From a virus (taxonomy: Duplodnaviria > Heunggongvirae > Uroviricota > Caudoviricetes): a stretch of 64,000 nucleotides of DNA. Under the pieces are notes generated by a model. The model was not told the origin of the DNA and did not search any database. It saw only the letters and a program-made list of their open reading frames with translations. Position 1 is the first letter of the stretch. Every line of letters starts with the position of its first letter. The stretch lies in IMG/VR virus record IMGVR_UViG_3300048058_000019; one strand, written 5' to 3'. This document shows, piece by piece, positions 1 to 64,000 of this stretch. A program made the translations under genes and the position numbers.

Positions 1-192
1 CTGTCTCCTTACAAGTAGTACAAGGTTCCTCATTAAGCTTACCCTTACCGTTGCATGTTGCACACACAACCTTAAGGGTAACAAGAGCCTTATCTTGCTT
101 CTCCACAACGTAGAGAATAGGATCAATTTCCAGTTCACTAGTGTATACCTGGACCGTAGCCGCAGGTTCGAACTCAATCATTCCAGCCATAA
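1..192 (-). CDS. hypothetical protein, 5' part only (gene runs off window start); CxxCxGxG-type zinc finger
   Basis: Reverse-complement of 1-192 reads MAGMIEFEPAATVQVYTSELEIDPILYVVEKQDKALVTLKVVCATCNGKGKLNEEPCTTCKE without a stop; ATG at 192-190. Confidence 0.4.
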
Positions 193-346
193 TAATAAAA
201 TACGTAGAGTTATTTCTCTACAATCCCCCAATATTCAGTGTTGTATCGTTCCAACCACATCGAACTGCTTTGATGTTTCCTATTAAATAGGCAAACAGCG
301 TTCCAGTGAGGCTCCCACATTTCTTCAATAGCAACTATCTTAAAGT

Positions 347-553
347 TCACTTAATCACCTTTAAGAGCTTATGCCATTTGTAGTGGGCGAAGTGTTCTGT
401 GATCCCATCCTCCATTTTAACCTCAATAGAACCATGATCTTCTCTGGGATTCTTGGGGTTATGTTTCCAAACCTTCCGGACGACACCCCGTGTTGGATTA
501 TCCCACTTGCCCATGGGGATGGTCTCAACTTTATCTCTCACTTTGATATCCAT
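347..553 (-). CDS. hypothetical small protein (68 aa)
   Basis: Minus-strand ORF from track, tightly packed against the downstream gene (9 nt gap). Confidence 0.4.
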   Translation of the reverse strand: MDIKVRDKVETIPMGKWDNPTRGVVRKVWKHNPKNPREDHGSIEVKMEDGITEHFAHYKWHKLLKVIK

Positions 554-561
554 ACAGCTTT

Positions 562-1542
562 CTACTTACTCAAGAAGTTCTTCTCATTGGACCTATCAAC
601 GCAATTCCATTCCAACCACGCTGGCCGAGATTCCAAGTCCCCGCGCTCAACGAGCAAAACACCCGCATCAGCCATTGCTTTCCACGGATCTTCCGAATGA
701 AGAGCATATTCTGCCATCACGTTAACGAGATCGAGGCGGGTGAATGGAGTGTTCGCCTGACGTCGATACATGGACCATTTATCAGAAACTCTGAGAAGTC
801 CGTGCTTTGTGAGCAGATCATCTGGATTGAGCATTCCCTTAGCCTTGTCCTTAGTCTTGTCAAGGACCTTGAGGCATTCCTCAAGAGAAGCCGTAATCCC
901 CCGAACCGTCTTCCATCGAGAGAGGACCCACTCGGCCATAGAACCAGCGAAGTGGTTCACAGCTCCTTTGGTGGCGCGGTAGATCCAATTCAACGGTTCA
1001 GATCCTTCAGGGACTGAGGTCTTGATCGTGCTGTCTCGATCTTTGAGAACCAGTACAGTTGAGCTCAATACTCTCTGCACGGCAGTCTGTAGGAGAATAG
1101 GAGCCGTAGCAGTATGCGGAATAGTGAGCATCACACCAAGTCTGAGAATTCCACCATCACCAGAGAACGCACTGTACATCTCCGTTCCAAAGACGAGCAT
1201 ATGGGTCTCTTTGGCGGTCACTTTACAGTGGGGTACGAGCCACTTCTCACTGAGAAGTCGGTTCTTGAGGGCGAGGGAATCATTTGGCGTGAATATGGGA
1301 TCCTTTGGGTCGAAGAGGGCAAGGGCCCTATTTCCTACTGTGTAGAGAATAACGGCCCGATTGGGCTCATTGCGGAGCCGCCAGATCAGTTCTCCGAAAT
1401 CAGGGTTCTTGACATTGAAGACGCGACCAAAAGACTCGATAAGTGTTTCACTTGTGGAAAGATCCTTGTCATTAAGGCGGAGTCCGCCGTTAACAAAATT
1501 CAAATCGCACAGCTTCAAGTTGTGATATTCAGCGCCTGCCAT
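562..1542 (-). CDS. hypothetical protein (326 aa)
   Basis: Long minus-strand ORF; no motif recognised by eye. Confidence 0.55.
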   Translation of the reverse strand: MAGAEYHNLKLCDLNFVNGGLRLNDKDLSTSETLIESFGRVFNVKNPDFGELIWRLRNEPNRAVILYTVGNRALALFDPKDPIFTPNDSLALKNRLLSEKWLVPHCKVTAKETHMLVFGTEMYSAFSGDGGILRLGVMLTIPHTATAPILLQTAVQRVLSSTVLVLKDRDSTIKTSVPEGSEPLNWIYRATKGAVNHFAGSMAEWVLSRWKTVRGITASLEECLKVLDKTKDKAKGMLNPDDLLTKHGLLRVSDKWSMYRRQANTPFTRLDLVNVMAEYALHSEDPWKAMADAGVLLVERGDLESRPAWLEWNCVDRSNEKNFLSK

Positions 1543-1708
1543 ACGATGATCCTAACAGGGTGGAGAGACACTGCAAGTACTGATTAGTTTAGTGTGCGAT
1601 CAAGAACACGCTCTATAAGATGGAGCGGTCGCTTGCCGCCTAGTAGGATATTGATTACCCATATCACGCAGCCAACCATAGCGAAACGGAATTTGTTGAA
1701 ATGTAGAT

Positions 1709-2458
1709 TCACTGAGTGATGAACCTCTTATGAATAGACATCACGGTTTTCTGAGCTAGATGATAGTCTGAATTCTTAGGAAGGTCAGTTCCTTCCGCCA
1801 GCTGAAAAATCCGCTTGTCTTCATCCTCGATCCACTTGAGGAATTCATCGCGGCTGAACTTGCCGCGCTTAACGGCTTTGATCTCTTCACGAATAGCTTT
1901 GTCAGGACGAACAACTAGTTCTCCCGTAAGGAAGAGCGTTTCTGCCATCTTCAAGAGACGGTAAGCATTGGCGGCGTGTTTTGTGTTGTAGCCATATTTC
2001 GCAATCAACAGCTTACCCTTAGCACCACTCTTTGCAGTGCTGTTACCCTTGATACGCTGGATATCACCCTTAGCAAAACCGCCGAGAGTCTTCCTAAGAT
2101 GCTTACCCAGAAAGCTCTTCCGTATCGCCTTGAGCTCGTCCCAAGCCCAATGCGGGTGATCACAATCCGGCCAGCAACGGACTTCAACGTCCTCTGGATA
2201 GAAAAGCATTTCCAATTGGAGCGGAGACCCTCTAAGGCAGAGCTTTACAAAATGTCGTAGCTCGTAACATTGTAAATCAATCGGGGCCTCTTCGGTGTAG
2301 GCTTCAACGTTCTCGAGTCCGTAGATTTGGGACGGTTGAGCTAGGAACACCCCGCGATAATCAAGGTCGCTTTCGGGAGTCCGCGTGGCATATGCAGACG
2401 AACCCGCTTGAACCATGTAGATCTGTTGGGAATTCCAGGGACCGTCATTCTTGAACAT
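1709..2458 (-). CDS. Pol-beta-superfamily nucleotidyltransferase (predicted)
   Basis: GSSAYATRTPESDLDYRGVF matches the GS-x(9-13)-D-x-D minimal NTase motif. Start trimmed to ATG 2458 (MFKNDGPW), which has a GAAGGAAAC RBS; the track start at 2494 would overlap the upstream gene by 50 nt. Confidence 0.5.
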   Translation of the reverse strand: MFKNDGPWNSQQIYMVQAGSSAYATRTPESDLDYRGVFLAQPSQIYGLENVEAYTEEAPIDLQCYELRHFVKLCLRGSPLQLEMLFYPEDVEVRCWPDCDHPHWAWDELKAIRKSFLGKHLRKTLGGFAKGDIQRIKGNSTAKSGAKGKLLIAKYGYNTKHAANAYRLLKMAETLFLTGELVVRPDKAIREEIKAVKRGKFSRDEFLKWIEDEDKRIFQLAEGTDLPKNSDYHLAQKTVMSIHKRFITQ

Positions 2459-3539
2459 TCGTTGTTTCCTTCGGAGTTTCCTTCGGAATTTCAATCACCG
2501 TTTCTACAAAAGGCTGTTGTAGAAGCGCAATTACCTCATCGATCCTTTTTACATACAGGTCGTTCTTTTTGAAGATTTGAGCATGCTTAGCATCATATTC
2601 TTCGTTTGCTTCCTTAGCCTTTTTGCGCCAATAATAAGATTTATATTTCTTACCAGGAAGTCTAATCGGCTTATCGGTCTCCTCATGGTTTTCGAGGCGG
2701 TAATTGCGGTCAATAGTATAGGACGATTTCTTAGAGCGAAGAGAGGCTATCAACTGCTTTTTAACTCTCTTAACCATCTCGTCGTGGTTGACGATGGGGA
2801 CTTCATACTCCCGAGAGTTCCTGGTCGTCCCCATAACCTTATGGGTCAGAGCCCTGATCTCATCACTGTTGGGTTGAAAAACGGGAGTAACATGGACTCT
2901 CATCTTATTTGAAGAGTATTGTTCCGTCTCATCATCGATGACAGGACCTTTTATTGTGAAACAGAGCTTAATCTTGTCGGTTTCACTTACTCCTCTCTCT
3001 TCGCTTTTATTACGCACGATGGTGAGATTTACGTCTTCCCAGAATTTCTTAGAATACTCTGCTAAGATCTTGACAGTTGATCCTTCATTTTTCTTCCTAG
3101 CAGCGTGGGTAGGACAAAAATGCCTCCGACCAATCTTCTCGAGACAGAGTTTATGTGTTGAAACGATGCACTCATCGTAATCGCAAGATGCTACAGGATT
3201 GGACAACTTCTGGCCGCAGGCTCCACAGTCGGGAGCGTGATTAGGGCAATATGAATTATACCAACCCTGATCATCATACATCTCAATGACACAGTCGGTA
3301 TGTTGAGCGGTAGTATTAGGACAGTTTTCGCACTCACCCTCATCGTCTTCAGATACGGGTTTGTTGCAAACAGTGCACTTGAATTTTTGTGGAATGTGTG
3401 TGTTACAATACGTCCCATCCCTCGTCTCAGTAATACAAATTTTGTGTTGACGATTCTTCTGCGGACACTTCTGACACTCATCGTCAGATGAATCTCGAGA
3501 CTTAATGGGTTCTGCACAGACGAAACAGATGCTGTTCAT
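2445..3539 (-). CDS. modular Cys-rich zinc-finger protein, family member A (three tandem CxxC..CxxCP..H..C..YC..H modules plus a conserved C-terminal domain)
   Basis: 364-aa ORF. Three repeats of the module C-x2-C-x(8-12)-C-x-x-CP-x(4-6)-H-x2-C-x(~10)-YC-x2-H, then ILAEYSKKFWEDVNLT..., which is shared with 3913-4524, 4524-5153 and 27691-28239. Confidence 0.6.
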   Translation of the reverse strand: MNSICFVCAEPIKSRDSSDDECQKCPQKNRQHKICITETRDGTYCNTHIPQKFKCTVCNKPVSEDDEGECENCPNTTAQHTDCVIEMYDDQGWYNSYCPNHAPDCGACGQKLSNPVASCDYDECIVSTHKLCLEKIGRRHFCPTHAARKKNEGSTVKILAEYSKKFWEDVNLTIVRNKSEERGVSETDKIKLCFTIKGPVIDDETEQYSSNKMRVHVTPVFQPNSDEIRALTHKVMGTTRNSREYEVPIVNHDEMVKRVKKQLIASLRSKKSSYTIDRNYRLENHEETDKPIRLPGKKYKSYYWRKKAKEANEEYDAKHAQIFKKNDLYVKRIDEVIALLQQPFVETVIEIPKETPKETTNVQE

Positions 3540-3542
3540 TAT

Positions 3543-3935
3543 TCACCTACAAAAACGATCAAGTGCCTTCTTCAAAAAGGGTTTGAGATCCTTCTGGCAC
3601 TTTTCACAGAGTTCAATACCCCATGTAGCAACGGCCACTACTTCAACTTCCTTAGAACCGCACCTTTCACAGGGCTTATGCCAGCCCTTCTCAATAGCGG
3701 AACGCATATCTATGTCAGCTCCACCATCGTCAGCTGGGAAATCAACACTTGAAGAGTAGCGCCAATCATGGATGTTGGCTTTGCGAAGCGCAGCTCCGAG
3801 AGCTGTAGACCCTCTTGTATCGGCTTTGAAGCTGAGCTTCTTACCATCTGCGAGGTCGCAGCCTACTTTTCCTCTAGTAACGCTGATGAAGGGGCCGATT
3901 GCTGCTATGGTTTCATTTTTCTTCTGCCGGGTCAT
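3543..3935 (-). CDS. hypothetical protein with C-terminal zinc ribbon (130 aa)
   Basis: ORF ending in CERCGSKEVEVVAVATWGIELCEKC. Confidence 0.5.
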   Translation of the reverse strand: MTRQKKNETIAAIGPFISVTRGKVGCDLADGKKLSFKADTRGSTALGAALRKANIHDWRYSSSVDFPADDGGADIDMRSAIEKGWHKPCERCGSKEVEVVAVATWGIELCEKCQKDLKPFLKKALDRFCR

Positions 3936-4524
3936 TCCCGAGTTCCTTCAATTTAGTTGTAACTGCATCCATCTTAGCCATATTAATTTGATGATGTTCG
4001 ATCTTGTCCTCGATCTCTTTCTTGTAGCGGTTAACTGCAGCAGTAAATGCGGCCTTCTTCGCTGCTAGCGAAGGTAGCAATTCTTTTCGTATTGCTCTAA
4101 GCGCTGATTTATGGTCGAAGACGGATGCTTCAAAAACCCGAGTCTTCTTTTTCGAGAGACCTTCAACCCTGTGTCTGATAGCAATAAGCTCTTTCTTATC
4201 ACCTTCCGACTTAATGGGTTCGACAGTAACGTTCAATTGTTGATCGAATACGTTGACTGAGATTGAGTTGCCACTCATCGTTGCTTCGAGTCCAACGTCT
4301 TTCCAGAACTTAAGTGCATAGCCTTCTATGATGGCTGCAAGTTCCTTTGCTTCTTTGCGAGCTGCAAAGTGCTCGGGGCAGTAACGTTCTTCGTAGTAAC
4401 CACTTCTTCCAGATCTTTTGGAACATTTTCTATGTAAGTCACGCTCACAATAACGGTGATTGCACGAAGTCTCTTCTCCCTTAGGGATAACAAGCTTACA
4501 ATAGTCGCACGTGACAGTCTTCAT
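3913..4524 (-). CDS. modular Cys-rich zinc-finger protein, family member B
   Basis: N-terminus CDYCK..CNHRYC..CPEH, then IEGYALKFWKDVGLEATMSGNSISVNVFDQQLNVTVEPI, homologous to ADYAKKMWDDVGFTGAVNDEGYVSAKVGPLDINIKPEY of the next gene. Confidence 0.6.
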   Translation of the reverse strand: MKTVTCDYCKLVIPKGEETSCNHRYCERDLHRKCSKRSGRSGYYEERYCPEHFAARKEAKELAAIIEGYALKFWKDVGLEATMSGNSISVNVFDQQLNVTVEPIKSEGDKKELIAIRHRVEGLSKKKTRVFEASVFDHKSALRAIRKELLPSLAAKKAAFTAAVNRYKKEIEDKIEHHQINMAKMDAVTTKLKELGNDPAEEK

Positions 4525-5153
4525 TATTCCGTCTCCTCATGCTTTTCCTTCTTCTTCGTGGAGCGATAGTCATCGTCCAAAGGAGGAAGGGTACCACCCA
4601 AATTAGCCATTACCTGCTCAATGATGACATCCAGATCCGCAACCTTTTCATCCATCTTCTTCTTCTGGATGGTGATCGAGGATTTGGTCGAACGAAGTGA
4701 CCTGACAATGGCCCCTTGAAGCTGCTTTACCACATCATCATGTGAATGAATGTTAGCAGCGAATTTTCGTTCTTTCTCGGCCAGACCTTCAACCACTAGA
4801 GTGAGCTTCGTTAGATTCTCCTCGTTCTTATCATATTCAGGCTTAATATTAATGTCAAGCGGGCCTACCTTAGCCGAGACGTAGCCTTCATCGTTGACTG
4901 CCCCTGTGAAGCCCACGTCATCCCACATCTTTTTGGCATAATCAGCGATAATTTGACCGTTCCTACCTCGGATAGCGTGATTGCTACAATACTTCCTTTT
5001 GAAGATGGTCTCAAGACATTCTTTGTGGAAATTTTGGCCTCGTGGGCACTCGCAACAGTTGAGTTCGGTTCCACCATAACCGTAGTAAGATCCGTTCTCG
5101 ATGTCAGCGCCGATTTGCTTCTGGCAAGTATCGCAAAAGAGTCGTAAAGGCAT
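4524..5153 (-). CDS. modular Cys-rich zinc-finger protein, family member C
   Basis: CDTC..CCECP..H..C..YC..H module plus the conserved ADYAKKMWDDVGF domain. ATGA-type junction with the previous gene at 4524. Confidence 0.6.
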   Translation of the reverse strand: MPLRLFCDTCQKQIGADIENGSYYGYGGTELNCCECPRGQNFHKECLETIFKRKYCSNHAIRGRNGQIIADYAKKMWDDVGFTGAVNDEGYVSAKVGPLDINIKPEYDKNEENLTKLTLVVEGLAEKERKFAANIHSHDDVVKQLQGAIVRSLRSTKSSITIQKKKMDEKVADLDVIIEQVMANLGGTLPPLDDDYRSTKKKEKHEETE

Positions 5154-5199
5154 GACAGTACCGTATCCTTCTAAGGAGAGTTGGCTAGTATTGGCAGTC

Positions 5200-5796
5200 T
5201 TACTGCATGAGGGTCCGCTCGTTCTCCTCGATGGTACGAAGAGCGCCCTTTAACTCATCTAATTTTCTGATCATAGGAACGTACTTGGACTTGTCCTTCT
5301 TGATCTGCTCGATGCGCTCTTCCAACTCAGTCTGCTCCTGATCGAGCTTGTCATATTCCGCACGAATACGACTAGCCTTATTCAAGAGGCCGTTGTCGAA
5401 CGTTGGAAGAGGCGAAGCCGTATCCTTGGGTTTGGGTCCGAAGCCGAGTCTAACTCGCGCTGCCCTTACGAGAGGGCCACGCAGAGAGACGTCAGGGAAT
5501 CTGGAATAGAACCGGTGCCTCACATCCTCGGTGAGCTCACCTTCAGACTGGCGGAAGAGTGGTAGGAGAAAAGCGAGTTCGTGAGCTCGCCTTCCGAAGC
5601 GCTCGACCTTAGAACCAAGGTGTTCGCCAATCTGGGTGTAGATCTTCCCGAGTGCAGTGGAATCGACTTCGAACTTGTTAATCATCTCCCGCGAGTCGGG
5701 ATCGTGGAACCATGCGATACCACATTCATCCTTACGCTGTTTGATAATGGGCAGGAAATGGTCCACGGCGGATTGTAACTTTTCGCTCAAATTCAT
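5200..5796 (-). CDS. hypothetical protein (198 aa)
   Basis: Minus-strand ORF; 4-nt overlap with the next gene. Confidence 0.5.
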   Translation of the reverse strand: MNLSEKLQSAVDHFLPIIKQRKDECGIAWFHDPDSREMINKFEVDSTALGKIYTQIGEHLGSKVERFGRRAHELAFLLPLFRQSEGELTEDVRHRFYSRFPDVSLRGPLVRAARVRLGFGPKPKDTASPLPTFDNGLLNKASRIRAEYDKLDQEQTELEERIEQIKKDKSKYVPMIRKLDELKGALRTIEENERTLMQ

Positions 5797-6188
5797 CGTT
5801 CTTCTCTCCGTACGCTAATCATAACCATAAAACTCAAATACTCTATTCCTCTCCAGGAGTATTCGATATCCCAATCAGCACCTTTGATATTAATGATACC
5901 AGTGCTCTCATGTGGCGAGGACATGGCAGCACCAGGATTGAGTCGGAAATCTCTCAGAACGGCGATGTTCTTCTCATCAGGAGAAGAGAGGTTAGTATCA
6001 ATCCTGACCTCAAAAAGAGAATGTCGAGGTAACCCTCCGCCTCCTCCATGATATTTCCGAAAGTCGGACCAGCGGAAAAAAGCGAGTTTCCCCGACACAA
6101 GTCCTTGCGAAGTTGGGAGGGCTCCCGCCAGCGCTTTCCAATTACGCTCACCACATTGATATTCAATAATTGGGTTGTGTTCAAGCAT
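5793..6188 (-). CDS. hypothetical protein (131 aa)
   Basis: Minus-strand ORF that tiles with its neighbours. Confidence 0.45.
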   Translation of the reverse strand: MLEHNPIIEYQCGERNWKALAGALPTSQGLVSGKLAFFRWSDFRKYHGGGGGLPRHSLFEVRIDTNLSSPDEKNIAVLRDFRLNPGAAMSSPHESTGIINIKGADWDIEYSWRGIEYLSFMVMISVRREER

Positions 6189-6804
6189 TGGGATATTTCT
6201 CGCGGAGCTTCTTCAATTCCCGAATTTCATTCTCTTTAAGCTTTTTAGCTGCGAGTTCATTGTCTGCAGCTTCTACGGCTGCTTTCTCACGCTCGAGTTG
6301 CTTCCCACTCTCAACCCGGGACGTATGAAGTGCAACTAACTCATCTTCAGAATAGAGTTCCTCCTCATGAACGTTCGATAGATCAATCTCCTGTCCACCA
6401 TAGAGACGTCCTTCGAAGCGAGGCGGATCTGACTGTCCTTCTAATTCGAAGGAGAAATCTCCAATTTCTTCAAGGAACCTGCGAATAAGGGTCTCACTAT
6501 AGACGTTGGACATGTTCCCAAGATATCCCATTATCTTGTGTTCTGGGTCTTTTGCGAAGACTTTCAAACTTGTCATCACCTCATCTCTTGTCATGGGAGT
6601 GAGGGCGATGTAACATTTCACATCTTCAGCAGACCAACATCCGCCGCAGTGGCTGCGATCGTATCCGAAATAAACTACGTTTAATCCTTGTGGATCTTTA
6701 GGAGATTCTCCAGGAACTGACATACCGAAAGTATCTCGATAACACGTAGGACAGCGCCCGCTCCACAGGAGTGAGCTAGTACCGCAGTTCAGACAACGAT
6801 CCAT
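6181..6804 (-). CDS. hypothetical protein with N-terminal zinc ribbon (207 aa)
   Basis: CLNCG..CPTCY at the N-terminus; charged coiled-coil tail. Confidence 0.5.
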   Translation of the reverse strand: MDRCLNCGTSSLLWSGRCPTCYRDTFGMSVPGESPKDPQGLNVVYFGYDRSHCGGCWSAEDVKCYIALTPMTRDEVMTSLKVFAKDPEHKIMGYLGNMSNVYSETLIRRFLEEIGDFSFELEGQSDPPRFEGRLYGGQEIDLSNVHEEELYSEDELVALHTSRVESGKQLEREKAAVEAADNELAAKKLKENEIRELKKLREKYPNA

Positions 6805-7142
6805 TATTCCTCAGCCTTAAGAGCAGATTTAAAATCTTTCAAGACTTCCTGGAGGTTCTCCGTGACTTTAAGTTCACATGCATCACAACCATATTCCACG
6901 AGGTATCCTTCCATGGCGCATGCATGTGCAGTATCGAGCTCAGCTTGGGCCGCTACACTCAATTTCTTGAGAAGATGCTCAAGTTTCTGATTCTTGATTA
7001 GAAGGGATGCCTCTTTCTTTTGGAGGGAGTCGATGCGGAGATCTCTATCCCTAATAATGCGCTGCTTACACTCGTGATCGGAATGATACTTGGCCCCAGG
7101 AGCTTCGCAATATACACAGTCTGCCATATTACATAATGACAA
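6804..7142 (-). CDS. hypothetical Cys-containing coiled-coil protein (112 aa)
   Basis: Minus-strand ORF sharing a junction with 6181-6804. Confidence 0.45.
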   Translation of the reverse strand: MSLCNMADCVYCEAPGAKYHSDHECKQRIIRDRDLRIDSLQKKEASLLIKNQKLEHLLKKLSVAAQAELDTAHACAMEGYLVEYGCDACELKVTENLQEVLKDFKSALKAEE

Positions 7143-7353
7143 AACGGCCCTGCCCCAGAGCCTTAATCACTCCATCGACACGGAGGAACACCTTAGGATT
7201 GTGAGGTAGCTCAGGTTTGAATTCCGTGCGACACGTCTTGCGAACCTCGACTTCCTTAGCTCGGATACAGCCCTTGGAAGTATGAAGGGTCCACGGATAC
7301 CCCTTTTTCCCCTTCTTGATCTCGAACTTGTTAACGTGTAGTCTAATAAGCAT
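7129..7353 (-). CDS. hypothetical small basic protein (74 aa)
   Basis: Minus-strand ORF in the tiling path. Confidence 0.35.
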   Translation of the reverse strand: MLIRLHVNKFEIKKGKKGYPWTLHTSKGCIRAKEVEVRKTCRTEFKPELPHNPKVFLRVDGVIKALGQGRFVIM

Positions 7354-7358
7354 ACAGA

Positions 7359-7586
7359 TTAAATACGATCCTCATTGTTCATATCGCGGCGTTCGAAAAT
7401 CATATCTAGTACGTAGGCTAGCATCTCACCAAGATCGCCGTCGCCACCCGTTCGGAAATCAAGAGAAAGATTGCAATACTCCATATCAATCTCCATGACT
7501 TCTTTCAGAAGTTTCACACTTTCAAGGTGATGAGGAATTCCCTGTTCCCAGCGTTTACCGGGATCGAGATTCCAATTATGACTCAT
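7359..7586 (-). CDS. hypothetical small acidic protein (75 aa)
   Basis: Minus-strand ORF in the tiling path. Confidence 0.35.
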   Translation of the reverse strand: MSHNWNLDPGKRWEQGIPHHLESVKLLKEVMEIDMEYCNLSLDFRTGGDGDLGEMLAYVLDMIFERRDMNNEDRI

Positions 7587-8874
7587 TTAATGCTCCTCCA
7601 GTTTTATCAGACACAATGAAATGATCGTTAATGAACTTAACGACCTTATCGGAATCTACGTCCTTATGGAACGCGATGTTAGGACCATGTCCCTCCAAGT
7701 ATGAGCAAAAGATCCCTGGTTGGATTTCCTTCATACTCGAGGCGGTGTTATTGCCGCACTCTACTGAGCCGCATTCGAAATGTTTTTGTGGAGCGGAAGG
7801 GAGCACATTGCTCACCCTTAAAGGTGAGTGAAAATGAACGATGGAGTGTACTTTATCACCCAGGGTTTTATAAATCGCTTGTTGGGTGTGTTCTCCAACC
7901 GAGGGACGACCTCCCATCGCAGTGATATATTTATCAGTCACATCCAGGATCTTGGCCATTCCAACTCTGAGAACCTGATTGTGGTCTTCTTTACGGCAAG
8001 AGGTGATAGTCTTGAATTCCTTACCCCAAACCTTACAACCAAAATGACCAGACGTCTTACCAAGGAAGGGTTTATAGGCTCTTGCGGCAATCAGGTGGCG
8101 CAATACTGGAAGGAAATTGCTAGGGATCGCGTTCTCGTTAGCCAAAAATTGAGGATCAATCCGTAATCCATCAACGACCTTAGTTCGTACGAAGTGGAGT
8201 TTCGTACGAGCAGCGATCATTTCAGAGAATGTCTTGACCGCTTCCTCTCTTGAGGAGGCGTGGTAGGGAAACTCTTCCGGAGTGATTACAACATTGTGGT
8301 GACTACGAATGTCGTTAGCAAAGACGAGATTCGCACTGCTTCTCTTGAGGAGTTTTAACCCATGTTCATAAGTTTCTTCAGGAGTGAGACCCGCAGTGGT
8401 CTTAAAGGCCGCGAGGAAGATATCCTTGCGGATCATCCGGATCATGGAGAGAATCTTCTCTGCTGGTCGGAGCATGAGCGTATACTTCTCCTTCGAGGAG
8501 AGTCTGGGACTGTCTTTACCGAAGAAGGTATCCCGCTTTCCAGAGAGAGCTTCCGGCTCAAAATCACAAACCGCCGCAGCCATTACGATACATCTGGTGT
8601 CTTTCTGAGACACAAGGTATCGTATGACTTTAGTAAGATCTTCGTTAGTCTCGAGACGGTCGACCCCAGCCTTAGATAGAACTTCCCTCGCCGGAGAAAG
8701 AAGATTCTGATCTGCCATTGTGGTAAAGAGCCGAATCACCTGAGTATCAGGCCCAGGATCGACACCAGCAAGAATCTGCTTACCAATAGTTCCATAAGCA
8801 GGAGCGCAGAGTGAGAAATGTGGTGCAATGTGCACCATTGTCCCACCTGCGATGATGTAGAATTTCTTTACCAC
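7576..8874 (-). CDS. PPCS (CoaB/DFP)-like N-terminal domain fused to a class II aldolase/adducin-like C-terminal domain
   Basis: N-terminus IIAGGTMVHIAPHFSLCAPAYGTIG and MAAAVCDF resemble the CoaB motifs [24 protein letters not shown] and AAAVADY. C-terminus RPSVGEHTQQAIYKTLGDKVHSIVHFHSP resembles the FucA-type PSSEWRFHMAAY..DANAVVHNH metal-site motif. Confidence 0.5.
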   Translation of the reverse strand: MVKKFYIIAGGTMVHIAPHFSLCAPAYGTIGKQILAGVDPGPDTQVIRLFTTMADQNLLSPAREVLSKAGVDRLETNEDLTKVIRYLVSQKDTRCIVMAAAVCDFEPEALSGKRDTFFGKDSPRLSSKEKYTLMLRPAEKILSMIRMIRKDIFLAAFKTTAGLTPEETYEHGLKLLKRSSANLVFANDIRSHHNVVITPEEFPYHASSREEAVKTFSEMIAARTKLHFVRTKVVDGLRIDPQFLANENAIPSNFLPVLRHLIAARAYKPFLGKTSGHFGCKVWGKEFKTITSCRKEDHNQVLRVGMAKILDVTDKYITAMGGRPSVGEHTQQAIYKTLGDKVHSIVHFHSPLRVSNVLPSAPQKHFECGSVECGNNTASSMKEIQPGIFCSYLEGHGPNIAFHKDVDSDKVVKFINDHFIVSDKTGGALNES

Positions 8875-9212
8875 CAGAACCTCGTCTTAATCTTGCGGCC
8901 TTTATAAAGCCTATTCATATAGGCTACACCTTCTCGTAGTTGTTCAAAGCTATCCGGTTCAGCCATATTGATCGTGAAATCCGGATCAGGGGGATTGTTT
9001 GCGATTTTCATTATCGATGGAGGTTGCACTCGCAGCTTCGGCCACATGTTGCGGATCACAGCCAACGAAATGTCGTATTTTTTGTGTACGACCAAGAAAT
9101 CGTCGTCGGATGGAGATCTACGGACTTTGATGGGAAACTCAAGTGGTTTAAGGGCGTTCTTGATGACTCTCGCTATTTCATGCCCTTCAGATCCTTCCAG
9201 CGGAACGGACAT
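8868..9212 (-). CDS. hypothetical protein, DPxFF-motif family member (114 aa)
   Basis: C-terminus INMAEPDSFEQLREGVAYM fits the recurrent (A/S)DPxFFxK motif found in at least 12 small ORFs in this window. Confidence 0.45.
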   Translation of the reverse strand: MSVPLEGSEGHEIARVIKNALKPLEFPIKVRRSPSDDDFLVVHKKYDISLAVIRNMWPKLRVQPPSIMKIANNPPDPDFTINMAEPDSFEQLREGVAYMNRLYKGRKIKTRFWW

Positions 9213-9471
9213 TTTGATCTCGCTTAATGCAATTGCGGATTCTGGATCTCGTCCACATATCCTTATTAGGGACTAAGTGAACCTCATCTTCTACCCATAC
9301 TCCTTGGCATGGGAGCTTGCATTCCGCGAGTGTGGTACGGATGAATTTCTCGATTTCTTTGTCGTTTGCGGCAACCGAGAAATCAAACCCTAAGGTTCGA
9401 GGACCTCCGCACCGTATGTCCACAGGATCGTTAGGACAACAATCTACTTCGACCTTTCGTACTTTCTTCAC
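9187..9471 (-). CDS. hypothetical protein (94 aa)
   Basis: Minus-strand ORF in the tiling path. Confidence 0.35.
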   Translation of the reverse strand: MKKVRKVEVDCCPNDPVDIRCGGPRTLGFDFSVAANDKEIEKFIRTTLAECKLPCQGVWVEDEVHLVPNKDMWTRSRIRNCIKRDQNVRSAGRI

Positions 9472-10226
9472 TTCTTGACCTCTACCTCTTCAACCTGCTC
9501 TGCATCTGCAAACATCTTGTCTGACATTCTAGCGAGGAATGCAGCAAGCCTGTAATAGATCGCTTTAAAGAACCTCTTGATCGGATCATTGAGCATTGTC
9601 CAGATGAAGCTCCACGGCCAATAAGTCATCCAAGTGAGGATGCGGGCCTTGTGCTTCCTAGGCTGAGGCTTATATTCAAAACAATAAGTCTCAGATGGAC
9701 ACGGTGTATAAAAATGTCCCTGCTTTACTATGGCAGCCCACTCTACCTTAGCGGTGGGTAGAATCTGATCATTTTCGTCATATTCTTCATCTTCAAGATC
9801 GAGTAGATCTTGGGGTTGCGGAGACCTACCTCTAGCACCTGCTAGGTGTTTCCTAGGCTTGTACTTGATAGGAGCAACGTAATGCCAATTGGGCTTACCG
9901 AAGTTCTCTGTAAAGGCCGCAAAAGCTTCGCTATATTTCTCTCGCTGATCTTTAACGAAGAACCACCACTTACTAACTCCCCAGAAGCTTCCAAAGACGA
10001 AATATGCTGCGATATATATTCCTGTCGTCCACGGGTTTTCTGTTACCCAACCAAATATATTGAGTTCGCCCCAGATATGGAGGGCGACCACCACCGCCGC
10101 AAGAGTCAGGAATGCTCCCCACCCCTTCTCATATTCAGTTGCTACGAATATCAAGACGGTCGCCGTGGCGACCAGAATCCAGAACCAAAGCGTTCCGAAT
10201 GCGAACAACAAGGCGGCAGTTTCCAT
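9468..10226 (-). CDS. integral membrane protein (252 aa), possible NfeD-like partner of the adjacent SPFH gene
   Basis: Several hydrophobic helices in the N-terminal half (LLFAFGTLWFWILVATATVLIFVA..., FLTLAAVVVALHIW..., GIYIAAYFVFGSFWGV...), then a soluble C-terminal half. Lies immediately upstream of the SPFH gene on the coding strand. Confidence 0.55.
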   Translation of the reverse strand: METAALLFAFGTLWFWILVATATVLIFVATEYEKGWGAFLTLAAVVVALHIWGELNIFGWVTENPWTTGIYIAAYFVFGSFWGVSKWWFFVKDQREKYSEAFAAFTENFGKPNWHYVAPIKYKPRKHLAGARGRSPQPQDLLDLEDEEYDENDQILPTAKVEWAAIVKQGHFYTPCPSETYCFEYKPQPRKHKARILTWMTYWPWSFIWTMLNDPIKRFFKAIYYRLAAFLARMSDKMFADAEQVEEVEVKK

Positions 10227-10235
10227 AACAGTTCC

Positions 10236-10422
10236 TTAGCTCCCTTGGTTTCCGTTATCCTTGAGACACATTATCTCGACTAATTTTTCTTCGATCTCGT
10301 CGTGCTTCTCTTTCACCAAGTCGAGCAAATATTTCGCTTCTTGTGCGGAAGGCTCTCTCCGATAGCGCCTTTCAAAGGCGTCCCATAACTCCTTGCGGAG
10401 TCCTGCAAACAAGAGTTCCATT
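10236..10422 (-). CDS. hypothetical small protein (MELLFAGLRKELWDAF..., about 61 aa)
   Basis: Internal ATG at 10422 is preceded by AAGGAGGTAAAA. The longer track ORF, 10236-10469, would extend into the GC-rich palindromic element. Confidence 0.3.
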
Positions 10423-10517
10423 TTTACCTCCTTGCACGTGACTCCGGGGACCCTCCCAGGACCCTCCACGCAGGAGAGCCCCAGGAGAGCCCCCGGAGGG
10501 GCTCCCCGTAGGGAGTT
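10423..10517. promoter_or_regulatory. GC-rich palindromic/repeat element between the SPFH gene and the next gene
   Basis: Locally GC-rich, unlike its surroundings. Perfect 7-bp inverted repeat gagcccc/ggggctc (10487-10493/10498-10504) around a 4-nt loop; tandem GGACCCTCC(C/A) and CAGGAGAGCCCC repeats. No U-tract follows the hairpin on the coding strand. Confidence 0.25.
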
Positions 10518-11489
10518 TTACTTCTTGTCCTCAGGGATCTGAATCAAGGGCATGACGTTGCCGTCCCCGCCCATCATGTAGCGAGGAAGGTCGCCCGACC
10601 ACTTCTCCAACCACTGACGCTGAATCAGAGCGGGAGTCAGCGAAGCGGCAACTCGCTCGTTGTATTCCGCTTGCGCTTCACCCTTGATCTTCAGAGCATC
10701 AGCTTCACCCTTAGCAGCCTCTCGAGCGGCATCGGCCTGACCTTTAGCGGTGGCCGCAGCGATTTCAGCCTGCTTCTCAGCACTCTGGAGCTGGTAGACC
10801 TTCTCCAAAGCCTGCTGTTCCTGAACCTGCTTCTTCTTAATGGCCGCTTCGTACTCGTCATCAAACCGAACGTCGGCAATCGAGATTTCGGTCAGCTGAA
10901 CGCCGTACTTCACCAGCCACTTGGCCAGGTTATCCTGGACCTTACTCTTCATCTGAGGACGTTTGACCAGAATCTCAGATGCCTTGTAGAGGGCCGTCTC
11001 GGCCTTCAAGACTTCCTGAGCCGCCGGGATGATAATGCGATCAGCATATTCGATACCAATCGTATCGAAAATCTTCGGGGCGGAATCAGCCAACATCTTG
11101 AAGTTCAGCGTCATATCAACTTCGATAGTCTGCTGATCGGCGGTGGCGCTTCCGTAGGTGGCGGTGTGCTTGTTGATCTGGCGGTCCATGGATTCGATAT
11201 CGGCCCAAGGCTTCACGAAGCTAACACCCGAATTGAGGGGGCGTTCCTGAACCTTACCGAACTCGACCACGACACCGACCTGACCAGGATCCACGATGCG
11301 AATCGTGGAATACGCCAGCATACCAAACAAGGCGACGAAAGCCAGAACGAAGCATGCGTTCCCACCGAACGCGAACGTGCCGTCGCTACCGGCGCGCTTA
11401 GACTCGTTGGTCTTACCGAGCGACTTGAGAACCTTGCCCAATATGAACAAGGCCGCGAACAAGACAACAGCAACAATCAGTTTACCCAT
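10518..11489 (-). CDS. SPFH/band-7 (prohibitin/HflK/C-like) membrane protein
   Basis: N-terminal TM helix KLIVAVVLFAALFILG, SPFH-like core, and a long Ala/Glu/Lys/Gln-rich coiled-coil C-terminus. GGAGGAAAAATG RBS. Confidence 0.8.
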   Translation of the reverse strand: MGKLIVAVVLFAALFILGKVLKSLGKTNESKRAGSDGTFAFGGNACFVLAFVALFGMLAYSTIRIVDPGQVGVVVEFGKVQERPLNSGVSFVKPWADIESMDRQINKHTATYGSATADQQTIEVDMTLNFKMLADSAPKIFDTIGIEYADRIIIPAAQEVLKAETALYKASEILVKRPQMKSKVQDNLAKWLVKYGVQLTEISIADVRFDDEYEAAIKKKQVQEQQALEKVYQLQSAEKQAEIAAATAKGQADAAREAAKGEADALKIKGEAQAEYNERVAASLTPALIQRQWLEKWSGDLPRYMMGGDGNVMPLIQIPEDKK

Positions 11490-11992
11490 TTTTCCTCCAA
11501 AATACCATTAGACTTCTTCAACTCAACCAGTTTGGATTTCCATTTCTTCACTTTCATCCGATCAAAGCTCTCTACCTCTACGCCATGTTTCATCAACTCC
11601 TTAAAGCGACGGTGTGCACTTCTAACCACCATAAATGGAATACGTCCGTATACACCCCTACTTCCCCTCTTCTTCTGGTTCTTAAGTAGCTGATTCCAGG
11701 GCGTGTCGAAGACGATAGCCTCTACTTCGTAGCCTTGACTCTTGGCCATCCTCGCCCAGCGCCGTCTGGTCTTCCCATCAACGAACTGAGCATCAACAAC
11801 GAAAGGTTCCTTGCTAGTAAAGAGCTCGAGGGCCATCTGACTTGCGTGTTTCCACGCAAGATTCGCCTTGCCGAAGGTCCATCTTCCCGCAACATAATCA
11901 TCGGGCGAAACACAGGCCAAATGCGAGAGATACTTCTTCCGATAGGTAGACTTCCCTGAACCGGTTGGCCCGATGAGCATGTAAAGGATCAT
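11477..11992 (-). CDS. P-loop polynucleotide-kinase-like protein (T4 Pnk kinase-domain-like, kinase only)
   Basis: MILYMLIGPTGSGKSTYRKKYL resembles the T4 Pnk N-terminus [22 protein letters not shown] (Walker A). At 171 aa there is no room for the HAD phosphatase domain. Confidence 0.65.
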   Translation of the reverse strand: MILYMLIGPTGSGKSTYRKKYLSHLACVSPDDYVAGRWTFGKANLAWKHASQMALELFTSKEPFVVDAQFVDGKTRRRWARMAKSQGYEVEAIVFDTPWNQLLKNQKKRGSRGVYGRIPFMVVRSAHRRFKELMKHGVEVESFDRMKVKKWKSKLVELKKSNGILEEKWVN

Positions 11993-11993
11993 A

Positions 11994-12299
11994 TTACCCT
12001 CTAATTAAGGAAGGACGAATCCCTCGTTTCCGGCGATCTTCTCGGTGCAATTTTCTGTAATCTTCGATGCCTAGCGCAACGTAGTGTTCAATCTTCTCAA
12101 AAAATTCCGGATCTTCAGCTTTAACAGGACCCTTGGGGGTTAATACTTTGTTCTTGAATACCTGAAGAATGTGAACCTGACCTCCTTTTACGGAGGCATA
12201 CCACATTCGCGAGTCATCACCCATGACTAGATTCTCATGCCAAGACTTTTTAGATTCGTTGGCCCAATCTGTGATCAAGTCATTAAGACTAGGTGACAC
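11994..12299 (-). CDS. hypothetical protein, DPxFF-motif family member (101 aa)
   Basis: Contains KAEDPEFFEKIEHYVALG. Confidence 0.45.
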   Translation of the reverse strand: MSPSLNDLITDWANESKKSWHENLVMGDDSRMWYASVKGGQVHILQVFKNKVLTPKGPVKAEDPEFFEKIEHYVALGIEDYRKLHREDRRKRGIRPSLIRG

Positions 12300-12828
12300 T
12301 TTTCCTCTCCTTCAACCGCCTGTCGTACAGAACAATATTTACAGCCGCTGCCAGATTTGCGCAATGCTTGGTGGGAATTACGACAAATCTGTGACAGTGC
12401 ATAACGTGGACCTTCTCTAGTGAGCCGTCTTCAGGACCAAAGACGTACACCGCATTCTCGGGGTGTATGAAGTCCGGAAGACTCTCTGCGTTCGGACGGA
12501 TCTCAACAGCAACCGGCGTTATACCCTTAGGGAAGTGATCAAAGGGATAGTCGAATTGAACCATTTCAACATCTCGATATCCTTTCATCCTCTCCTCGCG
12601 AGGAAGACGTTCACCCTTCTCAAGGTCGAGAGATACCCTGTTGCCGGTCCACCACACCTGCTTCGCATCGAAGTTCGACGCGGCGCGGACCGCCGCACCA
12701 ACGTTATGTGCATACTTAGGGTTGATTAAAATTACGGACGGTGTGGTACCCACCGGAGGTACATTCTTACCCCAGATTGCTTTTTTGAACCTTCCATCTA
12801 GAGGAGCGAGGTCTTCTTCACGCACCAA
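12289..12828 (-). CDS. SpoU/TrmH-family (SPOUT) RNA 2'-O-methyltransferase
   Basis: NVGAAVRAA (SPOUT motif 1) and VYVFGPEDGSL (motif 2 region); the size, 179 aa, is typical of minimal TrmL/SpoU enzymes. Confidence 0.7.
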   Translation of the reverse strand: MVREEDLAPLDGRFKKAIWGKNVPPVGTTPSVILINPKYAHNVGAAVRAASNFDAKQVWWTGNRVSLDLEKGERLPREERMKGYRDVEMVQFDYPFDHFPKGITPVAVEIRPNAESLPDFIHPENAVYVFGPEDGSLEKVHVMHCHRFVVIPTKHCANLAAAVNIVLYDRRLKERKSVT

Positions 12829-13258
12829 ACCATTCCTTAAGTTGGAGTGTCAATTTGTCGAAGAGTTGAGGATCAGCGATGTTTAATTTGGGCCATCTCT
12901 CAGGCCCATAACGGAGCTGAAGCTCGGGTTCATTAAACTCCACAACGAAATCACGATAACCACTACCGGAATTAACACTGACATCAATGGAGTCGCTGTA
13001 CGTCCCTCCGGTGAGGTCACACTTCTTATAATGAGAGGAGAGAGGTTTTAATGCTTTACGGACAATCCGCTTTCGCATATTCAGCTTGCGAACCAAGGGA
13101 TTTGGCTTCGTACGCTCGAACGTCCCTAAATCCTCAGTTTGGATCTTCAGATCCCGAATAACAGGAAGGGAATACAACTTGCTTTCAAAATCAGCGATTG
13201 TGGTCGATTCTGGAATGTTTAAATCAAGTGTAACCCTAAGTTTCCTCAACTTCATCAA
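12818..13258 (-). CDS. hypothetical protein, DPxFF-motif family member (146 aa)
   Basis: C-terminus KLNIADPQLFDKLTLQLKEWFGA. Confidence 0.45.
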   Translation of the reverse strand: MMKLRKLRVTLDLNIPESTTIADFESKLYSLPVIRDLKIQTEDLGTFERTKPNPLVRKLNMRKRIVRKALKPLSSHYKKCDLTGGTYSDSIDVSVNSGSGYRDFVVEFNEPELQLRYGPERWPKLNIADPQLFDKLTLQLKEWFGA

Positions 13259-13586
13259 ACTTTCCCCGAAGCTTAGTAAGCTGATTTGCTCGCTTGGTTA
13301 ACTTCTTAACCTTAGCATCAATAGCGTTTTGAATGCCCTTTCTGATATCCTTGATGATTGTCTCATCGTTGACAAGGGATACGTAACCTGTCACCTTGGT
13401 ATCGCGATTGCCAGCCTTCATCATCACTTTTCCATCTCTTGGAGTGATGAAGAGTTCGACGCTTCCAAAGTTCCCGATGGGTGCTTCTACTGATTGGTGA
13501 TAGACAACAGCTCTTGCTTTTAGGTCGAGCCTCTCTAGAAGGGTGACGAGATACACTCCCATATCTTCTTGGCGTTTATTCCACAT
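13236..13586 (-). CDS. hypothetical protein (116 aa)
   Basis: Minus-strand ORF in the tiling path. Confidence 0.4.
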   Translation of the reverse strand: MWNKRQEDMGVYLVTLLERLDLKARAVVYHQSVEAPIGNFGSVELFITPRDGKVMMKAGNRDTKVTGYVSLVNDETIIKDIRKGIQNAIDAKVKKLTKRANQLTKLRGKFDEVEET

Positions 13587-13974
13587 CGCAATTCTCGATC
13601 ATCTCCTTGATCTCGTCCAGGTAACGCTTCGCGGTTTTAAGCACATTACGAACGGCGGTTTTGGGTGTCCTCCCGTGGGCAACCCACCTTCCACCAGCGT
13701 CGTTTTTCGCACCTAAGAAGGCGGTGTAACCTGTTATCCTGCCCATGTAATCGTCTGCGTGGACTCTAATCCTGCCGCAAGGCGATTGAACATTGTAGTG
13801 CCAACCCAAGTTTTCATGTACGCGTGTAGTCCACCTTTTACCAAGGGCTAGAGCAAGTAACTTGCTCTCGTTCGTAGCCTTGTCGAATGCTGCTTTCGTG
13901 CAGTTTCCTCCACAGGCAGAGGCGCAGTAGATATGCCCTCTACGAATTGGTGTCCACGAGAGAGACTTTCCCAT
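13576..13974 (-). CDS. hypothetical Cys-containing protein (132 aa)
   Basis: Minus-strand ORF; contains CASACGGNC. Confidence 0.45.
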   Translation of the reverse strand: MGKSLSWTPIRRGHIYCASACGGNCTKAAFDKATNESKLLALALGKRWTTRVHENLGWHYNVQSPCGRIRVHADDYMGRITGYTAFLGAKNDAGGRWVAHGRTPKTAVRNVLKTAKRYLDEIKEMIENCDVE

Positions 13975-14179
13975 TTTCTTCCTTTAACCTCAGGCCTTTG
14001 AGAGGCCCGTAATGTGCTTCTGCACGTCCCTTAGCCCACAAAACAATACAACGAGGACAGAAGCTAACATTCTGAGGATTTTCATCCCAACAATTGATCA
14101 CACAATGCTTTACGCCTTTTTCGTTCTCTAAGAGCCATAAAGTTAGACCAAACATTACGCCAAGTGCATCTTTTTCCAC
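13940..14179 (-). CDS. hypothetical protein (79 aa)
   Basis: Minus-strand ORF; contains CVINCW..CPRC. Confidence 0.35.
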   Translation of the reverse strand: MEKDALGVMFGLTLWLLENEKGVKHCVINCWDENPQNVSFCPRCIVLWAKGRAEAHYGPLKGLRLKEENGKVSLVDTNS

Positions 14180-14586
14180 TACTTCTTCTCTTTCACAAGA
14201 CGCTTGATAGTCTTGTCGAGTACCGCAAGAACTTGGCGCTTAGAGCGCCCCTTGTGATCGTTATATGATACAACGATGTCAAGGTTCGACGCCAGCTTAA
14301 AAGCTTTGTATCCTTGACTTACGATGGTGTCTGCCAGAGCCTTCATTGGCGTCTCAACCGTCTTATGCTTACCAACGACCTTCTCCACAGCTCCAGCTAA
14401 ACAAAAGGAAAAAGCTTCCTTCTCGAAGCTCTCACAAATTCGCCCATCCTCAGTATAGGATGAGTAATCCTGTGCCCAGCGACCCCGCCCCTCAATGAGC
14501 TTGCGGGTCTTTTTTAGGATAGCGGAATTCTTCACAGCATCCTCTGTGCGATAACCTGTCCCACCGACTCCGCCAAGGCCTCGCAA
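14179..14586 (-). CDS. hypothetical protein (135 aa)
   Basis: Minus-strand ORF; shares a 1-nt junction with the previous gene. Confidence 0.4.
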   Translation of the reverse strand: MRGLGGVGGTGYRTEDAVKNSAILKKTRKLIEGRGRWAQDYSSYTEDGRICESFEKEAFSFCLAGAVEKVVGKHKTVETPMKALADTIVSQGYKAFKLASNLDIVVSYNDHKGRSKRQVLAVLDKTIKRLVKEKK

Positions 14587-15119
14587 TCATCGCCGGTCTC
14601 GATGAGTTGCTTTGATTTTACTCTGAACTTCCAGTGACCACTCTGACTTCCTTCAATCCTGAAGGAGCGCTCAGGACCGAAAAGTAGCTCAGTTATAGGC
14701 GATAGTTCGCTGTGAGCTTCCTTACGATGGATGATCCTGGCATACACCTGAGCCCTGATCTTGGGATCGTGGAGCTTCTTCTTGTCAACTTCAGAGAGTA
14801 CGAAATCGTCCTCAGTCACAAACTTCATCTCATCAATTTTGGATGAAGTCCCAATCTGTTTGGCGATCTCGGTCTGGATTTCGAACTCCTCCTCCGTGAC
14901 GTCTTCGTAACCCTTCGAGTACTTCTCGTCTGTCTTCCTGTCAATAAAATCGTCACGGGAGTAGGAATCAGAGAACTTTTTGACGGTAGGTTTCCCACCC
15001 TTTGTCCCCAAGCGACCGTGACGGGTTGTAACGACGTACTCGCCGTCTTCGTGCTCATACATCCAGAACTTGTTGCTTCCTTCCTCGGAACAGATTAAAA
15101 TCTTCTTCTGCATAAACAC
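14532..15119 (-). CDS. WGR-domain protein
   Basis: SNKFWMYEHEDGEYVVTTRHGRLGTKGGKP fits the WGR signature (SNKFY...W-G-R-I/L-G..G). Confidence 0.55.
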   Translation of the reverse strand: MFMQKKILICSEEGSNKFWMYEHEDGEYVVTTRHGRLGTKGGKPTVKKFSDSYSRDDFIDRKTDEKYSKGYEDVTEEEFEIQTEIAKQIGTSSKIDEMKFVTEDDFVLSEVDKKKLHDPKIRAQVYARIIHRKEAHSELSPITELLFGPERSFRIEGSQSGHWKFRVKSKQLIETGDDCEALAESVGQVIAQRML

Positions 15120-15121
15120 TC

Positions 15122-15583
15122 CTAGAGATTAGAACCAACCATATTCACTAACTCATCCTTACGAAGGGATGAATTCAAGTTCGATGCCTTAACCAAGTAC
15201 CAGATAGTTTTATTATCGCGATAACTCTTCAAACCCTTTTGGGCGTTTCGTTTCCCCAAGTCGAGGAAAGAGATTCGCCGGTAAAACTCATCCTCAAAAA
15301 GAAGATATGTCACCCCAGCCTTCCCTTCATAAACCGAAAGGAAGCCACGTCCAGGTCGGAATTTGAGCATGACCTTCCTATCGGGAGAAGCTAACATTTG
15401 GTTAGGGATGTCACTCCACGTTTCTATATCCCATCGGAAGGGGAATTCGACTTCGTGGACGTCGGAAATTTGTCCCTTCCTGAGAGACTTCCTTAGGATT
15501 CCAGGGATACGAAGATTATTCCTTACCGGGCCTATGAAGTCGACGGGGACGACCTGAACATCCTTGATTTCAAGGCGATTCAT
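15122..15583 (-). CDS. hypothetical protein (about 153 aa)
   Basis: The first codon of the track ORF at 15589 is GTG. An ATG at 15583 (MNRLEIK) forms an ATGA overlap with the upstream small ORF. Confidence 0.45.
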   Translation of the reverse strand: MNRLEIKDVQVVPVDFIGPVRNNLRIPGILRKSLRKGQISDVHEVEFPFRWDIETWSDIPNQMLASPDRKVMLKFRPGRGFLSVYEGKAGVTYLLFEDEFYRRISFLDLGKRNAQKGLKSYRDNKTIWYLVKASNLNSSLRKDELVNMVGSNL

Positions 15584-15744
15584 ACCCACTGAACCTCTCG
15601 AGTTCCATCTAACCAGCGATGGACAAAATCTCGTAATTCATCTAGACACGTCTGGCAGAGCACAGCAGTGATCAAGATACCTTCTCCAGGCATGATCTTA
15701 GTTTCACTACCGCTTCGCTTGCGACAGCGAGAACAAGCTACCAT
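15580..15744 (-). CDS. small zinc-ribbon protein (54 aa; MVACSRCRKRSG...CQTCLDEL)
   Basis: Not in the track (under 60 aa). Its TAATG and ATGA overlaps with both neighbours fill an otherwise 155-nt gap. Confidence 0.4.
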   Translation of the reverse strand: MVACSRCRKRSGSETKIMPGEGILITAVLCQTCLDELRDFVHRWLDGTREVQWV

Positions 15745-16160
15745 TACTTCACCTTGATTGTGAGGAGACCTGATGCTGCCATTTCCATCATCTGGTTTTC
15801 GGGAAGGGTCCCCGGTGGGAACACCGTCTTAGGTGTGAGAAGGTCGAACAAGCCAAGCGCATGGCCGAGCGCCATGAATTGGAGAGCCAACCCCTGACTA
15901 CCAAGCCAAGCTCCTAACTCGATGTAACTGTGTTCCTTACCATCTAGGGGAGTGATATCATCATCTGTCCACTCACCCTTGTGTTCATTGATTAGAGACT
16001 TCAGTTCTTCGAGCTTAGCTTCTCCCGTCACTGCTACCTTAAACAAAACCATGTCGACGGTGTGGTTCTCTAGATCAGGAAGATCTAGTCGATCGCAACA
16101 CTGGCCACATTTACATTCTCCACGCTTGGTATTGCGGGAAACGTATTCACCTAGATCCAT
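15744..16160 (-). CDS. hypothetical protein (138 aa)
   Basis: Minus-strand ORF; contains CKCGQCC near the N-terminus. Confidence 0.45.
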   Translation of the reverse strand: MDLGEYVSRNTKRGECKCGQCCDRLDLPDLENHTVDMVLFKVAVTGEAKLEELKSLINEHKGEWTDDDITPLDGKEHSYIELGAWLGSQGLALQFMALGHALGLFDLLTPKTVFPPGTLPENQMMEMAASGLLTIKVK

Positions 16161-16168
16161 TTTACACC

Positions 16169-16429
16169 TTAATAATTTGGGGTTTCAATCCACGTACCGT
16201 GAGGAGATCCATACTTCAACCAGAGTTCTCTTGACCAATACCATTCTCCAGGCTTGATTCCCTTCTTCCTACGCACCTCGCTCCAGAGGGGTCGCCATAA
16301 TGACCATTGATTATTGCGACCAATGATGTGGAAATTTACGAATTCGTGATCACCCTCTGATGGTAAGGGGTCCGACAATTTAAGCTTCTTCTTCACAGTT
16401 GGACTGTTTTGTTGAGAACTCTCCACCAC
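16169..16429 (-). CDS. hypothetical protein (86 aa)
   Basis: Minus-strand ORF; its start may lie later, since it overlaps the next ORF by 50 nt. Confidence 0.3.
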   Translation of the reverse strand: MVESSQQNSPTVKKKLKLSDPLPSEGDHEFVNFHIIGRNNQWSLWRPLWSEVRRKKGIKPGEWYWSRELWLKYGSPHGTWIETPNY

Positions 16430-16562
16430 AGTGGCGACAAGTCCACCAATTGAGTTGACCTAACGTTCCCATGAACATCAGATCTCCACCACAGAAATTA
16501 CAAATCATCTGTTTCTCGAAATACGCGTGCAACAATTTCTTGGATTCGCGCCCATGCTTCAA
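16380..16562 (-). CDS. small zinc-ribbon protein (60 aa)
   Basis: CNFCGG...CRHCGG. Confidence 0.35.
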   Translation of the reverse strand: MKHGRESKKLLHAYFEKQMICNFCGGDLMFMGTLGQLNWWTCRHCGGEFSTKQSNCEEEA

Positions 16563-16779
16563 GCCGCTCAGGCAGAGGGTCTGGCTCGATGTCTTTACCA
16601 GGATTAGCTGCCATCTCTACTTCGGCTCGAGTATGGTGTCCCTTTATCCCACAGTTTGCGATGTTACATGTGGTACAAAGATCCCGGCTCGAGAAGGTCA
16701 GCTCTCTAATGTCGCGGAGAGCTCCTCTCAGGAGGCGGAATTTACTCTTTAGATTCATCGCCTTCTTTCGCCTTCTCAC
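16498..16779 (-). CDS. hypothetical protein (93 aa)
   Basis: Minus-strand ORF; contains CTTCNIANC. Confidence 0.35.
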   Translation of the reverse strand: MRRRKKAMNLKSKFRLLRGALRDIRELTFSSRDLCTTCNIANCGIKGHHTRAEVEMAANPGKDIEPDPLPERLEAWARIQEIVARVFRETDDL

Positions 16780-16951
16780 GGGCGACGATTGTAGTGATCT
16801 CCCACAGCATCTTACTAGCGATGGTAAGAGCTTCCGCTCTCAGAGTCATTTTCTCAGCAGCCTCTGCGTCGGTTTCAGTGAGTTCTATTGCTTTTGCCCC
16901 GGCCTCTTGAGCGGCGGCTGCGACTTCCCTTACGACCTCGTGGACTTTCAT
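16742..16951 (-). CDS. hypothetical small acidic helical protein
   Basis: Minus-strand ORF; start uncertain (an internal Met at 16849 would remove the overlap with the next ORF). Confidence 0.3.
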   Translation of the reverse strand: MKVHEVVREVAAAAQEAGAKAIELTETDAEAAEKMTLRAEALTIASKMLWEITTIVAREKAKEGDESKE

Positions 16952-17189
16952 ACTTATTCTTCCTCATCTTGCGTTTCGGTAAGAGATTGTGTTTGGCTAG
17001 AATTAGGTCGCTGAGCCGATATTCAGAGTCGACATACTTATCCCATACTTCAACAAAGCTTGCTGCTGCTCGCAAGCCCGCATCCCATGCTTCACGATCT
17101 CGAAGGATTGGATGTTGGTCCTTCTTGGCCTTCTCATCCTTCTGCCATTCGAGAAAAGCAACGGGGACGGTCCAAATGGGTTCAGTCAT
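16875..17189 (-). CDS. hypothetical protein (104 aa)
   Basis: Minus-strand ORF; the low-complexity Arg/Ser C-terminus may be read-through. Confidence 0.3.
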   Translation of the reverse strand: MTEPIWTVPVAFLEWQKDEKAKKDQHPILRDREAWDAGLRAAASFVEVWDKYVDSEYRLSDLILAKHNLLPKRKMRKNKYESPRGRKGSRSRRSRGRGKSNRTH

Positions 17190-17325
17190 AATCTTCTTCG
17201 TGAAGATGCATCCACACTCGTGCCATCAAGAAATTCATCCTCACATCAGGATTATCGCTGATGCGATATGGAATCTCATCTACAAGATTAGAGCGTGACT
17301 TAGGTGCTACGATTTTGAAATTCAT
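17182..17325 (-). CDS. small protein of the N-F-K-I-x-A-P N-terminal-motif family (MNFKIVAPKSRSNL..., 47 aa)
   Basis: Trimmed to the ATG at 17325, so that the protein begins with MNFKIVAP, as do about 10 other small ORFs in the window. Confidence 0.45.
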   Translation of the reverse strand: MNFKIVAPKSRSNLVDEIPYRISDNPDVRMNFLMARVWMHLHEEDYD

Positions 17326-17428
17326 GACTCTCAACTCAAAATCCCCGCCACAACCACCATAGTTGTGACGACGAGGGCAATCACCATCAAGATTCTTGCA
17401 TCCCATGGTCGCTCAGTTTGACACTTCA

Positions 17429-18196
17429 TTATAAAATCCCAGCGCGCCGGTTCCGTTCAGACTGCTGAACCATCTTACGGATGTCCGAAGACATCTTATC
17501 GGCGTATTCCAGCGGAGTCTTGGCCTTAGCCTTGATATCCAAAATCTCGTTCACGATCTTCTGGCCGTGCTTGTTGGAGGGGTCCCTGTGACCTGCGATG
17601 AAGTCGATCAGGATGTAGCCGCCCCAATGCTGAAGATCGTTCAGATGATCGATCGCCAAGATGATCTTAGAAGGTGTCCTAGCCTCAAACAACTGGACGA
17701 CGGCCTTTGCGATGACAGGATATTTGTCCTTGTCGAATGTCGAGAGGTTGTCTGCGAACTTCTTGGTGTTCGCTTCCTCAGCCTTAGACTTACCCGATTC
17801 CGTATCTCCGCGCATCGACTTGACCATTCCCATCATGTCAAAGCCCATGCCCATTCGAGACATTTTGGCGGAGTCCTTCTTGACATGCTCCGCCAACTCA
17901 TCCTTCATAGTCTTGATCATGTCATCGATGGTCATCGCATTCTTACCATCGGGATGCCAATGGGCAAAACGCGTACGGAGAGCTTCCATGTAGGTCTTCC
18001 TCAAGACCTCAAGGGTCGTCTCGCAGATGGCCTTCTCATCCGGTTCCAATAGATCGAGATTGAGAGTCGCGATCCCATAAAAGTTGTAGAGATCTTCGGG
18101 GGTAACTGCCTTGAACTTGCTAGAGATGTCCATCTCTTTCTCCTTAATGTCCGTGATTGAAACCGTACTTAATCTTAATATCCTTCTTACCCACAC
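17429..18196 (-). CDS. hypothetical protein; paralogue of 25360-26034 (shared ...IDHLNDLQH... domain)
   Basis: 255 aa. Shares with 25360-26034: LYNFYG/VYDFYG, SRMGMGFDMM/SRTGLGFNMM, AIDHLNDLQHWGG/SIDHLNDLQHNCC, AKAKTPLEYADKMSSDIR/FKAKTPREFAGKMSSDVR. Confidence 0.55.
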   Translation of the reverse strand: MWVRRILRLSTVSITDIKEKEMDISSKFKAVTPEDLYNFYGIATLNLDLLEPDEKAICETTLEVLRKTYMEALRTRFAHWHPDGKNAMTIDDMIKTMKDELAEHVKKDSAKMSRMGMGFDMMGMVKSMRGDTESGKSKAEEANTKKFADNLSTFDKDKYPVIAKAVVQLFEARTPSKIILAIDHLNDLQHWGGYILIDFIAGHRDPSNKHGQKIVNEILDIKAKAKTPLEYADKMSSDIRKMVQQSERNRRAGIL

Positions 18197-18428
18197 GGGC
18201 GAAGGTCACAATCTCTTCGTGGGAGCCACAACACCCTGAATCAGCAACCGTTTGGTAGTAGCGCTCTTCTGCCTCGTTCCCAACGCGGGCCACTCGCCAA
18301 GCGTCAACGTAATCAAATACTTGATTTTTCTGGATGGTATCGTGAAAACTCCAAAACCGTCTCTCCCACTTCCTAAATGCATCGATCAGATCCTCCGGCC
18401 AATCTCCAGGGAGTTCGACCAAAATCAT
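18144..18428 (-). CDS. hypothetical protein (94 aa)
   Basis: Minus-strand ORF. Confidence 0.35.
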   Translation of the reverse strand: MILVELPGDWPEDLIDAFRKWERRFWSFHDTIQKNQVFDYVDAWRVARVGNEAEERYYQTVADSGCCGSHEEIVTFARVGKKDIKIKYGFNHGH

Positions 18429-18628
18429 TACTCTACTCTATGGATTCCGTAGAGCTCCGTGAGGCCGAAATAATCGACCATCTCATTCGCCTTCTCATTA
18501 CCCCACTTCTCAGCAACACAGCGGAGAATGGACGATATGAGATTGTGGGTGTATGGCCCCTGGTCCTCACCCACCAAATCCTCAATCTCAATAAAGTAAT
18601 CGTTTGCGGACTTCGCTTTTCTCGTCAT
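18428..18628 (-). CDS. hypothetical protein (66 aa)
   Basis: Minus-strand ORF with 1-nt junctions on both sides. Confidence 0.35.
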   Translation of the reverse strand: MTRKAKSANDYFIEIEDLVGEDQGPYTHNLISSILRCVAEKWGNEKANEMVDYFGLTELYGIHRVE

Positions 18629-18831
18629 TCTTCCACCTTGTGCTTTTCACACACGAATTTGGGATGGTCGGCTAGCTTCTTGGGCTTAGTTGCCCATCCA
18701 CCGACCTCATCAGGATGGGGCTCGCTGTGATAGCGGCTTGTACATTCAGCAATTGCTATCTCACCACAAGTCTTCCCATTGAGGAGAGCTTGACCACAGT
18801 ACTTCCATCGTTCATAAGTCGACACATTCAC
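18625..18831 (-). CDS. hypothetical Cys/His-containing protein (68 aa)
   Basis: Minus-strand ORF. Confidence 0.35.
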   Translation of the reverse strand: MNVSTYERWKYCGQALLNGKTCGEIAIAECTSRYHSEPHPDEVGGWATKPKKLADHPKFVCEKHKVEE

Positions 18832-19223
18832 TCCTGAGGAGTAAGAGATCCGTTTTTGAGGAACTTGGATTTCATCCGGGACACATTCTCTTTGATCTGT
18901 TCACCCAGAACCTCGGAGATGTTAGGAACCGCCAGACTGATCTCTCGCATCCCTCTACCGCGCAGATGATAGTGGAGTTTTTCTCCCTTGACCCGAATAT
19001 CTCCAAGAATATGGGTATTGGGAGAAGGGTATCCAGCGTCTGCAGTGGCTCCTCTGACCTTAAGACTCACCGCAAAAGGATCGATACCAGCGTGTTTGAA
19101 AGCATTTGCGATGATATCCGACAATAAAGCCAGTCCTACCGGGGAATAGTAGGAAAAATTTCCATAATAACTATTCCCCTGCTTATAGTGAACATAGAAG
19201 TCGTCATTAGCAAGTGGTTTCAC
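18828..19223 (-). CDS. hypothetical protein; paralogue of 29312-29719
   Basis: Shared segments: DFYVHYKQ/DFYVQKKW, AFKHAGIDPFAV/AFKKAGIDPNEV, VKGEKLHYHLRGRG/VEGEKLKFQARGRK, RMKSKFLKN/NMKSKYLKK. Confidence 0.5.
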   Translation of the reverse strand: MKPLANDDFYVHYKQGNSYYGNFSYYSPVGLALLSDIIANAFKHAGIDPFAVSLKVRGATADAGYPSPNTHILGDIRVKGEKLHYHLRGRGMREISLAVPNISEVLGEQIKENVSRMKSKFLKNGSLTPQE

Positions 19224-19225
19224 TA

Positions 19226-20005
19226 TTACTCCTTGTTCAGAAGTCGTCGGCCAATTGCGACAGGCAGACTAGGAAATTCATCTTTCTCGTCACAACACTG
19301 ACGATGGAGAGTGTAGCCAGGCTTGGATTTGAGTAACTTTCCACACCTCATGCACTCCAAGTCCTTGAACTCGGGGAGGAATTTATCAGCGAATTCTCCC
19401 AACTCGGAGAGAGGAAGCTTCTGTGCCAGAAAACTCACCATCTTCGACCCAACCTGCTGGCGGAGTCTGGTCCCCGGCGCGATCCATTTCTTCTCTGCCA
19501 AAACCTTGAGGCGATCAGCGGGGAATCGCTCGATGATAGCTTTCATCTGCGCCCAATCCCAGCTGGAAGCATACTCAGAAAACTTAACGTTCGCCAGAGC
19601 AACTTCAAGTACTTCAATATCAAGGTATTTAATACTACTTGCCTCAAGCATATAGAGCTTGCTGGGGGCAAGCGTTAGCAAATTGGACTTTCCGGCCTCT
19701 ACCAGACGAGGTGCGATGGTCTTGTAAGCGTAGTTGGCGTTCCAGTTGGTGGATCCCTCAATAGTCTTCATAACTTCTTCAGCTTGAGGGCTGGTGACAT
19801 CAACGGCTTTCGCCACATCGTTGATATGGCGATCATCGGTCAAGAAATACTTGCACATTTCGGGCTGACTTTCAAGAATCTTGCCCATGTTCCGCTGAGC
19901 ATATTCCATCACAGCGTCATCGAAGAACTTGAAGTCGAAATTCGGGTCGGCCAACAGCCGAGCGTACTTGCTACTCTCGCGATCGAGTGCCATCTCTTCC
20001 TCCAT
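19226..20005 (-). CDS. hypothetical protein (about 259 aa)
   Basis: Start trimmed to the internal Met (MEEEMALDRE) to avoid a 59-nt overlap with the next gene. Confidence 0.5.
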   Translation of the reverse strand: MEEEMALDRESSKYARLLADPNFDFKFFDDAVMEYAQRNMGKILESQPEMCKYFLTDDRHINDVAKAVDVTSPQAEEVMKTIEGSTNWNANYAYKTIAPRLVEAGKSNLLTLAPSKLYMLEASSIKYLDIEVLEVALANVKFSEYASSWDWAQMKAIIERFPADRLKVLAEKKWIAPGTRLRQQVGSKMVSFLAQKLPLSELGEFADKFLPEFKDLECMRCGKLLKSKPGYTLHRQCCDEKDEFPSLPVAIGRRLLNKE

Positions 20006-20006
20006 T

Positions 20007-20297
20007 CTACAAACAGTGAATTTTAACAGCCTTGATTGCTTTCTCGAAGAAATCAGGGTCAGCAAGATTCATTTGTCGAAATTCTGGCCGCATCACCCAA
20101 CCACTCTTTGTTGGGGGGCCATAACAAGTTACCTTAACAACATCGCCCTTTCCAGGTTGGGGAAATTGGAAAATAATGCCGCCTTTTACATCCTTCAGAG
20201 AGTGGACAGCGACTTTATACTTCTGATCATAGGATCCTTGGATTCCCATATCTAGCTGGGACCACAACTCTTGGGCGGCTAGGCGGCTTAAGTCCAT
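20007..20297 (-). CDS. hypothetical protein, DPxFF-motif family member (96 aa)
   Basis: C-terminus NLADPDFFEKAIKAVKIHCL. Confidence 0.5.
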   Translation of the reverse strand: MDLSRLAAQELWSQLDMGIQGSYDQKYKVAVHSLKDVKGGIIFQFPQPGKGDVVKVTCYGPPTKSGWVMRPEFRQMNLADPDFFEKAIKAVKIHCL

Positions 20298-20304
20298 CTG
20301 TGTG

Positions 20305-20592
20305 TTACGTTAGAAACTTGTTAATCATATCCATGGCTTTTTCAAAAAACCTGGGATCGGAAATATGGAGGTTGACGGGCTCCTTCTTGCGCGAAGTCAC
20401 AATGACTGTTCCAGGTTTGTACTTCCAGTGACGGAAGTAGAGCACCATCTCATCAGGACCGTGATTCACATGTCGTTTAGACATGAGACTCAACTTCCTT
20501 CCATCAAGGGTCAAGGTCGCTCCACAACCCTTAGGGATCATGCGCCACAGAGCGTCAGCCGCTATGTGGATCAAATCAGGCTCTTTTGTCAT
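20305..20592 (-). CDS. hypothetical protein, DPxFF-motif family member (95 aa), tandem to 20007-20297
   Basis: C-terminus HISDPRFFEKAMDMINKFLT. Confidence 0.5.
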   Translation of the reverse strand: MTKEPDLIHIAADALWRMIPKGCGATLTLDGRKLSLMSKRHVNHGPDEMVLYFRHWKYKPGTVIVTSRKKEPVNLHISDPRFFEKAMDMINKFLT

Positions 20593-20659
20593 GGTTATAG
20601 ATGGGAGGCTGGACGTTCTTACGAGCCGCCCAGCCTCCCGAGCATGGAGGAGAGCGGAT

Positions 20660-21898
20660 TTACAAGCTGATCAGGATCTTATCCCCGAAAGGAGGCTTGG
20701 CGTCCTCGGTGAGAAGCCACACAACCGGCGTCGGTGGAACCTCAGGAGGCCAACGTCCAACCTGCCCGTCAGTGAGAACCACAAGGATGTTGTTGAACAA
20801 GTGGTTTTCCTTGAGATAGGCGAACAGGTGAACAACATTTGTTCCACAACCACCCTTGGCCGGGATCTTTCTCCAGTCGCCCCGGTGATATCTCTTTGCG
20901 GGCATCTGGATCTTAGCGTCCCAAAGCACGAGGGAGATCTTGAAACGGTGGCTTGCAGCTTCCACTTCCGTGAAGAGTTGTTCGAGCATTTTGACGTTGC
21001 TGGCCACCGAACTGGAGACGTCGACCGCGAGGAGGAGCGGCACGGACGCGTGGTTGGAACGTCCAGCAAAGCCGAAGAGGTCAATGCGGCGGTTGCGCCG
21101 AGCGAAGGTCTTACGCTTGCCGCCCAGCTGACGACCGCAGAACTGACGGAACAAATACTTCCAGTTGACCTTCGGATCTTGAAGCTGCTCAATAGCATCT
21201 TTCAGGTGGCCTGGAGCCGAACCAGCTTTCTTGCTGGCCTGCTCAACCATGTCCTTGACGATCTGGCGGGTCTCTTCCTCACCGATTTCCGACTCTTCCC
21301 AGATGTCGTGATTGTCAACCGTCGTGCCCGAAATGACCTTCTGTCCAGGCTTCGGTTTCTTCTTGCCGCTGGCGAGATCACCACCCGGCATGTCGATGAA
21401 GATTTTCTTCTGGTTCTTGTCGAGCCAGTCGTAGACTTCCTCGTAGGTCGAGTTATTCTCGGGCGAGAGATCGCCCTCGGGGAAGTAAAGGGGCGGAGCT
21501 TCCGTCGTCTTGTTTCCGCCTTCATCGAAGACCGGAATCATCGGCAGGTTTTCGATGTTGGGCTTACTCTCGGGGCCATTCACGCACATATCCGCAGCCG
21601 TGTTGGCCATTTCGTGGTCTCGCGCACCATGACGAGTGATGTGCAGGCGAACGATATGCTCAATTTCGTGCTGAATTACCGCCATCAGAGCGTCAATCTC
21701 TCCAATGGCATCAACAAAAGGTCCTGACCATCGACACTCGACCCGGCCTCCGGCAATCATACGGACGCCCATGGTCCCAACCTTGTCGTCGCGCTTCCAC
21801 TCCATGAGGGATGCCATCGTGCCATACCAAACGTGCATGGTCACCAGACGGCATCGCGCCTTCATGATGAGGTCTTCAGCGCTGTCGTACATACCCAT
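20660..21898 (-). CDS. vWA-domain protein with N-terminal HExxH putative metallopeptidase domain (CoxE/DUF2201-like partner of a MoxR ATPase)
   Basis: HEIEHIVRLH (HExxH) sits in the N-terminal half; the C-terminal half has vWA-like features (ILVVLTDGQ). It lies immediately downstream of the AAA+ ATPase. Confidence 0.7.
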   Translation of the reverse strand: MGMYDSAEDLIMKARCRLVTMHVWYGTMASLMEWKRDDKVGTMGVRMIAGGRVECRWSGPFVDAIGEIDALMAVIQHEIEHIVRLHITRHGARDHEMANTAADMCVNGPESKPNIENLPMIPVFDEGGNKTTEAPPLYFPEGDLSPENNSTYEEVYDWLDKNQKKIFIDMPGGDLASGKKKPKPGQKVISGTTVDNHDIWEESEIGEEETRQIVKDMVEQASKKAGSAPGHLKDAIEQLQDPKVNWKYLFRQFCGRQLGGKRKTFARRNRRIDLFGFAGRSNHASVPLLLAVDVSSSVASNVKMLEQLFTEVEAASHRFKISLVLWDAKIQMPAKRYHRGDWRKIPAKGGCGTNVVHLFAYLKENHLFNNILVVLTDGQVGRWPPEVPPTPVVWLLTEDAKPPFGDKILISL

Positions 21899-21900
21899 TA

Positions 21901-22131
21901 CTAACTCTCCTCCACATGTCTGCGTAGTTTACGCTTAACTTGCTTACGCGTTGGTTTCGATCCTATCCAAAGGATCGTCGGGTCTTCATCCTCTAGCGGA
22001 GCTGGAGGTTTAACACCAGGATAGATCCTGCTCAGGTAGCCGAGTTTGGCGTGCTTAACCCTGCCCTTCTCGAGCAGATCGGCAACTTCGGTTCCCAACC
22101 CACAGGATCCTTCGAAGTAAAAAGCGAACAT
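21901..22131 (-). CDS. hypothetical protein (76 aa)
   Basis: Minus-strand ORF. Confidence 0.35.
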   Translation of the reverse strand: MFAFYFEGSCGLGTEVADLLEKGRVKHAKLGYLSRIYPGVKPPAPLEDEDPTILWIGSKPTRKQVKRKLRRHVEES

Positions 22132-22148
22132 CTCTCCTCCAATTGCTC

Positions 22149-22661
22149 TTAGTGACTGGCTCGTTGCAGAGCACGTTTAATCTCCTCAACGGAGATCTCG
22201 TGTGTCTTTTGAGCCAAGATTCGTTCAATGTTGGCAGTGTGATCTTGATCGGGGTCACCACAACTCTGGAGATGCTCAAGGAACTGATCTGTAAATCTGC
22301 GCATCCTCATCTTGATGTTAGCAAGAACCTTTTGAGCGATCTCGTAATTCCCCTCAAGAGCAGTTGCTATTTCCTTGAGATGAATTTCCTCCACGTATTC
22401 GTCGGCAGCACCTTGCGTTAAAATGATGTCGGGATCTCGATGAGCCTCAGGGTTATTCCAAAAGGCGTCCGCCATTTCGCGAACCAGTCGCGAGGAGGCT
22501 GTCTTGTGGTGAATGTTACTCACCACAGTTTCAGCGATGTCGTCAAAATCGTCCAGCATATTTGGTCTCCAGTGTGGTACATTATTTCTGCTCACCGGCA
22601 AGCCGGTGACGGGTAGCTCCGTGCTCTCCTCAGTGCGGAGTCCACAGTATCTACCCGCCAC
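22149..22661 (-). CDS. hypothetical protein (170 aa)
   Basis: Minus-strand ORF located between the AAA+ and vWA genes. Confidence 0.5.
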   Translation of the reverse strand: MAGRYCGLRTEESTELPVTGLPVSRNNVPHWRPNMLDDFDDIAETVVSNIHHKTASSRLVREMADAFWNNPEAHRDPDIILTQGAADEYVEEIHLKEIATALEGNYEIAQKVLANIKMRMRRFTDQFLEHLQSCGDPDQDHTANIERILAQKTHEISVEEIKRALQRASH

Positions 22662-22675
22662 CGGCTCATATTCGT

Positions 22676-24034
22676 TTAGCTCCCGTAAGAGACCTTCGAC
22701 ATGAGCTTCTGCAGCTCGGGGCGAGCGCTGATGGCAGCGATCCAGGAATTGGTCTTATCGGGCTTGTACCGAGCGGCCATCTTGGCGAGATGGACGTTGG
22801 AAAGCACCGCACCACCGAGGTTGACCGTTTCCTTCTCGACCAGAGTGCGGCCGAGCATGACCGCGAGGTCGCGCTCTGCGCGCTTGGCCACCAACTCCAT
22901 GAAGTCCAGCGTGTTGGTGATCAGCTTCTCCCGATCCTTACCCTTCACACCCTTGGTGTCCGCGAAGCGGTCCTTCGCGTGGGAGGCCACGCCCCAGACC
23001 AGACCGACCATCTGGTTCCGGTTGAAGCCCTTGAGCTTCGCGTCGATGGCCTTGAGACCCTTGTCCAGCACGTCACCCGGGGTGACTTCGACGCTGAACC
23101 GCTCGAACGCGTTGGCGAGATCGCGACCCACGATCCCGGCGAGGACTTCGCGGATTGCTTCCTTCGGATAGTTGCGGCGCTCGACCTCTTGAGCCACGCG
23201 GCCTACGAATTCCCAAGAGCGCGGGGACGACATGACAGTGAAACCGAGGTCACCGTCGATCTTGCCCATCAAGTTGTTCTTGTCGTAGGTCACGAACTGC
23301 AGGACCTTGTCGCCGACAGGACCCTTGAGCTTCTGAGTCATGTAATCCGACCAGTCGGCCACATAACCCTCGTCCACCGAGACGACCACGTGGCAGAACC
23401 TGTCGAGGAACGCCGGGTCGTTAAAGGTGTTGACGTTGTAACCGGTCTGGTAGTTTCCAGCGCAGGTCACACTCCAGCCCGAAGGCATGGTGTACCGACC
23501 GAGCTGACGGTCCAGAACCAGCTGGAAGCAGGCCTGAAGCACGTCGTCGTCGGCGCGGTTGAGCTCGTCCAGGAAGAGGATTCCTTCGTGGAGGATGATG
23601 ACGATTCCGTCATCCTTATCCGTCTTGGGCTGGTTCTTGTGACCATTCGGACAAACCGTGGGGATCTCCTTGGTGAGGGCATAACTGCCGTTCTCACCGA
23701 AGGTTCCGTGCCAACGGCCTCGAGGCCCGTTCTTCACAGGCGCGTCGGCGCATTCCAAACAGAGGAACTCTCCGTGCGGGAGATCCTCAGGCGGGCAGTA
23801 AATCGTGAGGCCGTTCTGTCGGTCGGGGAGACCGCGCAGATCGGACGATTCGATCTGACTGGCACGGAAATCCACAAACCCCCAAGGCCGCTTCGTGCCC
23901 GAATGCTTCGGGGCCTCTTGACACAGCTGCCTTACGAGGGAGCTCTTACCCAAGCCTCGGTGGCCCCACATGAACATGGCCACACCGGAATTGCGACAGA
24001 GCCGAGTCGCATGCTTGGTCATCGTAACGTTCAT
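22676..24034 (-). CDS. MoxR/AAA_5-like AAA+ ATPase with a Cys-rich insertion
   Basis: Walker A GHRGLGKSSLV; Walker B ILFLDELNRAD. About 90 aa between them contain CPPEDLPHGEFLCLECADAP...CPNGH. Confidence 0.75.
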   Translation of the reverse strand: MNVTMTKHATRLCRNSGVAMFMWGHRGLGKSSLVRQLCQEAPKHSGTKRPWGFVDFRASQIESSDLRGLPDRQNGLTIYCPPEDLPHGEFLCLECADAPVKNGPRGRWHGTFGENGSYALTKEIPTVCPNGHKNQPKTDKDDGIVIILHEGILFLDELNRADDDVLQACFQLVLDRQLGRYTMPSGWSVTCAGNYQTGYNVNTFNDPAFLDRFCHVVVSVDEGYVADWSDYMTQKLKGPVGDKVLQFVTYDKNNLMGKIDGDLGFTVMSSPRSWEFVGRVAQEVERRNYPKEAIREVLAGIVGRDLANAFERFSVEVTPGDVLDKGLKAIDAKLKGFNRNQMVGLVWGVASHAKDRFADTKGVKGKDREKLITNTLDFMELVAKRAERDLAVMLGRTLVEKETVNLGGAVLSNVHLAKMAARYKPDKTNSWIAAISARPELQKLMSKVSYGS

Positions 24035-24168
24035 CGGTCATTCTCCTCCAGAGAAAGATTCAAATACCTATCACGTCGCACCCATTCCCAAGCTCCAATG
24101 CGTGGGTCATATTCATATGAGAGCGAGCGATCAAACCATTTCCTCAAGAACGAAAAAAGCGCCAACAT
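24031..24168 (-). CDS. possible small leader ORF (MLALFSFLRKWFDRSLSYEYDPRIGAWEWVRRDRYLNLSLEENDR)
   Basis: Internal Met of track ORF 24031-24291; its stop overlaps the ATPase start codon. Speculative. Confidence 0.2.
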   Translation of the reverse strand: MLALFSFLRKWFDRSLSYEYDPRIGAWEWVRRDRYLNLSLEENDR

Positions 24169-24268
24169 CTTACCTCTCATTAAACCTCCATGAGACAGTC
24201 GCCACACGCCCCATCCCACCACGCGCCGCGAGGGCGGGCAATCATGGGTTGGCTGCGACGGCCAGATC

Positions 24269-25360
24269 TTACAATTTCGCCTTACAGGCACGTTGAACTT
24301 TCACACGCAGATATTCATCCTCTTTATCGACTTCAGTCAATTCTGAGCCTTTAAAGATATGAAGACCATCTCTGGTCGAGTACCGCTCCGGTTCAGTTTT
24401 GTACATGCTGAGATCGAATGGCCTCTTTCTCACTTTCTCCTGCAAGGCTGGTAGCTTCTGCCAGTTAACATAACCTTGGCCCCCATAGGGGTTAGCTTCC
24501 ACCGCTCCTTTGACTTTCGACCAGTCGATGATGTAATAATTCTTGACTTTTTTTACCTCATCATCACCAATGAGGACGTAATCACGAAGACCAGTTGGGT
24601 TCCTGTGACTCCACCCATAGGAAAAGACTAGAATTGGTTTGTAGCTTGGGTTGGCCAGAACCGCCGATTCAATCTTTTCCGACTGAGACACGAATCGATA
24701 GATCTCATCCCCCACATCCTCGAAGTAAATCATTGAATGCTTCGCATACTCATCGATACCACTAAGGTTGAAGGGACGTTTCTTGGCGCGGCCTAAGATG
24801 AGGGAGGAATGCTGCTTGAGGATGCCGAGAACTCGCGCGGCTTTATTCAGACTGCCTAACTCTCGCTTGAGAGAGTCCCAGGTCGGATTAGGTAGAAACT
24901 TGTCATCGAAGTAATACGGTACCGAGAGGCCGTCAAAACGAACCTTCACATACCTACCGCGTCGGTCCTTATGCACGGAGGGACCTACAGACAATTTCTC
25001 TGTCTTGTAGGTCTTGTCATCCTGGGTTAGTTCGATATACTCCGCATTCCCGCGAAGCCAGTGCAGGGTCTCGGTGAGAGAGAGATTGATCACCATCTCA
25101 TGAACAAGATGACCGTCCTGGGGTCTAAGATCCATTCCAATCTTGAGCGGACCAGATATGAGTTCAGGTCCCGAGTCTGCAATATAGACGCTATATTGGA
25201 AGTTGTAGAATGCATCGGAAATTGATTTCGACGCTTCGAAGTCATGAAGCGGCGTAGTAGCCCTTACGAGCACCGGCTTCGGATTCGAATCCTTGACCGG
25301 ATGGGGACCATATACCTTGAATAGACCCCGCTCACCTCGGAGGTTAGAGAATTGTTCCAT
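24269..25360 (-). CDS. hypothetical protein (363 aa)
   Basis: Long minus-strand ORF; no motif recognised. Confidence 0.55.
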   Translation of the reverse strand: MEQFSNLRGERGLFKVYGPHPVKDSNPKPVLVRATTPLHDFEASKSISDAFYNFQYSVYIADSGPELISGPLKIGMDLRPQDGHLVHEMVINLSLTETLHWLRGNAEYIELTQDDKTYKTEKLSVGPSVHKDRRGRYVKVRFDGLSVPYYFDDKFLPNPTWDSLKRELGSLNKAARVLGILKQHSSLILGRAKKRPFNLSGIDEYAKHSMIYFEDVGDEIYRFVSQSEKIESAVLANPSYKPILVFSYGWSHRNPTGLRDYVLIGDDEVKKVKNYYIIDWSKVKGAVEANPYGGQGYVNWQKLPALQEKVRKRPFDLSMYKTEPERYSTRDGLHIFKGSELTEVDKEDEYLRVKVQRACKAKL

Positions 25361-26034
25361 TAGATGATCCTATACTGCTTAAGGAAGTTGCGTACATCAC
25401 TGGACATCTTACCGGCAAACTCACGAGGAGTCTTGGCCTTGAACTTCTCATTGAGAACTGCCTGAACGGCGTTGTGGTTGCTGCCACCACCACCGCGAGT
25501 ACCGGTCAGATCGAAAATGACGTGGCAACAGTTATGTTGCAGATCATTCAAATGGTCGATAGACTCAATAATGGCCTTGTTGGACTTCGCCTTCTCAATG
25601 GCTAGGAAGGCTTCGCTGATCACAGCCCAAGGCTCGCCACCAAACGCGGACATTGACTTACCCTGCTTGGAGCGGAAAGCATCAGCTGCTCCCGCCATCT
25701 TGTCCTTGGGTTTATTATGTTCTTTGTGCTCGGACTTGATCAGCTCCATCATGTTGAAGCCGAGCCCCGTTCGCGACATCGAAGCAGCCTGAGCCTTGAT
25801 CTGCTCATCCATCTTGCCCTTCATGTCGCGAAGCATGGCTTCGATACTGGCACCGGCTACATCTAGACTCATGTAACCAGCTTCCTCTATGATGCGCTTC
25901 TTGAGCGTCTTAACGTAAGCCTGTTGGATTTCAGTCAGATAGAAACTGAAGAGATTCTTACCCTCCTCATCTAGGGTTTTCTCGTCAATGACGGAGAGGC
26001 CGTAGAAGTCGTATACATCACTTACTTTCAGCAT
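25360..26034 (-). CDS. hypothetical protein; paralogue of 17429-18196
   Basis: See 17429-18196. Start trimmed to MLKVSDVYDFYG, which aligns with the paralogue's MDISSKFKAVTPEDLYNFYG. Confidence 0.55.
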   Translation of the reverse strand: MLKVSDVYDFYGLSVIDEKTLDEEGKNLFSFYLTEIQQAYVKTLKKRIIEEAGYMSLDVAGASIEAMLRDMKGKMDEQIKAQAASMSRTGLGFNMMELIKSEHKEHNKPKDKMAGAADAFRSKQGKSMSAFGGEPWAVISEAFLAIEKAKSNKAIIESIDHLNDLQHNCCHVIFDLTGTRGGGGSNHNAVQAVLNEKFKAKTPREFAGKMSSDVRNFLKQYRII

Positions 26035-26275
26035 CTTTCTTCTTCCTTCCGAACAGGTCTTCACGGATTTCTTTGAGTCCCGCCAGCTTATCTCCAAGCT
26101 CTTGAGCTGATTTGAGTCCAGCCGCTACCTTTCGCCACCTTGCTCGCTCGCCCCGGTAGCGCTTAAGAAAAGCAACAGCTCGACTTAGAAGGAGGGTCTC
26201 GGCATTCTCCATGCCGTCTTTGAGGCCGATGAGGCCCTCAATGACCTCGTCTATTTCTTTTTCTTTCACGTTCAT
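26018..26275 (-). CDS. hypothetical small helical protein (85 aa)
   Basis: Minus-strand ORF. Confidence 0.35.
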   Translation of the reverse strand: MNVKEKEIDEVIEGLIGLKDGMENAETLLLSRAVAFLKRYRGERARWRKVAAGLKSAQELGDKLAGLKEIREDLFGRKKKDAESK

Positions 26276-26519
26276 GCTCCTCCATAGCGTCAGCCATTTT
26301 AGGTCCTGTAATTCCTAAGATCTCTAACCCCCAAATGGGCTCCATCTTACGAAACTTGGGGCTTGTCTTCTCAAGAAGAAGACGGTCGAGTTTCGCTTGA
26401 CCGCGACACTCTGCTTCCTTCCAACGATTCCCTAATCTAAGGAAAGGTTGGCGTCCTCGAGCCTCGAAATTCGCAGCATAACTGGGGGCCACGATCTTGA
26501 AATTAGGCTCCTGCATCAT
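26238..26519 (-). CDS. small protein of the N-F-K-I-x-A-P motif family (MMQEPNFKIVAPSYAANFE..., 93 aa)
   Basis: The motif sits at residues 6-12. Confidence 0.45.
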   Translation of the reverse strand: MMQEPNFKIVAPSYAANFEARGRQPFLRLGNRWKEAECRGQAKLDRLLLEKTSPKFRKMEPIWGLEILGITGPKMADAMEEHERERKRNRRGH

Positions 26520-27204
26520 CCAGCTTCTTGAAGATCCGATCTCTCAGATCTCGGGCAACTGCCGCTCGACGGACGTCGTGAGACTCGTCAGCGTCATATT
26601 CTCCATGCTTGTAAAGCCGGTTTAGGTTCCGACCGGAAAACGCCATACGGACTTTGCCCGCTTCCTTCTTGTCCATGATGTGGAAGATACCCTCGATGGC
26701 ACGTCCCGACATCTCAGCAAAATCCATGCGCACTTTCTCGTTCATCTCCCCGGGTTTGAAGACCTCTCCGTAGTGACGGAGAGCTTCACCCAGAACCTCG
26801 GACTCTTCTAGGTTCACGAAGAGGGAGACCAAGGAGTTAACAGCGGGCATTACGGGCTCCGCCCCAGGAATGATGATCTTAGGAGTCGAGGGGACCGCAG
26901 CCGGAGCCGCAGTTGGCACAGGAGCAGGGGCCACAGGCGGCGGCTTGACACCCATCCGCTCGGCCATCTCCTCGAAGGAGAAGATGTTCTTACCAGTTTT
27001 GGTCTGCCACTTCTCGTCGGCAGCCTTCGGGTCTTTCTCGTCGTAGCCCGGTTCATCCTTAGTAGAAGTCCGGATGACAACCTCGCGGCTACAATTACAG
27101 GTAATGTGCCGCTCGATCATCTTCTTTCCATTCTCTTCGATTTCCGCGCAGGGCCAATCGAAGATTCGGTGGTTGATACCACACGTGCAGAAGATCTTCA
27201 TCAC
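26503..27204 (-). CDS. hypothetical protein with N-terminal Cys cluster (233 aa)
   Basis: MMKIFCTCGINHRIFDWPC...CNCSREV at the N-terminus, then a Pro/Ala-rich linker. Confidence 0.5.
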   Translation of the reverse strand: MMKIFCTCGINHRIFDWPCAEIEENGKKMIERHITCNCSREVVIRTSTKDEPGYDEKDPKAADEKWQTKTGKNIFSFEEMAERMGVKPPPVAPAPVPTAAPAAVPSTPKIIIPGAEPVMPAVNSLVSLFVNLEESEVLGEALRHYGEVFKPGEMNEKVRMDFAEMSGRAIEGIFHIMDKKEAGKVRMAFSGRNLNRLYKHGEYDADESHDVRRAAVARDLRDRIFKKLDDAGA

Positions 27205-27713
27205 TCCTCCATATTGAGTCTAATTTGACTCACGTAGGTTAGAACAGCAGAATCCGCCCGACAATGATCCGGAATTTTACTCAGTAAGGTTTCAGTGTTT
27301 GAACGATAACCTTTTGTGAATTTCACGGGCTTAAGCTTGAAATCTCGCGTATTATCACATCGATCAGCGAGTTTAAGTAAGACGCCATCTCGCGATAGCC
27401 GAGCAAAACGCGCGAAGTATTCAGCCTCTTTTTCAGCCTTAGGGAGAGACTTAACCTTAGTCACTCCCATGACCAGCTCAGTCATGTCGCTCCCGAAGTA
27501 GAGTCGGATTGTACCGGAAGTAACATCGGTGTCTTCAATCACATCATGAAGTACACCTGCAGTCGCCAACTTAATATTGCCGGTACGAGCAAAGAGATCA
27601 TCCGCAACCCGTAAAGGGTGGAGGATATAAGGTTCGTCAACGAACTTGCGACGTTGTCCATCGTGGGCCTTGGTCGCAAGGAGGATTGCTCTATTGTAGT
27701 TCTGAAGCCACAT
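27201..27713 (-). CDS. RelA/SpoT-family HD-domain (p)ppGpp hydrolase (small alarmone hydrolase)
   Basis: KAHDGQRRKFVDEPYILHPLRVA and AGVLHDVIEDTDV match the SpoT/Mesh1 HD hydrolase motifs. Confidence 0.8.
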   Translation of the reverse strand: MWLQNYNRAILLATKAHDGQRRKFVDEPYILHPLRVADDLFARTGNIKLATAGVLHDVIEDTDVTSGTIRLYFGSDMTELVMGVTKVKSLPKAEKEAEYFARFARLSRDGVLLKLADRCDNTRDFKLKPVKFTKGYRSNTETLLSKIPDHCRADSAVLTYVSQIRLNMEE

Positions 27714-28239
27714 GTTTTTCTACCTTATTAAGAAGGGCTCGGATTTTCTTATGATCCTCATTGTGATAGGAGATCTTACGCTCCGTTGCCTCTATATTGT
27801 CCTTAATCATCCTAACCAACAATTCTTCGAGCTTCTCGCCCACCTTCTCGTGGTTATGTAAGGGGATAAAGATTTCGAGATGTCCCCTGCCAAACGTTAG
27901 ACCTCCCTTAAGGGCGTTGTGGCGGGCCGCATATATCTGATCTAGGTGACCAATAGTCACACAAATTCTTCGATGATCTTGATCATTGGAGAATAGCTCA
28001 TGTGTCAGAACTCGTGCGCCGATCTTATCGAGCCTGCGCTCACGCCAGACTTTCTGGATATAGTCAGCCACAACCCGTTTTTGTCCTTCCGAGTTGTAAT
28101 GTTTCGTACAGAGTAAGTCTCCCGAAAGCTTCTTCAAGCAACGACTATGATAGTGACCATCAGCACCGCACTTCTCACAGATGGCAAACCGGTTGTTATA
28201 GATTAGACCTTTACATTTATCGCAGAAAGTCTTAGTCAT
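27691..28239 (-). CDS. modular Cys-rich zinc-finger protein, family member D
   Basis: Trimmed to MTKTFCDKCKG..CEKCG..H..C..LC..H. VADYIQKVWRERRL aligns with the ADYAKKMWDDVGF domain of 4524-5153. Confidence 0.55.
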   Translation of the reverse strand: MTKTFCDKCKGLIYNNRFAICEKCGADGHYHSRCLKKLSGDLLCTKHYNSEGQKRVVADYIQKVWRERRLDKIGARVLTHELFSNDQDHRRICVTIGHLDQIYAARHNALKGGLTFGRGHLEIFIPLHNHEKVGEKLEELLVRMIKDNIEATERKISYHNEDHKKIRALLNKVEKHVASELQ

Positions 28240-28486
28240 CGCTCCATCTTCCACTCGCGTGCGGTTCTCCCTTACCATAACCACGGGGATCGAGACGGTT
28301 GATTTCCTTAAATTGGCCCTCATCCATGATCTCGATCTCGCCTGCCGTCTTGTGACCGTAAGCCATCCGTCCTTTTTTCATCGGGACGTCTCCGTCCGCG
28401 ATTACACATGGAACGCAGGTTCTCGCGTTAGGGAGGGCTTCCAGGCGCTCAGCGGAGATTAGCTTACCGCAACGTTCACAACTCAT
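28232..28486 (-). CDS. DksA/TraR-type C4 zinc-finger protein
   Basis: CERCGKLISAERLEALPNARTCVPC is C-x2-C-x17-C-x2-C with the conserved I..R..A.P.A residues of PF01258-type fingers. Confidence 0.6.
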   Translation of the reverse strand: MSCERCGKLISAERLEALPNARTCVPCVIADGDVPMKKGRMAYGHKTAGEIEIMDEGQFKEINRLDPRGYGKGEPHASGRWSDD

Positions 28487-28614
28487 TCATCCTCCTCTAA
28501 TTCTTCATATTCCTCTTCGTCTTCTTCAACTTCTTCGTCGTCGTACCAGCCAAATTGTTCTCGCCAATCATTTTGGAAGAGAGCAATTTTGAGTGCAATT
28601 CTTTTGAAGTTCAC
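28483..28614 (-). CDS. tiny acidic-tailed ORF with GTG start, NFK-motif family (VNFKRIALKIALFQNDWREQFGWYDDEEVEEDEEEYEELEEDE)
   Basis: GTG at 28614; its stop overlaps the ATG of 28232-28486 as ATGA. The N-terminal NFK(R)IA matches the family motif. Confidence 0.25.
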   Translation of the reverse strand: MNFKRIALKIALFQNDWREQFGWYDDEEVEEDEEEYEELEEDE

Positions 28615-28886
28615 GTTCTCTGTCGCTTTCCGTTGAGTGTGTACCACTGACCTTCGCTCCAAGCGCCTAGGATCTCTTCAATGACTGATTTCTTAGCAGA
28701 AAGAGTCACCCGATAAAGACTCTTACCAACTTTATCACATGTTAGGATCTTGAATTCGCCTCTGGCGAGGGCCACGCCTAGGTTAGGATCCTTGAGCATA
28801 TAACGCATCGCTTGTTTGCGTGCGGAGGGCGTGATTGCATCGTCAAGATCCGGCCAACCTCCATGTTGTCTATATGAGAGTCTCAT
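28611..28886 (-). CDS. hypothetical protein (MRLSYRQHGGW..., about 91 aa)
   Basis: Trimmed to the ATG at 28886 that overlaps the stop of the upstream tiny ORF. Confidence 0.4.
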   Translation of the reverse strand: MRLSYRQHGGWPDLDDAITPSARKQAMRYMLKDPNLGVALARGEFKILTCDKVGKSLYRVTLSAKKSVIEEILGAWSEGQWYTLNGKRQRT

Positions 28887-29002
28887 GGACGAATTCCTCC
28901 TGGAGGGGGATTCCAATAACTACTGCATTCATAACAGCAGTTACATTCAGGGTTCTCCTGGCAGAGATCCATATCGCTATGAGCGATGATTGTGAAGTTC
29001 AA
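28883..29002 (-). CDS. tiny Cys-rich ORF with TTG start, NFK/NFT-motif family (LNFTIIAHSDMDLCQENPECNCCYECSSYWNPPPGGIRP)
   Basis: TTG overlaps the upstream stop as TTGA; the N-terminus copies the MNFTIIAP of its upstream neighbour. Confidence 0.2.
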   Translation of the reverse strand: MNFTIIAHSDMDLCQENPECNCCYECSSYWNPPPGGIRP

Positions 29003-29148
29003 AATTCGTCATCCTCATTACACGATCTACAATCACAGATTACATCCGAGATAAAGTAGCCAGAAGGATTACAATCGATGCAATCGCATTGCTTTTCATG
29101 GGGGACTTTATCAAGCGCCTCTTCGGGAGCAATGATTGTGAAGTTCAT
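28999..29148 (-). CDS. tiny Cys-rich ORF, NFK/NFT-motif family (MNFTIIAPEEALDKVPHEKQCDCIDCNPSGYFISDVICDCRSCNEDDEF)
   Basis: 49 aa, so below the track threshold. ATGA overlap with the upstream ORF. Confidence 0.35.
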   Translation of the reverse strand: MNFTIIAPEEALDKVPHEKQCDCIDCNPSGYFISDVICDCRSCNEDDEF

Positions 29149-29312
29149 GATTCTCTAATACAGCCTTCACACTGGCAGCGGACGCTAGAAAGATCACCGC
29201 AGATTTCATAACCCTGCTCAGCTACCCAATGTTCACAGCGACCGCACTCCCATGCGGGAGTGCCCTGCTTCTCTGCCTTGAACATCTCGGACCCACAGTA
29301 CTTACAAAGCAT
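29145..29312 (-). CDS. tiny zinc-finger ORF (MLCKYCGSEMFKAEKQGTPAWECGRCEHWVAEQGYEICGDLSSVRCQCEGCIRES)
   Basis: 55 aa. TAATG junction with 29312-29719 and ATGA junction with 28999-29148. Confidence 0.35.
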   Translation of the reverse strand: MLCKYCGSEMFKAEKQGTPAWECGRCEHWVAEQGYEICGDLSSVRCQCEGCIRES

Positions 29313-29719
29313 TATTCGGCTCCCTTCTTCTCTTTCTTAAGATACTTCGACTTCATGTTCTTCGTGCGCTCAACAATCAGCGCCGCGATTCGATCAATGA
29401 GATCAGGAACAGCTAGAGGAATGACCTCAAATTCCTGATGCCCGTACCCGTACTTCCTTCCCCTCGCCTGGAACTTGAGTTTCTCTCCTTCCACATGGAC
29501 TTCGCTGATAAGAGAACTCATGGGAGAGGGCCACCGGAAAGATAATCTACTCCCTCTATAAGTGACATACCCTGTGCTGACCGCAACCGCAACCTCGTTT
29601 GGATCAATACCAGCCTTCTTAAAGGCTTCTAGGAAGGTCTCACTGAGAATCATCATCCCAGTAACAGAATACCATTTCTTCTGAACGTAGAAGTCACCAA
29701 CATCAACTGAGGATCTCAT
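29312..29719 (-). CDS. hypothetical protein; paralogue of 18828-19223
   Basis: See 18828-19223. Confidence 0.5.
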   Translation of the reverse strand: MRSSVDVGDFYVQKKWYSVTGMMILSETFLEAFKKAGIDPNEVAVAVSTGYVTYRGSRLSFRWPSPMSSLISEVHVEGEKLKFQARGRKYGYGHQEFEVIPLAVPDLIDRIAALIVERTKNMKSKYLKKEKKGAE

Positions 29720-30192
29720 TTAACACCCTTCGTCGCGGCCCACTTCCGTATCAGCTTTTGCGTTTTCTTCCGTTCTCTCTTTGCCTTATCGGTTTCAACT
29801 AGTTCCCGCAACTTTTTGTCATAGACATCTTTCTTCTTGAGACTCTTAACAAGCTTGGTGTCAGTCTCGAACAGCGTTCTTAAAAGACCAAGAAGGTCAG
29901 ATGTCGGTTCAGCAATGTTCATGTAATAAACCCATCCATCTTTATTCGTTGACAGGTCTTGCTTGCGCGAGAAGATGACCTCAACCTCATTTTGAACGAA
30001 CACGTGGATTGCAGGGATAAAGTATCCTCCCCGAATCTGGAGATGAGGTTGGATATAAGGTGTCGAACCGCCGTACAAGGACACCTTAAATCCCTCGTTA
30101 ATGAGCCACACCTTTAGTTGGCCTAGCGTGGCAACTTTCTCTTGATGGGTCATTTCGCAAACTGACGCTTGGCCAGCTCCTCCTTGTACCAC
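29716..30192 (-). CDS. hypothetical protein (158 aa)
   Basis: Minus-strand ORF with a 4-nt overlap with the next gene. Confidence 0.5.
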   Translation of the reverse strand: MVQGGAGQASVCEMTHQEKVATLGQLKVWLINEGFKVSLYGGSTPYIQPHLQIRGGYFIPAIHVFVQNEVEVIFSRKQDLSTNKDGWVYYMNIAEPTSDLLGLLRTLFETDTKLVKSLKKKDVYDKKLRELVETDKAKRERKKTQKLIRKWAATKGVK

Positions 30193-31121
30193 TCAGGAAG
30201 GCCAGCAGTCGCTCCACGCAAGATCTTGGGAAGCGCCCACTTTAGAAGCGCCTCAGCGATGGGCGAGTTGGGACCCTTCGCCTCTTCCTCAGTGAGATCC
30301 TTGTGGACTTCCTTGATAAGCTTGCCGATGTCCTTCGGAGCATTTTCAAGCTCACCACGTTCCTCGAGGTGCATTACTGCCTTGCTCCAGCGAGCAGGGG
30401 TTTGATACGACATGATGAGCTTCTGAAGGATATCACCCTGCTTGGGGTTGGATTCCTTCCACTCGACCCCGTGCTTCTCCTTGAACTCCTCGCTGACGAA
30501 CTTCCCCATCATGGCCTTGCCATCCGAACCAAAACGGTTGTAGTTCTTGACGACAACACCTTCGATCTTCTCTTCGCCTAGGACACTCATGGTCTCGTCC
30601 ACGAGCTTCCGGAAGACGTCGTAGTTATCGATCTTGCCACGGAAGAAACAAGGGACGCACTCGAGGCCGATCCGATCGGCTTCAGCCTTCTTCTCTTCGG
30701 GAGAGAGATACTGCTCGTACGAGGGGCTGATATCGAAGATGATCAGATGGTCTTTGGGGACCCGGCCGTAAGCCCGAGTGTGATGCTTGGGCTTCGACAG
30801 GTATTCTGCCCGGTAGGTCCAGCCCAGCTTGAGATTGGGTTGAAGCTTTAGGATGGTTTCTACCGCCTTGATGAAGAGCTTCTCAGGGGCAATCAGGTTG
30901 ATCTGGGCACCCTTCGAACGGGCACGCAGCTCGGGACCCTCACCAAAATCGAAGACACCAAAGCTGAATTGGGACCCGTCCACTTTCTCTTCGAGGATCA
31001 CTTCCTCCAGGAAAAGCTCTGTGATCGCATGGTGACCCAGAGCGTGGATCTTCGTGTATGAATGATACGACGTTGCGGTTACAGGCTTCTTTGCAACCAG
31101 GGGCTTCTCTTCAGGAACCAT
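30150..31121 (-). CDS. ATP-dependent polynucleotide ligase, RNA-ligase-like (nucleotidyltransferase domain, no OB domain)
   Basis: Motif I EEKVDGSQFSF (KxDG); motif III HLIIFDI; motif IV KIEGVVVKN; motif V MMGKFVSEEFK. Start trimmed to the ATG at 31121 (MVPEEKPLV), which has a GAGGGAAAG RBS. Confidence 0.6.
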   Translation of the reverse strand: MVPEEKPLVAKKPVTATSYHSYTKIHALGHHAITELFLEEVILEEKVDGSQFSFGVFDFGEGPELRARSKGAQINLIAPEKLFIKAVETILKLQPNLKLGWTYRAEYLSKPKHHTRAYGRVPKDHLIIFDISPSYEQYLSPEEKKAEADRIGLECVPCFFRGKIDNYDVFRKLVDETMSVLGEEKIEGVVVKNYNRFGSDGKAMMGKFVSEEFKEKHGVEWKESNPKQGDILQKLIMSYQTPARWSKAVMHLEERGELENAPKDIGKLIKEVHKDLTEEEAKGPNSPIAEALLKWALPKILRGATAGLPEWYKEELAKRQFAK

Positions 31122-31464
31122 TCTTTCCCTCACAATCTTTACAGCAGCACTTGATACATACGCATTCGCTACCACCACATGGAGTAGTGCAATGCTTATG
31201 ACTACAACCACATGTCTCGTAATCGGAGAAGGGAAGTATCGACGCTAACTGCTTCCTTTCTCGATCATAGACAACCTTGAGCATCTGCTTTTCATGCTCA
31301 ACCAGGAAGATGGAAACCCGGTGGGAGTCTTTATGGTAGAATCTCGCATCTCCCACACGGATCTTGTCCACGATACGACACTGGTCCTCCTCTCTGAGGA
31401 CCAGCCCAAATCGCTGGAAGGCACGCCGTTGAGCGTGCAACCGCTGAGATTTATCTTTCTTCAT
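31111..31464 (-). CDS. Cys-rich hypothetical protein (117 aa)
   Basis: C-terminus CGCSHKHCTTPCGGSECVCIKCCCKDCEGK. Confidence 0.45.
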   Translation of the reverse strand: MKKDKSQRLHAQRRAFQRFGLVLREEDQCRIVDKIRVGDARFYHKDSHRVSIFLVEHEKQMLKVVYDRERKQLASILPFSDYETCGCSHKHCTTPCGGSECVCIKCCCKDCEGKNGS

Positions 31465-31465
31465 G

Positions 31466-31561
31466 TTAATCTCCTACCCCGCCGAAGCCGAGACTGAGGT
31501 ACCACCGATAGTAAGTTATGTTACGTCTCCTCGCCGGTGGCGCTATAATCTTGAAATTCAT
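31466..31561 (-). CDS. tiny ORF of the NFK-motif family (MNFKIIAPPARRRNITYYRWYLSLGFGGVGD, 31 aa)
   Basis: TGATG junction with the upstream gene and 2-nt spacing to the downstream ATG; begins MNFKIIAP. Confidence 0.3.
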   Translation of the reverse strand: MNFKIIAPPARRRNITYYRWYLSLGFGGVGD

Positions 31562-31926
31562 CAAGCCCATGCAAACCTGTGGAAGGATTCAATCTCCTTT
31601 GAGCGGACACATTCATCGCAGATTGGTTTAATAGGTCCATCTGTGTCCTGAAAGACTCCAGTTGCTGTGGCAGCGCAGCGAGAGCACTCCCACTCTTCGT
31701 CCTCTTCCTTCTCCTGAGGGATGAAGCGCTCATCAATCTCGCCCATTGTTTTTTGGATCGCTTTGAACCAGAGAGTCTCGTCGTGACCCGAGCATCCAAA
31801 TTCGCTCAAGATCGTCTTGAGATGATCAAACATCTCAAATGCTTTATCGTGGGTCTTGCAACGCTGAATGATGGGGAAAGGCATCCCCTGCTCGGGCTCT
31901 AAGACTTTACAAGCACACGTAGACAT
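31561..31926 (-). CDS. Cys-containing hypothetical protein (121 aa)
   Basis: Preferred over the alternative-frame ORF 31521-31799, which is low complexity. Confidence 0.4.
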   Translation of the reverse strand: MSTCACKVLEPEQGMPFPIIQRCKTHDKAFEMFDHLKTILSEFGCSGHDETLWFKAIQKTMGEIDERFIPQEKEEDEEWECSRCAATATGVFQDTDGPIKPICDECVRSKEIESFHRFAWA

Positions 31927-32176
31927 ATTGCATCCTCCTAATCATGTCAGCGAGATCTTCAAAGAAGTTGGGGTCGGCCATGTTTAATATACGCGGACGA
32001 CCTATCCCCATGACTGTGATCTTCGGTAGCTCATCTAGAATGAGCCTACCATGAGCCGAATTATCGATGAGAGATTCGATATAAAAGACGTCTCCAGCGT
32101 CGTTGATCTTGATCGGGGTCCCGCGATATTCCTCTTTCAGCCATTCAACAAGAGCTGTCTCAAAGTCGAGTTTCAT
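31907..32176 (-). CDS. hypothetical protein, DPxFF-motif family member (89 aa)
   Basis: C-terminus NMADPNFFEDLADMIRRMQYV. Confidence 0.5.
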   Translation of the reverse strand: MKLDFETALVEWLKEEYRGTPIKINDAGDVFYIESLIDNSAHGRLILDELPKITVMGIGRPRILNMADPNFFEDLADMIRRMQYVYVCL

Positions 32177-32376
32177 CGTCTCATCCAGGTTCTACCTGTC
32201 CAAACGACCCTAGACCACGCATTACAGTGGACCACATGAGGAATACCCTCTTTGTTGACGTGTCTAAAAAACTCAAGTGCTTCCGGGAATTTAGACGGAG
32301 GAGTCGTGTGATCTTTATAGAGAAAGACCTTTCCCAACAAATAGCCCGTGTAAGGGACCAAAATCTTGAAGTTCAT
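32173..32376 (-). CDS. small protein of the NFK-motif family (MNFKILVPYTGYLL..., 67 aa)
   Basis: Begins MNFKILVP. Confidence 0.45.
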   Translation of the reverse strand: MNFKILVPYTGYLLGKVFLYKDHTTPPSKFPEALEFFRHVNKEGIPHVVHCNAWSRVVWTGRTWMRR

Positions 32377-32627
32377 TTCTTCCTCTTTCTGCGTCCTTCA
32401 AGGATCTTGATCTGAGCCTCATCGAGAGAGGGGCGGAGGTCCGCAACACGAGCACGAATGTCAATCAACTCGTCCGTCATAGCACGAATCTTATCGAGAA
32501 GACGAAGGTCCCCACAAATCTTGAGGTTCCCATCACAAGTGTAAGCTGTGGTGCAACAAGCGAATGTTCCTACTCGCTCGTCACAGAAATCGCACTTATC
32601 CCCGTTTATCATTCCTAAGACGCGCAT
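32373..32627 (-). CDS. Cys-rich hypothetical protein (84 aa)
   Basis: CDFCDERVGTFACCTTAYTCDGNLKIC. Confidence 0.4.
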   Translation of the reverse strand: MRVLGMINGDKCDFCDERVGTFACCTTAYTCDGNLKICGDLRLLDKIRAMTDELIDIRARVADLRPSLDEAQIKILEGRRKRKK

Positions 32628-32860
32628 TAGGACACGTGAGATACGTGAACGGCTACTTGGACATATTCAGCAGACCATCTAACGCTTCCCTGACTGGCTT
32701 GCTTAGCGTTCTCGGGCTCGAACGCTTCGCTCCAGACCTCAGGTCCATTCTCTCCAGGAATGTTGAACGGCGAGTTAGGGAGCGCCATCAATAAACTGGC
32801 GAGTTCGTGCGTATCTTGAACCCCTCTCAGATTCTGATATTGATCTCTCGAGATTTCCAT
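32627..32860 (-). CDS. hypothetical protein (77 aa)
   Basis: Minus-strand ORF. Confidence 0.35.
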   Translation of the reverse strand: MEISRDQYQNLRGVQDTHELASLLMALPNSPFNIPGENGPEVWSEAFEPENAKQASQGSVRWSAEYVQVAVHVSHVS

Positions 32861-32870
32861 TTGATCCTCC

Positions 32871-33203
32871 TTAGTGATGGGGGTCCCACTTCATCATCTT
32901 ATCAATGTGACGCTTGAGCTTCGCGAACATGTGAGGATCGGTGATACTCACTTCTTTCCTCGCGAAGCACCCTCGAGACCTTCGTGCCAATGGATGAGAG
33001 TAGATGATTTTCATTTGATCTCCCTCACCTTGAAGATTGAAAACCGTATACCAGATGAAAGGATCAAACTTGATATCCTTCGGGATCAGTTTGAGTTGAG
33101 GACCAATCTGACCATCCTCTTCAGCTCGGAGAGTGTAAACATCAATAGCTGGATACCTATCTCGTATCCAATACCTGATTATTTCGATGCCAGTGATAGT
33201 CAT
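32871..33203 (-). CDS. hypothetical protein, DPxFF-like family member (110 aa)
   Basis: C-terminus SITDPHMFAKLKRHIDKMM. Confidence 0.45.
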   Translation of the reverse strand: MTITGIEIIRYWIRDRYPAIDVYTLRAEEDGQIGPQLKLIPKDIKFDPFIWYTVFNLQGEGDQMKIIYSHPLARRSRGCFARKEVSITDPHMFAKLKRHIDKMMKWDPHH

Positions 33204-33331
33204 TTCTTCTCCTTGAACTTCTGGATGATCTCAACCATCAAGCAGATGTAAAGGGTTAAGGCTGTCCCTTCCACACCGAAGGTCAGGAGACCTAATCCGA
33301 TAAGGAATAAAAAGAGAAGGAAATTTCTCAT
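33200..33331 (-). CDS. tiny hydrophobic peptide (MRNFLLFLFLIGLGLLTFGVEGTALTLYICLMVEIIQKFKEKK, 43 aa)
   Basis: ATGA overlaps on both sides; one predicted TM helix. Confidence 0.35.
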   Translation of the reverse strand: MRNFLLFLFLIGLGLLTFGVEGTALTLYICLMVEIIQKFKEKK

Positions 33332-33528
33332 TTTACCTCAGGTAAAACCTCAGGACCCCAATCTAGATCATAGTCTAGATTCCAATGCCAATCGGAATAA
33401 TGACCTTGGGGCCGTTGGCACCGGATAGGCTTATTGTCTGGAGTCAATGCAGACCAACAAGCATTTTCACAAAGAACCTCTTTATAGGCAGCATTTGGGG
33501 CGAAGATCTTAAATTTTTCTGAACTCAT
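33328..33528 (-). CDS. small Cys/Trp-rich protein with an N-proximal FKIFAP motif (MSSEKFKIFAPNAAYKE...)
   Basis: Variant of the NFKIxAP motif at residues 6-11. Confidence 0.4.
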   Translation of the reverse strand: MSSEKFKIFAPNAAYKEVLCENACWSALTPDNKPIRCQRPQGHYSDWHWNLDYDLDWGPEVLPEVK

Positions 33529-33839
33529 TCACCCGCCGCTTCTACCGTAGCAGACATAGAACCTGCACAACGTGGGATCCTTGGGTCTCGCCCGTAAGCG
33601 TGGACCTTATCTCTCTTGAATTCAGCATATTCAAGAGCGCCCGAATATACAATCACCTTTCCGGTCGCATCGACCTCAACTGCCATCCTGAATGCCTTCT
33701 CCTTGGAGTGACCGAAGACCACTCCAAGCATTTCGATCACATACTCGTATGTGTGATCATCATCATTCCACAGGATAACGTTGTAAGGAGGCTGTGTCTT
33801 GACATCCTCCTTGACTTCATCTTTTACTTCTGTCGACAT
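33525..33839 (-). CDS. clpS: ClpS-like N-degron adaptor (copy 1)
   Basis: PPYNVILWNDDDHTYEYVIEMLGVVFGHSKEKAFRMAVEVDATGKVIVYSGALEYAEFKRDKV aligns with the E. coli ClpS core [52 protein letters not shown]. Confidence 0.8.
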   Translation of the reverse strand: MSTEVKDEVKEDVKTQPPYNVILWNDDDHTYEYVIEMLGVVFGHSKEKAFRMAVEVDATGKVIVYSGALEYAEFKRDKVHAYGRDPRIPRCAGSMSATVEAAGE

Positions 33840-34066
33840 TACTTCTTCTCCCGTGTGGTACGTTCGGTGAATTGAGACATCTTATCGAGACTTCCGAGGT
33901 CATCAAATTTTGTGTCAAGTAATTTGACATCATTAATCTCGGCTGCACCAAATTCTCGCAGATAGTCGAGGAAATCTTCCTCACGCTCATCACCGAGAGG
34001 TACGGCATAAGTGATGCAATAAACAAGTGTCTTGCCGAGTTTCTCACAGGCCTTTTTGCGGTCCAT
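33839..34066 (-). CDS. hypothetical protein (75 aa)
   Basis: Minus-strand ORF with 1-nt junctions; preferred over the alternative-frame ORF 33817-34047. Confidence 0.4.
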   Translation of the reverse strand: MDRKKACEKLGKTLVYCITYAVPLGDEREEDFLDYLREFGAAEINDVKLLDTKFDDLGSLDKMSQFTERTTREKK

Positions 34067-34266
34067 CAGAGTCCTTTCATCTCTTCAAGGATGTCTTTCC
34101 AGTCTTTTCCAGTTCGAGTAGCTATATCCTTAATACGGAGGAGACCTTCTTTAAGAGAACAATCATAACAAAGAATATGACTTATTGGATGCAATCGTGG
34201 TTTCGCCTTGCAAGTCAAGCAAGGCACTGCAGCTATCGGCGCAGTCATTTTGAAGTTCCCGAGCAT
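34066..34266 (-). CDS. small Cys-containing protein with an N-proximal NFKMTAP motif (MLGNFKMTAPIAAVPCLTCK...)
   Basis: Motif variant at residues 4-10. Confidence 0.4.
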   Translation of the reverse strand: MLGNFKMTAPIAAVPCLTCKAKPRLHPISHILCYDCSLKEGLLRIKDIATRTGKDWKDILEEMKGL

Positions 34267-34269
34267 CTA

Positions 34270-34446
34270 CCTCACCAATCCCACGTACACGAGATCCCTC
34301 GACTTCGACTTCTTCGATCCATCCACGCTCGTCTCCGTCACGGTGACTTGACGGCCCTTTCGGGTCTTCATCTTCCTCCGGACGCCGTGCTTCGCGTCGG
34401 TCCTGGAGTAGAAACCGTGAACCATCTTACTGTTGCTGCGCCGCAT
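34270..34446 (-). CDS. possible small highly basic protein (MRRSNSKMVHGFYSRTDAKHGVRRKMKTRKGRQV..., 58 aa)
   Basis: Fills the gap on the coding strand. The competing plus-strand ORF 34027-34518 is antisense to everything else nearby. Confidence 0.3.
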
Positions 34447-34717
34447 CGTTTTCCTCCTTGTAAGCTTCCGTATCCAACTGGTTTAAGCGAGCATTATTTC
34501 TCTCTACCCAGAGATTGAATTCTGGTCTTTCTTGAAGGGTAGTGAGAATCTCCATTGTCTTGGGCTCATCAAGCTGCCCTGGCAGAACATAGAGCTTCCA
34601 GATCCTTTTAAAACGTTTGAACCCCTCCAGATCTCTCACCGCATCATGCTCATATGCGGCGAGTATCTTCATCCGATCGATGCCGAGGATCTTGAAGTTG
34701 CTCCTACTCTCCATTCT
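34427..34717 (-). CDS. small protein of the NFK-motif family (MESRSNFKILGIDRMKILAAYEHDAVRDLEGF...)
   Basis: Trimmed to the internal Met. It is a paralogue of 34856-35089 (IDRMRELERFEHDAVKDIAWF). Confidence 0.4.
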   Translation of the reverse strand, partial: RMESRSNFKILGIDRMKILAAYEHDAVRDLEGFKRFKRIWKLYVLPGQLDEPKTMEILTTLQERPEFNLWVERNNARLNQLDTEAYKEENDAAQQQ

Positions 34718-34928
34718 TCTCCGCCTTGAGCTCCGAGTCGGCCCTGCTCCATCCATCAATTTCGGTTCCATCCGCTTTATCGGTGGCCTCTTGTTCGGAG
34801 TCGGCCTCGACCTCGATTGAGTAATAGACGCTATAACTCACAGTCCATTTGGGCTTCACAAGCTCTTCTCTTTCTTCTGATCTTCTCGAGAGAGATCTAC
34901 AACGGTAAATCCATTCCGGCCCCACCAC
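34704..34928 (-). CDS. hypothetical acidic protein (74 aa)
   Basis: Minus-strand ORF. Confidence 0.35.
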   Translation of the reverse strand: MVGPEWIYRCRSLSRRSEEREELVKPKWTVSYSVYYSIEVEADSEQEATDKADGTEIDGWSRADSELKAEKNGE

Positions 34929-35089
34929 GAGCCGTAACGAAGACCGTAAACTTCGTGCATCTTCTTTCCGTCACAATGTGCGTTAAAAAACTTTTTGAGC
35001 CTTTGAAACCAAGCAATATCCTTAACTGCATCGTGTTCAAATCGTTCCAACTCCCTCATTCGATCGATGCCGACTATCTTGAAATTCAT
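34856..35089 (-). CDS. small protein of the NFK-motif family (MNFKIVGIDRMRELERFEHDAV..., 77 aa)
   Basis: Begins MNFKIVGID; paralogue of 34427-34717. Confidence 0.45.
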   Translation of the reverse strand: MNFKIVGIDRMRELERFEHDAVKDIAWFQRLKKFFNAHCDGKKMHEVYGLRYGSWWGRNGFTVVDLSREDQKKEKSL

Positions 35090-35265
35090 CTTCCACTCGA
35101 GTAGAGACTACCGGTCACTGCCATGGCCAAGAACCCGATCAGCGAAAGCGGCCAGATAGCCATCAGCCCGATACATTTCCAATCGACACGTCTCCCGCGT
35201 TTAGGACCCCAGAAGGCCGTTAGCCCGAGTAACATGATTATCAAGTACGCCCATACCCAAATCAT
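35086..35265 (-). CDS. tiny membrane protein (MIWVWAYLIIMLLGLTAFWGPKRGRRVDWKCIGLMAIWPLSLIGFLAMAVTGSLYSSGR, 59 aa)
   Basis: ATGA overlaps with both neighbours; two hydrophobic segments. Confidence 0.35.
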   Translation of the reverse strand: MIWVWAYLIIMLLGLTAFWGPKRGRRVDWKCIGLMAIWPLSLIGFLAMAVTGSLYSSGR

Positions 35266-35510
35266 TTCTTATCATGGTCACTTGCATGACCAAGCGCCGC
35301 TGCTTGAGCTAAAAGGCCCCATAAAAGCATCACTATGGCGATGGGAACAGAGATCCAAGGGGTCATCCACATGTTTTTGATGAGTTCGATACATCCCTCT
35401 TGGCCTACGATGTCCTGAAAAAGAGACATGGCTGCAGCCATAGAGAGAACTCCGCACCACCATGAAGTCCCAGCAACAGACTTCATTGAATGTTTCTTCT
35501 CTTTTGCCAT
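35262..35510 (-). CDS. small membrane protein (82 aa)
   Basis: Two predicted TM helices (SWWCGVLSMAAAMSLF, WISVPIAIVMLLWGLLAQAAAL). Confidence 0.45.
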   Translation of the reverse strand: MAKEKKHSMKSVAGTSWWCGVLSMAAAMSLFQDIVGQEGCIELIKNMWMTPWISVPIAIVMLLWGLLAQAAALGHASDHDKK

Positions 35511-35810
35511 TTAATCCTCCGGCTCAATAGAGAAGGTCAGAGGGAATTTATTCATTCGGGCTATCGCGTGAGCCTTCTCTACATGGAATTCAGCTCGTTC
35601 GAGAGGTTCCACCACAACCAGGGCTACTTGCTTCGAGTGAGCCTCGAGCATGATCCGCGTAGATTCCGCGAGATCCTTATTGAAGACTTTGGATAGAACC
35701 AGAACTACGAAATCCATCGGAGTCTTCGGATCATCGTGGATGAGTACCCGATACATCTTGATGTATCCGGTACGCGTTTTAGTCTCCTGAATGGTATCCG
35801 TATCAGACAC
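35511..35810 (-). CDS. clpS: ClpS-like N-degron adaptor (copy 2)
   Basis: YRVLIHDDPKTPMDFVVLVLSKVFNKDLAESTRIMLEAHSKQVALVVVEPLERAEFHVEKAHAIAR matches the ClpS core. The two copies are only about 30% identical to each other. Confidence 0.75.
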   Translation of the reverse strand: MSDTDTIQETKTRTGYIKMYRVLIHDDPKTPMDFVVLVLSKVFNKDLAESTRIMLEAHSKQVALVVVEPLERAEFHVEKAHAIARMNKFPLTFSIEPED

Positions 35811-36150
35811 ATCGATCTCCTTCAGGGAGAGTTTCTTCGAACTGAGTCAGCTTGCCGGTCAGAGGCGAACGTCGCCGTAGCTCGTGTTCCTCTACTTGCG
35901 GAGGAGGAATGGGCTTCTTATCGGCCAACTCGATATAATCCTTGTCATGGACAACAGTCCGTCCGTTAATAGACGTCACGAGATTCCTCTTCTCGTTCTC
36001 CATCAGGTCATACTCGAAAAGGACGATCGTCCCGATTTCAAGTCCTGACTCACGGAGACGAATGAACTCGTCCAAAGCTTCCTTTTCGTTCTCTTCCTGA
36101 TAAAGGTTGATATACTCAGCTTTCCAATCAACCACGCCAAAAAGCTTCAT
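35803..36150 (-). CDS. hypothetical protein (115 aa)
   Basis: Minus-strand ORF. Confidence 0.45.
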   Translation of the reverse strand: MKLFGVVDWKAEYINLYQEENEKEALDEFIRLRESGLEIGTIVLFEYDLMENEKRNLVTSINGRTVVHDKDYIELADKKPIPPPQVEEHELRRRSPLTGKLTQFEETLPEGDRCV

Positions 36151-36848
36151 TACAGACTCTCCTTCAGCTTTTGAACAACCTCATCAATATGAGATACACC
36201 TGAAGGAGGTGGAGCACACCTTACTCCATGGTGTTCATTACGACGACTCAAAGTCTCCGTCGAGCCTCCAGGACGGGTCCACCAAGAATCAAGTGCCCAC
36301 TTATCCTCAATAAGGTCGTAAAGAGCGACCATGTTGGGGTGAGCGTTGTGATAACAACTCGTTGCGAGGTTAACCAAGATGGCGATTGCATCAGGCTTAG
36401 TATCCGGTTTAGCCAGTTCCTGGTCAGAATAGCGACGGTAAATAATCCTCTTACACTTGGCTTTGTCGGCTCTTATCAGGGTAGGAGGACCTTGATTGGG
36501 ATGTTTAACCTTACACCAAGAATATTTACATCCTGCATCAAAGTGCTTGAGAGTCTCTCTAAGCCGATCTTCATTGTGACGCCCCCAACCGAAAAAGCTC
36601 GAACGTTTCTCAGAGCGGTAGTCAGCTAAGTCCTTTATAACTCTTTCTCTTGTCATGCTATGGACTTCACTGCATTGCCAGTTTGTCCGCTGAGCCCTGT
36701 TCTCGTAAATGGCACTCTTTTCTTTGTAGCCACAATCTTCGTGAGTACACGTCTCCGACAGTGTGGTACGCTTAAAAAAGCCGAGAGTCTCGGCCTCCAA
36801 GACGAACGCTTTATGCTTAAGGAGGGGTTCTTTCTTCATCGGTCCCAC
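36150..36848 (-). CDS. hypothetical Cys/His/Trp-rich protein (232 aa)
   Basis: Minus-strand ORF; no motif recognised. Confidence 0.5.
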   Translation of the reverse strand: MGPMKKEPLLKHKAFVLEAETLGFFKRTTLSETCTHEDCGYKEKSAIYENRAQRTNWQCSEVHSMTRERVIKDLADYRSEKRSSFFGWGRHNEDRLRETLKHFDAGCKYSWCKVKHPNQGPPTLIRADKAKCKRIIYRRYSDQELAKPDTKPDAIAILVNLATSCYHNAHPNMVALYDLIEDKWALDSWWTRPGGSTETLSRRNEHHGVRCAPPPSGVSHIDEVVQKLKESL

Positions 36849-37342
36849 TCATTCCCGCCCAATTCAACTGGCTCCACTTTCATGCCCTTAGGAATCCGAC
36901 TCCGGTAAACGAAATAGATCAACTCGCCATCCTTGATGTGGCGAAAACGCCTCTTAATCCAGTCGGATTCAGGCTTCTTGCGTCTATCGTCAGTCACAAG
37001 CTTCCAGGTTGATTCACCTTCATTACCTATAATAGAAACCCATGCTCTCCTGGTATAAGGGGAGTTGGTCGCCTCAACCAAGGAAGCAATCCTATTTGCC
37101 GGATTTGCGATACCTTTACGGCGAAGAACGATGTAATGTGTCATCACGAGATAAGCATTGTCCTCTTCCAGTTCTCGGGGATGCTCTTTCCACCCGAAGG
37201 AGAGGTGATAATACGCTTGTAGCTTACTCAGCGGATCCTTTGGGAGAGGTTTGAGATGACTCACTACTCCAACTTTTTCGTCCGAGATCAAGCTACAACC
37301 GTCCTTCCATCGGCACCGTCGCGCCACTTGATCTTGATCCAA
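36836..37342 (-). CDS. hypothetical protein (168 aa)
   Basis: Minus-strand ORF. Confidence 0.5.
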   Translation of the reverse strand: MDQDQVARRCRWKDGCSLISDEKVGVVSHLKPLPKDPLSKLQAYYHLSFGWKEHPRELEEDNAYLVMTHYIVLRRKGIANPANRIASLVEATNSPYTRRAWVSIIGNEGESTWKLVTDDRRKKPESDWIKRRFRHIKDGELIYFVYRSRIPKGMKVEPVELGGNEWDR

Positions 37343-37914
37343 TTGGGGTTCTTCTTCGACTCCTTCGTGTCTCCAACCAACTTGCTGAGCTTCCCCTTAA
37401 GGACGATCCCCTCGGTCGTCTTATCCGTCTTCGACCAAGCGAAGAGCTCCGAATAAGGAGTGAGACTCTTCCCATCAGAAACCCACTTGGGAAGCTGAAG
37501 CGGGAAAGCCTCGGGGTCATCGAGTTTCGAGAACACGCCCTCGAAAATCTTAATCACCTTGTCCCAGCGAAAGGCTTCGGGATCTCTTCCCAACCACTCT
37601 CCGTTGAACCAAGGCATCCCGATTACATATAGCAGTTCTGGCCCATCGTAATCAGGGCGACGGCGCATCCACTCAGTATCGAGGACGGTGGCTGGGGGAA
37701 GGTCCAAGAACTTAACGGCCTTCCTCATCTCGTCGGCGACGGGAAGAGGCTTATTAACTCTCGACCAGAATGAGATATCGTCGTTGATGGTCACAGCACA
37801 TCGCCATCCGTCATACTTCGCGGTCGCGATGTAGCCGCCCTGCATATCGAGATCAGGGAGGGATTTAGGGTCCCTACGCCAGGGCTTGTCGGGGAATCTA
37901 CGAAGCAAATTCAT
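37288..37914 (-). CDS. minimal ATP-dependent ligase (nucleotidyltransferase domain only, 208 aa)
   Basis: Motif I ATAKYDGWR; motif III VLDTEWM; motif IV TEGIVLKG; motif V PNWIKIKWR. All of these fall within 208 aa, leaving no room for an OB domain. Confidence 0.6.
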   Translation of the reverse strand: MNLLRRFPDKPWRRDPKSLPDLDMQGGYIATAKYDGWRCAVTINDDISFWSRVNKPLPVADEMRKAVKFLDLPPATVLDTEWMRRRPDYDGPELLYVIGMPWFNGEWLGRDPEAFRWDKVIKIFEGVFSKLDDPEAFPLQLPKWVSDGKSLTPYSELFAWSKTDKTTEGIVLKGKLSKLVGDTKESKKNPNWIKIKWRDGADGRTVVA

Positions 37915-38300
37915 TTTCTCTCCTCCGGGTTACCACAATAAATGCAATGATCTTCATTCTCCTGATGAGCATCGTGATCGGAAGGAATTGTGTAGTGTTT
38001 ACCATCAATTCCTTCAACGTAGTTGTCCTGTCCATCAGAATAAGAATTCTCTGGGCAGGTGCTGTAATAGTGGCAGGCGCTGTCTGGAGACTTCTTGCAA
38101 CGCCAACCAAAGTCCTTACCGCAGCCAACACACCTTGCCCCAACGGACATCCATTCGTCCGCTAGATCCTTTGAAGACAGTGGAGAGAAGGAATGTTTAC
38201 ACTCTTCCGTCAGTTTCAGAATCGCTCTCCTGAGATCAAGACACTTGCTCTCAAGGGAACGAATCAAGGCTCGACGGTCTTTATGCGACAAGTCGTTCAT
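37911..38300 (-). CDS. Cys/His-rich hypothetical protein (129 aa)
   Basis: Contains several CxxC/CxxxxC pairs (CVGCGKDFGWRC, CHYYSTC, CIYCG). Confidence 0.45.
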   Translation of the reverse strand: MNDLSHKDRRALIRSLESKCLDLRRAILKLTEECKHSFSPLSSKDLADEWMSVGARCVGCGKDFGWRCKKSPDSACHYYSTCPENSYSDGQDNYVEGIDGKHYTIPSDHDAHQENEDHCIYCGNPEERK

Positions 38301-38318
38301 CTCTCCACCATTAAAGAG

Positions 38319-38347
38319 GGTGGGCCGGGGAGTGGCCCCGGCCCACC
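38319..38347 (-). terminator. probable intrinsic terminator (12-bp GC stem)
   Basis: ggtgggccgggg (38319-38330) pairs perfectly with ccccggcccacc (38336-38347). On the coding (minus) strand it is followed by CUCUUUAAU. It sits between the stop of 38382-38987 and the start of 37911-38300. Confidence 0.45.
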
Positions 38348-38381
38348 GAAGACAGGAGGGTGCACTACGACAAAAAGAACG

Positions 38382-38987
38382 CTAAGCTCTCTTCACCGAA
38401 GCCTTCACCGGCCGAAGGATTCCGGCGTCAATCAGCTTGTTAGCCTTCTTCGCCACGTCGGGATTCGTGGACCGACCCTCGTGAAGGGCGTCGGTCGGCT
38501 TGATGAACTGCTTCACTTCGAAGTAGTTCTGGAAATTCTCCGCGCCAACCGCATTGATCAGCTTCTGGAGGATTGCCTGATCACTGAGAGCGGCGTCCGT
38601 GAGCGAGATCTCAGTCACGTCCTTGAAGAGATGGGCCTTGTCGTCACCGAAAGCGTCTTCAAGTTGGCCGTTGTCGGAAGGGTCAATCGGAGAATACTTG
38701 TTCGCCACACTGACGGTGATCTTCCCATCGACCTTGACGGACGAGTAATACTTGCCGTCCCTGCGACACTCTTCGAGCCGCTTCTTTTCAACGGACTCCA
38801 TGAAGGTATCCGCAGTCTCTTCCTTGCGGGACTTTGCGTCCTTTTCGTCCATGTGGGCTTGACACCACTTGTCGATCTGTTCCCTCAGATCGGGCAGTGA
38901 GACCGTGGGGGTTTTGGACTTGGACTTCCCGGCGGGTTTCTTACTGGCAGCCTGGGCCAGCATTCCAGCAACATCGAGCTTCGCCAT
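38382..38987 (-). CDS. hypothetical protein (about 201 aa)
   Basis: Trimmed to the ATG at 38987 (MAKLDVAG), which is preceded by AAGGAGATGGTCG. Confidence 0.5.
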   Translation of the reverse strand: MAKLDVAGMLAQAASKKPAGKSKSKTPTVSLPDLREQIDKWCQAHMDEKDAKSRKEETADTFMESVEKKRLEECRRDGKYYSSVKVDGKITVSVANKYSPIDPSDNGQLEDAFGDDKAHLFKDVTEISLTDAALSDQAILQKLINAVGAENFQNYFEVKQFIKPTDALHEGRSTNPDVAKKANKLIDAGILRPVKASVKRA

Positions 38988-39139
38988 CGACCATCTCCTT
39001 ATCAAGTGGGTTCGTCGGCTTTTCGTTGGCGGACGGCAACATGCCGCCTCGCAGACCTCAGATTAGCGTCCTGAACCCAGTGTCAGGAATCAAGTGTCAA
39101 ATACAGCAGCGAGGGCCACCACCAGCCCATCACGGGCGG

Positions 39140-39523
39140 TCAGCGGCCGCAATCATCCGTTGGCTCGACCAGCCACTTGGTCCATTCCAACGGTTTGAGG
39201 GCACATTCAAGGAGTTCAAAATAGTTTGGTCTACTCAAGCAAGGTACAGCAATCGGTTCGAAAAATGATTTGGGGAGTTCTTTCTCCTCTGCTGGATAGA
39301 TGGCGGCCTCACGATACATTGAATTAGCCCCATTGTGAGATTTAACAACCAGATAAGCTGCCGCACGTCTCTTCGGTTCCCACCCCGCCCCCGTGAGCAA
39401 GGGAATTGGCCCCAAAGTTGCTCGAATAAAGACTACCTCAGGCAGGGAGGGGTCGGCTTGAGCGGCCCAGCCTCGCTCCCTTAAACCTTCTGCTACTAGT
39501 TCAGCTGCGCTCGGTAACCCCAT
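39140..39523 (-). CDS. hypothetical protein (127 aa)
   Basis: Minus-strand ORF. Confidence 0.45.
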   Translation of the reverse strand: MGLPSAAELVAEGLRERGWAAQADPSLPEVVFIRATLGPIPLLTGAGWEPKRRAAAYLVVKSHNGANSMYREAAIYPAEEKELPKSFFEPIAVPCLSRPNYFELLECALKPLEWTKWLVEPTDDCGR

Positions 39524-39728
39524 ATTTCTGGTGTTCTTTAATGAGGAGGTCAGTCAGGGCTTCTTTCTCTTCTTCGAGATGGGCAACCTTCTTCTGGAGA
39601 TTGTTCCGCTCCGTGTCAAGATTCGTGTAGCAAAACGAACACACAACATGTGAATCTGTTTTAGGACTATGTTTCTTAGAAGGACAGAAAATGTCCTCTA
39701 ATTCAACGTTTTTCATATCAGAAGCCAC
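39501..39728 (-). CDS. hypothetical coiled-coil/Cys protein (75 aa)
   Basis: Minus-strand ORF. Confidence 0.4.
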   Translation of the reverse strand: MASDMKNVELEDIFCPSKKHSPKTDSHVVCSFCYTNLDTERNNLQKKVAHLEEEKEALTDLLIKEHQKYGVTERS

Positions 39729-39782
39729 AGGATGAGAGTTACAAAAACCACGGCGTCAAACACCATCAACAAAGTGAAAGGA

Positions 39783-40244
39783 TCACAGTTTCGATAGAGC
39801 TTTGTCCACATGGCTGCTCAACCACGCTTTATTGAGTGAAGGAATCCGGAAACGTCCCCGTTTATTGAGGGGTCTTAAGTAGAGGATTCTCTTGCCCTCT
39901 TCGGGATGCATCATCTCAATGATGTATTCATGTCCATCGTAAAGAGCAAGTGACGTGTGTCCCTGTTGCTGAACGATGAGAGCTACGTTCTTATTGGGGT
40001 TCGCCAATTCACCGATCTTTAGATTATATTGGTTGTCATCGAATGTGAAGGGAGTCACAGATGCGTAACGACGCTCTGGGATGTTGATGACAAATGCCTC
40101 CTCAGCACAAGTCAACTTCAGACCCGGTGAAGTTTCCATCTTTAGAACCTCTGTCATCATAATGACAGGTTCACCATGTTGGCACTCGCCGGGGAAATTT
40201 GGGTGCATCTTCCGATAGAGACACCCGCAGCTTCTACGCTTCAT
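39783..40244 (-). CDS. hypothetical protein (153 aa)
   Basis: Minus-strand ORF; N-terminal CGCLYRKMHPNFPGECQHG. Confidence 0.45.
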   Translation of the reverse strand: MKRRSCGCLYRKMHPNFPGECQHGEPVIMMTEVLKMETSPGLKLTCAEEAFVINIPERRYASVTPFTFDDNQYNLKIGELANPNKNVALIVQQQGHTSLALYDGHEYIIEMMHPEEGKRILYLRPLNKRGRFRIPSLNKAWLSSHVDKALSKL

Positions 40245-40473
40245 CGAATTTCACTCCTAATCCTTCAAGCTCTTTACGAGCAAGATCAAGATACCTGCGC
40301 TTTTGATCTCTATCCATCTTCTTCCAAGTCCCAGCACGAGCAGGGAGCTCAATATTGTCTAGAGATTTGCGACCATCTCTAAACGTAGATTCAATGTACT
40401 TGAGCTTGCTCTCCGGCGAGGTGTAGAAGTGTTGCTGGGCGTAGAGATCAACCAAGAATTCGGAAGGTGTCAT
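40234..40473 (-). CDS. hypothetical protein (about 79 aa, MTPSEFLVDLYAQQ...)
   Basis: Trimmed to the internal ATG that overlaps the stop of the upstream small ORF as ATGA. Confidence 0.4.
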   Translation of the reverse strand: MTPSEFLVDLYAQQHFYTSPESKLKYIESTFRDGRKSLDNIELPARAGTWKKMDRDQKRRYLDLARKELEGLGVKFDEA

Positions 40474-40634
40474 GATTTCTTGGCGCGCTTGGTGTCCCAC
40501 CAAGGCATCTGAGTCATGGCATCAGTATCAAAATGATCCTTACACATGTGCACGTCACCGATGCCATCGACCCACACATGTTCGAGCATTGCGTCCGTAC
40601 CGCGAGCTTCACAAACGTAGCAGAAGGGTTCCAT
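40470..40634 (-). CDS. small Cys/His protein (MEPFCYVCEARGTDAMLEHVWVDGIGDVHMCKDHFD..., 54 aa)
   Basis: Fills the coding-strand gap; the competing plus-strand ORF 40533-40835 is antisense. Confidence 0.35.
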   Translation of the reverse strand: MEPFCYVCEARGTDAMLEHVWVDGIGDVHMCKDHFDTDAMTQMPWWDTKRAKKS

Positions 40635-40658
40635 GTTGCTTTCCTAATTAGACATCCC

Positions 40659-40808
40659 TTAAATACTACGGTCTCGTTTCATTCGTTCCTCACGAAAGGG
40701 ATTAGCCATGTCAGGGACTCCTTTTGGCTTCTTCCCAAGATAGCGGCAAAGTTCAAAACCGCCGACAATAAAACAAAAGAGAACAATAACCCCGATAATC
40801 CAGATCAT
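40659..40808 (-). CDS. tiny membrane peptide (MIWIIGVIVLFCFIVGGFELCRYLGKKPKGVPDMANPFREERMKRDRSI, 49 aa)
   Basis: ATGA overlap with 40805-41134; one TM helix. Confidence 0.35.
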   Translation of the reverse strand: MIWIIGVIVLFCFIVGGFELCRYLGKKPKGVPDMANPFREERMKRDRSI

Positions 40809-41134
40809 AACGGCCCCATTTCTCTTATTCGCTGACCAACAACATGGTCATTGTAGGACCGAAGCATCCTGTAGAACTTCGGGAAGAACTCAGGATCAGC
40901 AGCAGGTAACTCTATTCCCGATTCAGGAAGGTGCATGTGTTCGAGGTTTTTTATCCACCTTACACTAGCGTCCTTAATGAGGAAAACAACGTTAGCAGTT
41001 TGGTGTTTAGGGAGATGATAGAGATATCGATACCCTAAATGCTCCCCCGTATGCCACTGACGAGGACTCGCATGAGCATCGTACTCACTCTGAGCCGCCA
41101 ACCAATCCTTGATGATCCATTGTAGGTGGATCAC
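40805..41134 (-). CDS. hypothetical protein, DPxFF-motif family member (109 aa)
   Basis: Contains LPAADPEFFPKFYRMLRSY. Confidence 0.45.
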   Translation of the reverse strand: MIHLQWIIKDWLAAQSEYDAHASPRQWHTGEHLGYRYLYHLPKHQTANVVFLIKDASVRWIKNLEHMHLPESGIELPAADPEFFPKFYRMLRSYNDHVVGQRIREMGPL

Positions 41135-42510
41135 TTATCACCAAGAACGATATTCAGGATTTCGTAGGGATCCTTTAAACCCTTCTCATACTGAACCTCT
41201 CGGCACTTCTTGATGATGGTACCGAACTCTGGCGAGGGTTTCATATCGCGCTCAAGGAGATGTCTACCCATCACGACATCCTTCTCGGGCCTCTTATCAA
41301 CGGAAATAACCCGAGCCATCCGCATGAACTCGTCGCCATGTTTGAAATCCTTGGCGAGAGCATCCGGTGACGTGCGGCCGAAGTGATCGGCGGACGACAC
41401 TTTGTAAAGCATTTCCATCGTCGTGCCAGCCTCAGCTAAACGCCGGGCGAGCTTACGATAGCCCTTCGGGCCCACATTCGACTTTGGATGGGCGAAGTGT
41501 GCCGGAGCAAGATGGTCCTTGACCAAAGCAGATACCTGCGACACCAGGGCGAGCGGCGCTCGGAGTCGCTCCAAGAAGGCACGCGCAGGTTCCATACCTG
41601 CTTCTTCATGCCCGCGAGCCCTCCACCGACCCTCCTCAAATTGGGTCGTAGCGGCCTTACCGAAATCGTGAGCCAAAGCTCCAAACATCAGCGGGAGGTC
41701 GTGCTCGGGGACTCCCGTCCGCAGTTCAGCGGCGCAGTCGATCACCATCAGAGTATGGATATAGACGTCCCCCTCAGGATGCCAAACGGGATCCTGCTGA
41801 ACATCAACGAGGTTATGGATCTCGGGAGCGATAATCCTATTGGCGTCGATTTCCTGTAAGAAGGCCACTCCTCGCGAGGGCTGAGATCCCTTGAGGAGAA
41901 GCTTGACCCACTCTTCCCAGAGTCGCTCGCCTGGAAGCTCCTTAAGAGCGTCAACAGTCGCTTTACACAAATCCAACGTCTCCGCATCCGGGCGTAGGTG
42001 GAATCGGGCAATAAACTGTGCGGCCCGCAAGATCCGAAGGGGATCCTCAACGAAGGTCTGGGGATCGGTAACACGGATGATCCTCTTACGGAGATCATCC
42101 TGCCCACCGAACGGATCGATGATCTCGCTGGTAAGAGGATCCATCGCGATGGAGTTCATCGTGAAGTCACGCCTACGCGCAGCATCTTTGATGGACATGG
42201 AGGGATCCGGCTTAACCGTGAAACCCTTATGACCAACGCCGATCTTGGAATCACGGCGGGGAACCGAGATATCAAAACCTCCAACCTTTAAGATGCCAAA
42301 AGCCCTACCTACCGCGTGGACGTCCCCAAAACGCTTCAGGGTGGTTTCGAGACGCTCCATAGGGAGCCCATAGACTTCGATATCGACATCCTTAGGAGGT
42401 AAGCCTAGAAGTTGGTCGCGGACATAGCCGCCTACAACAAGAGCTCGACCACCTTGGCGGCGGATCGAATTTGCGATTTCTTTTACTTTGGTGTCCATAT
42501 CTCTCCTCAC
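41131..42510 (-). CDS. cca: CCA-adding tRNA nucleotidyltransferase with HD domain
   Basis: N-terminal Pol-beta NTase head (GGYVRDQLLGLPPKDVDIEV), then an HD domain (HTLMVIDCAA...LAHDFGK). At 459 aa it matches the bacterial class II CCA enzyme architecture. Confidence 0.8.
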   Translation of the reverse strand: MRRDMDTKVKEIANSIRRQGGRALVVGGYVRDQLLGLPPKDVDIEVYGLPMERLETTLKRFGDVHAVGRAFGILKVGGFDISVPRRDSKIGVGHKGFTVKPDPSMSIKDAARRRDFTMNSIAMDPLTSEIIDPFGGQDDLRKRIIRVTDPQTFVEDPLRILRAAQFIARFHLRPDAETLDLCKATVDALKELPGERLWEEWVKLLLKGSQPSRGVAFLQEIDANRIIAPEIHNLVDVQQDPVWHPEGDVYIHTLMVIDCAAELRTGVPEHDLPLMFGALAHDFGKAATTQFEEGRWRARGHEEAGMEPARAFLERLRAPLALVSQVSALVKDHLAPAHFAHPKSNVGPKGYRKLARRLAEAGTTMEMLYKVSSADHFGRTSPDALAKDFKHGDEFMRMARVISVDKRPEKDVVMGRHLLERDMKPSPEFGTIIKKCREVQYEKGLKDPYEILNIVLGDK

Positions 42511-42758
42511 GCGTAAATGTCGATGTGCTCAACAGGTTTTTCTTGCCTGACTGGTTCTGTAACTTTCTTTTGAGTCCTGCCTATATCCCATCCAAGCCAC
42601 AACGAGAACGGTATCAATGCGATCATAACCCAGAAGATGCCAAATGGCGTTTCAATCATCGGATATCTCCCTACGTGTGGTACAGCTACCCATTGGGGTG
42701 CTGTCTTTTCCAATAACTGTAGTAAGGTCCCTCGGGGCAGGATTGTTGATGCTGCCAC
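42507..42758 (-). CDS. small membrane protein (83 aa)
   Basis: TM helix IFWVMIALIPFSLWLGW. Confidence 0.4.
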   Translation of the reverse strand: MAASTILPRGTLLQLLEKTAPQWVAVPHVGRYPMIETPFGIFWVMIALIPFSLWLGWDIGRTQKKVTEPVRQEKPVEHIDIYA

Positions 42759-43282
42759 CAGAGAGTCTTACATTGTTCACACTGCGTGTCCGAAGGTTTA
42801 AGATTGACAAACTTTTTGATTACGTCACCAATTTGGGTAAGACTATCTGGATGAGCAAGATTAATTGTTGTGTCTCCGATATTGAGAGCTTTAGCTATAA
42901 GCCCATTTTGGATTTTAAAACAGGCTTCATTCTCAATAGTCTGAAAGGTTAGTTCTGGATTGACATGAGGAATACTGATATAGAAGGTGTAAACCTTGAG
43001 ATATCTCGCCCAGCCTCCACCTCTAAAATTAACGGCGTCTTTCAATCCTGCTTGATTAATAGCAAGATTCATGACCCGCAGATATTCATTGTATCTACGA
43101 GCGCCCATATTGACAGTTGACTCACGCTCCACGATCTCGTGGTTCTCGATCTTAGAATCCAACATCTTAGCCCCTGGCTTGAGAACCAGATACCGCTTAA
43201 CTGCTTGAATTGGATCCTGGTTTAGGTCTGTAGCTGGACATTCGAATTCCAGCGTGAGTTTAATTCTGCGGGCTTTTCGCAT
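42686..43282 (-). CDS. hypothetical protein (198 aa)
   Basis: Minus-strand ORF; C-terminal CEQCK...CPEG. Confidence 0.5.
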   Translation of the reverse strand: MRKARRIKLTLEFECPATDLNQDPIQAVKRYLVLKPGAKMLDSKIENHEIVERESTVNMGARRYNEYLRVMNLAINQAGLKDAVNFRGGGWARYLKVYTFYISIPHVNPELTFQTIENEACFKIQNGLIAKALNIGDTTINLAHPDSLTQIGDVIKKFVNLKPSDTQCEQCKTLWWQHQQSCPEGPYYSYWKRQHPNG

Positions 43283-43309
43283 GACAATCCTTGATAATAA
43301 GACGCCGCC

Positions 43310-43519
43310 TTAGATGTCCCACCTAAACCACTGGCAGAGGTAATTTGTACGTTTATCTACCTTATGCTTCTTCTTCAGCATCTTGTAATGCTTCTCAGCT
43401 TCGGCATCAGTGACACAAGGGTGGGTGTAATGCTTAGATTTTGCCGTCTTGCGCCATGGCCAGACGATGAAGAAGTAGCACATAGGTTTCTTCTTCTTTG
43501 ATTTCCTCTTTGACATCAA
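43310..43519 (-). CDS. small basic protein (69 aa)
   Basis: Minus-strand ORF. Confidence 0.35.
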   Translation of the reverse strand: MMSKRKSKKKKPMCYFFIVWPWRKTAKSKHYTHPCVTDAEAEKHYKMLKKKHKVDKRTNYLCQWFRWDI

Positions 43520-43773
43520 ACCTCCTTATCAAGCTCTCTAAGGATTTCAAGCAGAAATGTAATTGATTCTGGATTATGTAGTCGGAGCTTCTGATGGCGT
43601 ACCCCATCAATTTCGATACGAGGGTCATTACCGTCAGAAATCCAGATATCTACATCCCTCCATTTAATACGGCGAATATTCACCCTGATGTGGCCGTAAA
43701 AGCTTTTGGCTTCAAAACCTTGATCTCTAAGATAAGATGCAAAGAGCTCGCTCGTGCCTAACATAGAATCCAC
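43516..43773 (-). CDS. hypothetical protein (85 aa)
   Basis: Minus-strand ORF. Confidence 0.4.
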   Translation of the reverse strand: MDSMLGTSELFASYLRDQGFEAKSFYGHIRVNIRRIKWRDVDIWISDGNDPRIEIDGVRHQKLRLHNPESITFLLEILRELDKEV

Positions 43774-44027
43774 GAATGAAGTTGATCAAAGAATTTAGGG
43801 GCGGCTGGATGGAGTTCAATCGTGAATGGCCACTCATTCGCAGTGTCCTCCCCAACATGCGTCCTCGCCATTCCAGCATTCCATTTAGCGACATTGACCA
43901 ATCCATCTGGAGTTTCCATGAGCGAAGTCTCACCAATGTGGAGGGAACCTGAGCCGCGAGGATCAGTCATCGTTACCTTATAACCTTCCTCTTCCGCCCA
44001 CATCCTTAAGAGAATCATAAGGTTCAT
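43758..44027 (-). CDS. hypothetical protein, DPxFF-like family member (89 aa)
   Basis: C-terminus HPAAPKFFDQLHSWILC. Confidence 0.4.
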   Translation of the reverse strand: MNLMILLRMWAEEEGYKVTMTDPRGSGSLHIGETSLMETPDGLVNVAKWNAGMARTHVGEDTANEWPFTIELHPAAPKFFDQLHSWILC

Positions 44028-44419
44028 TGAACACCCGGAATCAAGAACTTTTCTCTCTCCTGGCGGAAGATAGTCTTCGTGCCATCCATGTCGTATGCCT
44101 TGGCGATAAAACCTTCACCATAGAAAGTGATGGCGTCCTCGATTTCGGCGTTATAGTGAGCCGCATCGGGACATTCTACAAGCGTCCAATCTCCTTCGGC
44201 ATAGGTGAGGGTGAGGAACTTGGTCTTATTGACCCAAACCCCGAAGTAGTGAGCATCCTGGTCCGTATCGAACTGCTCCCAGCCCTCTGAGGTGAAATCG
44301 TCAGCGAAGTCGACGGCATATCGTTCGCTGGGGAAAAACATCCGACGAAGTGTGCTCCCACGTTTATTGGTTGTGATTTCCTTCTTCTGCATCAGCTTGA
44401 CGAGTGTGGCGACTTTCAT
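44024..44419 (-). CDS. hypothetical protein (131 aa)
   Basis: Minus-strand ORF. Confidence 0.45.
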   Translation of the reverse strand: MKVATLVKLMQKKEITTNKRGSTLRRMFFPSERYAVDFADDFTSEGWEQFDTDQDAHYFGVWVNKTKFLTLTYAEGDWTLVECPDAAHYNAEIEDAITFYGEGFIAKAYDMDGTKTIFRQEREKFLIPGVQ

Positions 44420-44548
44420 TTTCTCCTCCTTGACTTATGAAATTCTCCGCTTCTTTCCTTGTAGTAAAAGAAGCCGAATAAACAATGGCGGGGCTTCCGA
44501 TGAGGATAAAAGCGTCGAAGAACGCATTTTCTCCAATCCAGGTTTTGG

Positions 44549-44902
44549 TCATTTCACATATTTCCTGCCGAGGGTCTTGCGAAGGAGAGACTTCTCCTCG
44601 TCCATGAATTTCTGATGGCTCTTGTGTTCTCTTTTAGTATGACCTCGCAAGAAGGACATGAAGTCTTTCAGTCGAGCAAAGAAATTGGGGTCTGCTGCTT
44701 TCACTAAGAATCCCCAATAGGAACAAGTCACTTCATCTTCGTGAATCACCAGAATATGAATGGAGTTCGCCTTTCCTGGAGGCGCGATGTAATATCTCTT
44801 GTTATGGAGACCATCAAAAAACCAGCTTCGGAACTCGGTGTTACGGATCCACTTCTCGATCATCCGTGAGAGAGTGATTTCTTTCGCCATCTCTTCCTCC
44901 AT
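44549..44902 (-). CDS. hypothetical protein, DPxFF-motif family member (117 aa)
   Basis: Contains VKAADPNFFARLKDFMSF. Confidence 0.45.
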   Translation of the reverse strand: MEEEMAKEITLSRMIEKWIRNTEFRSWFFDGLHNKRYYIAPPGKANSIHILVIHEDEVTCSYWGFLVKAADPNFFARLKDFMSFLRGHTKREHKSHQKFMDEEKSLLRKTLGRKYVK

Positions 44903-44906
44903 GAAA

Positions 44907-44983
<77 letters not shown>

Positions 44984-44988
44984 AAAAC

Positions 44989-45492
44989 CTACAGGTAGAT
45001 TCCCATCTGCTTGCGGACTTCGGAGATGACTCTCCTTATATCTCTTGATGTGATATGTTTAGGCATATCGTTCTTTGCACGCAAAGATGTCTCAACCTGC
45101 TCGACAATTAGGTCATCATCTATGTCACCAGCTTCGAGGACCTTCCTCACTTCTGCGTTGATGTTCGGGGTATTGGCATACCTGATTGACATTTTTAGCA
45201 TGTGGGGGTTCAAGAACATTGTGAGACCAAGGTTGCCTGAAGTCATTTGGTTCCTCACCCTCTCAACTGCGGCGGGTCCATATTCAGGCAATAAATGCTC
45301 TGTAATCCTTTCGGCTAGGATTCTCGGTAACTTGATCTTATCTGCGGGGATCTCGTCCCACGGAGCCAGAACGGAATCTCCTTCGATCTTCCACTGATCG
45401 AGCCATTCTATCCAGTTCGCATCGAGGCCTTTTTTAAGCTCGTCAAGTGTCTTGCCTCGAAGAATCTCGATCTTGAGTGAGTGATATTTCAT
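44989..45492 (-). CDS. hypothetical protein (167 aa)
   Basis: Minus-strand ORF. Confidence 0.5.
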   Translation of the reverse strand: MKYHSLKIEILRGKTLDELKKGLDANWIEWLDQWKIEGDSVLAPWDEIPADKIKLPRILAERITEHLLPEYGPAAVERVRNQMTSGNLGLTMFLNPHMLKMSIRYANTPNINAEVRKVLEAGDIDDDLIVEQVETSLRAKNDMPKHITSRDIRRVISEVRKQMGIYL

Positions 45493-45626
45493 TACATCCC
45501 TCTGGCGTAGTCGTACTGACCTTCTTCGATCTTTTTGGTTTCGATGATGCCACGAAGTCGGGCAATCTCTTGTAGGAGAGAGCGAACGATGATCGCCTCT
45601 TTGGAGAGCTTCTTTTTTCTTTTCAT
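45492..45626 (-). CDS. small basic coiled-coil ORF (MKRKKKLSKEAIIVRSLLQEIARLRGIIETKKIEEGQYDYARGM, 44 aa)
   Basis: GGAGGTAAG RBS; TAATG overlap with the downstream gene. Confidence 0.3.
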   Translation of the reverse strand: MKRKKKLSKEAIIVRSLLQEIARLRGIIETKKIEEGQYDYARGM

Positions 45627-45627
45627 C

Positions 45628-45825
45628 TTACCTCCAGAATTTGGAGAGGTCGCAGCCCTTGGGACACTTCACGCCTCTAAAGGTGATCCCTTCAAACTCT
45701 CCTTCATAGAGGCGAAGCTTTCTCTTGCACCCGGGACAAGAATCTTTCTGCATCTCTAAGGCGTGGTCCCGTACGACCATCTGCTTCTTGAAGGTGTCGA
45801 GGTCTTTTATTTTGGTTCTTGACAT
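45628..45825 (-). CDS. small zinc-ribbon protein (65 aa)
   Basis: CPGCKRK...CPKGC. Confidence 0.4.
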   Translation of the reverse strand: MSRTKIKDLDTFKKQMVVRDHALEMQKDSCPGCKRKLRLYEGEFEGITFRGVKCPKGCDLSKFWR

Positions 45826-45986
45826 TTCTTCAGCTCTTCGAGGGCTTCACGAAGCCGCTCTCCATCGTTCTCGTCAGTATCGGCGTAGTGAGGCCAGATA
45901 CCTGCTCCGTGCTCTTCAAATCCCGCCATCACTCTGGCGGCGAAAACAGCAATGCGCTCAAGGATTTCTTTTCTATTCGCTGTCAT
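45807..45986 (-). CDS. hypothetical small protein
   Basis: Trimmed to the internal Met MTANRKEIL. Confidence 0.3.
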   Translation of the reverse strand: MTANRKEILERIAVFAARVMAGFEEHGAGIWPHYADTDENDGERLREALEELKKCQEPK

Positions 45987-46140
45987 CGAATTCAAACCAA
46001 TCGTTGAGTTTCCTTAGTGTCTCACCTGAGAGCTTCTCTTGATTATAAGGACCGACTTCGATCCAGATCTTCTGGAGAAGCTCTTCTGCCTTCTCAGCCC
46101 TTTGAAAGAGTTGGATTAGCTCTAGAAAGGTAACTGCCAT
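45973..46140 (-). CDS. small acidic ORF (MAVTFLELIQLFQRAEKAEELLQKIW..., 55 aa)
   Basis: Fills the coding-strand gap 45996-46147. Confidence 0.3.
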   Translation of the reverse strand: MAVTFLELIQLFQRAEKAEELLQKIWIEVGPYNQEKLSGETLRKLNDWFEFDDSE

Positions 46141-46147
46141 TTTATCC

Positions 46148-46396
46148 TCAAATACGGATTGCCTTTATGGCCTTGGAAGATGCATCATCCATCACGGAGA
46201 TCTCTGCGAGGTTGTAGGGCGGCAGATTTACATTCTGAATACCATCGACCCGATATACAAAACCATCCGCAAAGGTGAGTCGATTTGTGTAGACAGATTC
46301 GAGTCTCAACGTGGTCTTCAGATCGCGAGCTGTGTAGACTCGGTTAACACGGATTTTGGCCGCATCACTTCTGTATGCGAGGAACTTGATACTCAC
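46148..46396 (-). CDS. hypothetical protein (82 aa)
   Basis: Minus-strand ORF. Confidence 0.4.
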   Translation of the reverse strand: MSIKFLAYRSDAAKIRVNRVYTARDLKTTLRLESVYTNRLTFADGFVYRVDGIQNVNLPPYNLAEISVMDDASSKAIKAIRI

Positions 46397-46404
46397 TTTC
46401 CCTC

Positions 46405-46650
46405 CTAATAGCCCTTTTGGGCTCTTTCAATATCATTGCGCCAGAATCGTTCTGGCCTCAGCCAGTAACCACCATCCTGACCAACAATTTCTACAAAGTA
46501 TTCTTGAGTATCCCACTTCATCCATAGACACCCAGAGGGTAACACACGATAGTTCGTGATCTTTCCCCTCCATGGGACGCCTCCACCTCCGTGGAAGAAC
46601 CTGACGGTCTCTCCGATCTTGTATTCTTGTTTCATTTGAAATCCTCCCAC
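46405..46650 (-). CDS. hypothetical protein (81 aa)
   Basis: Minus-strand ORF. Confidence 0.4.
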   Translation of the reverse strand: MGGFQMKQEYKIGETVRFFHGGGGVPWRGKITNYRVLPSGCLWMKWDTQEYFVEIVGQDGGYWLRPERFWRNDIERAQKGY

Positions 46651-46853
46651 CTTCGCTCGTAGGCCAACTGGAGAGCTCTCATATTAAAGCGTCCTTGCTG
46701 CTCCCTCTTGAAGCACTCGTTACATATGTCCAGAGTGTACCAAGGATGGTGAGTGTACTGTTCTTTGCAACTTTGGCAGCGAGGGAAGGCGTAAAACTTT
46801 CCACAGCTGGACCTTACTTCGAAGCCAGCCTTTTGCGCTTTAGTTCCAGCCAT
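46632..46853 (-). CDS. small Cys-rich protein (73 aa)
   Basis: CGKFYAFPRCQSC...CNEC. Confidence 0.4.
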   Translation of the reverse strand: MAGTKAQKAGFEVRSSCGKFYAFPRCQSCKEQYTHHPWYTLDICNECFKREQQGRFNMRALQLAYERRWEDFK

Positions 46854-47068
46854 ATCTGCTCAATCTCAGCCTCAAGAGAGGCTGTCATCATTGCCAAGAA
46901 TGCGCCGCCAAAAAGAGTTGCAAATCCTGCGGCGATATTCCAAGCCCAAAGACCAACACAAATAGAGAAGAGGAAGAGAAAGACAGACATTAAACCGACA
47001 ACCGCCTTGTCGGTCATCTTCTTGGATGGAGATTCCAGCTCCTCGTCCTCGAGTTCTTTAGGCTCCAC
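46814..47068 (-). CDS. small membrane protein (84 aa)
   Basis: Two TM segments: VVGLMSVFLFLFSICVGLWAW and FATLFGGAFLAMM. Confidence 0.4.
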   Translation of the reverse strand: MEPKELEDEELESPSKKMTDKAVVGLMSVFLFLFSICVGLWAWNIAAGFATLFGGAFLAMMTASLEAEIEQIWLELKRKRLASK

Positions 47069-47264
47069 GTTTCCTCCAGAGGTTCTTGTACTCCTCCAGT
47101 TTCTCGCGGAGGATGGGCTGCTTTTCCTCAGGGAAAGAAAGAATCGCGCTTTCGAGCTCTTCGGGAGTCAGACCTTCTTCAACACCGACTTGAAAGAGTG
47201 CCTTCTCCGTGGGAGCCTCAGCCAACCTTCTGATAGAATCACCGAGTTCGTTGAAGGGATTCAT
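47058..47264 (-). CDS. hypothetical protein (68 aa)
   Basis: Minus-strand ORF. Confidence 0.35.
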   Translation of the reverse strand: MNPFNELGDSIRRLAEAPTEKALFQVGVEEGLTPEELESAILSFPEEKQPILREKLEEYKNLWRKRGA

Positions 47265-47582
47265 TTATCCTCCATGTTTCTCACAAGGGAGTTCACGAGC
47301 ACAGACCTGGACCCCATTGAGTTGGCCATAAGGCTCATACTCCGTGCATCGACCTTGTTTTGCTACTTCTCGCCTATCCTCAGCTGCACAGCTGCGACAG
47401 CCCATGTGACAGGAAGGACACCACTTATACGTCCCATCAAGGCGAGCAGAATGCGAGGGACCAAAGCCGTAAACAACGTTCAGTTTTCCACCGCAAAGCG
47501 TACAGTAGTCACTCATCATTCTCCAGATGGTGAGGAAGAAGTGACCAATAGCCTTGCCGATGGACTTGAGGATCTTCACCAC
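47265..47582 (-). CDS. Cys-rich hypothetical protein (105 aa)
   Basis: CTLCGG...CPSCHMGCRSC...C..C. Confidence 0.4.
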   Translation of the reverse strand: MVKILKSIGKAIGHFFLTIWRMMSDYCTLCGGKLNVVYGFGPSHSARLDGTYKWCPSCHMGCRSCAAEDRREVAKQGRCTEYEPYGQLNGVQVCARELPCEKHGG

Positions 47583-47727
47583 TTAACTCCTATATGGAGG
47601 CGACCCAAAAAGAGCCACAGGATTCCTCGCTTGGCCCCATACCTCTTGAGATAGCGATACCACCACTTTGATTCTCTCGCAGAGATCACTGCAACGTCGA
47701 AAGTGGATGCAATAATTCGAGGGGGTC

Positions 47728-47919
47728 TCATGTCGCCCATCCACAATCTGGGCAGTAATCGCCCATTTCACCCATCGTACAAACCTTGTACGCTTTCGGG
47801 TGCTCACAATGGGTCTCAAGAATCTCCATTTCGAGTTGGATTCGCTGCTCTTGCGCTTGTGCTTCTTTAAGTCGAGTTTTCAACTCTTTGTACTTCGTTT
47901 TGATCTCTTCTCGGGTCAT
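47728..47919 (-). CDS. small coiled-coil/zinc-finger protein (63 aa)
   Basis: C-terminus CEHPKAYKVC...CPDCGW. Track ORF 47583-47819 overlaps it by 92 nt in another frame and is not called. Confidence 0.4.
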   Translation of the reverse strand: MTREEIKTKYKELKTRLKEAQAQEQRIQLEMEILETHCEHPKAYKVCTMGEMGDYCPDCGWAT

Positions 47920-48143
47920 GCTGGTTGTTCCCCATAACTCGGCTTAGGGAGGAGAGATTTACTCTCCGCCTTCTTGAGCTCTGCATCCTTCACCTGGGGG
48001 AAGAGAGACTGCGCCATCTGTAACGCGAGAGGAAGGCTTTCTATCGGAATCTCAACACGAAATGTTGAGTAACATGCGCCCTCTACTCCTCCAGCTTTGG
48101 TGGACTTCTCATACTCAAGAGTCCAGAGTCTCTTTTTGTTCAT
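47916..48143 (-). CDS. hypothetical protein (75 aa)
   Basis: Minus-strand ORF. Confidence 0.4.
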   Translation of the reverse strand: MNKKRLWTLEYEKSTKAGGVEGACYSTFRVEIPIESLPLALQMAQSLFPQVKDAELKKAESKSLLPKPSYGEQPA

Positions 48144-48394
48144 CAGCAGATCTTCTTTTCTTCAAAGTCGGGCGAGGAAGTCAGAACTGCACGTGCGTCC
48201 TCGAGGTCTCCATCGAACTCATAGGTTGACTCGCCCAGCTCATAAAATCCATCGGGAACATCCGCCTCATCAAGACCCTCGTCTAAGAGGGTCCCCTCTG
48301 AGTCGAAATGCTCCTTTGGAGTAATGGCGAACGCCGGGTTGCCGATATCGGCCATGACAGCCCTACCAAGATACTGCCAGTAGAATTTCACCAT
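48143..48394 (-). CDS. hypothetical acidic protein (83 aa)
   Basis: Minus-strand ORF. Confidence 0.4.
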   Translation of the reverse strand: MVKFYWQYLGRAVMADIGNPAFAITPKEHFDSEGTLLDEGLDEADVPDGFYELGESTYEFDGDLEDARAVLTSSPDFEEKKIC

Positions 48395-49032
48395 TAGTTG
48401 GCCTTCACAACCTCAGGTGCCTTCTCGACGCCCGCTTCCTTCTTGGCGGCGATCAATTCCTTCTGGTGTTCGAGCTGCTTTTCGAAACCAGCAATGACGG
48501 CTTCCATCGCGCCAGTCAGGGCGAAGGTGAGAGCCAGCCCACGAACATCATGAATGGACTTCTCAGCCTTGGCGAGGAGACGCTTCGTCTCGGTCTCGAG
48601 GTTCTCGTCGGCGAGAGTGCCGATCCGTTGAAGCTCTGCCTTGGGAGTCACGCTGTTATCATCGGCCAGAGCTGCCTCGATGGACTTCTTCGTGTCCTCG
48701 TGGTTCTTCTCGGCTTCCTCGAGCTTCTTCCTCATCTGGTCGTGGGCGTGCTTCATCAGCTGACGGAGCCCGCGCTGAGCGGCTTTCTCGAGGTCCGCGC
48801 TCTGAGAGCTGTCGAACTTGTAAACGCCCGATTCGATGACGTTGGGATTCTGCGAGTTGATTTCACTCAGGATATCCTCGATCTCCTTCTTCTTGCCCCA
48901 GGGGATCAAGTAAGCGCTCCAGTTCAGAGCGATGGTCTTGCTGCGGATCTTCTTGCGCAGGCGGTTGTACACGGTGCGCTGGGTCACAGGAACGTCGTAG
49001 GTCAGAAGGCCGTACTCAATGCTTGTAGGCAT
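48394..49032 (-). CDS. hypothetical coiled-coil protein (212 aa)
   Basis: Minus-strand ORF with a long helical, charged C-terminal half. Confidence 0.5.
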   Translation of the reverse strand: MPTSIEYGLLTYDVPVTQRTVYNRLRKKIRSKTIALNWSAYLIPWGKKKEIEDILSEINSQNPNVIESGVYKFDSSQSADLEKAAQRGLRQLMKHAHDQMRKKLEEAEKNHEDTKKSIEAALADDNSVTPKAELQRIGTLADENLETETKRLLAKAEKSIHDVRGLALTFALTGAMEAVIAGFEKQLEHQKELIAAKKEAGVEKAPEVVKAN

Positions 49033-49053
49033 GGTTCTAACTCCTAAAGTAGT

Positions 49054-49356
49054 TTACCAACGAGCGCCCATCGGGCCCCAGGGCGTCATCATAATATGTC
49101 TTTCCGAGCCCAGATTCGCCAACGTGCGGTAAGCTGCCCCGATTTTTTCGTTCTCTGATGCCTCCACCTTCTGGTTTTCAAGCTTGTGAACCTTCTCCTT
49201 CTGGGTGGAGAGGTCATCTCTCAGTTGATCTCTCATCTTGCGACCATCTTGAGACTGATCCTCCAGACATCGATACTGGTAATTGAGACTCATCAATTGC
49301 TGGATCAAATCATCTTTGGATTTCTTACGCAAATCCTTCTCATTCAACTCGTTCAT
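49054..49356 (-). CDS. hypothetical coiled-coil protein (100 aa)
   Basis: Minus-strand ORF. Confidence 0.4.
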   Translation of the reverse strand: MNELNEKDLRKKSKDDLIQQLMSLNYQYRCLEDQSQDGRKMRDQLRDDLSTQKEKVHKLENQKVEASENEKIGAAYRTLANLGSERHIMMTPWGPMGARW

Positions 49357-49556
49357 TTCAATGCCTCCAAAAGGTCTTCTCGGTGTTCCAAGATCTCTTC
49401 AACAACTTCGCTCGCAAACATGTTGCTGGCGAAGAACTTATCAACAAGTGCCGTCACCGCCTTTTTTCTACGAAGAGTGTTTTCGTGGTCGCACGCTTCG
49501 CCTTCGTCGCTGAAGACTCTGCCATCCGTGGTTTCCCACGCCTGAATCGGCTTCAT
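49353..49556 (-). CDS. hypothetical protein (67 aa)
   Basis: Minus-strand ORF. Confidence 0.35.
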   Translation of the reverse strand: MKPIQAWETTDGRVFSDEGEACDHENTLRRKKAVTALVDKFFASNMFASEVVEEILEHREDLLEALK

Positions 49557-49563
49557 AACTCAC

Positions 49564-49917
49564 TTATCCTCTCACGGAGATCTTTCTTCGCCCGCGACCT
49601 CTTGAACTTCGTGCGGACTTCGTGGATTCTCGAAGGTGGAGGAAGGGGCGATCGGGGCTTGGGATTCCTCTTACGTCGGCAGCCTCCACGCATGACATCT
49701 TCCTTTCTACGAAGGTCCAACCCTCTTGCCGACAGACATCTTTGACGATTTGGGTTTTTCCAATCCCACGAGAGCCCCAAACCATGGGAATTGGTCGGGT
49801 GCGAGTAATCGCTTCCCGAAAAATCTGAGTCCAGTGCTTTGGCTTAAAGATCTCTACAAGCGTAGCAGGGGCCGCAACCACCAACCCCAACAAACCAAGA
49901 AAGCCACGTCTTTTCAT
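49564..49917 (-). CDS. hypothetical protein with a Tat-signal-like N-terminus and a P-loop-like GSRGIGKT segment (117 aa)
   Basis: MKRRGFLGLLGLVVAAPA resembles an RR-x-FL twin-arginine signal; WGSRGIGKTQIV resembles a Walker A. Both readings are tentative. Confidence 0.4.
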   Translation of the reverse strand: MKRRGFLGLLGLVVAAPATLVEIFKPKHWTQIFREAITRTRPIPMVWGSRGIGKTQIVKDVCRQEGWTFVERKMSCVEAADVRGIPSPDRPFLHLRESTKSARSSRGRGRRKISVRG

Positions 49918-50114
49918 CGCTTCACCCGGGTGAATTCATCGAAGTGAGAATCACACATCCTACCTTGCGGTGTAACGTGTTTTCCTCCTCGAAGATCACT
50001 GACGGGAAAGAGCTGAGGCATCCCATCGTCACTGCAAGCGACGTAGGGTTGCACGCATCTTATACAGGGGCCGTGTTGTGCGACTTCCCGCTTTAAACGC
50101 TCTTGGTGTGTCAT
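49914..50114 (-). CDS. small Cys-rich protein (66 aa)
   Basis: CIRCVQPYVACSDD. Confidence 0.35.
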   Translation of the reverse strand: MTHQERLKREVAQHGPCIRCVQPYVACSDDGMPQLFPVSDLRGGKHVTPQGRMCDSHFDEFTRVKR

Positions 50115-50602
50115 CCAATCACCTTCTCTTTGGTGGGAATATCGCCTCCATAAGGGAAGCCGTAATCAACAATCACAATTCGACCTTCTCTGTCGACTCC
50201 CCAGTTGGTGCCACTGGTGTCTTCATCAAGGTCGCCCACGTTGTATTGCTCCCCCAGTCTATCAACGATATCCAGCATTCGATCGTACCCGGGTTCACTC
50301 ATCGGATCTCCGATAAATCTGATGAATTGTTGAGCTACCCAGTACATCTTATCATTGAGGTTCCCCCATTCGACCAGAGGAGCGAAGTACTTTCGATCCC
50401 TCTTTTTCAGGGATCTCCAAACCCTAATCTCCCATTTGGACTGATTGACACCAAGCTCAGCACCGCTATCGATCTTTACAATCAGATCTCGGTATCTGTA
50501 GTAGCTATGGCGAGTTCCCTCCAGGGCCGTTAGGCGCATCCTCTTTCCCAGATAGAAAGGGACGCCCAGTTTACTGAATGTGATCATTTCCGTCCTGCCC
50601 AT
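50111..50602 (-). CDS. hypothetical protein (163 aa)
   Basis: Minus-strand ORF. Confidence 0.5.
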   Translation of the reverse strand: MGRTEMITFSKLGVPFYLGKRMRLTALEGTRHSYYRYRDLIVKIDSGAELGVNQSKWEIRVWRSLKKRDRKYFAPLVEWGNLNDKMYWVAQQFIRFIGDPMSEPGYDRMLDIVDRLGEQYNVGDLDEDTSGTNWGVDREGRIVIVDYGFPYGGDIPTKEKVIG

Positions 50603-50804
50603 TTGTCCATCGTATTGATGGTCGTTTTGGGAGACGACGCAATTCGCTTGCAGAATGCAACGAATAGATCAGGCTCAAGTACCAGTCTAGAAACACGGTC
50701 GAATCGAGTGTCACCTTGGGAATCTCGAGTATCATCTCGAGGGGAGGCGTCAACCCCATGTTGAAGATCACGAAGAAGTCCAAGAGCTCTTTTTCTACTC
50801 ATCT

Positions 50805-51485
50805 TCATCGCAGATCACCCCAGGAATCATTGATTCCTTCCTCGCTGAAGAAGAACTCATCACACTTAGCGCAGTGATACTGCCCGAAGAACGTCTCGCG
50901 GGGGCCCTGTGGCATCTTGGCCACAGCCCGTCCGCTATAACCGCAGCTTCGGCAATCATACGAGATATGCTCAGCCTCGCACTTTCTTCCCGGGATTCCA
51001 CCGAACTGCTTGCTCTTTTCGCCAAGAGACTTTCCACAGGACTTGCGAGATCCGTCAGCCGACACGAGCGCTTGACAGGCGAGATTGGGAAGAGCTTTCT
51101 GCTCTGCAGCTTGAGTACCTCCCGCGTTGATCCCATCACCGATGCCAGGGCAATTCGGATAGTGCTTCACACCCACTCCCTTATTCCAAGCGATCATTGA
51201 TCCCTTATCAACCCAATCACCGCAGCTACAGCACTTGGAATTGAACTTGGAGGGCATGACCGTCCCAACACCTCTGATGTACTTGCCTTTCTTCTCGGTG
51301 TGTGGTACAGAAGGCTGTCCGGTCGGAGCAGGGGAGGAGGGATTCGCACCAAAGCGAGTGATCAGCTCATCGAATCCCTCAAGCATGTATCGGAATTCCA
51401 GGTTATCGGTCTTAGAGAGCTTGCTGGCAATCCAGGACTTCCACTGGGGGAGTGACGCGCCTCTGATTTTGAGATTGTCGTTCAT
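50805..51485 (-). CDS. Cys-rich hypothetical protein (226 aa)
   Basis: Multiple Cys clusters (CCSCGDW...C, CEAEHISYDCRSCGYSG, CAKCDEF). Confidence 0.5.
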   Translation of the reverse strand: MNDNLKIRGASLPQWKSWIASKLSKTDNLEFRYMLEGFDELITRFGANPSSPAPTGQPSVPHTEKKGKYIRGVGTVMPSKFNSKCCSCGDWVDKGSMIAWNKGVGVKHYPNCPGIGDGINAGGTQAAEQKALPNLACQALVSADGSRKSCGKSLGEKSKQFGGIPGRKCEAEHISYDCRSCGYSGRAVAKMPQGPRETFFGQYHCAKCDEFFFSEEGINDSWGDLR

Positions 51486-51548
51486 GGCACCATCCTACGA
51501 TAGGGAACAAACGGATACAATCATGGACATGTTCATATGGACAGTGAA

Positions 51549-51779
51549 TTATTCGGGGTCTGAGAACTTGACGTCGTCGGGGTGAAGTGCTTGGATTACA
51601 AATTTGTTCGCCGCCGACTCTGCGTGGAGTTTCAAGACTTGCGACTGGAGATTATTGATTTTAGATTCCAGGCGTTGAATCCTGTCACCAACTGTGGGAA
51701 CGGTGAAGATTAAAACGAAACAGATAACGATCACGACCATACTTGAGATAGCCGCGAAGATGCTGAGTCTGAATTTCAT
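51549..51779 (-). CDS. small membrane/coiled-coil protein (76 aa)
   Basis: N-terminal TM helix, then a helical region. Confidence 0.4.
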   Translation of the reverse strand: MKFRLSIFAAISSMVVIVICFVLIFTVPTVGDRIQRLESKINNLQSQVLKLHAESAANKFVIQALHPDDVKFSDPE

Positions 51780-51785
51780 TATGGG

Positions 51786-52082
51786 TTACTCTTCCTTCTT
51801 ATCGCCCTTGCGGTAAGTGGATTTCAGGGCGAGTAGGCGCTTGCGGAGCTGGTACTCAACCTTACCCTGATCCTCCATGTCGCTGAGGATTGATGTCTCA
51901 GCTTTCAGAACTTCAAGGAAGTCAATCTTGTCACCCTCGATCAGCTGGCGCTGATCGAAGATCTCATTCAACAACTCAACAGCCACCAATGAAAGATTAG
52001 GCTTCTTTTCAACTTTGGTCTCCATGAGCGTTCTCCTTTGCTGCTCTACCTTATATTTCGTTGTTGAAGCGTTTACGATCAC
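51786..52082 (-). CDS. hypothetical protein (98 aa)
   Basis: Minus-strand ORF. Confidence 0.4.
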   Translation of the reverse strand: MIVNASTTKYKVEQQRRTLMETKVEKKPNLSLVAVELLNEIFDQRQLIEGDKIDFLEVLKAETSILSDMEDQGKVEYQLRKRLLALKSTYRKGDKKEE

Positions 52083-52165
52083 GTCGTTTCACAATCGAGC
52101 GGACTCTCCGGTTCTCGATCTTCTTGTCTTTGCGATCGGACGGACCACAATAACTACAATAACCT

Positions 52166-52390
52166 TTACAGGTCCTCACCCCGTGCTTGATCGGCTTCGG
52201 CATCTTCCTCGACCTCCTCTACTTCCTCTACTTGAAACGGTTTCAGCAACTCTTCCATCCGCGCCGCAACAACGCAAACTAGAGCGGCTATGATGTAGAG
52301 GGAAGCCTGCGCCGAGTCGTGCGGCCAGAAATAGCTGTATACAGCTACAGCCATAAAGAGCACAGCCATCGACACCCAGGCGAAGGTCAT
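52166..52390 (-). CDS. small membrane protein (74 aa)
   Basis: Two TM helices, then an acidic tail. Confidence 0.4.
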   Translation of the reverse strand: MTFAWVSMAVLFMAVAVYSYFWPHDSAQASLYIIAALVCVVAARMEELLKPFQVEEVEEVEEDAEADQARGEDL

Positions 52391-52560
52391 TGTTCGCGGA
52401 GCTCCTTTGCACGCGCCATCAAGGCGGCGTCTGCACGCTCACGGGCCTCATCCCAGAATTTGCTGGCTTCTTCTGTGGTGGGCGAGCGCCCGTACTTCTC
52501 CTCGAACTCCTGTCCAATCGCCTCGTAGTAAGTCCAGAGGTACTCTTTCATCATCCCCAT
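52387..52560 (-). CDS. small helical ORF (MGMMKEYLWTYYEAIGQEFEEKYGRSPTTEEASKFWDEARERADAALMARAKELREQ, 57 aa)
   Basis: ATGA and TAATG overlaps with both neighbours fill the gap. Confidence 0.35.
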   Translation of the reverse strand: MGMMKEYLWTYYEAIGQEFEEKYGRSPTTEEASKFWDEARERADAALMARAKELREQ

Positions 52561-52832
52561 TACTTCACCTCCACAGTAACGGTTTTACGGGGTTTCTCTT
52601 TCTCGTACATCTTGCGCTCTGCTTCAACAACAGCGCGCTTGAGGAGCTTGGGAGGGACCTTCTTACCCTCCCTGTCCTTGATATCGAAAATTTCATCTAT
52701 AAACCAAACTGTACACATGCCGCCTGGATACGACACGGCGAACTCAGCCGCCGCGTTGTAACCAGCTCTCGGATTGAGCCCCCGAGAGGCCGGGACGGGC
52801 TTGTTGCCCTTGAACTTGATCCTGAATTTCAC
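52560..52832 (-). CDS. hypothetical protein (90 aa)
   Basis: Minus-strand ORF. Confidence 0.4.
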   Translation of the reverse strand: MKFRIKFKGNKPVPASRGLNPRAGYNAAAEFAVSYPGGMCTVWFIDEIFDIKDREGKKVPPKLLKRAVVEAERKMYEKEKPRKTVTVEVK

Positions 52833-53122
52833 TTCGCCTTGATCTCCACCGTGGTGCGGGCGCGTCTGATCAGTTTCTCAACATCTTCCGCGCTCAACAT
52901 CTCATCGACTTTAGGTTCAATGGTGTTGATGGTCTTTGTTACTCGGTACTTACCCTGATTAATGTGCCCGGTGTGAAGCTCCAAAACGACTTTCCGATCT
53001 TTCATCTTCAGATCCTTATCAATGTAATAACATATGTGCTTCCGCCCCCAGCCTATCACGCGCCGCAAGCGCCCGTAATCATCGCTTAGTTGTGCTGATC
53101 TCAGTGTCCAGCGCACCGCCAC
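52829..53122 (-). CDS. hypothetical protein (97 aa)
   Basis: Minus-strand ORF. Confidence 0.4.
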   Translation of the reverse strand: MAVRWTLRSAQLSDDYGRLRRVIGWGRKHICYYIDKDLKMKDRKVVLELHTGHINQGKYRVTKTINTIEPKVDEMLSAEDVEKLIRRARTTVEIKAK

Positions 53123-53454
53123 TTTTCCAAGCGATTGTCAATCGCTACTTTCCCTGTGAACATGGATTCTCTGAGCTTGTCGAGGAAAAGAGGATCAGCA
53201 GCAGCAATGGGAAGATAATTTGGTGTATTGATCACCGGAGCGTCGAGCTTGACCTCAACACCTTCACACTCAAGGACGATTAACGGTTCTGCACGATATG
53301 AAATTACCCTTGTCAATCCGTCTGCTGCAACTTGCGCCCCAGCAATGAGTCTTCCCATTTCAAATTCGCTGAAAACGGTCCTGAGTATCTCATCCTTCTC
53401 GATGAAAGAGAGGACGACATCACCGATTGTCATTCGATTCGTTGTCGGCTTCAT
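53101..53454 (-). CDS. hypothetical protein, DPxFF-like family member (117 aa)
   Basis: Contains AAADPLFLDKLRESMF. Confidence 0.45.
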   Translation of the reverse strand: MKPTTNRMTIGDVVLSFIEKDEILRTVFSEFEMGRLIAGAQVAADGLTRVISYRAEPLIVLECEGVEVKLDAPVINTPNYLPIAAADPLFLDKLRESMFTGKVAIDNRLEKWRCAGH

Positions 53455-53677
53455 CGGCAGCTTCCCGCAAAAGATCGGAGATTCCGTCAGCCAGGGACAC
53501 GGTGGAAGAGTGGTGATCTGTGACGATCTCGCCAGGACGCTCTGTCATGAAAGCTATCGTGCAAGCATCACAAACGATGTAACTCTCAGGCTTCGTCTTA
53601 GGAATCTCTCCATTTTCACAAGGGCACATACAAGCCATATCACTGCCCTTGCAGTGCATCTGAGCTACACTAGCCAT
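53420..53677 (-). CDS. Cys-rich hypothetical protein (85 aa)
   Basis: CKGSDMACMCPCENG...CDAC. Confidence 0.4.
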   Translation of the reverse strand: MASVAQMHCKGSDMACMCPCENGEIPKTKPESYIVCDACTIAFMTERPGEIVTDHHSSTVSLADGISDLLREAADEADNESNDNR

Positions 53678-54097
53678 TTACTCCGCCCCTACCAGCCACA
53701 TCGTGAGTCTGTACCCCATGGAAACCAAAGCACCCCAAGCTCCAACAAAGAATCCAAAGAGGAGTAGAACGACGAAACCAAGGAAATACTGTCCTGCTGT
53801 CGGGGGGTCCTTCTTCTGGGTTTCGGACTTCGGCCCGGTGCTAGCGGTTTCAGGTTCGTCCACAGGCGCTTCTCCCTTCATAGAACTCAGGATCTCCTTG
53901 GGAAGGAGATGCTCCGGGATGCTTCCGATAGGCCCGGATGTCTTCATTTTACGAGTCACCTCGTTAATGACCTGACAACCCATCATGAGTTCTGGGTCAT
54001 CCTCGTGGTCACTCAGGAATTTACTGGCTTCGTCATGCTTCTTCAACATGAGAAGGATCGTGTACTGCTTGAGAAGCCGTTCCCGTTCAGGGTCCAT
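53678..54097 (-). CDS. membrane protein (139 aa)
   Basis: C-terminal TM helices: FLGFVVLLLFGFFVGAWGALVSMG. Confidence 0.45.
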   Translation of the reverse strand: MDPERERLLKQYTILLMLKKHDEASKFLSDHEDDPELMMGCQVINEVTRKMKTSGPIGSIPEHLLPKEILSSMKGEAPVDEPETASTGPKSETQKKDPPTAGQYFLGFVVLLLFGFFVGAWGALVSMGYRLTMWLVGAE

Positions 54098-54101
54098 TGA
54101 T

Positions 54102-54302
54102 TTACCCCTCGATTTTTACGCAACCATTTTGGTGGATAGTAAACTTCTGTCCTTCTTTCAGGCCATAGCCTTTATCGATAGACTTCACGATAAAGTACTG
54201 CTTGAATCTTTCCTCACGTTCCGTGGCAGCTCCAATCCACTTACCGTCACCGGAGCCGACTCGGAGCGTTCCTGTCCTTGTGTGGAACCAGACGTTGGCC
54301 AT
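54102..54302 (-). CDS. hypothetical protein (66 aa)
   Basis: Minus-strand ORF. Confidence 0.4.
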   Translation of the reverse strand: MANVWFHTRTGTLRVGSGDGKWIGAATEREERFKQYFIVKSIDKGYGLKEGQKFTIHQNGCVKIEG

Positions 54303-54395
54303 ATTTATTAAATACTCCTCATTATTGTGGTAAGCGGCCGCCTGACCACATCACCGCCAGAAAGGTCACAATCAACAAGAAAGCCCAAAACCCGA

Positions 54396-54650
54396 CTAGG
54401 AAGTCTTTACTCTCCGCTTTTTCTCGGCATCCAAGTCTTTCTTGATTTCGGTCAATTTTTTGTTGGCCCATTTCATCTCCTCTGATGTCGCAGGGCGAAT
54501 GTTGATGGGGGTGCCTTCATCAAGGGCTACTTGAACAAACCCCCAGTCATATCGATATCGTCCGTTGACAGTGTAGAGGCAACTCATGATAGTTCCACTA
54601 TCGAAATAGTGGTTGCCTTTGAGGTAAAAAAGCTCAATTGCTTTCTTCAT
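54396..54650 (-). CDS. hypothetical protein (84 aa)
   Basis: Minus-strand ORF. Confidence 0.4.
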   Translation of the reverse strand: MKKAIELFYLKGNHYFDSGTIMSCLYTVNGRYRYDWGFVQVALDEGTPINIRPATSEEMKWANKKLTEIKKDLDAEKKRRVKTS

Positions 54651-54658
54651 TTGAACCC

Positions 54659-54937
54659 CTAATGAAGGTTATCTCTAACAGGTGCAAACCAACCGCCAGC
54701 GTCGACTTCAGCGTATAACTCCTGCGGACATTCATCGAGTGAAACTGAGTAAACGAAAAGGTTCCGCCACTCAGTACCCTCACCACACCAGTCACACATT
54801 CTTCGCTCTTGAGTAATTGCTTCAATAGGGCTCCCAAATTTGAATGTGGAGCGGCGGTAACCACTACGGTACTGGCGCTTACCGAGTTTGTGCCCCATCT
54901 TCTCACAGTGTCTGAACAACTTCCGAAGCCATCTCAC
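54659..54937 (-). CDS. hypothetical protein with CDWCGEG zinc motif (92 aa)
   Basis: Chosen over the alternative-frame ORF 54634-54906. Confidence 0.4.
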   Translation of the reverse strand: MRWLRKLFRHCEKMGHKLGKRQYRSGYRRSTFKFGSPIEAITQERRMCDWCGEGTEWRNLFVYSVSLDECPQELYAEVDAGGWFAPVRDNLH

Positions 54938-54948
54938 AGACCCCCCTG

Positions 54949-55197
54949 TCAGTATAGATCCTCACTCATGAGGATTGGATGAAGTTTCTGTACTTGACCA
55001 GCTTCAAAAGCAATCTTAGCTGCTTCCGCACGGTCAACGAACTTTCCGCATTCGGTGACAAATCCTTGAGTTCCCCTGACGGGAGCTGCTTTGGGTCCCA
55101 ACTCTTTGACAATCTTCCCGATTACATCGCTGTGTCTTCGACCGGTCCAAACTGATCCTTCATGGAAGATCGCCGCTTCTTTGATTCTTAGTTCCAC
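54949..55197 (-). CDS. hypothetical protein (82 aa)
   Basis: Minus-strand ORF. Confidence 0.4.
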   Translation of the reverse strand: MELRIKEAAIFHEGSVWTGRRHSDVIGKIVKELGPKAAPVRGTQGFVTECGKFVDRAEAAKIAFEAGQVQKLHPILMSEDLY

Positions 55198-55532
55198 TTG
55201 CCCTCCAGGAGATCCTTGATCGTCGCATCGATCGCCTTGATCAGGGGTTCAAGATTGGAAATATCCTTGGCGGAAATAGCGCACGTGTTATCCTTGTAGA
55301 GAGTTTTCTTCTCCACGTTGTAATTCCAGGAATAATAGAGATCGGTACTGACGGGTTTACTGTGATAACCTTTCCGGCCAGTTCCTGCTACAAACCAAAG
55401 ATCAACCATGAACGTCGGTACAGCGTCCGGATGTTCAATCCCCTTCTTCCTCACCTTGCGGGGAATAATGGTCCGTACCTTGAACTTAGCAACAGTGCCA
55501 GGAACAATGCGTTCGATGGTAGGAAGCTTCAT
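55188..55532 (-). CDS. hypothetical protein (114 aa)
   Basis: Minus-strand ORF. Confidence 0.45.
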   Translation of the reverse strand: MKLPTIERIVPGTVAKFKVRTIIPRKVRKKGIEHPDAVPTFMVDLWFVAGTGRKGYHSKPVSTDLYYSWNYNVEKKTLYKDNTCAISAKDISNLEPLIKAIDATIKDLLEGKWN

Positions 55533-55551
55533 TTCACCTCCGGGACATATT

Positions 55552-55722
55552 TTACGATATGGTGTTTCTACAGCGACAGTCCCACCCAGCGTGACCTATG
55601 TTATCCAAAGCCTCATCGGCATGGAAGTCATTTGAGTAAACCGCCATACGGTCCTCATGGTCGATGTAGATTGACCCATTATCACAAAGGATAACGTAAA
55701 GAGGTTTAGATTCGAGTTTCAT
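55552..55722 (-). CDS. small ORF (MKLESKPLYVILCDNGSIYIDHEDRMAVYSNDFHADEALDNIGHAGWDCRCRNTIS, 56 aa)
   Basis: ATGA overlap with 55719-55958. Confidence 0.3.
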   Translation of the reverse strand: MKLESKPLYVILCDNGSIYIDHEDRMAVYSNDFHADEALDNIGHAGWDCRCRNTIS

Positions 55723-55958
55723 CTCTTCATCTCCACGACCACAACGTCAACGTATTCTCCTGAGCGTCGGTCTCGGACACGCCAAACGCCACGTCCATAG
55801 GCCACGGTAGAAAACGGCCCCTCGAACTCGGTTACAAACGAGACGGCTTCCTCATGATCTCCGTGCACGGTTGCGTCGATGAAGGGACTGTCTAGTCCTC
55901 CGGCGACTCCCTTTGGATTCACGATATGGAAGGACCTCACCAGTTGTCTCCCTTTCAC
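55719..55958 (-). CDS. hypothetical protein (79 aa)
   Basis: Minus-strand ORF. Confidence 0.4.
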   Translation of the reverse strand: MKGRQLVRSFHIVNPKGVAGGLDSPFIDATVHGDHEEAVSFVTEFEGPFSTVAYGRGVWRVRDRRSGEYVDVVVVEMKR

Positions 55959-56011
55959 TATACTTCTTAATCTTGCGATAAAGTGAGCGCAAGACCTTCA
56001 TATCCGGCATT

Positions 56012-56695
56012 TTACTTGCCATAGACCTGTACCAAAGCTTTCTTGATGTGGTCACATTGGCCTACGGGCTTCTTCTTCGCGTGGTGAAACCGGAAACCGG
56101 GACAGGTGCACTCAGCGTAGCTCGTATCAAGATCAATTGAAATGTGATAGGGATCCCCTTTAGATCCCAAAATCTCAATTACCTTGGTCGAGGGATCCGA
56201 ATCGTCAGGTATCACGGCCCCCTTCTCACGCTCCTGAGGAGTCTGATACTTCATCCCAAGCGCCTTGAACACGTCCTCTTCCGTGCGCGAGGCGATATTG
56301 TCTTTGTCGCGGAAAACGCCGTACTGGTTTAGGAGCAGATTTCGTCCTCTCGCACGGGCTCTCATCGCGACAGCTAGTTGGTGAGGCCCAGTAGCATAAC
56401 AGAGCATCGCCCCCCAGTGCTCGTCGTCGGTGGTCCAAACCTGGACCTCAATCTCCTTGAAGAGGCCCATCATCCGCTTTTCGCCGCCCGTGAAACCAAG
56501 CTCGCGGAGAGCCTCAAACATCGGGGTGGAGGGGTGAGCCACAACGTCAATGTCCCCGGCCGTCTTCTTACCCCGCCGCAAGCTCCCACAGATCAAGACC
56601 CTGGTGGTGAGGGGAGTTATGATTGCCTCAAGCTCCTCTGCGATGGGTCGGACGACAGAAGAGGGGTGCCGTTTCCTATCCTTTTTGTTTCCCAT
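56012..56695 (-). CDS. minimal family-X DNA polymerase (Pol beta palm plus thumb) with C-terminal SWIM zinc finger
   Basis: ICGSLRRGKKTAGDIDVVAHP matches the Pol beta segment [29 protein letters not shown]...MLCYATGPHQLAVAMRARARGRNLLLNQYGVF...EEDVFKALGMKYQTPQER matches Pol beta [60 protein letters not shown]. C-terminus YAECTCPGFRFHHAKKKPVGQCDHIKKA is CxC-x(n)-CxH (SWIM). Confidence 0.75.
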   Translation of the reverse strand: MGNKKDRKRHPSSVVRPIAEELEAIITPLTTRVLICGSLRRGKKTAGDIDVVAHPSTPMFEALRELGFTGGEKRMMGLFKEIEVQVWTTDDEHWGAMLCYATGPHQLAVAMRARARGRNLLLNQYGVFRDKDNIASRTEEDVFKALGMKYQTPQEREKGAVIPDDSDPSTKVIEILGSKGDPYHISIDLDTSYAECTCPGFRFHHAKKKPVGQCDHIKKALVQVYGK

Positions 56696-56865
56696 CTTGT
56701 CCCTTTACCCGTAATAGACGTGGGTAGTTATCTCTTCCTCCTCGATCTTGCAACGCCGACATTTGCGCCGATGATAGACGTGGGCCCAAGAGATTGCTTT
56801 ATTAACAGTCTCTTTCCACTTGTGTCCGAGCCACCGGCATAGAAAAAGCTTCAGGGTTTTCAACA

Positions 56866-57522
56866 TCAGATGCTTACGACCTCTTCACTCTTCTGGAAGG
56901 AGCGGCGAGGAAGGATCGGGCCGGTGGGCTGGACGCCAAGAGGATTCCTGGTGTACCCCACAAACCATGGAGCGTGCGAGGGCATTGAGAGCCGCATAAA
57001 GCCACGTTCCGTCTGATCCTCCATAGGGAGGGACTCATGGACACAGAGAGGATTCATCCAGTAAGCCGTGTTGGGCTGCAGCGTGGTTGCGCTCTCGGGG
57101 TGCGCTTGGCTGTGTAGGTGCTCACATTCGCCCTCGGATTTCGGCCAGCCATTGAAGGTCTGGTTCCAGGCGCGACAACCTGCGGGATTGGAAACGGTGA
57201 TCATCCCTTTACCTGCCCAAGGTGCCCCACCACCCCAACCGCCAGCGCCGTCTTTGTAAATCCCATCGACATGGAGCCCGGGACGACGAAGACTCTCACC
57301 AGAGCTGAGGTCACGCTCATCAATGGTAAGATACCCAACACCCTTCTTGACGTAACTCATATTGAAGAGTCCCGCCACAGCTCGCTTGTAGCGACTGAGG
57401 GCCGCAGGAAGAGAATTGATATCGTTCATGATGATAGGCATCATCATGATCCGAGTCCCTGAGAAGGGAGGAAGGACGATTCTTCCTACTTCACGGAAAC
57501 GGGAATTGAAACTGGTTCGCAT
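56866..57522 (-). CDS. hypothetical protein (218 aa)
   Basis: Minus-strand ORF; Gly/Trp-rich; no motif assigned. Confidence 0.5.
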   Translation of the reverse strand: MRTSFNSRFREVGRIVLPPFSGTRIMMMPIIMNDINSLPAALSRYKRAVAGLFNMSYVKKGVGYLTIDERDLSSGESLRRPGLHVDGIYKDGAGGWGGGAPWAGKGMITVSNPAGCRAWNQTFNGWPKSEGECEHLHSQAHPESATTLQPNTAYWMNPLCVHESLPMEDQTERGFMRLSMPSHAPWFVGYTRNPLGVQPTGPILPRRSFQKSEEVVSI

Positions 57523-57755
57523 TATAAACCTTTCACCATTTCGGAACCTTCACGCGCGGTCACGATATCAATCAGTTTTTGACGAGACGACAACTGTAAA
57601 CGGATAGGTAGAGTTGCCGTTAACCAAGCCAAAAGGATGTCGGTATCAGCTTTTGGGTTAACGAGCTCGATTATCAGATCCAGTTGGGTGGCTGTAGATG
57701 ATTCTACTAGATTGTAGATATCGTCAATTGCTGTTTGCTTATCCTCAGGACTCAT
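57522..57755 (-). CDS. hypothetical protein (77 aa)
   Basis: Minus-strand ORF. Confidence 0.4.
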   Translation of the reverse strand: MSPEDKQTAIDDIYNLVESSTATQLDLIIELVNPKADTDILLAWLTATLPIRLQLSSRQKLIDIVTAREGSEMVKGL

Positions 57756-57822
57756 CCCTTCACCTCGAACAGATGCCAGATCAACTCTCCCTTTATTGGG
57801 ACCTCGTACTTGAAGACCTTTC

Positions 57823-58005
57823 TCACTTTATCTCCTTCGCAACGACGGAGACTACTTTACCATCAGCCCAGCCCCATTTCCACATCTGTTCTCTGGCCCA
57901 CTCCTTGGCAAGTTCGCCATCAGGAGCGAGTGCTTCGATGTTGATCACAGGCTTGGATTTGGCTTCCTTGAGCTGAAGCATGAACGGAACGCTGCGACGA
58001 GTCAT
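57823..58005 (-). CDS. hypothetical protein (60 aa)
   Basis: Minus-strand ORF. Confidence 0.35.
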   Translation of the reverse strand: MTRRSVPFMLQLKEAKSKPVINIEALAPDGELAKEWAREQMWKWGWADGKVVSVVAKEIK

Positions 58006-58014
58006 GTTTTCTCC

Positions 58015-58239
58015 TTATTTCAGGGAGTCCAGCGCGAGATTGATCATCAGATCATTCTCCTCTGATAATCTCGACGCGAGTTTCTTAACACAGATTTCAC
58101 ATCTCGTTGGTTGAGTAGGGACATTCACCCCGAAACCAAAAGAAGCGAGTTGGTCACAAATGTAACACTTCAGCTCATCGGGGGGACACCAGAAGATCTT
58201 CCACCCCGATGTAAAACTGCCAAGTTCGAGCATCTCCAT
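58015..58239 (-). CDS. small zinc-finger protein (74 aa)
   Basis: CPPDELKCYICDQ...CEICVKK. Confidence 0.4.
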   Translation of the reverse strand: MEMLELGSFTSGWKIFWCPPDELKCYICDQLASFGFGVNVPTQPTRCEICVKKLASRLSEENDLMINLALDSLK

Positions 58240-58386
58240 AACTTAGGGATAGTAAGATCCGCCGTCCATGACGCGGGCAATAGTAAAAAGGGCCCAAGCT
58301 AGAAGAGCGAGCCCGCCTCCGATTGCGAGGCCGAGACAGCCGAGACCAGAAGCGATCTTCCCACCGATATTGTCTGGATCTTCCAT
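58240..58386 (-). CDS. tiny membrane peptide (MEDPDNIGGKIASGLGCLGLAIGGGLALLAWALFTIARVMDGGSYYP, 48 aa)
   Basis: Exactly fills the gap between its neighbours; Gly-rich TM helix. Confidence 0.35.
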
Positions 58387-59439
58387 TTACTTGACAACCT
58401 CTCGGACAGCCCAGCCGATGTTCGGAGACAGTGCGAGCGTCTCGGGGTTCTGAACGACGGAACTGACACCAGCCAGAAGCTCCATGTTATAGATCTGGCC
58501 GTAGTAGTTCCATTCGAACGGGACCTTCGACAGCGAGCTCGGATATTGCCGTTCCGACAGGCCATCTCCATATTCGAGATTGGACAGGCCCATCTTGGGG
58601 TTCTGAATGAGATCGTCGTCTCTTCCCCACTCTTGACGGACGTAAGGGAAGAGTGTATTGATCCAGCCGGAAACTTTTGAAACAGCACCTGATCCACGAC
58701 CGGAGTTTTTCTTATAGAAGGATTCCCACCACTCTCGATCGACCTTGCCCTTGGCTGCCGAGACGAAGCCGTCCAGAACTCGCGTGAGCGGCATCGTCCA
58801 CCAGGAAAGGTCTGCCTCGCCCTTGAACATCCAACCTTCGATCTTGGCGCGGAGCTTTTCCCAGTCCTCGACCTTACCAGTCAGTTCGATATCGGGAATG
58901 CCACACATCGTCATCATTCCGTATTCGAAGTAAGACTGCATGGAGTCCATAAGGACGACCTCAGAAGCGGCTTTCTCGACCACTCCAGTCGTTGAGAAAT
59001 CGGAAACGATCATTTGGTGATTAGCGTTGCCGATGTAACTCTTGATCTTCTCGGAGAATTCCGCAAAAGCGCCTTCCCAGTCGTTGTCCTCGGCACCCTT
59101 GAGGAAGCTGTCTCGGCGAACGATGATCTTGACTTTCCCCTCATGATCAACGAACTGCTTCCGGACGGCTTCTGCATGCCGGTTGATGTGGGTGGCCAGA
59201 CCTTGCGAGAGGGTAATCCAGATCGAATCCGGTGACAGGACGAGCGGATAATGCTCTGCAAACGAGGTTCCAACCGCACCGACCAACTGGTGAGATGGCG
59301 TCCACGCGAGTACTTCACCCTTGGGGACACGCGATACCGCCTCAAGAGGCGAGTGGGCCAGATTTTCGAAATGTTTCTTGTATGCCCCGACTTGAGCGGC
59401 GTGCGTTTTCTTCTCAACTTTCGATAGCGTGAAGTGCAT
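58387..59439 (-). CDS. hypothetical protein (350 aa)
   Basis: Long minus-strand ORF with AAGGAGAAAATTC RBS; no motif recognised. Confidence 0.55.
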   Translation of the reverse strand: MHFTLSKVEKKTHAAQVGAYKKHFENLAHSPLEAVSRVPKGEVLAWTPSHQLVGAVGTSFAEHYPLVLSPDSIWITLSQGLATHINRHAEAVRKQFVDHEGKVKIIVRRDSFLKGAEDNDWEGAFAEFSEKIKSYIGNANHQMIVSDFSTTGVVEKAASEVVLMDSMQSYFEYGMMTMCGIPDIELTGKVEDWEKLRAKIEGWMFKGEADLSWWTMPLTRVLDGFVSAAKGKVDREWWESFYKKNSGRGSGAVSKVSGWINTLFPYVRQEWGRDDDLIQNPKMGLSNLEYGDGLSERQYPSSLSKVPFEWNYYGQIYNMELLAGVSSVVQNPETLALSPNIGWAVREVVK

Positions 59440-59462
59440 GAATTTTCTCCTTAGTTAGAAAA

Positions 59463-59490
59463 GGGGCCGGGAGGAGAGTCTCCCGGCCCC
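59463..59490 (-). terminator. intrinsic terminator
   Basis: ggggccgggag (59463-59473) pairs perfectly with ctcccggcccc (59480-59490) around a 6-nt loop. On the coding (minus) strand it is followed directly by UUUUCU, then by the RBS of the next gene. Confidence 0.6.
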
Positions 59491-59498
59491 TCGGTTAG

Positions 59499-59906
59499 TT
59501 ACGGCTTATCCGGTCCGCGCTGACCCTGACGACCCTTGATTTCGCTATGAGAGGCGTCCTGGCAATTCGAGGCGTGCGTAGCTTTGATGATATTGCGGTT
59601 GGACGAGAAGAAACTCAAACGCCAACCAGCAACCTTCGCGCTGTAAGAGTGACCGACCTTGAGACGGGCATACCTGTCGGACGAATCCCAACTTCCGAAG
59701 AGGAGAGTATCCGCGACTTCGAAGGTCTCGACGTTCGAACCCGACTCGGTAAAAACGAGCCACTTCGAATCTTGACCCTTCGTGAAGCGCTCCTTGTCCG
59801 TGACGGTAAACGTCGCGGAATCCTCGGACCCCAAGTAAGCGACAGGATACACAACGATGAGGCCGATGACAAACAGCGCGACCCCGATGACAGCCAAATT
59901 CTTCAC
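59499..59906 (-). CDS. membrane-anchored hypothetical protein (135 aa)
   Basis: N-terminal TM anchor LAVIGVALFVIGLIVVYPVAYL. Preferred over the plus-strand ORF 59547-59942. Confidence 0.45.
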   Translation of the reverse strand: MKNLAVIGVALFVIGLIVVYPVAYLGSEDSATFTVTDKERFTKGQDSKWLVFTESGSNVETFEVADTLLFGSWDSSDRYARLKVGHSYSAKVAGWRLSFFSSNRNIIKATHASNCQDASHSEIKGRQGQRGPDKP

Positions 59907-59934
59907 AACATCCTCCGTAAAAGAAGTTCAAATA

Positions 59935-60120
59935 CTACTTGAGCCGACCAATATCCAACTTCTGATCAAACGATTTGAGCAGGTTACCATCAACCACGGC
60001 GAAATCCCCAGGATTTGCCGACTTACTGAGACTGAGAAGTTCGTCTCGGGTCATGCGATATAGAACCGGTTCTTCATCCTCCCTTTCACATGAGAAAACA
60101 AGCCAAGTCTTTTTACCCAT
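59935..60120 (-). CDS. hypothetical protein (61 aa)
   Basis: Minus-strand ORF. Confidence 0.35.
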   Translation of the reverse strand: MGKKTWLVFSCEREDEEPVLYRMTRDELLSLSKSANPGDFAVVDGNLLKSFDQKLDIGRLK

Positions 60121-60695
60121 TAGAAACCTTCCCGTTGTCCAACAAGGATCTCATTGACAACGAGCTTCTTGATCGCATCGGTGAAGATCCTGAGACCCAC
60201 CTCACTGTCAATGTGATATGACCTCACATATCCACGCGGTTTGATGTGAACAGCTGTGTCGTGCTTCTTGACGGGTGACCACAACTCATCAGCCTTCACA
60301 AACCGCTTCCCCTGCATGACCGACTCAGGGAGTTGCTTGTTCTTGACGAAGTGCTCGAATTGTTTCTTCTCACTGTGGTGAACAAGAAGGTCGTCCTTCT
60401 CATCGTAGTAATCCGCCCACTCTTCTGGAGGTGGGCACGCACAATGACCAGCAACCCGAATGTCGGTCTTCCCTACTGGGTCCTCATAGAGATCTTGCGC
60501 CACATGGAGCGGTACACGACCTTCGACCACCCAATAATACCAAGCGCGGGTAAATTCGAAATCCCCAAGCTTCCCCATCTTGGTGTAAGGGACCTCACCC
60601 TTGTGAGGAGGGGCGTCAATGACCGGTATTCGGACTCTCTTGAGCTCGTCCAAGATAAACTTATCGGCGTCTTTGTCGCCCGCAAGATTCTTCAT
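60120..60695 (-). CDS. hypothetical protein (191 aa)
   Basis: Minus-strand ORF. Confidence 0.5.
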   Translation of the reverse strand: MKNLAGDKDADKFILDELKRVRIPVIDAPPHKGEVPYTKMGKLGDFEFTRAWYYWVVEGRVPLHVAQDLYEDPVGKTDIRVAGHCACPPPEEWADYYDEKDDLLVHHSEKKQFEHFVKNKQLPESVMQGKRFVKADELWSPVKKHDTAVHIKPRGYVRSYHIDSEVGLRIFTDAIKKLVVNEILVGQREGF

Positions 60696-60901
60696 GGAGT
60701 GAACCTCTTCTTGAATCTGAGTCCGTTAATGAAATCTTCGGCCCTCTGAAGGCGTTCTCGAGAGTCGAGAGTGGACATTGTACTTCCCGTCCAATCGGCC
60801 CTCCGGACGAGCTCCGTTCGGACCTCCTGGATCTCCTTTAAGAGGAGTTCGAGGACGGTGAGGACTGTCCGTTCATAACCGTGTCTTTCCTCTTCGTCCA
60901 T
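60692..60901 (-). CDS. hypothetical protein (69 aa)
   Basis: Minus-strand ORF. Confidence 0.35.
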   Translation of the reverse strand: MDEEERHGYERTVLTVLELLLKEIQEVRTELVRRADWTGSTMSTLDSRERLQRAEDFINGLRFKKRFTP

Positions 60902-61146
60902 TATTCCTTCCCCTTTAATTCCTCAACCCTGCGTTCAAGCCGATAGATGTCGCTTTTCAGAGGAGCGACTACTTTTTTGACTCTGTCCTCGTAAGCGAGC
61001 TCCCAGTGAATACAAGATTCTACCTGGAAACCTATAACGACGACAACAATCAGGATGAAAATAGCCAGCACCTTCTGACCAAGGTTGAGGTCTTCATTAT
61101 CACTCATCTTAACGTTCTTTCGGATTGAACACGCAGTCCTTGGCAT
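60901..61146 (-). CDS. small membrane/coiled-coil protein (81 aa)
   Basis: TM helix VLAIFILIVVVVIGF. Confidence 0.4.
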   Translation of the reverse strand: MPRTACSIRKNVKMSDNEDLNLGQKVLAIFILIVVVVIGFQVESCIHWELAYEDRVKKVVAPLKSDIYRLERRVEELKGKE

Positions 61147-62287
61147 CCTTATCGGTCCGGATTCCCGACCCGGCCTTCATTGCGGGGTGGCGAAGTGCCC
61201 CACTCTTGAATTGGCCGAAGTGAGAGATCGTGATGACCTTACCCTTGTACTGCTCGAAGCTCGAGGCGAACTCCTGACTCCAAGCGCTGGACATCGAGCC
61301 CACGCGGACCAGCGATTTTAGAGTGCCCCCAACGTACTGACCGCAGACGAGGCTCTCAACCATCGGGACGCTTGATTTCGTCTCCGCCGTGGAGAGATTG
61401 ATGTCCATGATCACCATGTCAGCCTCAAAGGACTTCTTGGCCTTCCGCCAGTGTGGTACCTTGAGTCCTTTGCCCTGATACGCGGTGTCTGAACCCTTCG
61501 CCTTCTTCAGTACAAGACCCTCGTGTTCGAGGCTAAGCTGCTTGGCAAAGCCCTTGGTGAAACGAGGAGCGAGCAGGAAGTATTCCTTGAGCTTCCCACT
61601 GAGCGAGGCGTGGAACTTCTCGAGTATCGCGCGCCGATCTGTCTCATCGAGACCGAGCTGAGACTTGTAATCCTGATACAGGATTCCGTACACGTCCATG
61701 AAGTCGTGGCCAATCTTGGCCCGTCGCTCCAAAGCGTGTTCGGACCCAAACCCCAACTCCCCGATTAAAAGGGTCCCGGCGGGGAGCCCCATGTTGTCCA
61801 GGCCGTAGGGTTTCTCATTCCGGTTGCGGGACCAGAAGCGGTTTTTGCCTCCGTCCGAAAACGCGGCAATCCAGATGCCGTCATATTTGGGTTCGGCAAC
61901 GTACTTGCCGCCTTTCTCAACCACCTCGAGCTCGGCCGCAATGGCCTCTGTGTCACCAGGGATTGCGTCCCCGCAACCCTGATAGAACATCTGGGCCTGG
62001 AAGTTGTTCGACACGAACGTTGAGGGATCCACCTCATTTGGGAGCCCAGTGGCAACCTTCACGGATTTTGCTGTGGCGAGCTTGGGGGCGGGAGCCGCAG
62101 GAGCAGCCGGAGCGGGATTGCCGCTGGAAGCTCCATATTGCTTGAGATGGGTGCAAGTCTTGGGAATGAGCCTGCTCATCTTCCATCCTCTGCAATCGCA
62201 GTAAATCATTCCATCCCCGCCCCTCATGACCTTGTATTCCTTGCCGGGGCTGGACTTGGACGGATAGGTCTCAAGTACTTCGGCCAT
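61109..62287 (-). CDS. ATP-dependent DNA ligase with N-terminal SWIM zinc finger
   Basis: Trimmed to the ATG at 62287 (MAEVLETY; GGAGGAAATCTGATG RBS and a TGATG junction). SWIM finger YCDCRGWKMSRLIPKTCTHLKQ, then a PAPAAPAAPAP linker. Ligase motif I EPKYDGIW, motif III LLIGEL, motif IV HEGLVLKKA, motif V PHWRKAK, plus C-terminal sequence in the position of an OB domain. Confidence 0.7.
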   Translation of the reverse strand: MAEVLETYPSKSSPGKEYKVMRGGDGMIYCDCRGWKMSRLIPKTCTHLKQYGASSGNPAPAAPAAPAPKLATAKSVKVATGLPNEVDPSTFVSNNFQAQMFYQGCGDAIPGDTEAIAAELEVVEKGGKYVAEPKYDGIWIAAFSDGGKNRFWSRNRNEKPYGLDNMGLPAGTLLIGELGFGSEHALERRAKIGHDFMDVYGILYQDYKSQLGLDETDRRAILEKFHASLSGKLKEYFLLAPRFTKGFAKQLSLEHEGLVLKKAKGSDTAYQGKGLKVPHWRKAKKSFEADMVIMDINLSTAETKSSVPMVESLVCGQYVGGTLKSLVRVGSMSSAWSQEFASSFEQYKGKVITISHFGQFKSGALRHPAMKAGSGIRTDKDAKDCVFNPKER

Positions 62288-62607
62288 CAGATTTCCTCCA
62301 GGTAAAAAGATTTTTCGGGTCCGCTGACTACTCGAGCATTTCTCACCGCGAGCAGCTTCCAAGTCTTCATGTCGCGAGTGGCAGCAATCGGCATTGATTC
62401 CGACACTCTGAATCCAAGGCCCTTGACTACGAGTGTCATACATTCGTTGCAGCTAGACGCGTGGTAAAGCGCGTTGTCGATCCTTGGTATTCGACAGACC
62501 ATTCCCGCATATCCAAGGTCCTCCGCCGCTGCGTGCTTTGGACACGGCGGAAGAGCCCGCAGATCGAGAATCTGAGGCGGCTGCTTAGCCCGAGAATCTT
62601 GGTTCAT
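62287..62607 (-). CDS. hypothetical protein (106 aa)
   Basis: Minus-strand ORF. Confidence 0.4.
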   Translation of the reverse strand: MNQDSRAKQPPQILDLRALPPCPKHAAAEDLGYAGMVCRIPRIDNALYHASSCNECMTLVVKGLGFRVSESMPIAATRDMKTWKLLAVRNARVVSGPEKSFYLEEI

Positions 62608-62840
62608 TCGTATTCCTTCAAGGCGTCCGGGACCTTCATCCCGTGCAGCTCCATCAAAGAGACAGCTATATTCAGCATCTTCTTATACGACTCAACGATT
62701 GATTTGAGATGCTTGACCTGCGATTCCAGCGCCTCAATGGTTTCATCACCGGCTTCGTTGATCTTTTCGGTGATATGGAGGATCTCCTCGGTGGAGCACT
62801 GTTTGCATGTGCAATCGTCGTTATGAAGAGGGATTCCCAT
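62604..62840 (-). CDS. hypothetical protein (78 aa)
   Basis: Minus-strand ORF; contains CTCKQC. Confidence 0.4.
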   Translation of the reverse strand: MGIPLHNDDCTCKQCSTEEILHITEKINEAGDETIEALESQVKHLKSIVESYKKMLNIAVSLMELHGMKVPDALKEYE

Positions 62841-63141
62841 CTTCGCCCTCCAAAAACGTCTTAACCATTACCTCCACAGTGTCCTGGGCGAGGGTAGCGG
62901 CGTATTCAGCTTCAGTCACTCGGGCCTGAAGGTTGTGGAGATGAGGGAGATTGGTCTGAAACTCGATGTCCACACGTCCCTTGGCGGCTTCCTCAATCGC
63001 CTGAAGACGAGTCTCTTCCTGGATGACCTCCGCTTTGACTTGGGAGAAGAACTTGTGCTCAGCACGGTTCTTACTCATCACAAGCTCGGCGATAAGCTGT
63101 TTGCATTCTGCAACGCGGGCGGGCGTCAGGTCGGTCTTCAT
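62821..63141 (-). CDS. hypothetical helical protein (106 aa)
   Basis: Minus-strand ORF. Confidence 0.4.
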   Translation of the reverse strand: MKTDLTPARVAECKQLIAELVMSKNRAEHKFFSQVKAEVIQEETRLQAIEEAAKGRVDIEFQTNLPHLHNLQARVTEAEYAATLAQDTVEVMVKTFLEGEDGNPSS

Positions 63142-63554
63142 ACGGTAACCTCCATTTTCTCTTCAAGTTTCTTCCAAGGTCTCCTGCAAGACTGGTGGGC
63201 GAGTTCCCGGAAGAGCTCGGAATCCTTCCAAGTGTCATCAAGCACTTTGAACGCCCAGTGGAGCTTATGCCCAGATGGGGCTACTGCACTCACACGAACA
63301 GAGAGGTCATCCGACTGGATCCTCACGTCAACGATCTCGCAGTACAAATAATCCTTGGTGCTGATCGAGACCCAGCTACCGTGATCGAGATGGAGTGTCC
63401 TGACTTCACGAGCCATATCAAGACGGATTTCTGGCACCCAGTTACGACCTTCGTGCGAGACCACGATAAGAAGAGGTTTCCCAACAATAAGCTTGGTGAT
63501 GGATCTTGCCCACCATTCGGCTTCCGGCTGAGTCATGTATTTCTTTGACATCAT
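63138..63554 (-). CDS. hypothetical protein (about 138 aa)
   Basis: Trimmed to the ATGATG at 63554/63551, which overlaps the stop of the upstream ORF. Confidence 0.45.
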   Translation of the reverse strand: MMSKKYMTQPEAEWWARSITKLIVGKPLLIVVSHEGRNWVPEIRLDMAREVRTLHLDHGSWVSISTKDYLYCEIVDVRIQSDDLSVRVSAVAPSGHKLHWAFKVLDDTWKDSELFRELAHQSCRRPWKKLEEKMEVTV

Positions 63555-63907
63555 ACACAGAGCCTCCACTGCTGGAAAACGATGGTAAAGAAGTCGTGTT
63601 GAACGATTTCTGCCTCTCCCCAGAGCTTCTGACCACAACAGTCTCGTCCATCGAAGTCGCAGCGACACTGTCTGGGTCGAGGAGCAAACTCATCCATGAG
63701 CTTCACTAGACTCTCATGAGAGCCGTCGATGGGAGGGACAATCCTGAATTCCATTCCGGATTCCCCGTCTTCGGAACGAACAGAAATAGTCTCTCCGTAA
63801 GAATGATCGGAACCTTCCTGGATTCCTTCTCGCCGGGCATCTTGGTTGACTGCGTCAATCACGCTTTGGAAGCCGGTGAATGTGGACGATTTTTGGTCCC
63901 GGATCAA
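63551..63907 (-). CDS. hypothetical protein (118 aa)
   Basis: Minus-strand ORF; contains CRCDFDGRDCCGQ. Confidence 0.4.
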   Translation of the reverse strand: MIRDQKSSTFTGFQSVIDAVNQDARREGIQEGSDHSYGETISVRSEDGESGMEFRIVPPIDGSHESLVKLMDEFAPRPRQCRCDFDGRDCCGQKLWGEAEIVQHDFFTIVFQQWRLCV

Positions 63908-64000
63908 AAAAGCATCACCGTGCTCGGGATGGGCCTCCTCGAGGGTGATGATCTCACCGAGGGGGATTCCGTGACACGTTGTGTCGTTGGTGACACGAAC

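What the first reader, a model, noticed from the sequence alone, without database searches (positions are those of the whole stretch)
56012..62287. Phage-encoded mini Pol X and DNA ligase, each fused to a SWIM zinc finger
ORF 56012-56695 (227 aa) carries the Pol beta palm and thumb signature segments almost verbatim, but no 8-kDa lyase or fingers domain. It is minimal, like the ASFV Pol X, and ends in a CxC-x(n)-CxH SWIM finger. ORF 61109-62287 is a complete ATP-dependent ligase (motifs I, III, IV, V plus a C-terminal extension) preceded by a SWIM finger and a Pro/Ala linker. A gap-filling polymerase and a ligase, 4.4 kb apart and both with the same rare accessory finger, look like a dedicated short-patch DNA repair or end-joining pair. 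SWIM may be the shared DNA- or partner-binding handle. Base-excision-like repair modules are well known in ASFV and other eukaryotic viruses but are unusual in phages.
Basis: partly seen in the sequence, partly recalled or inferred. Interest (0 to 1): 0.7.

Follow-up and report, generated by a model that had tools for sequence, protein, structure and literature searches.

The report
SWIM-fingered mini Pol X and ligase
A huge phage encodes a stripped-down repair-type DNA polymerase and a DNA ligase that each carry the same kind of small zinc finger; this is a new packaging of known enzymes, and the polymerase lacks one of its three catalytic acids, so whether it still polymerises is an open question.

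Summary
ORF 56012-56695(-) is a minimal family-X polymerase, palm plus thumb only (T. thermophilus PolX 1e-17; model pLDDT 91), with a C-terminal zinc finger. ORF 61109-62287(-) is an ATP-dependent DNA ligase with an N-terminal finger on a disordered linker. Both fingers are SWIM. The window copies miss Pfam's model, but 27/45 and 17/32 relatives match it, the four Cys/His are the only invariant columns across 40 fingers, and the two finger families match each other (hhalign 97%).

The polymerase's third catalytic Asp is Gln85, and the Pol beta N279 equivalent is Ala108. The ligase family lacks the motif I Arg (KxDGxW).

A polymerase-ligase partnership has support. Five close Pol X relatives are covalent Pol X-ligase fusions. 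One phage has a Pol X / LigD-phosphoesterase / ligase cluster. Neighbouring pairs always lie within 6.5 kb. Against a dedicated pair, five other SWIM-ligase loci have no Pol X within 10 kb, and the window has no Ku, AP endonuclease or phosphoesterase.

Most likely this is a nick/gap-repair pair whose SWIM fingers replace missing DNA-binding domains. It is a new variant of known kinds, of moderate interest.

The parts
56012..56695 (-). Gene for the mini Pol X-SWIM protein (227 aa plus stop)
   Evidence: ORF list. Called identically on six contigs, one of 384,188 bp. Pfam thumb 6.8e-17 and palm 6.9e-6. PDB TthPolX 1.2e-17.
56216..56695 (-). Pol X core, residues 1-160: N-terminal helix, short palm and thumb. 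No 8-kDa or fingers domain.
   Evidence: AF2 pLDDT 91.1. Foldseek 3auo rmsd 2.5 A over 162 columns. Giant-virus Pol X and ASFV O174L in BFVD. G37, S38, R40, R41, D48, T102, G103, R112 and LNQYG are conserved in 150 relatives.
56546..56554 (-). Codons for metal ligands D48-I-D50 (the GDIDVV motif)
   Evidence: D48 in 149 of 149 aligned sequences (one gap); D50 is D in 137 and E in 12.
56441..56449 (-). Codons E83-V84-Q85. Q85 occupies the position of the third catalytic Asp (Pol beta D256, ASFV D100). E83 is a candidate relocated carboxylate.
   Evidence: The phmmer alignment puts TthPolX VDLRVV on query VQVWTT. The column is D71, N40, E28, Q6. Four of 6 Q-class members have D/E at i-2 against 7 of 144 others, Fisher p = 2e-4.
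56015..56194 (-). C-terminal SWIM zinc finger, residues 168-227 (ligands C196, C198, C214, H216 at 56048-56110)
   Evidence: Topology beta-beta-beta-alpha-alpha in the AF2 model. Conserved in 41 of 150 relatives. PF04434 hits 27 of 45 relatives, best 7e-6. Structural matches to annotated SWIM-type fingers of uncultured Caudovirales, e.g. rmsd 1.5 A over 52 columns. The window copy itself is not detected by Pfam.
61109..62287 (-). Gene for the SWIM-ATP-dependent DNA ligase (392 aa plus stop)
   Evidence: ORF list. Gene calls. RBS GGAGGA and TGATG overlap. About 40 full-length homologues at 44-57% identity.
62123..62287 (-). N-terminal SWIM zinc finger, residues 1-55 (ligands C30, C32, C45, H47 at 62147-62200)
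   Evidence: Y-C-x-C-x-G-W...C-x-H-L is conserved in all 24 finger-bearing homologues aligned. PF04434 hits 17 of 32 relatives, best 3.4e-4. hhalign against the Pol X fingers gives probability 97.2%, E 3.7e-11. Same beta-beta-beta-alpha-alpha topology in the AF2 model.
62039..62122 (-). Pro/Ala-rich flexible linker, residues 56-83
   Evidence: pLDDT about 45 with no secondary structure. Length and sequence vary among homologues.
61112..62038 (-). Ligase core, residues 84-392: conserved N-terminal WYQGCG element, nucleotidyltransferase domain (motifs I, III, IIIa, IV, V; adenylation Lys134 at 61886-61888) and OB domain with motif VI
   Evidence: Invariant catalytic residues. PF01068, PF04679 and PF14743 in relatives. 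Foldseek matches archaeal ligases, the LigD ligase domain, Lig1, T4, Lig E and a Rhizobium phage ligase at E 1e-12 to 1e-15. The motif I Arg is replaced by W139; the column is W/F/N in 32 of 32.

Best explanation
Two separately encoded DNA-end enzymes of a huge phage (at least 384 kb) most likely act one after the other at nicks and short gaps in phage DNA.

The first is a minimal family-X polymerase with only a palm and thumb, as in ASFV Pol X. The second is a two-domain ATP-dependent DNA ligase (nucleotidyltransferase plus OB). Both cores lack the DNA-binding domains that larger relatives use: the 8-kDa and HhH fingers in Pol X, and the DBD or zinc finger in cellular ligases. Each has instead acquired a SWIM zinc finger. 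It is C-terminal in the polymerase. In the ligase it is N-terminal, on a flexible linker of about 28 residues. I infer that the finger is an add-on module that binds nucleic acid, or possibly a partner protein, and holds the small catalytic core on the lesion.

Proposed sequence of events: Pol X binds the gap and, if catalytically competent, adds one or a few nucleotides; the ligase adenylates at Lys134 and seals the nick.

Shown: the identity and fold of all four domains, conservation of the zinc ligands and catalytic residues, homology of the two fingers, and recurrent fusion and adjacency of this Pol X clade with ligases.

Inferred: cooperation in this phage, the role of SWIM, and polymerase activity. 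Activity is doubtful because the third metal ligand is Gln85. Glu83, two residues upstream on the same strand face, may substitute for it.
For: Domain identities.

SWIM.

Pol X-ligase coupling:
- Of 10 long relatives among the top 150 Pol X hits, 3 are ATP-ligase + Pol X fusions (P0148, P0162, P0212) and 2 are Pol X + NAD-ligase fusions (P0153, P0201).
- L009 has Pol X / LigD_N 3'-phosphoesterase (7.8e-24) / a homologue of this very ligase family in one tight cluster.
- Further co-directional neighbours: L026 3.8 kb, L039 5.4 kb, L044 2.8 kb, L084 overlapping, L090 0.9 kb, L096 4.1 kb, L072 5.5 kb, L100 6.2 kb. None lies between 6.5 and 10 kb.
- The characterised PgV PolX is a polymerase-lyase-ligase fusion (PMC5537341).

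SWIM as a detachable add-on:
- It sits C-terminal in most Pol X relatives and N-terminal in several (P0072, P0104, P0150, P0183, P0090), and is absent in most.
- It is present in one ligase clade and absent from the sister clade.
- It also occurs as stand-alone proteins of about 80 aa in phage replication modules, and next to an SNF2 helicase in L026.

The enzymes are under selection, not decaying: all dNTP-binding and ligase catalytic residues are conserved.
Against: The Pol X triad is D-D-Q and the N279 equivalent is Ala108. Prokaryotic PolXs with altered triads and a hydrophobic residue at N279 lack polymerase activity (PMC9226535). I found no experimental precedent for an active D-D-Q or D-D-N Pol X; PgV PolX has three Asp.

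The pairing is not conserved. Five other SWIM-ligase loci (L007, L020-L023) have no Pol X within 10 kb, and the 111-kb contig behind L007 gave no Pol X pattern hit. Only about 7 of roughly 50 Pol X loci of at least 10 kb have a ligase within 10 kb, which is close to what one ligase per 100-400 kb genome would give by chance.

Twelve small unrelated ORFs separate the two genes. No AP endonuclease, glycosylase, Ku or phosphoesterase was detected in the window.

The ligase may simply be the phage's replicative ligase (PMC7824862). No data show that SWIM binds DNA. The motif I Arg, which I recall as essential in Chlorella virus ligase, is absent.
Confidence: 0.5

Rival explanations
1. The two genes have independent jobs. 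The SWIM-ligase is the phage's general replicative (Okazaki-fragment) ligase. The mini Pol X is an unrelated accessory gene. Both carry SWIM only because SWIM is a common, promiscuous add-on in phage DNA-metabolism proteins.
For: SWIM-ligases occur in at least 5 other phage contexts with no Pol X within 10 kb. Jumbo phages typically carry one ATP- or NAD-dependent ligase as a sporadic replication component (PMC7824862). Twelve ORFs separate the two genes. The two fingers are only 18% identical and each groups with its own enzyme family. Stand-alone SWIM proteins are frequent in phages. Overall Pol X-ligase co-occurrence within 10 kb is about 14%.
Against: Five covalent Pol X-ligase fusions occur among close relatives. 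L009 has a Pol X / phosphoesterase / ligase cluster that uses a homologue of this ligase family. All neighbouring pairs lie within 6.5 kb and are co-directional, and two are adjacent or overlapping. The window holds a second ligase-like ORF at 37291-37929. The rest of the 384-kb genome was not seen, so this ligase is not shown to be the only one.
Confidence: 0.25
2. The mini Pol X is catalytically dead. It works as a non-enzymatic gap, nick or dNTP-binding subunit, a lesion sensor or scaffold, possibly handing the site to the ligase.
For: The triad is D-D-Q, the N279 equivalent is Ala108, and the spacing from D50 to the third ligand is 35 residues against a family median of 40. These are hallmarks of the inactive noncanonical PolXs (PMC9226535). 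Fifty-one of 150 relatives lack a carboxylate at this position yet keep GS/RR/TG/R112/LNQYG, so nucleotide and DNA binding appears to be what is selected.
Against: Unlike the degraded noncanonical PolXs, every dNTP-binding motif is intact. Four of 6 Q-class members have Asp or Glu at i-2 (query Glu83), the position of Pol beta R254 next to the catalytic metal, which suggests a relocated carboxylate. The protein has no nuclease (PHP) domain that could supply an alternative activity. An Asn or Gln carbonyl can still coordinate a metal (general chemistry, not tested here).
Confidence: 0.15
3. The SWIM fingers are protein-protein handles. They dock both enzymes onto each other or onto a common phage hub (a MoxR AAA+/VWA pair or an SNF2 translocase), giving a non-covalent equivalent of the Pol X-ligase fusion proteins.
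For: In L055-L057 the stand-alone SWIM proteins sit next to a MoxR-type AAA_5 ATPase and a ~491-aa protein (VWA match in L057 only), with a ligase nearby in two of the three. L039 has mini Pol X / AAA_5 / VWA / ligase. L026 has Pol X-SWIM / SWIM / SNF2 / ligase. From memory, eukaryotic SWIM domains in Sws1/Shu2 and MEKK1 mediate protein contacts.
Against: No AAA_5, VWA or SNF2 gene was found in the 64-kb window. No interaction was tested. SWIM-ligases exist without Pol X nearby. The sample of contexts is small.
Confidence: 0.07
4. The pair belongs to the phage's RNA-repair set and acts on RNA rather than DNA.
For: The window carries RlaP, an Rnl-type RNA ligase, a CCA-adding enzyme, a SpoU methylase and a tRNA. 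A CCA-adding enzyme lies 1.3-3 kb from the SWIM-ligase in L020, L021 and L023, with a PNKP in L023. Motif I lacks the Arg typical of DNA ligases. Eight of 32 relatives also touch PF09414 RNA_ligase.
Against: The OB domain with motif VI and the best fold matches are DNA ligases. The Pol X thumb is specific to family-X DNA polymerases. L009 links this ligase family to a DNA-end phosphoesterase and a full Pol X. The RNA-repair genes lie 14-60 kb away in the window.
Confidence: 0.03

Closest known systems
African swine fever virus Pol X (O174L, 174 aa) with the ASFV ligase
   Same: A palm-plus-thumb-only family-X polymerase of about 160-175 residues with no 8-kDa or fingers domain, encoded by a large DNA virus alongside an ATP-dependent ligase (phmmer 3e-8; BFVD hit; the ASFV ligase is among the fold matches).
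   Different: ASFV Pol X has three catalytic Asp (D49, D51, D100) and no zinc finger. The ASFV ligase has its own N-terminal DNA-binding domain, not a SWIM. ASFV also encodes an AP endonuclease, and none was found here. The host is eukaryotic.
Phaeocystis globosa virus PolX (polymerase-lyase-ligase fusion; PMC5537341) and the metagenomic Pol X-ligase fusions P0148, P0162, P0212, P0153, P0201
   Same: They show that Pol X and a DNA ligase work as one unit. Five close relatives of this mini Pol X are fused to ATP- or NAD-dependent ligase domains.
   Different: Here the two enzymes are separate genes 4.4 kb apart, and each carries a SWIM finger. PgV PolX has an 8-kDa lyase domain, three Asp and an NAD-type ligase domain.
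Bacterial LigD (POL-PE-LIG) end-joining enzyme, and the L009 phage cluster Pol X / LigD_N phosphoesterase / ligase
   Same: The logic is polymerase plus end-healing plus ATP-dependent ligase. The LigD ligase domain is a top fold match (6nhx). L009 uses a homologue of this ligase family.
   Different: The polymerase is family X, not an AEP primase-polymerase. No phosphoesterase or Ku was found in the window. The enzymes are not fused.
Noncanonical prokaryotic PolXs (Prostova et al. 2022, PMC9226535)
   Same: An altered catalytic triad, a shortened palm and a non-Asn residue at the Pol beta N279 position.
   Different: Those proteins are about 570 aa with a PHP nuclease domain that supplies their activity, and their dNTP-binding motifs are degraded. 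This protein has no nuclease domain and keeps GS/RR/TG/R112 intact.
SWIM zinc finger family (Pfam PF04434), including SWIM-associated SNF2 ATPases and phage stand-alone SWIM proteins
   Same: The CxCxnCxH signature, the beta-beta-beta-alpha fold, and the association with DNA-metabolism proteins.
   Different: I found no SWIM fused to a Pol X or to a DNA ligase in the searchable literature or in 50,697 GenBank phage records.
Human DNA ligase III N-terminal zinc finger (from memory, not tested)
   Same: An N-terminal zinc finger tethered to a ligase core. It is thought to help find nicks and so compensates for a minimal DNA-binding surface.
   Different: The Lig III finger is PARP-like, not SWIM. 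There is no homology, only an analogy in architecture.

Membership tests
Family X DNA polymerase (Pol beta-like) | Pol beta-type nucleotidyltransferase palm with the G-S...R-R motif and the first two metal-binding carboxylates (DxD) | tested here: met
   CGSLRRGKKTAGDIDVV. G37, S38, R40, R41 and D48 are essentially invariant, and D50 is D or E, in 150 relatives. PF14792 6.9e-6.
Family X DNA polymerase (Pol beta-like) | Third catalytic carboxylate (Pol beta D256, ASFV D100) | tested here: not met
   The position is Gln85 (alignment to TthPolX; column counts D71, N40, E28, Q6). Glu83 at i-2 is a possible substitute.
Family X DNA polymerase (Pol beta-like) | C-terminal nucleotide-selection subdomain (Pfam DNA_pol_B_thumb) with the T-G-S/P, R283 equivalent and LNxYG motifs | tested here: met
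   PF14791 6.8e-17 over residues 98-157. T102, G103, R112 and LNQYG are conserved. The N279 equivalent is Ala108, whereas 119 of 150 relatives have Asn.
Family X DNA polymerase (Pol beta-like) | Overall fold superposes on solved Pol X structures | tested here: met
   Foldseek 3auo E 1.6e-14, rmsd 2.5 A over 162 columns; Pol lambda and Pol beta at E about 1e-12.
Family X DNA polymerase (Pol beta-like) | Templated DNA polymerase (gap-filling) activity | not testable with these tools
   This needs biochemistry. No phage mini Pol X has been characterised; YerA41 DNAP03 gave no protein (PMC9023294).
ATP-dependent DNA ligase | Motif I KxDGxR with the adenylated lysine | tested here: inconclusive
   K134, D136 and G137 are invariant, but the Arg is W139 (W/F/N in 32 of 32 relatives). 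It aligns to the R of archaeal KYDGAR.
ATP-dependent DNA ligase | Motifs III, IIIa, IV and V of the nucleotidyltransferase domain | tested here: met
   LIGELG (E177), DFMDV (D198), EGLVLK (E256, G257, K261) and WRKAKK (K282, K284) are all invariant. PF01068 is above its cut-off.
ATP-dependent DNA ligase | C-terminal OB domain with motif VI | tested here: met
   LRHP...R-x-DK with R366, R377 and D379 invariant. PF04679 in 25 of 32 relatives, best 2.7e-7. The two-domain fold matches DNA ligases.
ATP-dependent DNA ligase | Nick-sealing activity on DNA with ATP | not testable with these tools
   This needs biochemistry.
SWIM zinc finger (PF04434) | CxCxnCxH metal-ligand signature conserved in homologues | tested here: met
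   The four ligands are the only invariant columns across 40 fingers from both families. All 24 ligase fingers and 41 Pol X fingers keep them.
SWIM zinc finger (PF04434) | Match to the curated Pfam model | tested here: inconclusive
   The window copies give no hit even at E up to 10. However, 27 of 45 Pol X relatives (best 7e-6) and 17 of 32 ligase relatives (best 3.4e-4) match. Membership therefore rests on transitive homology.
SWIM zinc finger (PF04434) | Three-stranded sheet followed by a helix, resembling annotated SWIM domains | tested here: met
   Both AF2 models show beta-beta-beta-alpha-alpha. There are local structural matches to UniProt 'SWIM-type' proteins of uncultured Caudovirales, at rmsd 1.5-2.3 A over 52-60 columns.
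SWIM zinc finger (PF04434) | Zinc binding | not testable with these tools
   This needs metal analysis of purified protein.
LigD/Ku-type end-joining system | Ku end-binding protein and/or LigD 3'-phosphoesterase encoded with the ligase | tested here: not met
   The Pfam survey of the window ORFs found neither. phmmer with the L009 phosphoesterase found nothing in the window. Only 64 kb of at least 384 kb was visible.
ASFV-like viral base-excision repair module | AP endonuclease (and glycosylase or lyase) encoded with Pol X and ligase | tested here: not met
   No AP endonuclease or glycosylase family was detected in the window. The protein has no 8-kDa lyase domain. The intervening ORFs gave no PDB sequence hits.

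The most novel reading that the evidence does not exclude
The SWIM fingers are docking handles that assemble the separately encoded mini Pol X and ligase into a non-covalent repair machine. In other phages the same handles would recruit SNF2 or MoxR-VWA partners. The machine would be the split equivalent of the covalent Pol X-ligase fusions. Within it, the D-D-Q Pol X would work either through a relocated catalytic carboxylate (Glu83) or as a non-catalytic gap sensor. Either way, this would define a previously unrecognised class of family-X proteins whose third metal ligand is an amide (about a third of the mini Pol X clade).
Probability: 0.15. Interest if true: 0.7.

Novelty: new variant of a known kind. 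Interest (0 to 1): 0.5.

Why it matters
Family-X polymerases lacking the 8-kDa and fingers domains have been treated as an ASFV oddity; a 2017 paper calls ASFV Pol X 'the only known exception' (PMC5537341). This locus belongs to a large, mostly metagenomic clade of mini Pol X proteins. In the exhaustive search, 997 cluster representatives scored E <= 1e-10, and most of the 150 best are 150-250 aa. This clade repeatedly recruits a SWIM finger or fuses to a ligase, and it tolerates Asp, Glu, Asn or Gln as the third metal ligand while keeping the rest of the active site.

That gives enzymologists a natural series for testing what the third carboxylate really does in two-metal catalysis. It also offers very small polymerase and ligase scaffolds with a detachable zinc-finger DNA handle, which may have biotechnological use.

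For phage biology, the recurrent links of Pol X with ligase, and in one case a 3'-phosphoesterase, suggest that some large phages carry their own nick and gap repair. That is plausible protection against host nucleases or glycosylases, and it is absent from current jumbo-phage surveys (PMC7824862). It would also assign a first concrete role to prokaryotic-virus SWIM domains.

Tried and rejected
- **Direct Pfam detection of SWIM.** The two window fingers gave no hit even at E <= 10. I resolved this by scanning relatives individually and by fold matches.
- **Nucleotide similarity to GenBank phages.** Only one 5%-coverage match, to Virus Rctr197k (one search failed on query length). This phage has no sequenced close relative.
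- **Word-indexed homologue search for Pol X.** It found only 4 proteins. The exhaustive HMMER search was needed.
- **Locus searches.** The search for related loci failed with the 45-sequence Pol X alignment and with A3 on metagenomes. Smaller alignments worked.
- **AlphaFold database fold search.** The library was unavailable.
- **SWIM census by profile.** The search was limited by the word index to 59 candidates, all of them stand-alone mini-proteins. It is therefore not a true census of SWIM fusion partners.
- **Intervening ORFs 56866-57522, 58387-59439 and 60120-60695 as AP endonuclease or Ku.** No PDB sequence hits and no such Pfam families.
- **Recent duplication of the finger between the two genes.** Considered and rejected. 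The fingers are 18% identical and each resembles its own family's fingers (GF versus GW after CxC).
- **Decaying pseudo-enzyme.** Considered and rejected. All other catalytic and dNTP-binding residues are conserved.
- **Longer 444-aa ligase ORF starting at 62443.** Considered and rejected because of the RBS, the gene calls and the N-termini of homologues.
- **PgV PolX as precedent for an active D-D-N enzyme.** Considered and rejected because it has three Asp.

Full report
**Setting.** The window is part of a huge phage. The exact Pol X protein occurs on a JGI metagenome contig of 384,188 bp and another of 124,844 bp. Almost all genes lie on the minus strand in a long co-directional array of small ORFs without known domains. 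The region has no nucleotide-level relative among 50,697 GenBank phage records.

**The observation.** Both ORFs are real and correctly placed.
- ORF 56012-56695(-) encodes 227 aa. ORF 61109-62287(-) encodes 392 aa.
- The ligase start has a GGAGGA ribosome-binding site and its ATG overlaps the upstream stop (TGATG). Homologues begin at the same residue.
- The CxC...CxH signature with its upstream Tyr and following aromatic occurs exactly twice in all six frames, against 0.02 expected. None of 100 shuffles reached two.

**The polymerase.**
- Pfam finds the Pol beta thumb (6.8e-17) and part of the palm (6.9e-6).
- phmmer against the PDB gives T. thermophilus PolX at 1.2e-17 over residues 8-181, and ASFV Pol X at 3e-8.
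- An AlphaFold2 model (pLDDT 91.1) superposes on TthPolX at 2.5 A over 162 columns, and on giant-virus Pol X proteins.
- There is no 8-kDa or helix-hairpin-helix fingers domain. It is an ASFV-style minimal Pol X.
- An exhaustive HMMER search shows that it is one of many. 997 cluster representatives scored E <= 1e-10, and most of the best 150 are 150-250 aa.

**An unexpected active site.** In the alignment to TthPolX, and by spacing to ASFV D100, the third catalytic Asp corresponds to Gln85.
- Among the query and 149 relatives, D48 is invariant and D50 is D or E.
- The third position is D in 71, N in 40, E in 28 and Q in 6.
- The Pol beta N279 equivalent is Asn in 119 of 150 but Ala108 here.
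- Prostova et al. (PMC9226535) define prokaryotic PolXs with non-acidic triad residues, short palms and a hydrophobic residue at N279 as noncanonical, and showed that representatives lack polymerase activity. By that definition this protein is noncanonical.
- Unlike those degraded enzymes, it and its relatives keep every dNTP-binding element: G-S, R-R, T-G, R112 and LNQYG. They also have no PHP nuclease domain to fall back on.
- In the Q class, 4 of 6 members, including the query and its nearest relative P0065 (both 'IEVQVW'), have Asp or Glu two residues upstream on the same strand face. Only 7 of 144 others do (Fisher p = 2e-4). This suggests, but does not prove, a relocated carboxylate.
- I found no experimental precedent. 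PgV PolX has three Asp, and the only phage Pol X that anyone attempted, YerA41 DNAP03, could not be expressed.

**The ligase.**
- PF01068 is just above its cut-off, and PHROG 114 (ATP-dependent DNA ligase) scores 1.7e-21.
- Sixty homologues were found. About 40 are full length at 44-57% identity, and a sister set of 290-330 aa lacks the N-terminal finger.
- K134, E177, D198, E256, G257, K261, K282, K284, R366, R377 and D379 are invariant. Together these cover motifs I, III, IIIa, IV, V and VI.
- The model (pLDDT 88.7) shows an N-terminal finger (residues 1-55), a disordered Pro/Ala linker (56-83, pLDDT about 45) and a two-domain core. The best structural matches to the core are all ATP-dependent DNA ligases: archaeal ligases, the LigD ligase domain, Lig1, T4, Lig E and a Rhizobium phage ligase.
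- One family-wide deviation stands out. Motif I is KxDG[IWN][WFN], and the canonical Arg is absent in 32 of 32 sequences.
- The protein has no tblastn match in GenBank phages.

**The fingers are SWIM.**
- The window copies are too divergent for the Pfam model. When relatives are scanned one by one, PF04434 matches 27 of 45 Pol X relatives (best 7e-6) and 17 of 32 ligase relatives (best 3.4e-4).
- Profiles of the two finger families match each other at 97.2% probability, E 3.7e-11.
- In a joint alignment of 40 fingers, the only invariant columns are the four predicted metal ligands.
- Both models give the same beta-beta-beta-alpha-alpha topology. The Pol X tail superposes on UniProt-annotated SWIM-type fingers of uncultured Caudovirales at 1.5-2.3 A.
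- The finger behaves as a mobile add-on. It is C-terminal in most finger-bearing Pol X relatives and N-terminal in several. Overall it is present in 41 of 150. It is present in one ligase clade only.
- It is also common as a stand-alone protein of about 80 aa.
- The two window fingers are only 18% identical, and each resembles its own family's fingers, so they are not a recent shared acquisition.

**Do the two enzymes work together?**

Evidence for:
- Of ten long proteins among the closest Pol X relatives, three are ATP-ligase + Pol X fusions and two are Pol X + NAD-ligase (+BRCT) fusions. This echoes the characterised PgV polymerase-lyase-ligase (PMC5537341).
- In phage contig L009, a fuller Pol X, a LigD-type 3'-phosphoesterase (7.8e-24) and a finger-less member of this same ligase family form one tight cluster.
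- Across IMG/VR and metagenome loci I found further co-directional Pol X-ligase neighbours at 0, 0.9, 2.8, 3.8, 4.1, 5.4, 5.5 and 6.2 kb. None lies between 6.5 and 10 kb.

Evidence against:
- The five other SWIM-ligase loci have no Pol X within 10 kb.
- Only about 14% of Pol X loci of at least 10 kb have a ligase in range, which is not clearly above chance.
- Twelve unrelated small ORFs separate the genes here.
- No Ku, phosphoesterase, AP endonuclease or glycosylase was detected in the window.
- Jumbo phages commonly carry a single ligase for replication (PMC7824862).

**Mechanism.** My best reading (confidence 0.5) is a nick and short-gap repair pair.
- The mini Pol X binds the gap and, if competent, adds one or a few nucleotides. 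The ligase then seals the nick.
- The SWIM fingers compensate for the DNA-binding domains that both minimal cores lack. On the ligase, the finger is tethered by a flexible linker, much as the unrelated zinc finger of ligase III is (analogy from memory).
- Domain identities and conservation are shown. Cooperation, the role of SWIM and polymerase activity are inferred.
- The rivals are independent functions with a replicative ligase (0.25), a catalytically dead Pol X acting as a sensor or scaffold (0.15), SWIM as a protein-docking handle (0.07) and an RNA-repair role (0.03).

**Comparison and novelty.**
- Each part is a member or near-member of a known family. The combinations are new to the literature I could search, to the 224-genome jumbo-phage survey and to GenBank phages. 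These combinations are SWIM with a mini Pol X, SWIM with an ATP-dependent ligase, and both in one genome.
- Only 8 of 50,697 GenBank phage records have a related mini Pol X, and none of those matches covers the finger.
- I therefore rate it a new variant of a known kind, with interest 0.5. A specialist would find it worthwhile, particularly for the natural D/E/N/Q series at the third metal ligand, but it does not overturn anything.

Noticed in passing
window 56866-57522 (-): This 218-aa ORF lies just upstream of Pol X. It matches phrog_8970 (1e-37, unknown function) and carries an H-x-D...H...R pattern (LHVDG ... CVHES ... RGFMRLS) that recalls 2-oxoglutarate/Fe(II) dioxygenases. It has no Pfam or PDB sequence hit.
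   Followed up: partly
window 58387-59439 (-): A 350-aa DUF4419 protein (6.8e-73) lies between the two genes. It has no PDB sequence relative. Its function is unknown, and a blastn match to Virus Rctr197k falls in this gene.
   Followed up: partly
window 1709-2494, 12289-12828, 30150-31211, 41131-42510, 44907-44983 (all -): An RNA-repair and tRNA gene set: RlaP nucleotidyltransferase, SpoU methylase, Rnl-type RNA ligase, CCA-adding enzyme with an HD domain, and a tRNA-Met. This matches the jumbo-phage RNA-repair theme of PMC7824862. A CCA-adding enzyme also lies 1.3-3 kb from the SWIM-ligase in L020, L021 and L023, with a PNKP in L023.
   Followed up: partly
window 37291-37929 (-); L020 19662-20315; L021 20054-20662: A second, small ligase-like ORF of about 200 aa. 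It gives only a partial PF01068 match (2.5e-5) and no OB domain was detected. It is conserved about 10 kb from the SWIM-ligase in two related phages.
   Followed up: partly
window 14532-15119 and 14179-14586 (-): A stand-alone WGR-domain protein (7.3e-10) sits next to a DUF6197 protein (1.6e-14). WGR is the DNA-break-sensing domain of PARPs (from memory), so this could be another DNA-damage-related gene.
   Followed up: no
window 33525-33839, 27201-27713, 7576-8874, 54949-55197 (-): A ClpS adaptor (5.9e-20), a RelA/SpoT-type HD_4 hydrolase (6.6e-15), a DFP-like flavoprotein domain (3.2e-9) and a T4_Y16D family protein. These look like host-manipulation genes typical of huge phages.
   Followed up: no
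Mini Pol X clade (P0065-P0212), column of window codon 56441-56443: Across the 150 closest mini Pol X proteins the third metal ligand is D 47%, N 27%, E 19% and Q 4%, while the rest of the active site is conserved. The two NAD-ligase fusions are D-D-N. This is an unexplained, family-wide relaxation of a residue regarded as essential.
   Followed up: partly
Ligase family (alignment A1), window codon 61871-61873: The canonical Arg of motif I (KxDGxR) is W, F or N in all 32 family members, with or without the finger.
   Followed up: partly
L009 1565-3709: Phage contig IMGVR_UViG_3300017991_000187 has a tight cluster of Pol X (HhH + palm + thumb, three Asp), a LigD_N 3'-phosphoesterase and a ligase. 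This is a LigD-like polymerase / end-healing / ligase set built with a family-X polymerase.
   Followed up: yes
L055 1839-6240; L056 3569-7732; L057 533-6255; L039 9917-16816; L022 1-2381: A recurring phage neighbourhood: a MoxR-type AAA_5 ATPase and an adjacent large protein next to a stand-alone SWIM mini-protein or a mini Pol X. The large protein is ~491 aa in L055-L057 (VWA match only in L057) and 713 aa with VWA/CobT_C in L039. A small ATP-dependent ligase lies within a few kb in L039, L056 and L057, but not in L055. L022 has DUF2201 (VWA-like) upstream of a SWIM-ligase. From memory, this resembles E. coli yehLMPQ (MoxR / VWA / SWIM).
   Followed up: partly
L026 4921-10286: A Pol X-SWIM gene, then a small SWIM ORF directly ahead of an SNF2 helicase (the classic SWIM-SNF2 pairing), then an ATP-dependent ligase, all co-directional.
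   Followed up: partly
GenBank phages YerA41 (MW570730 99619-100056), vB_Yru_GN1, Cobetia phage Carin-5 (PV155638 98388-98795): Three of the eight sequenced phages with a related mini Pol X come from the YerA41/Carin-5 group, whose DNA carries hypermodified thymidine. A link between base hypermodification and a need for gap repair is possible but untested.
   Followed up: no
window 40176-40229 (-), in ORF 39783-40244: A third CxC...CxH match (CGCLYRKMHPNFPGECQH) lies at the very N-terminus of a 153-aa ORF. It lacks the upstream strands and Tyr of a SWIM finger and is probably a chance match or a different metal site.
   Followed up: no
window 20001-24000: GC content rises to 0.53-0.57 against about 0.47-0.50 elsewhere. 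This coincides with long plus-strand ORFs (20483-21727, 22790-24193) in an otherwise minus-strand array. Their low-complexity translations suggest spurious antisense ORFs over an unusual minus-strand gene. I did not examine this.
   Followed up: no
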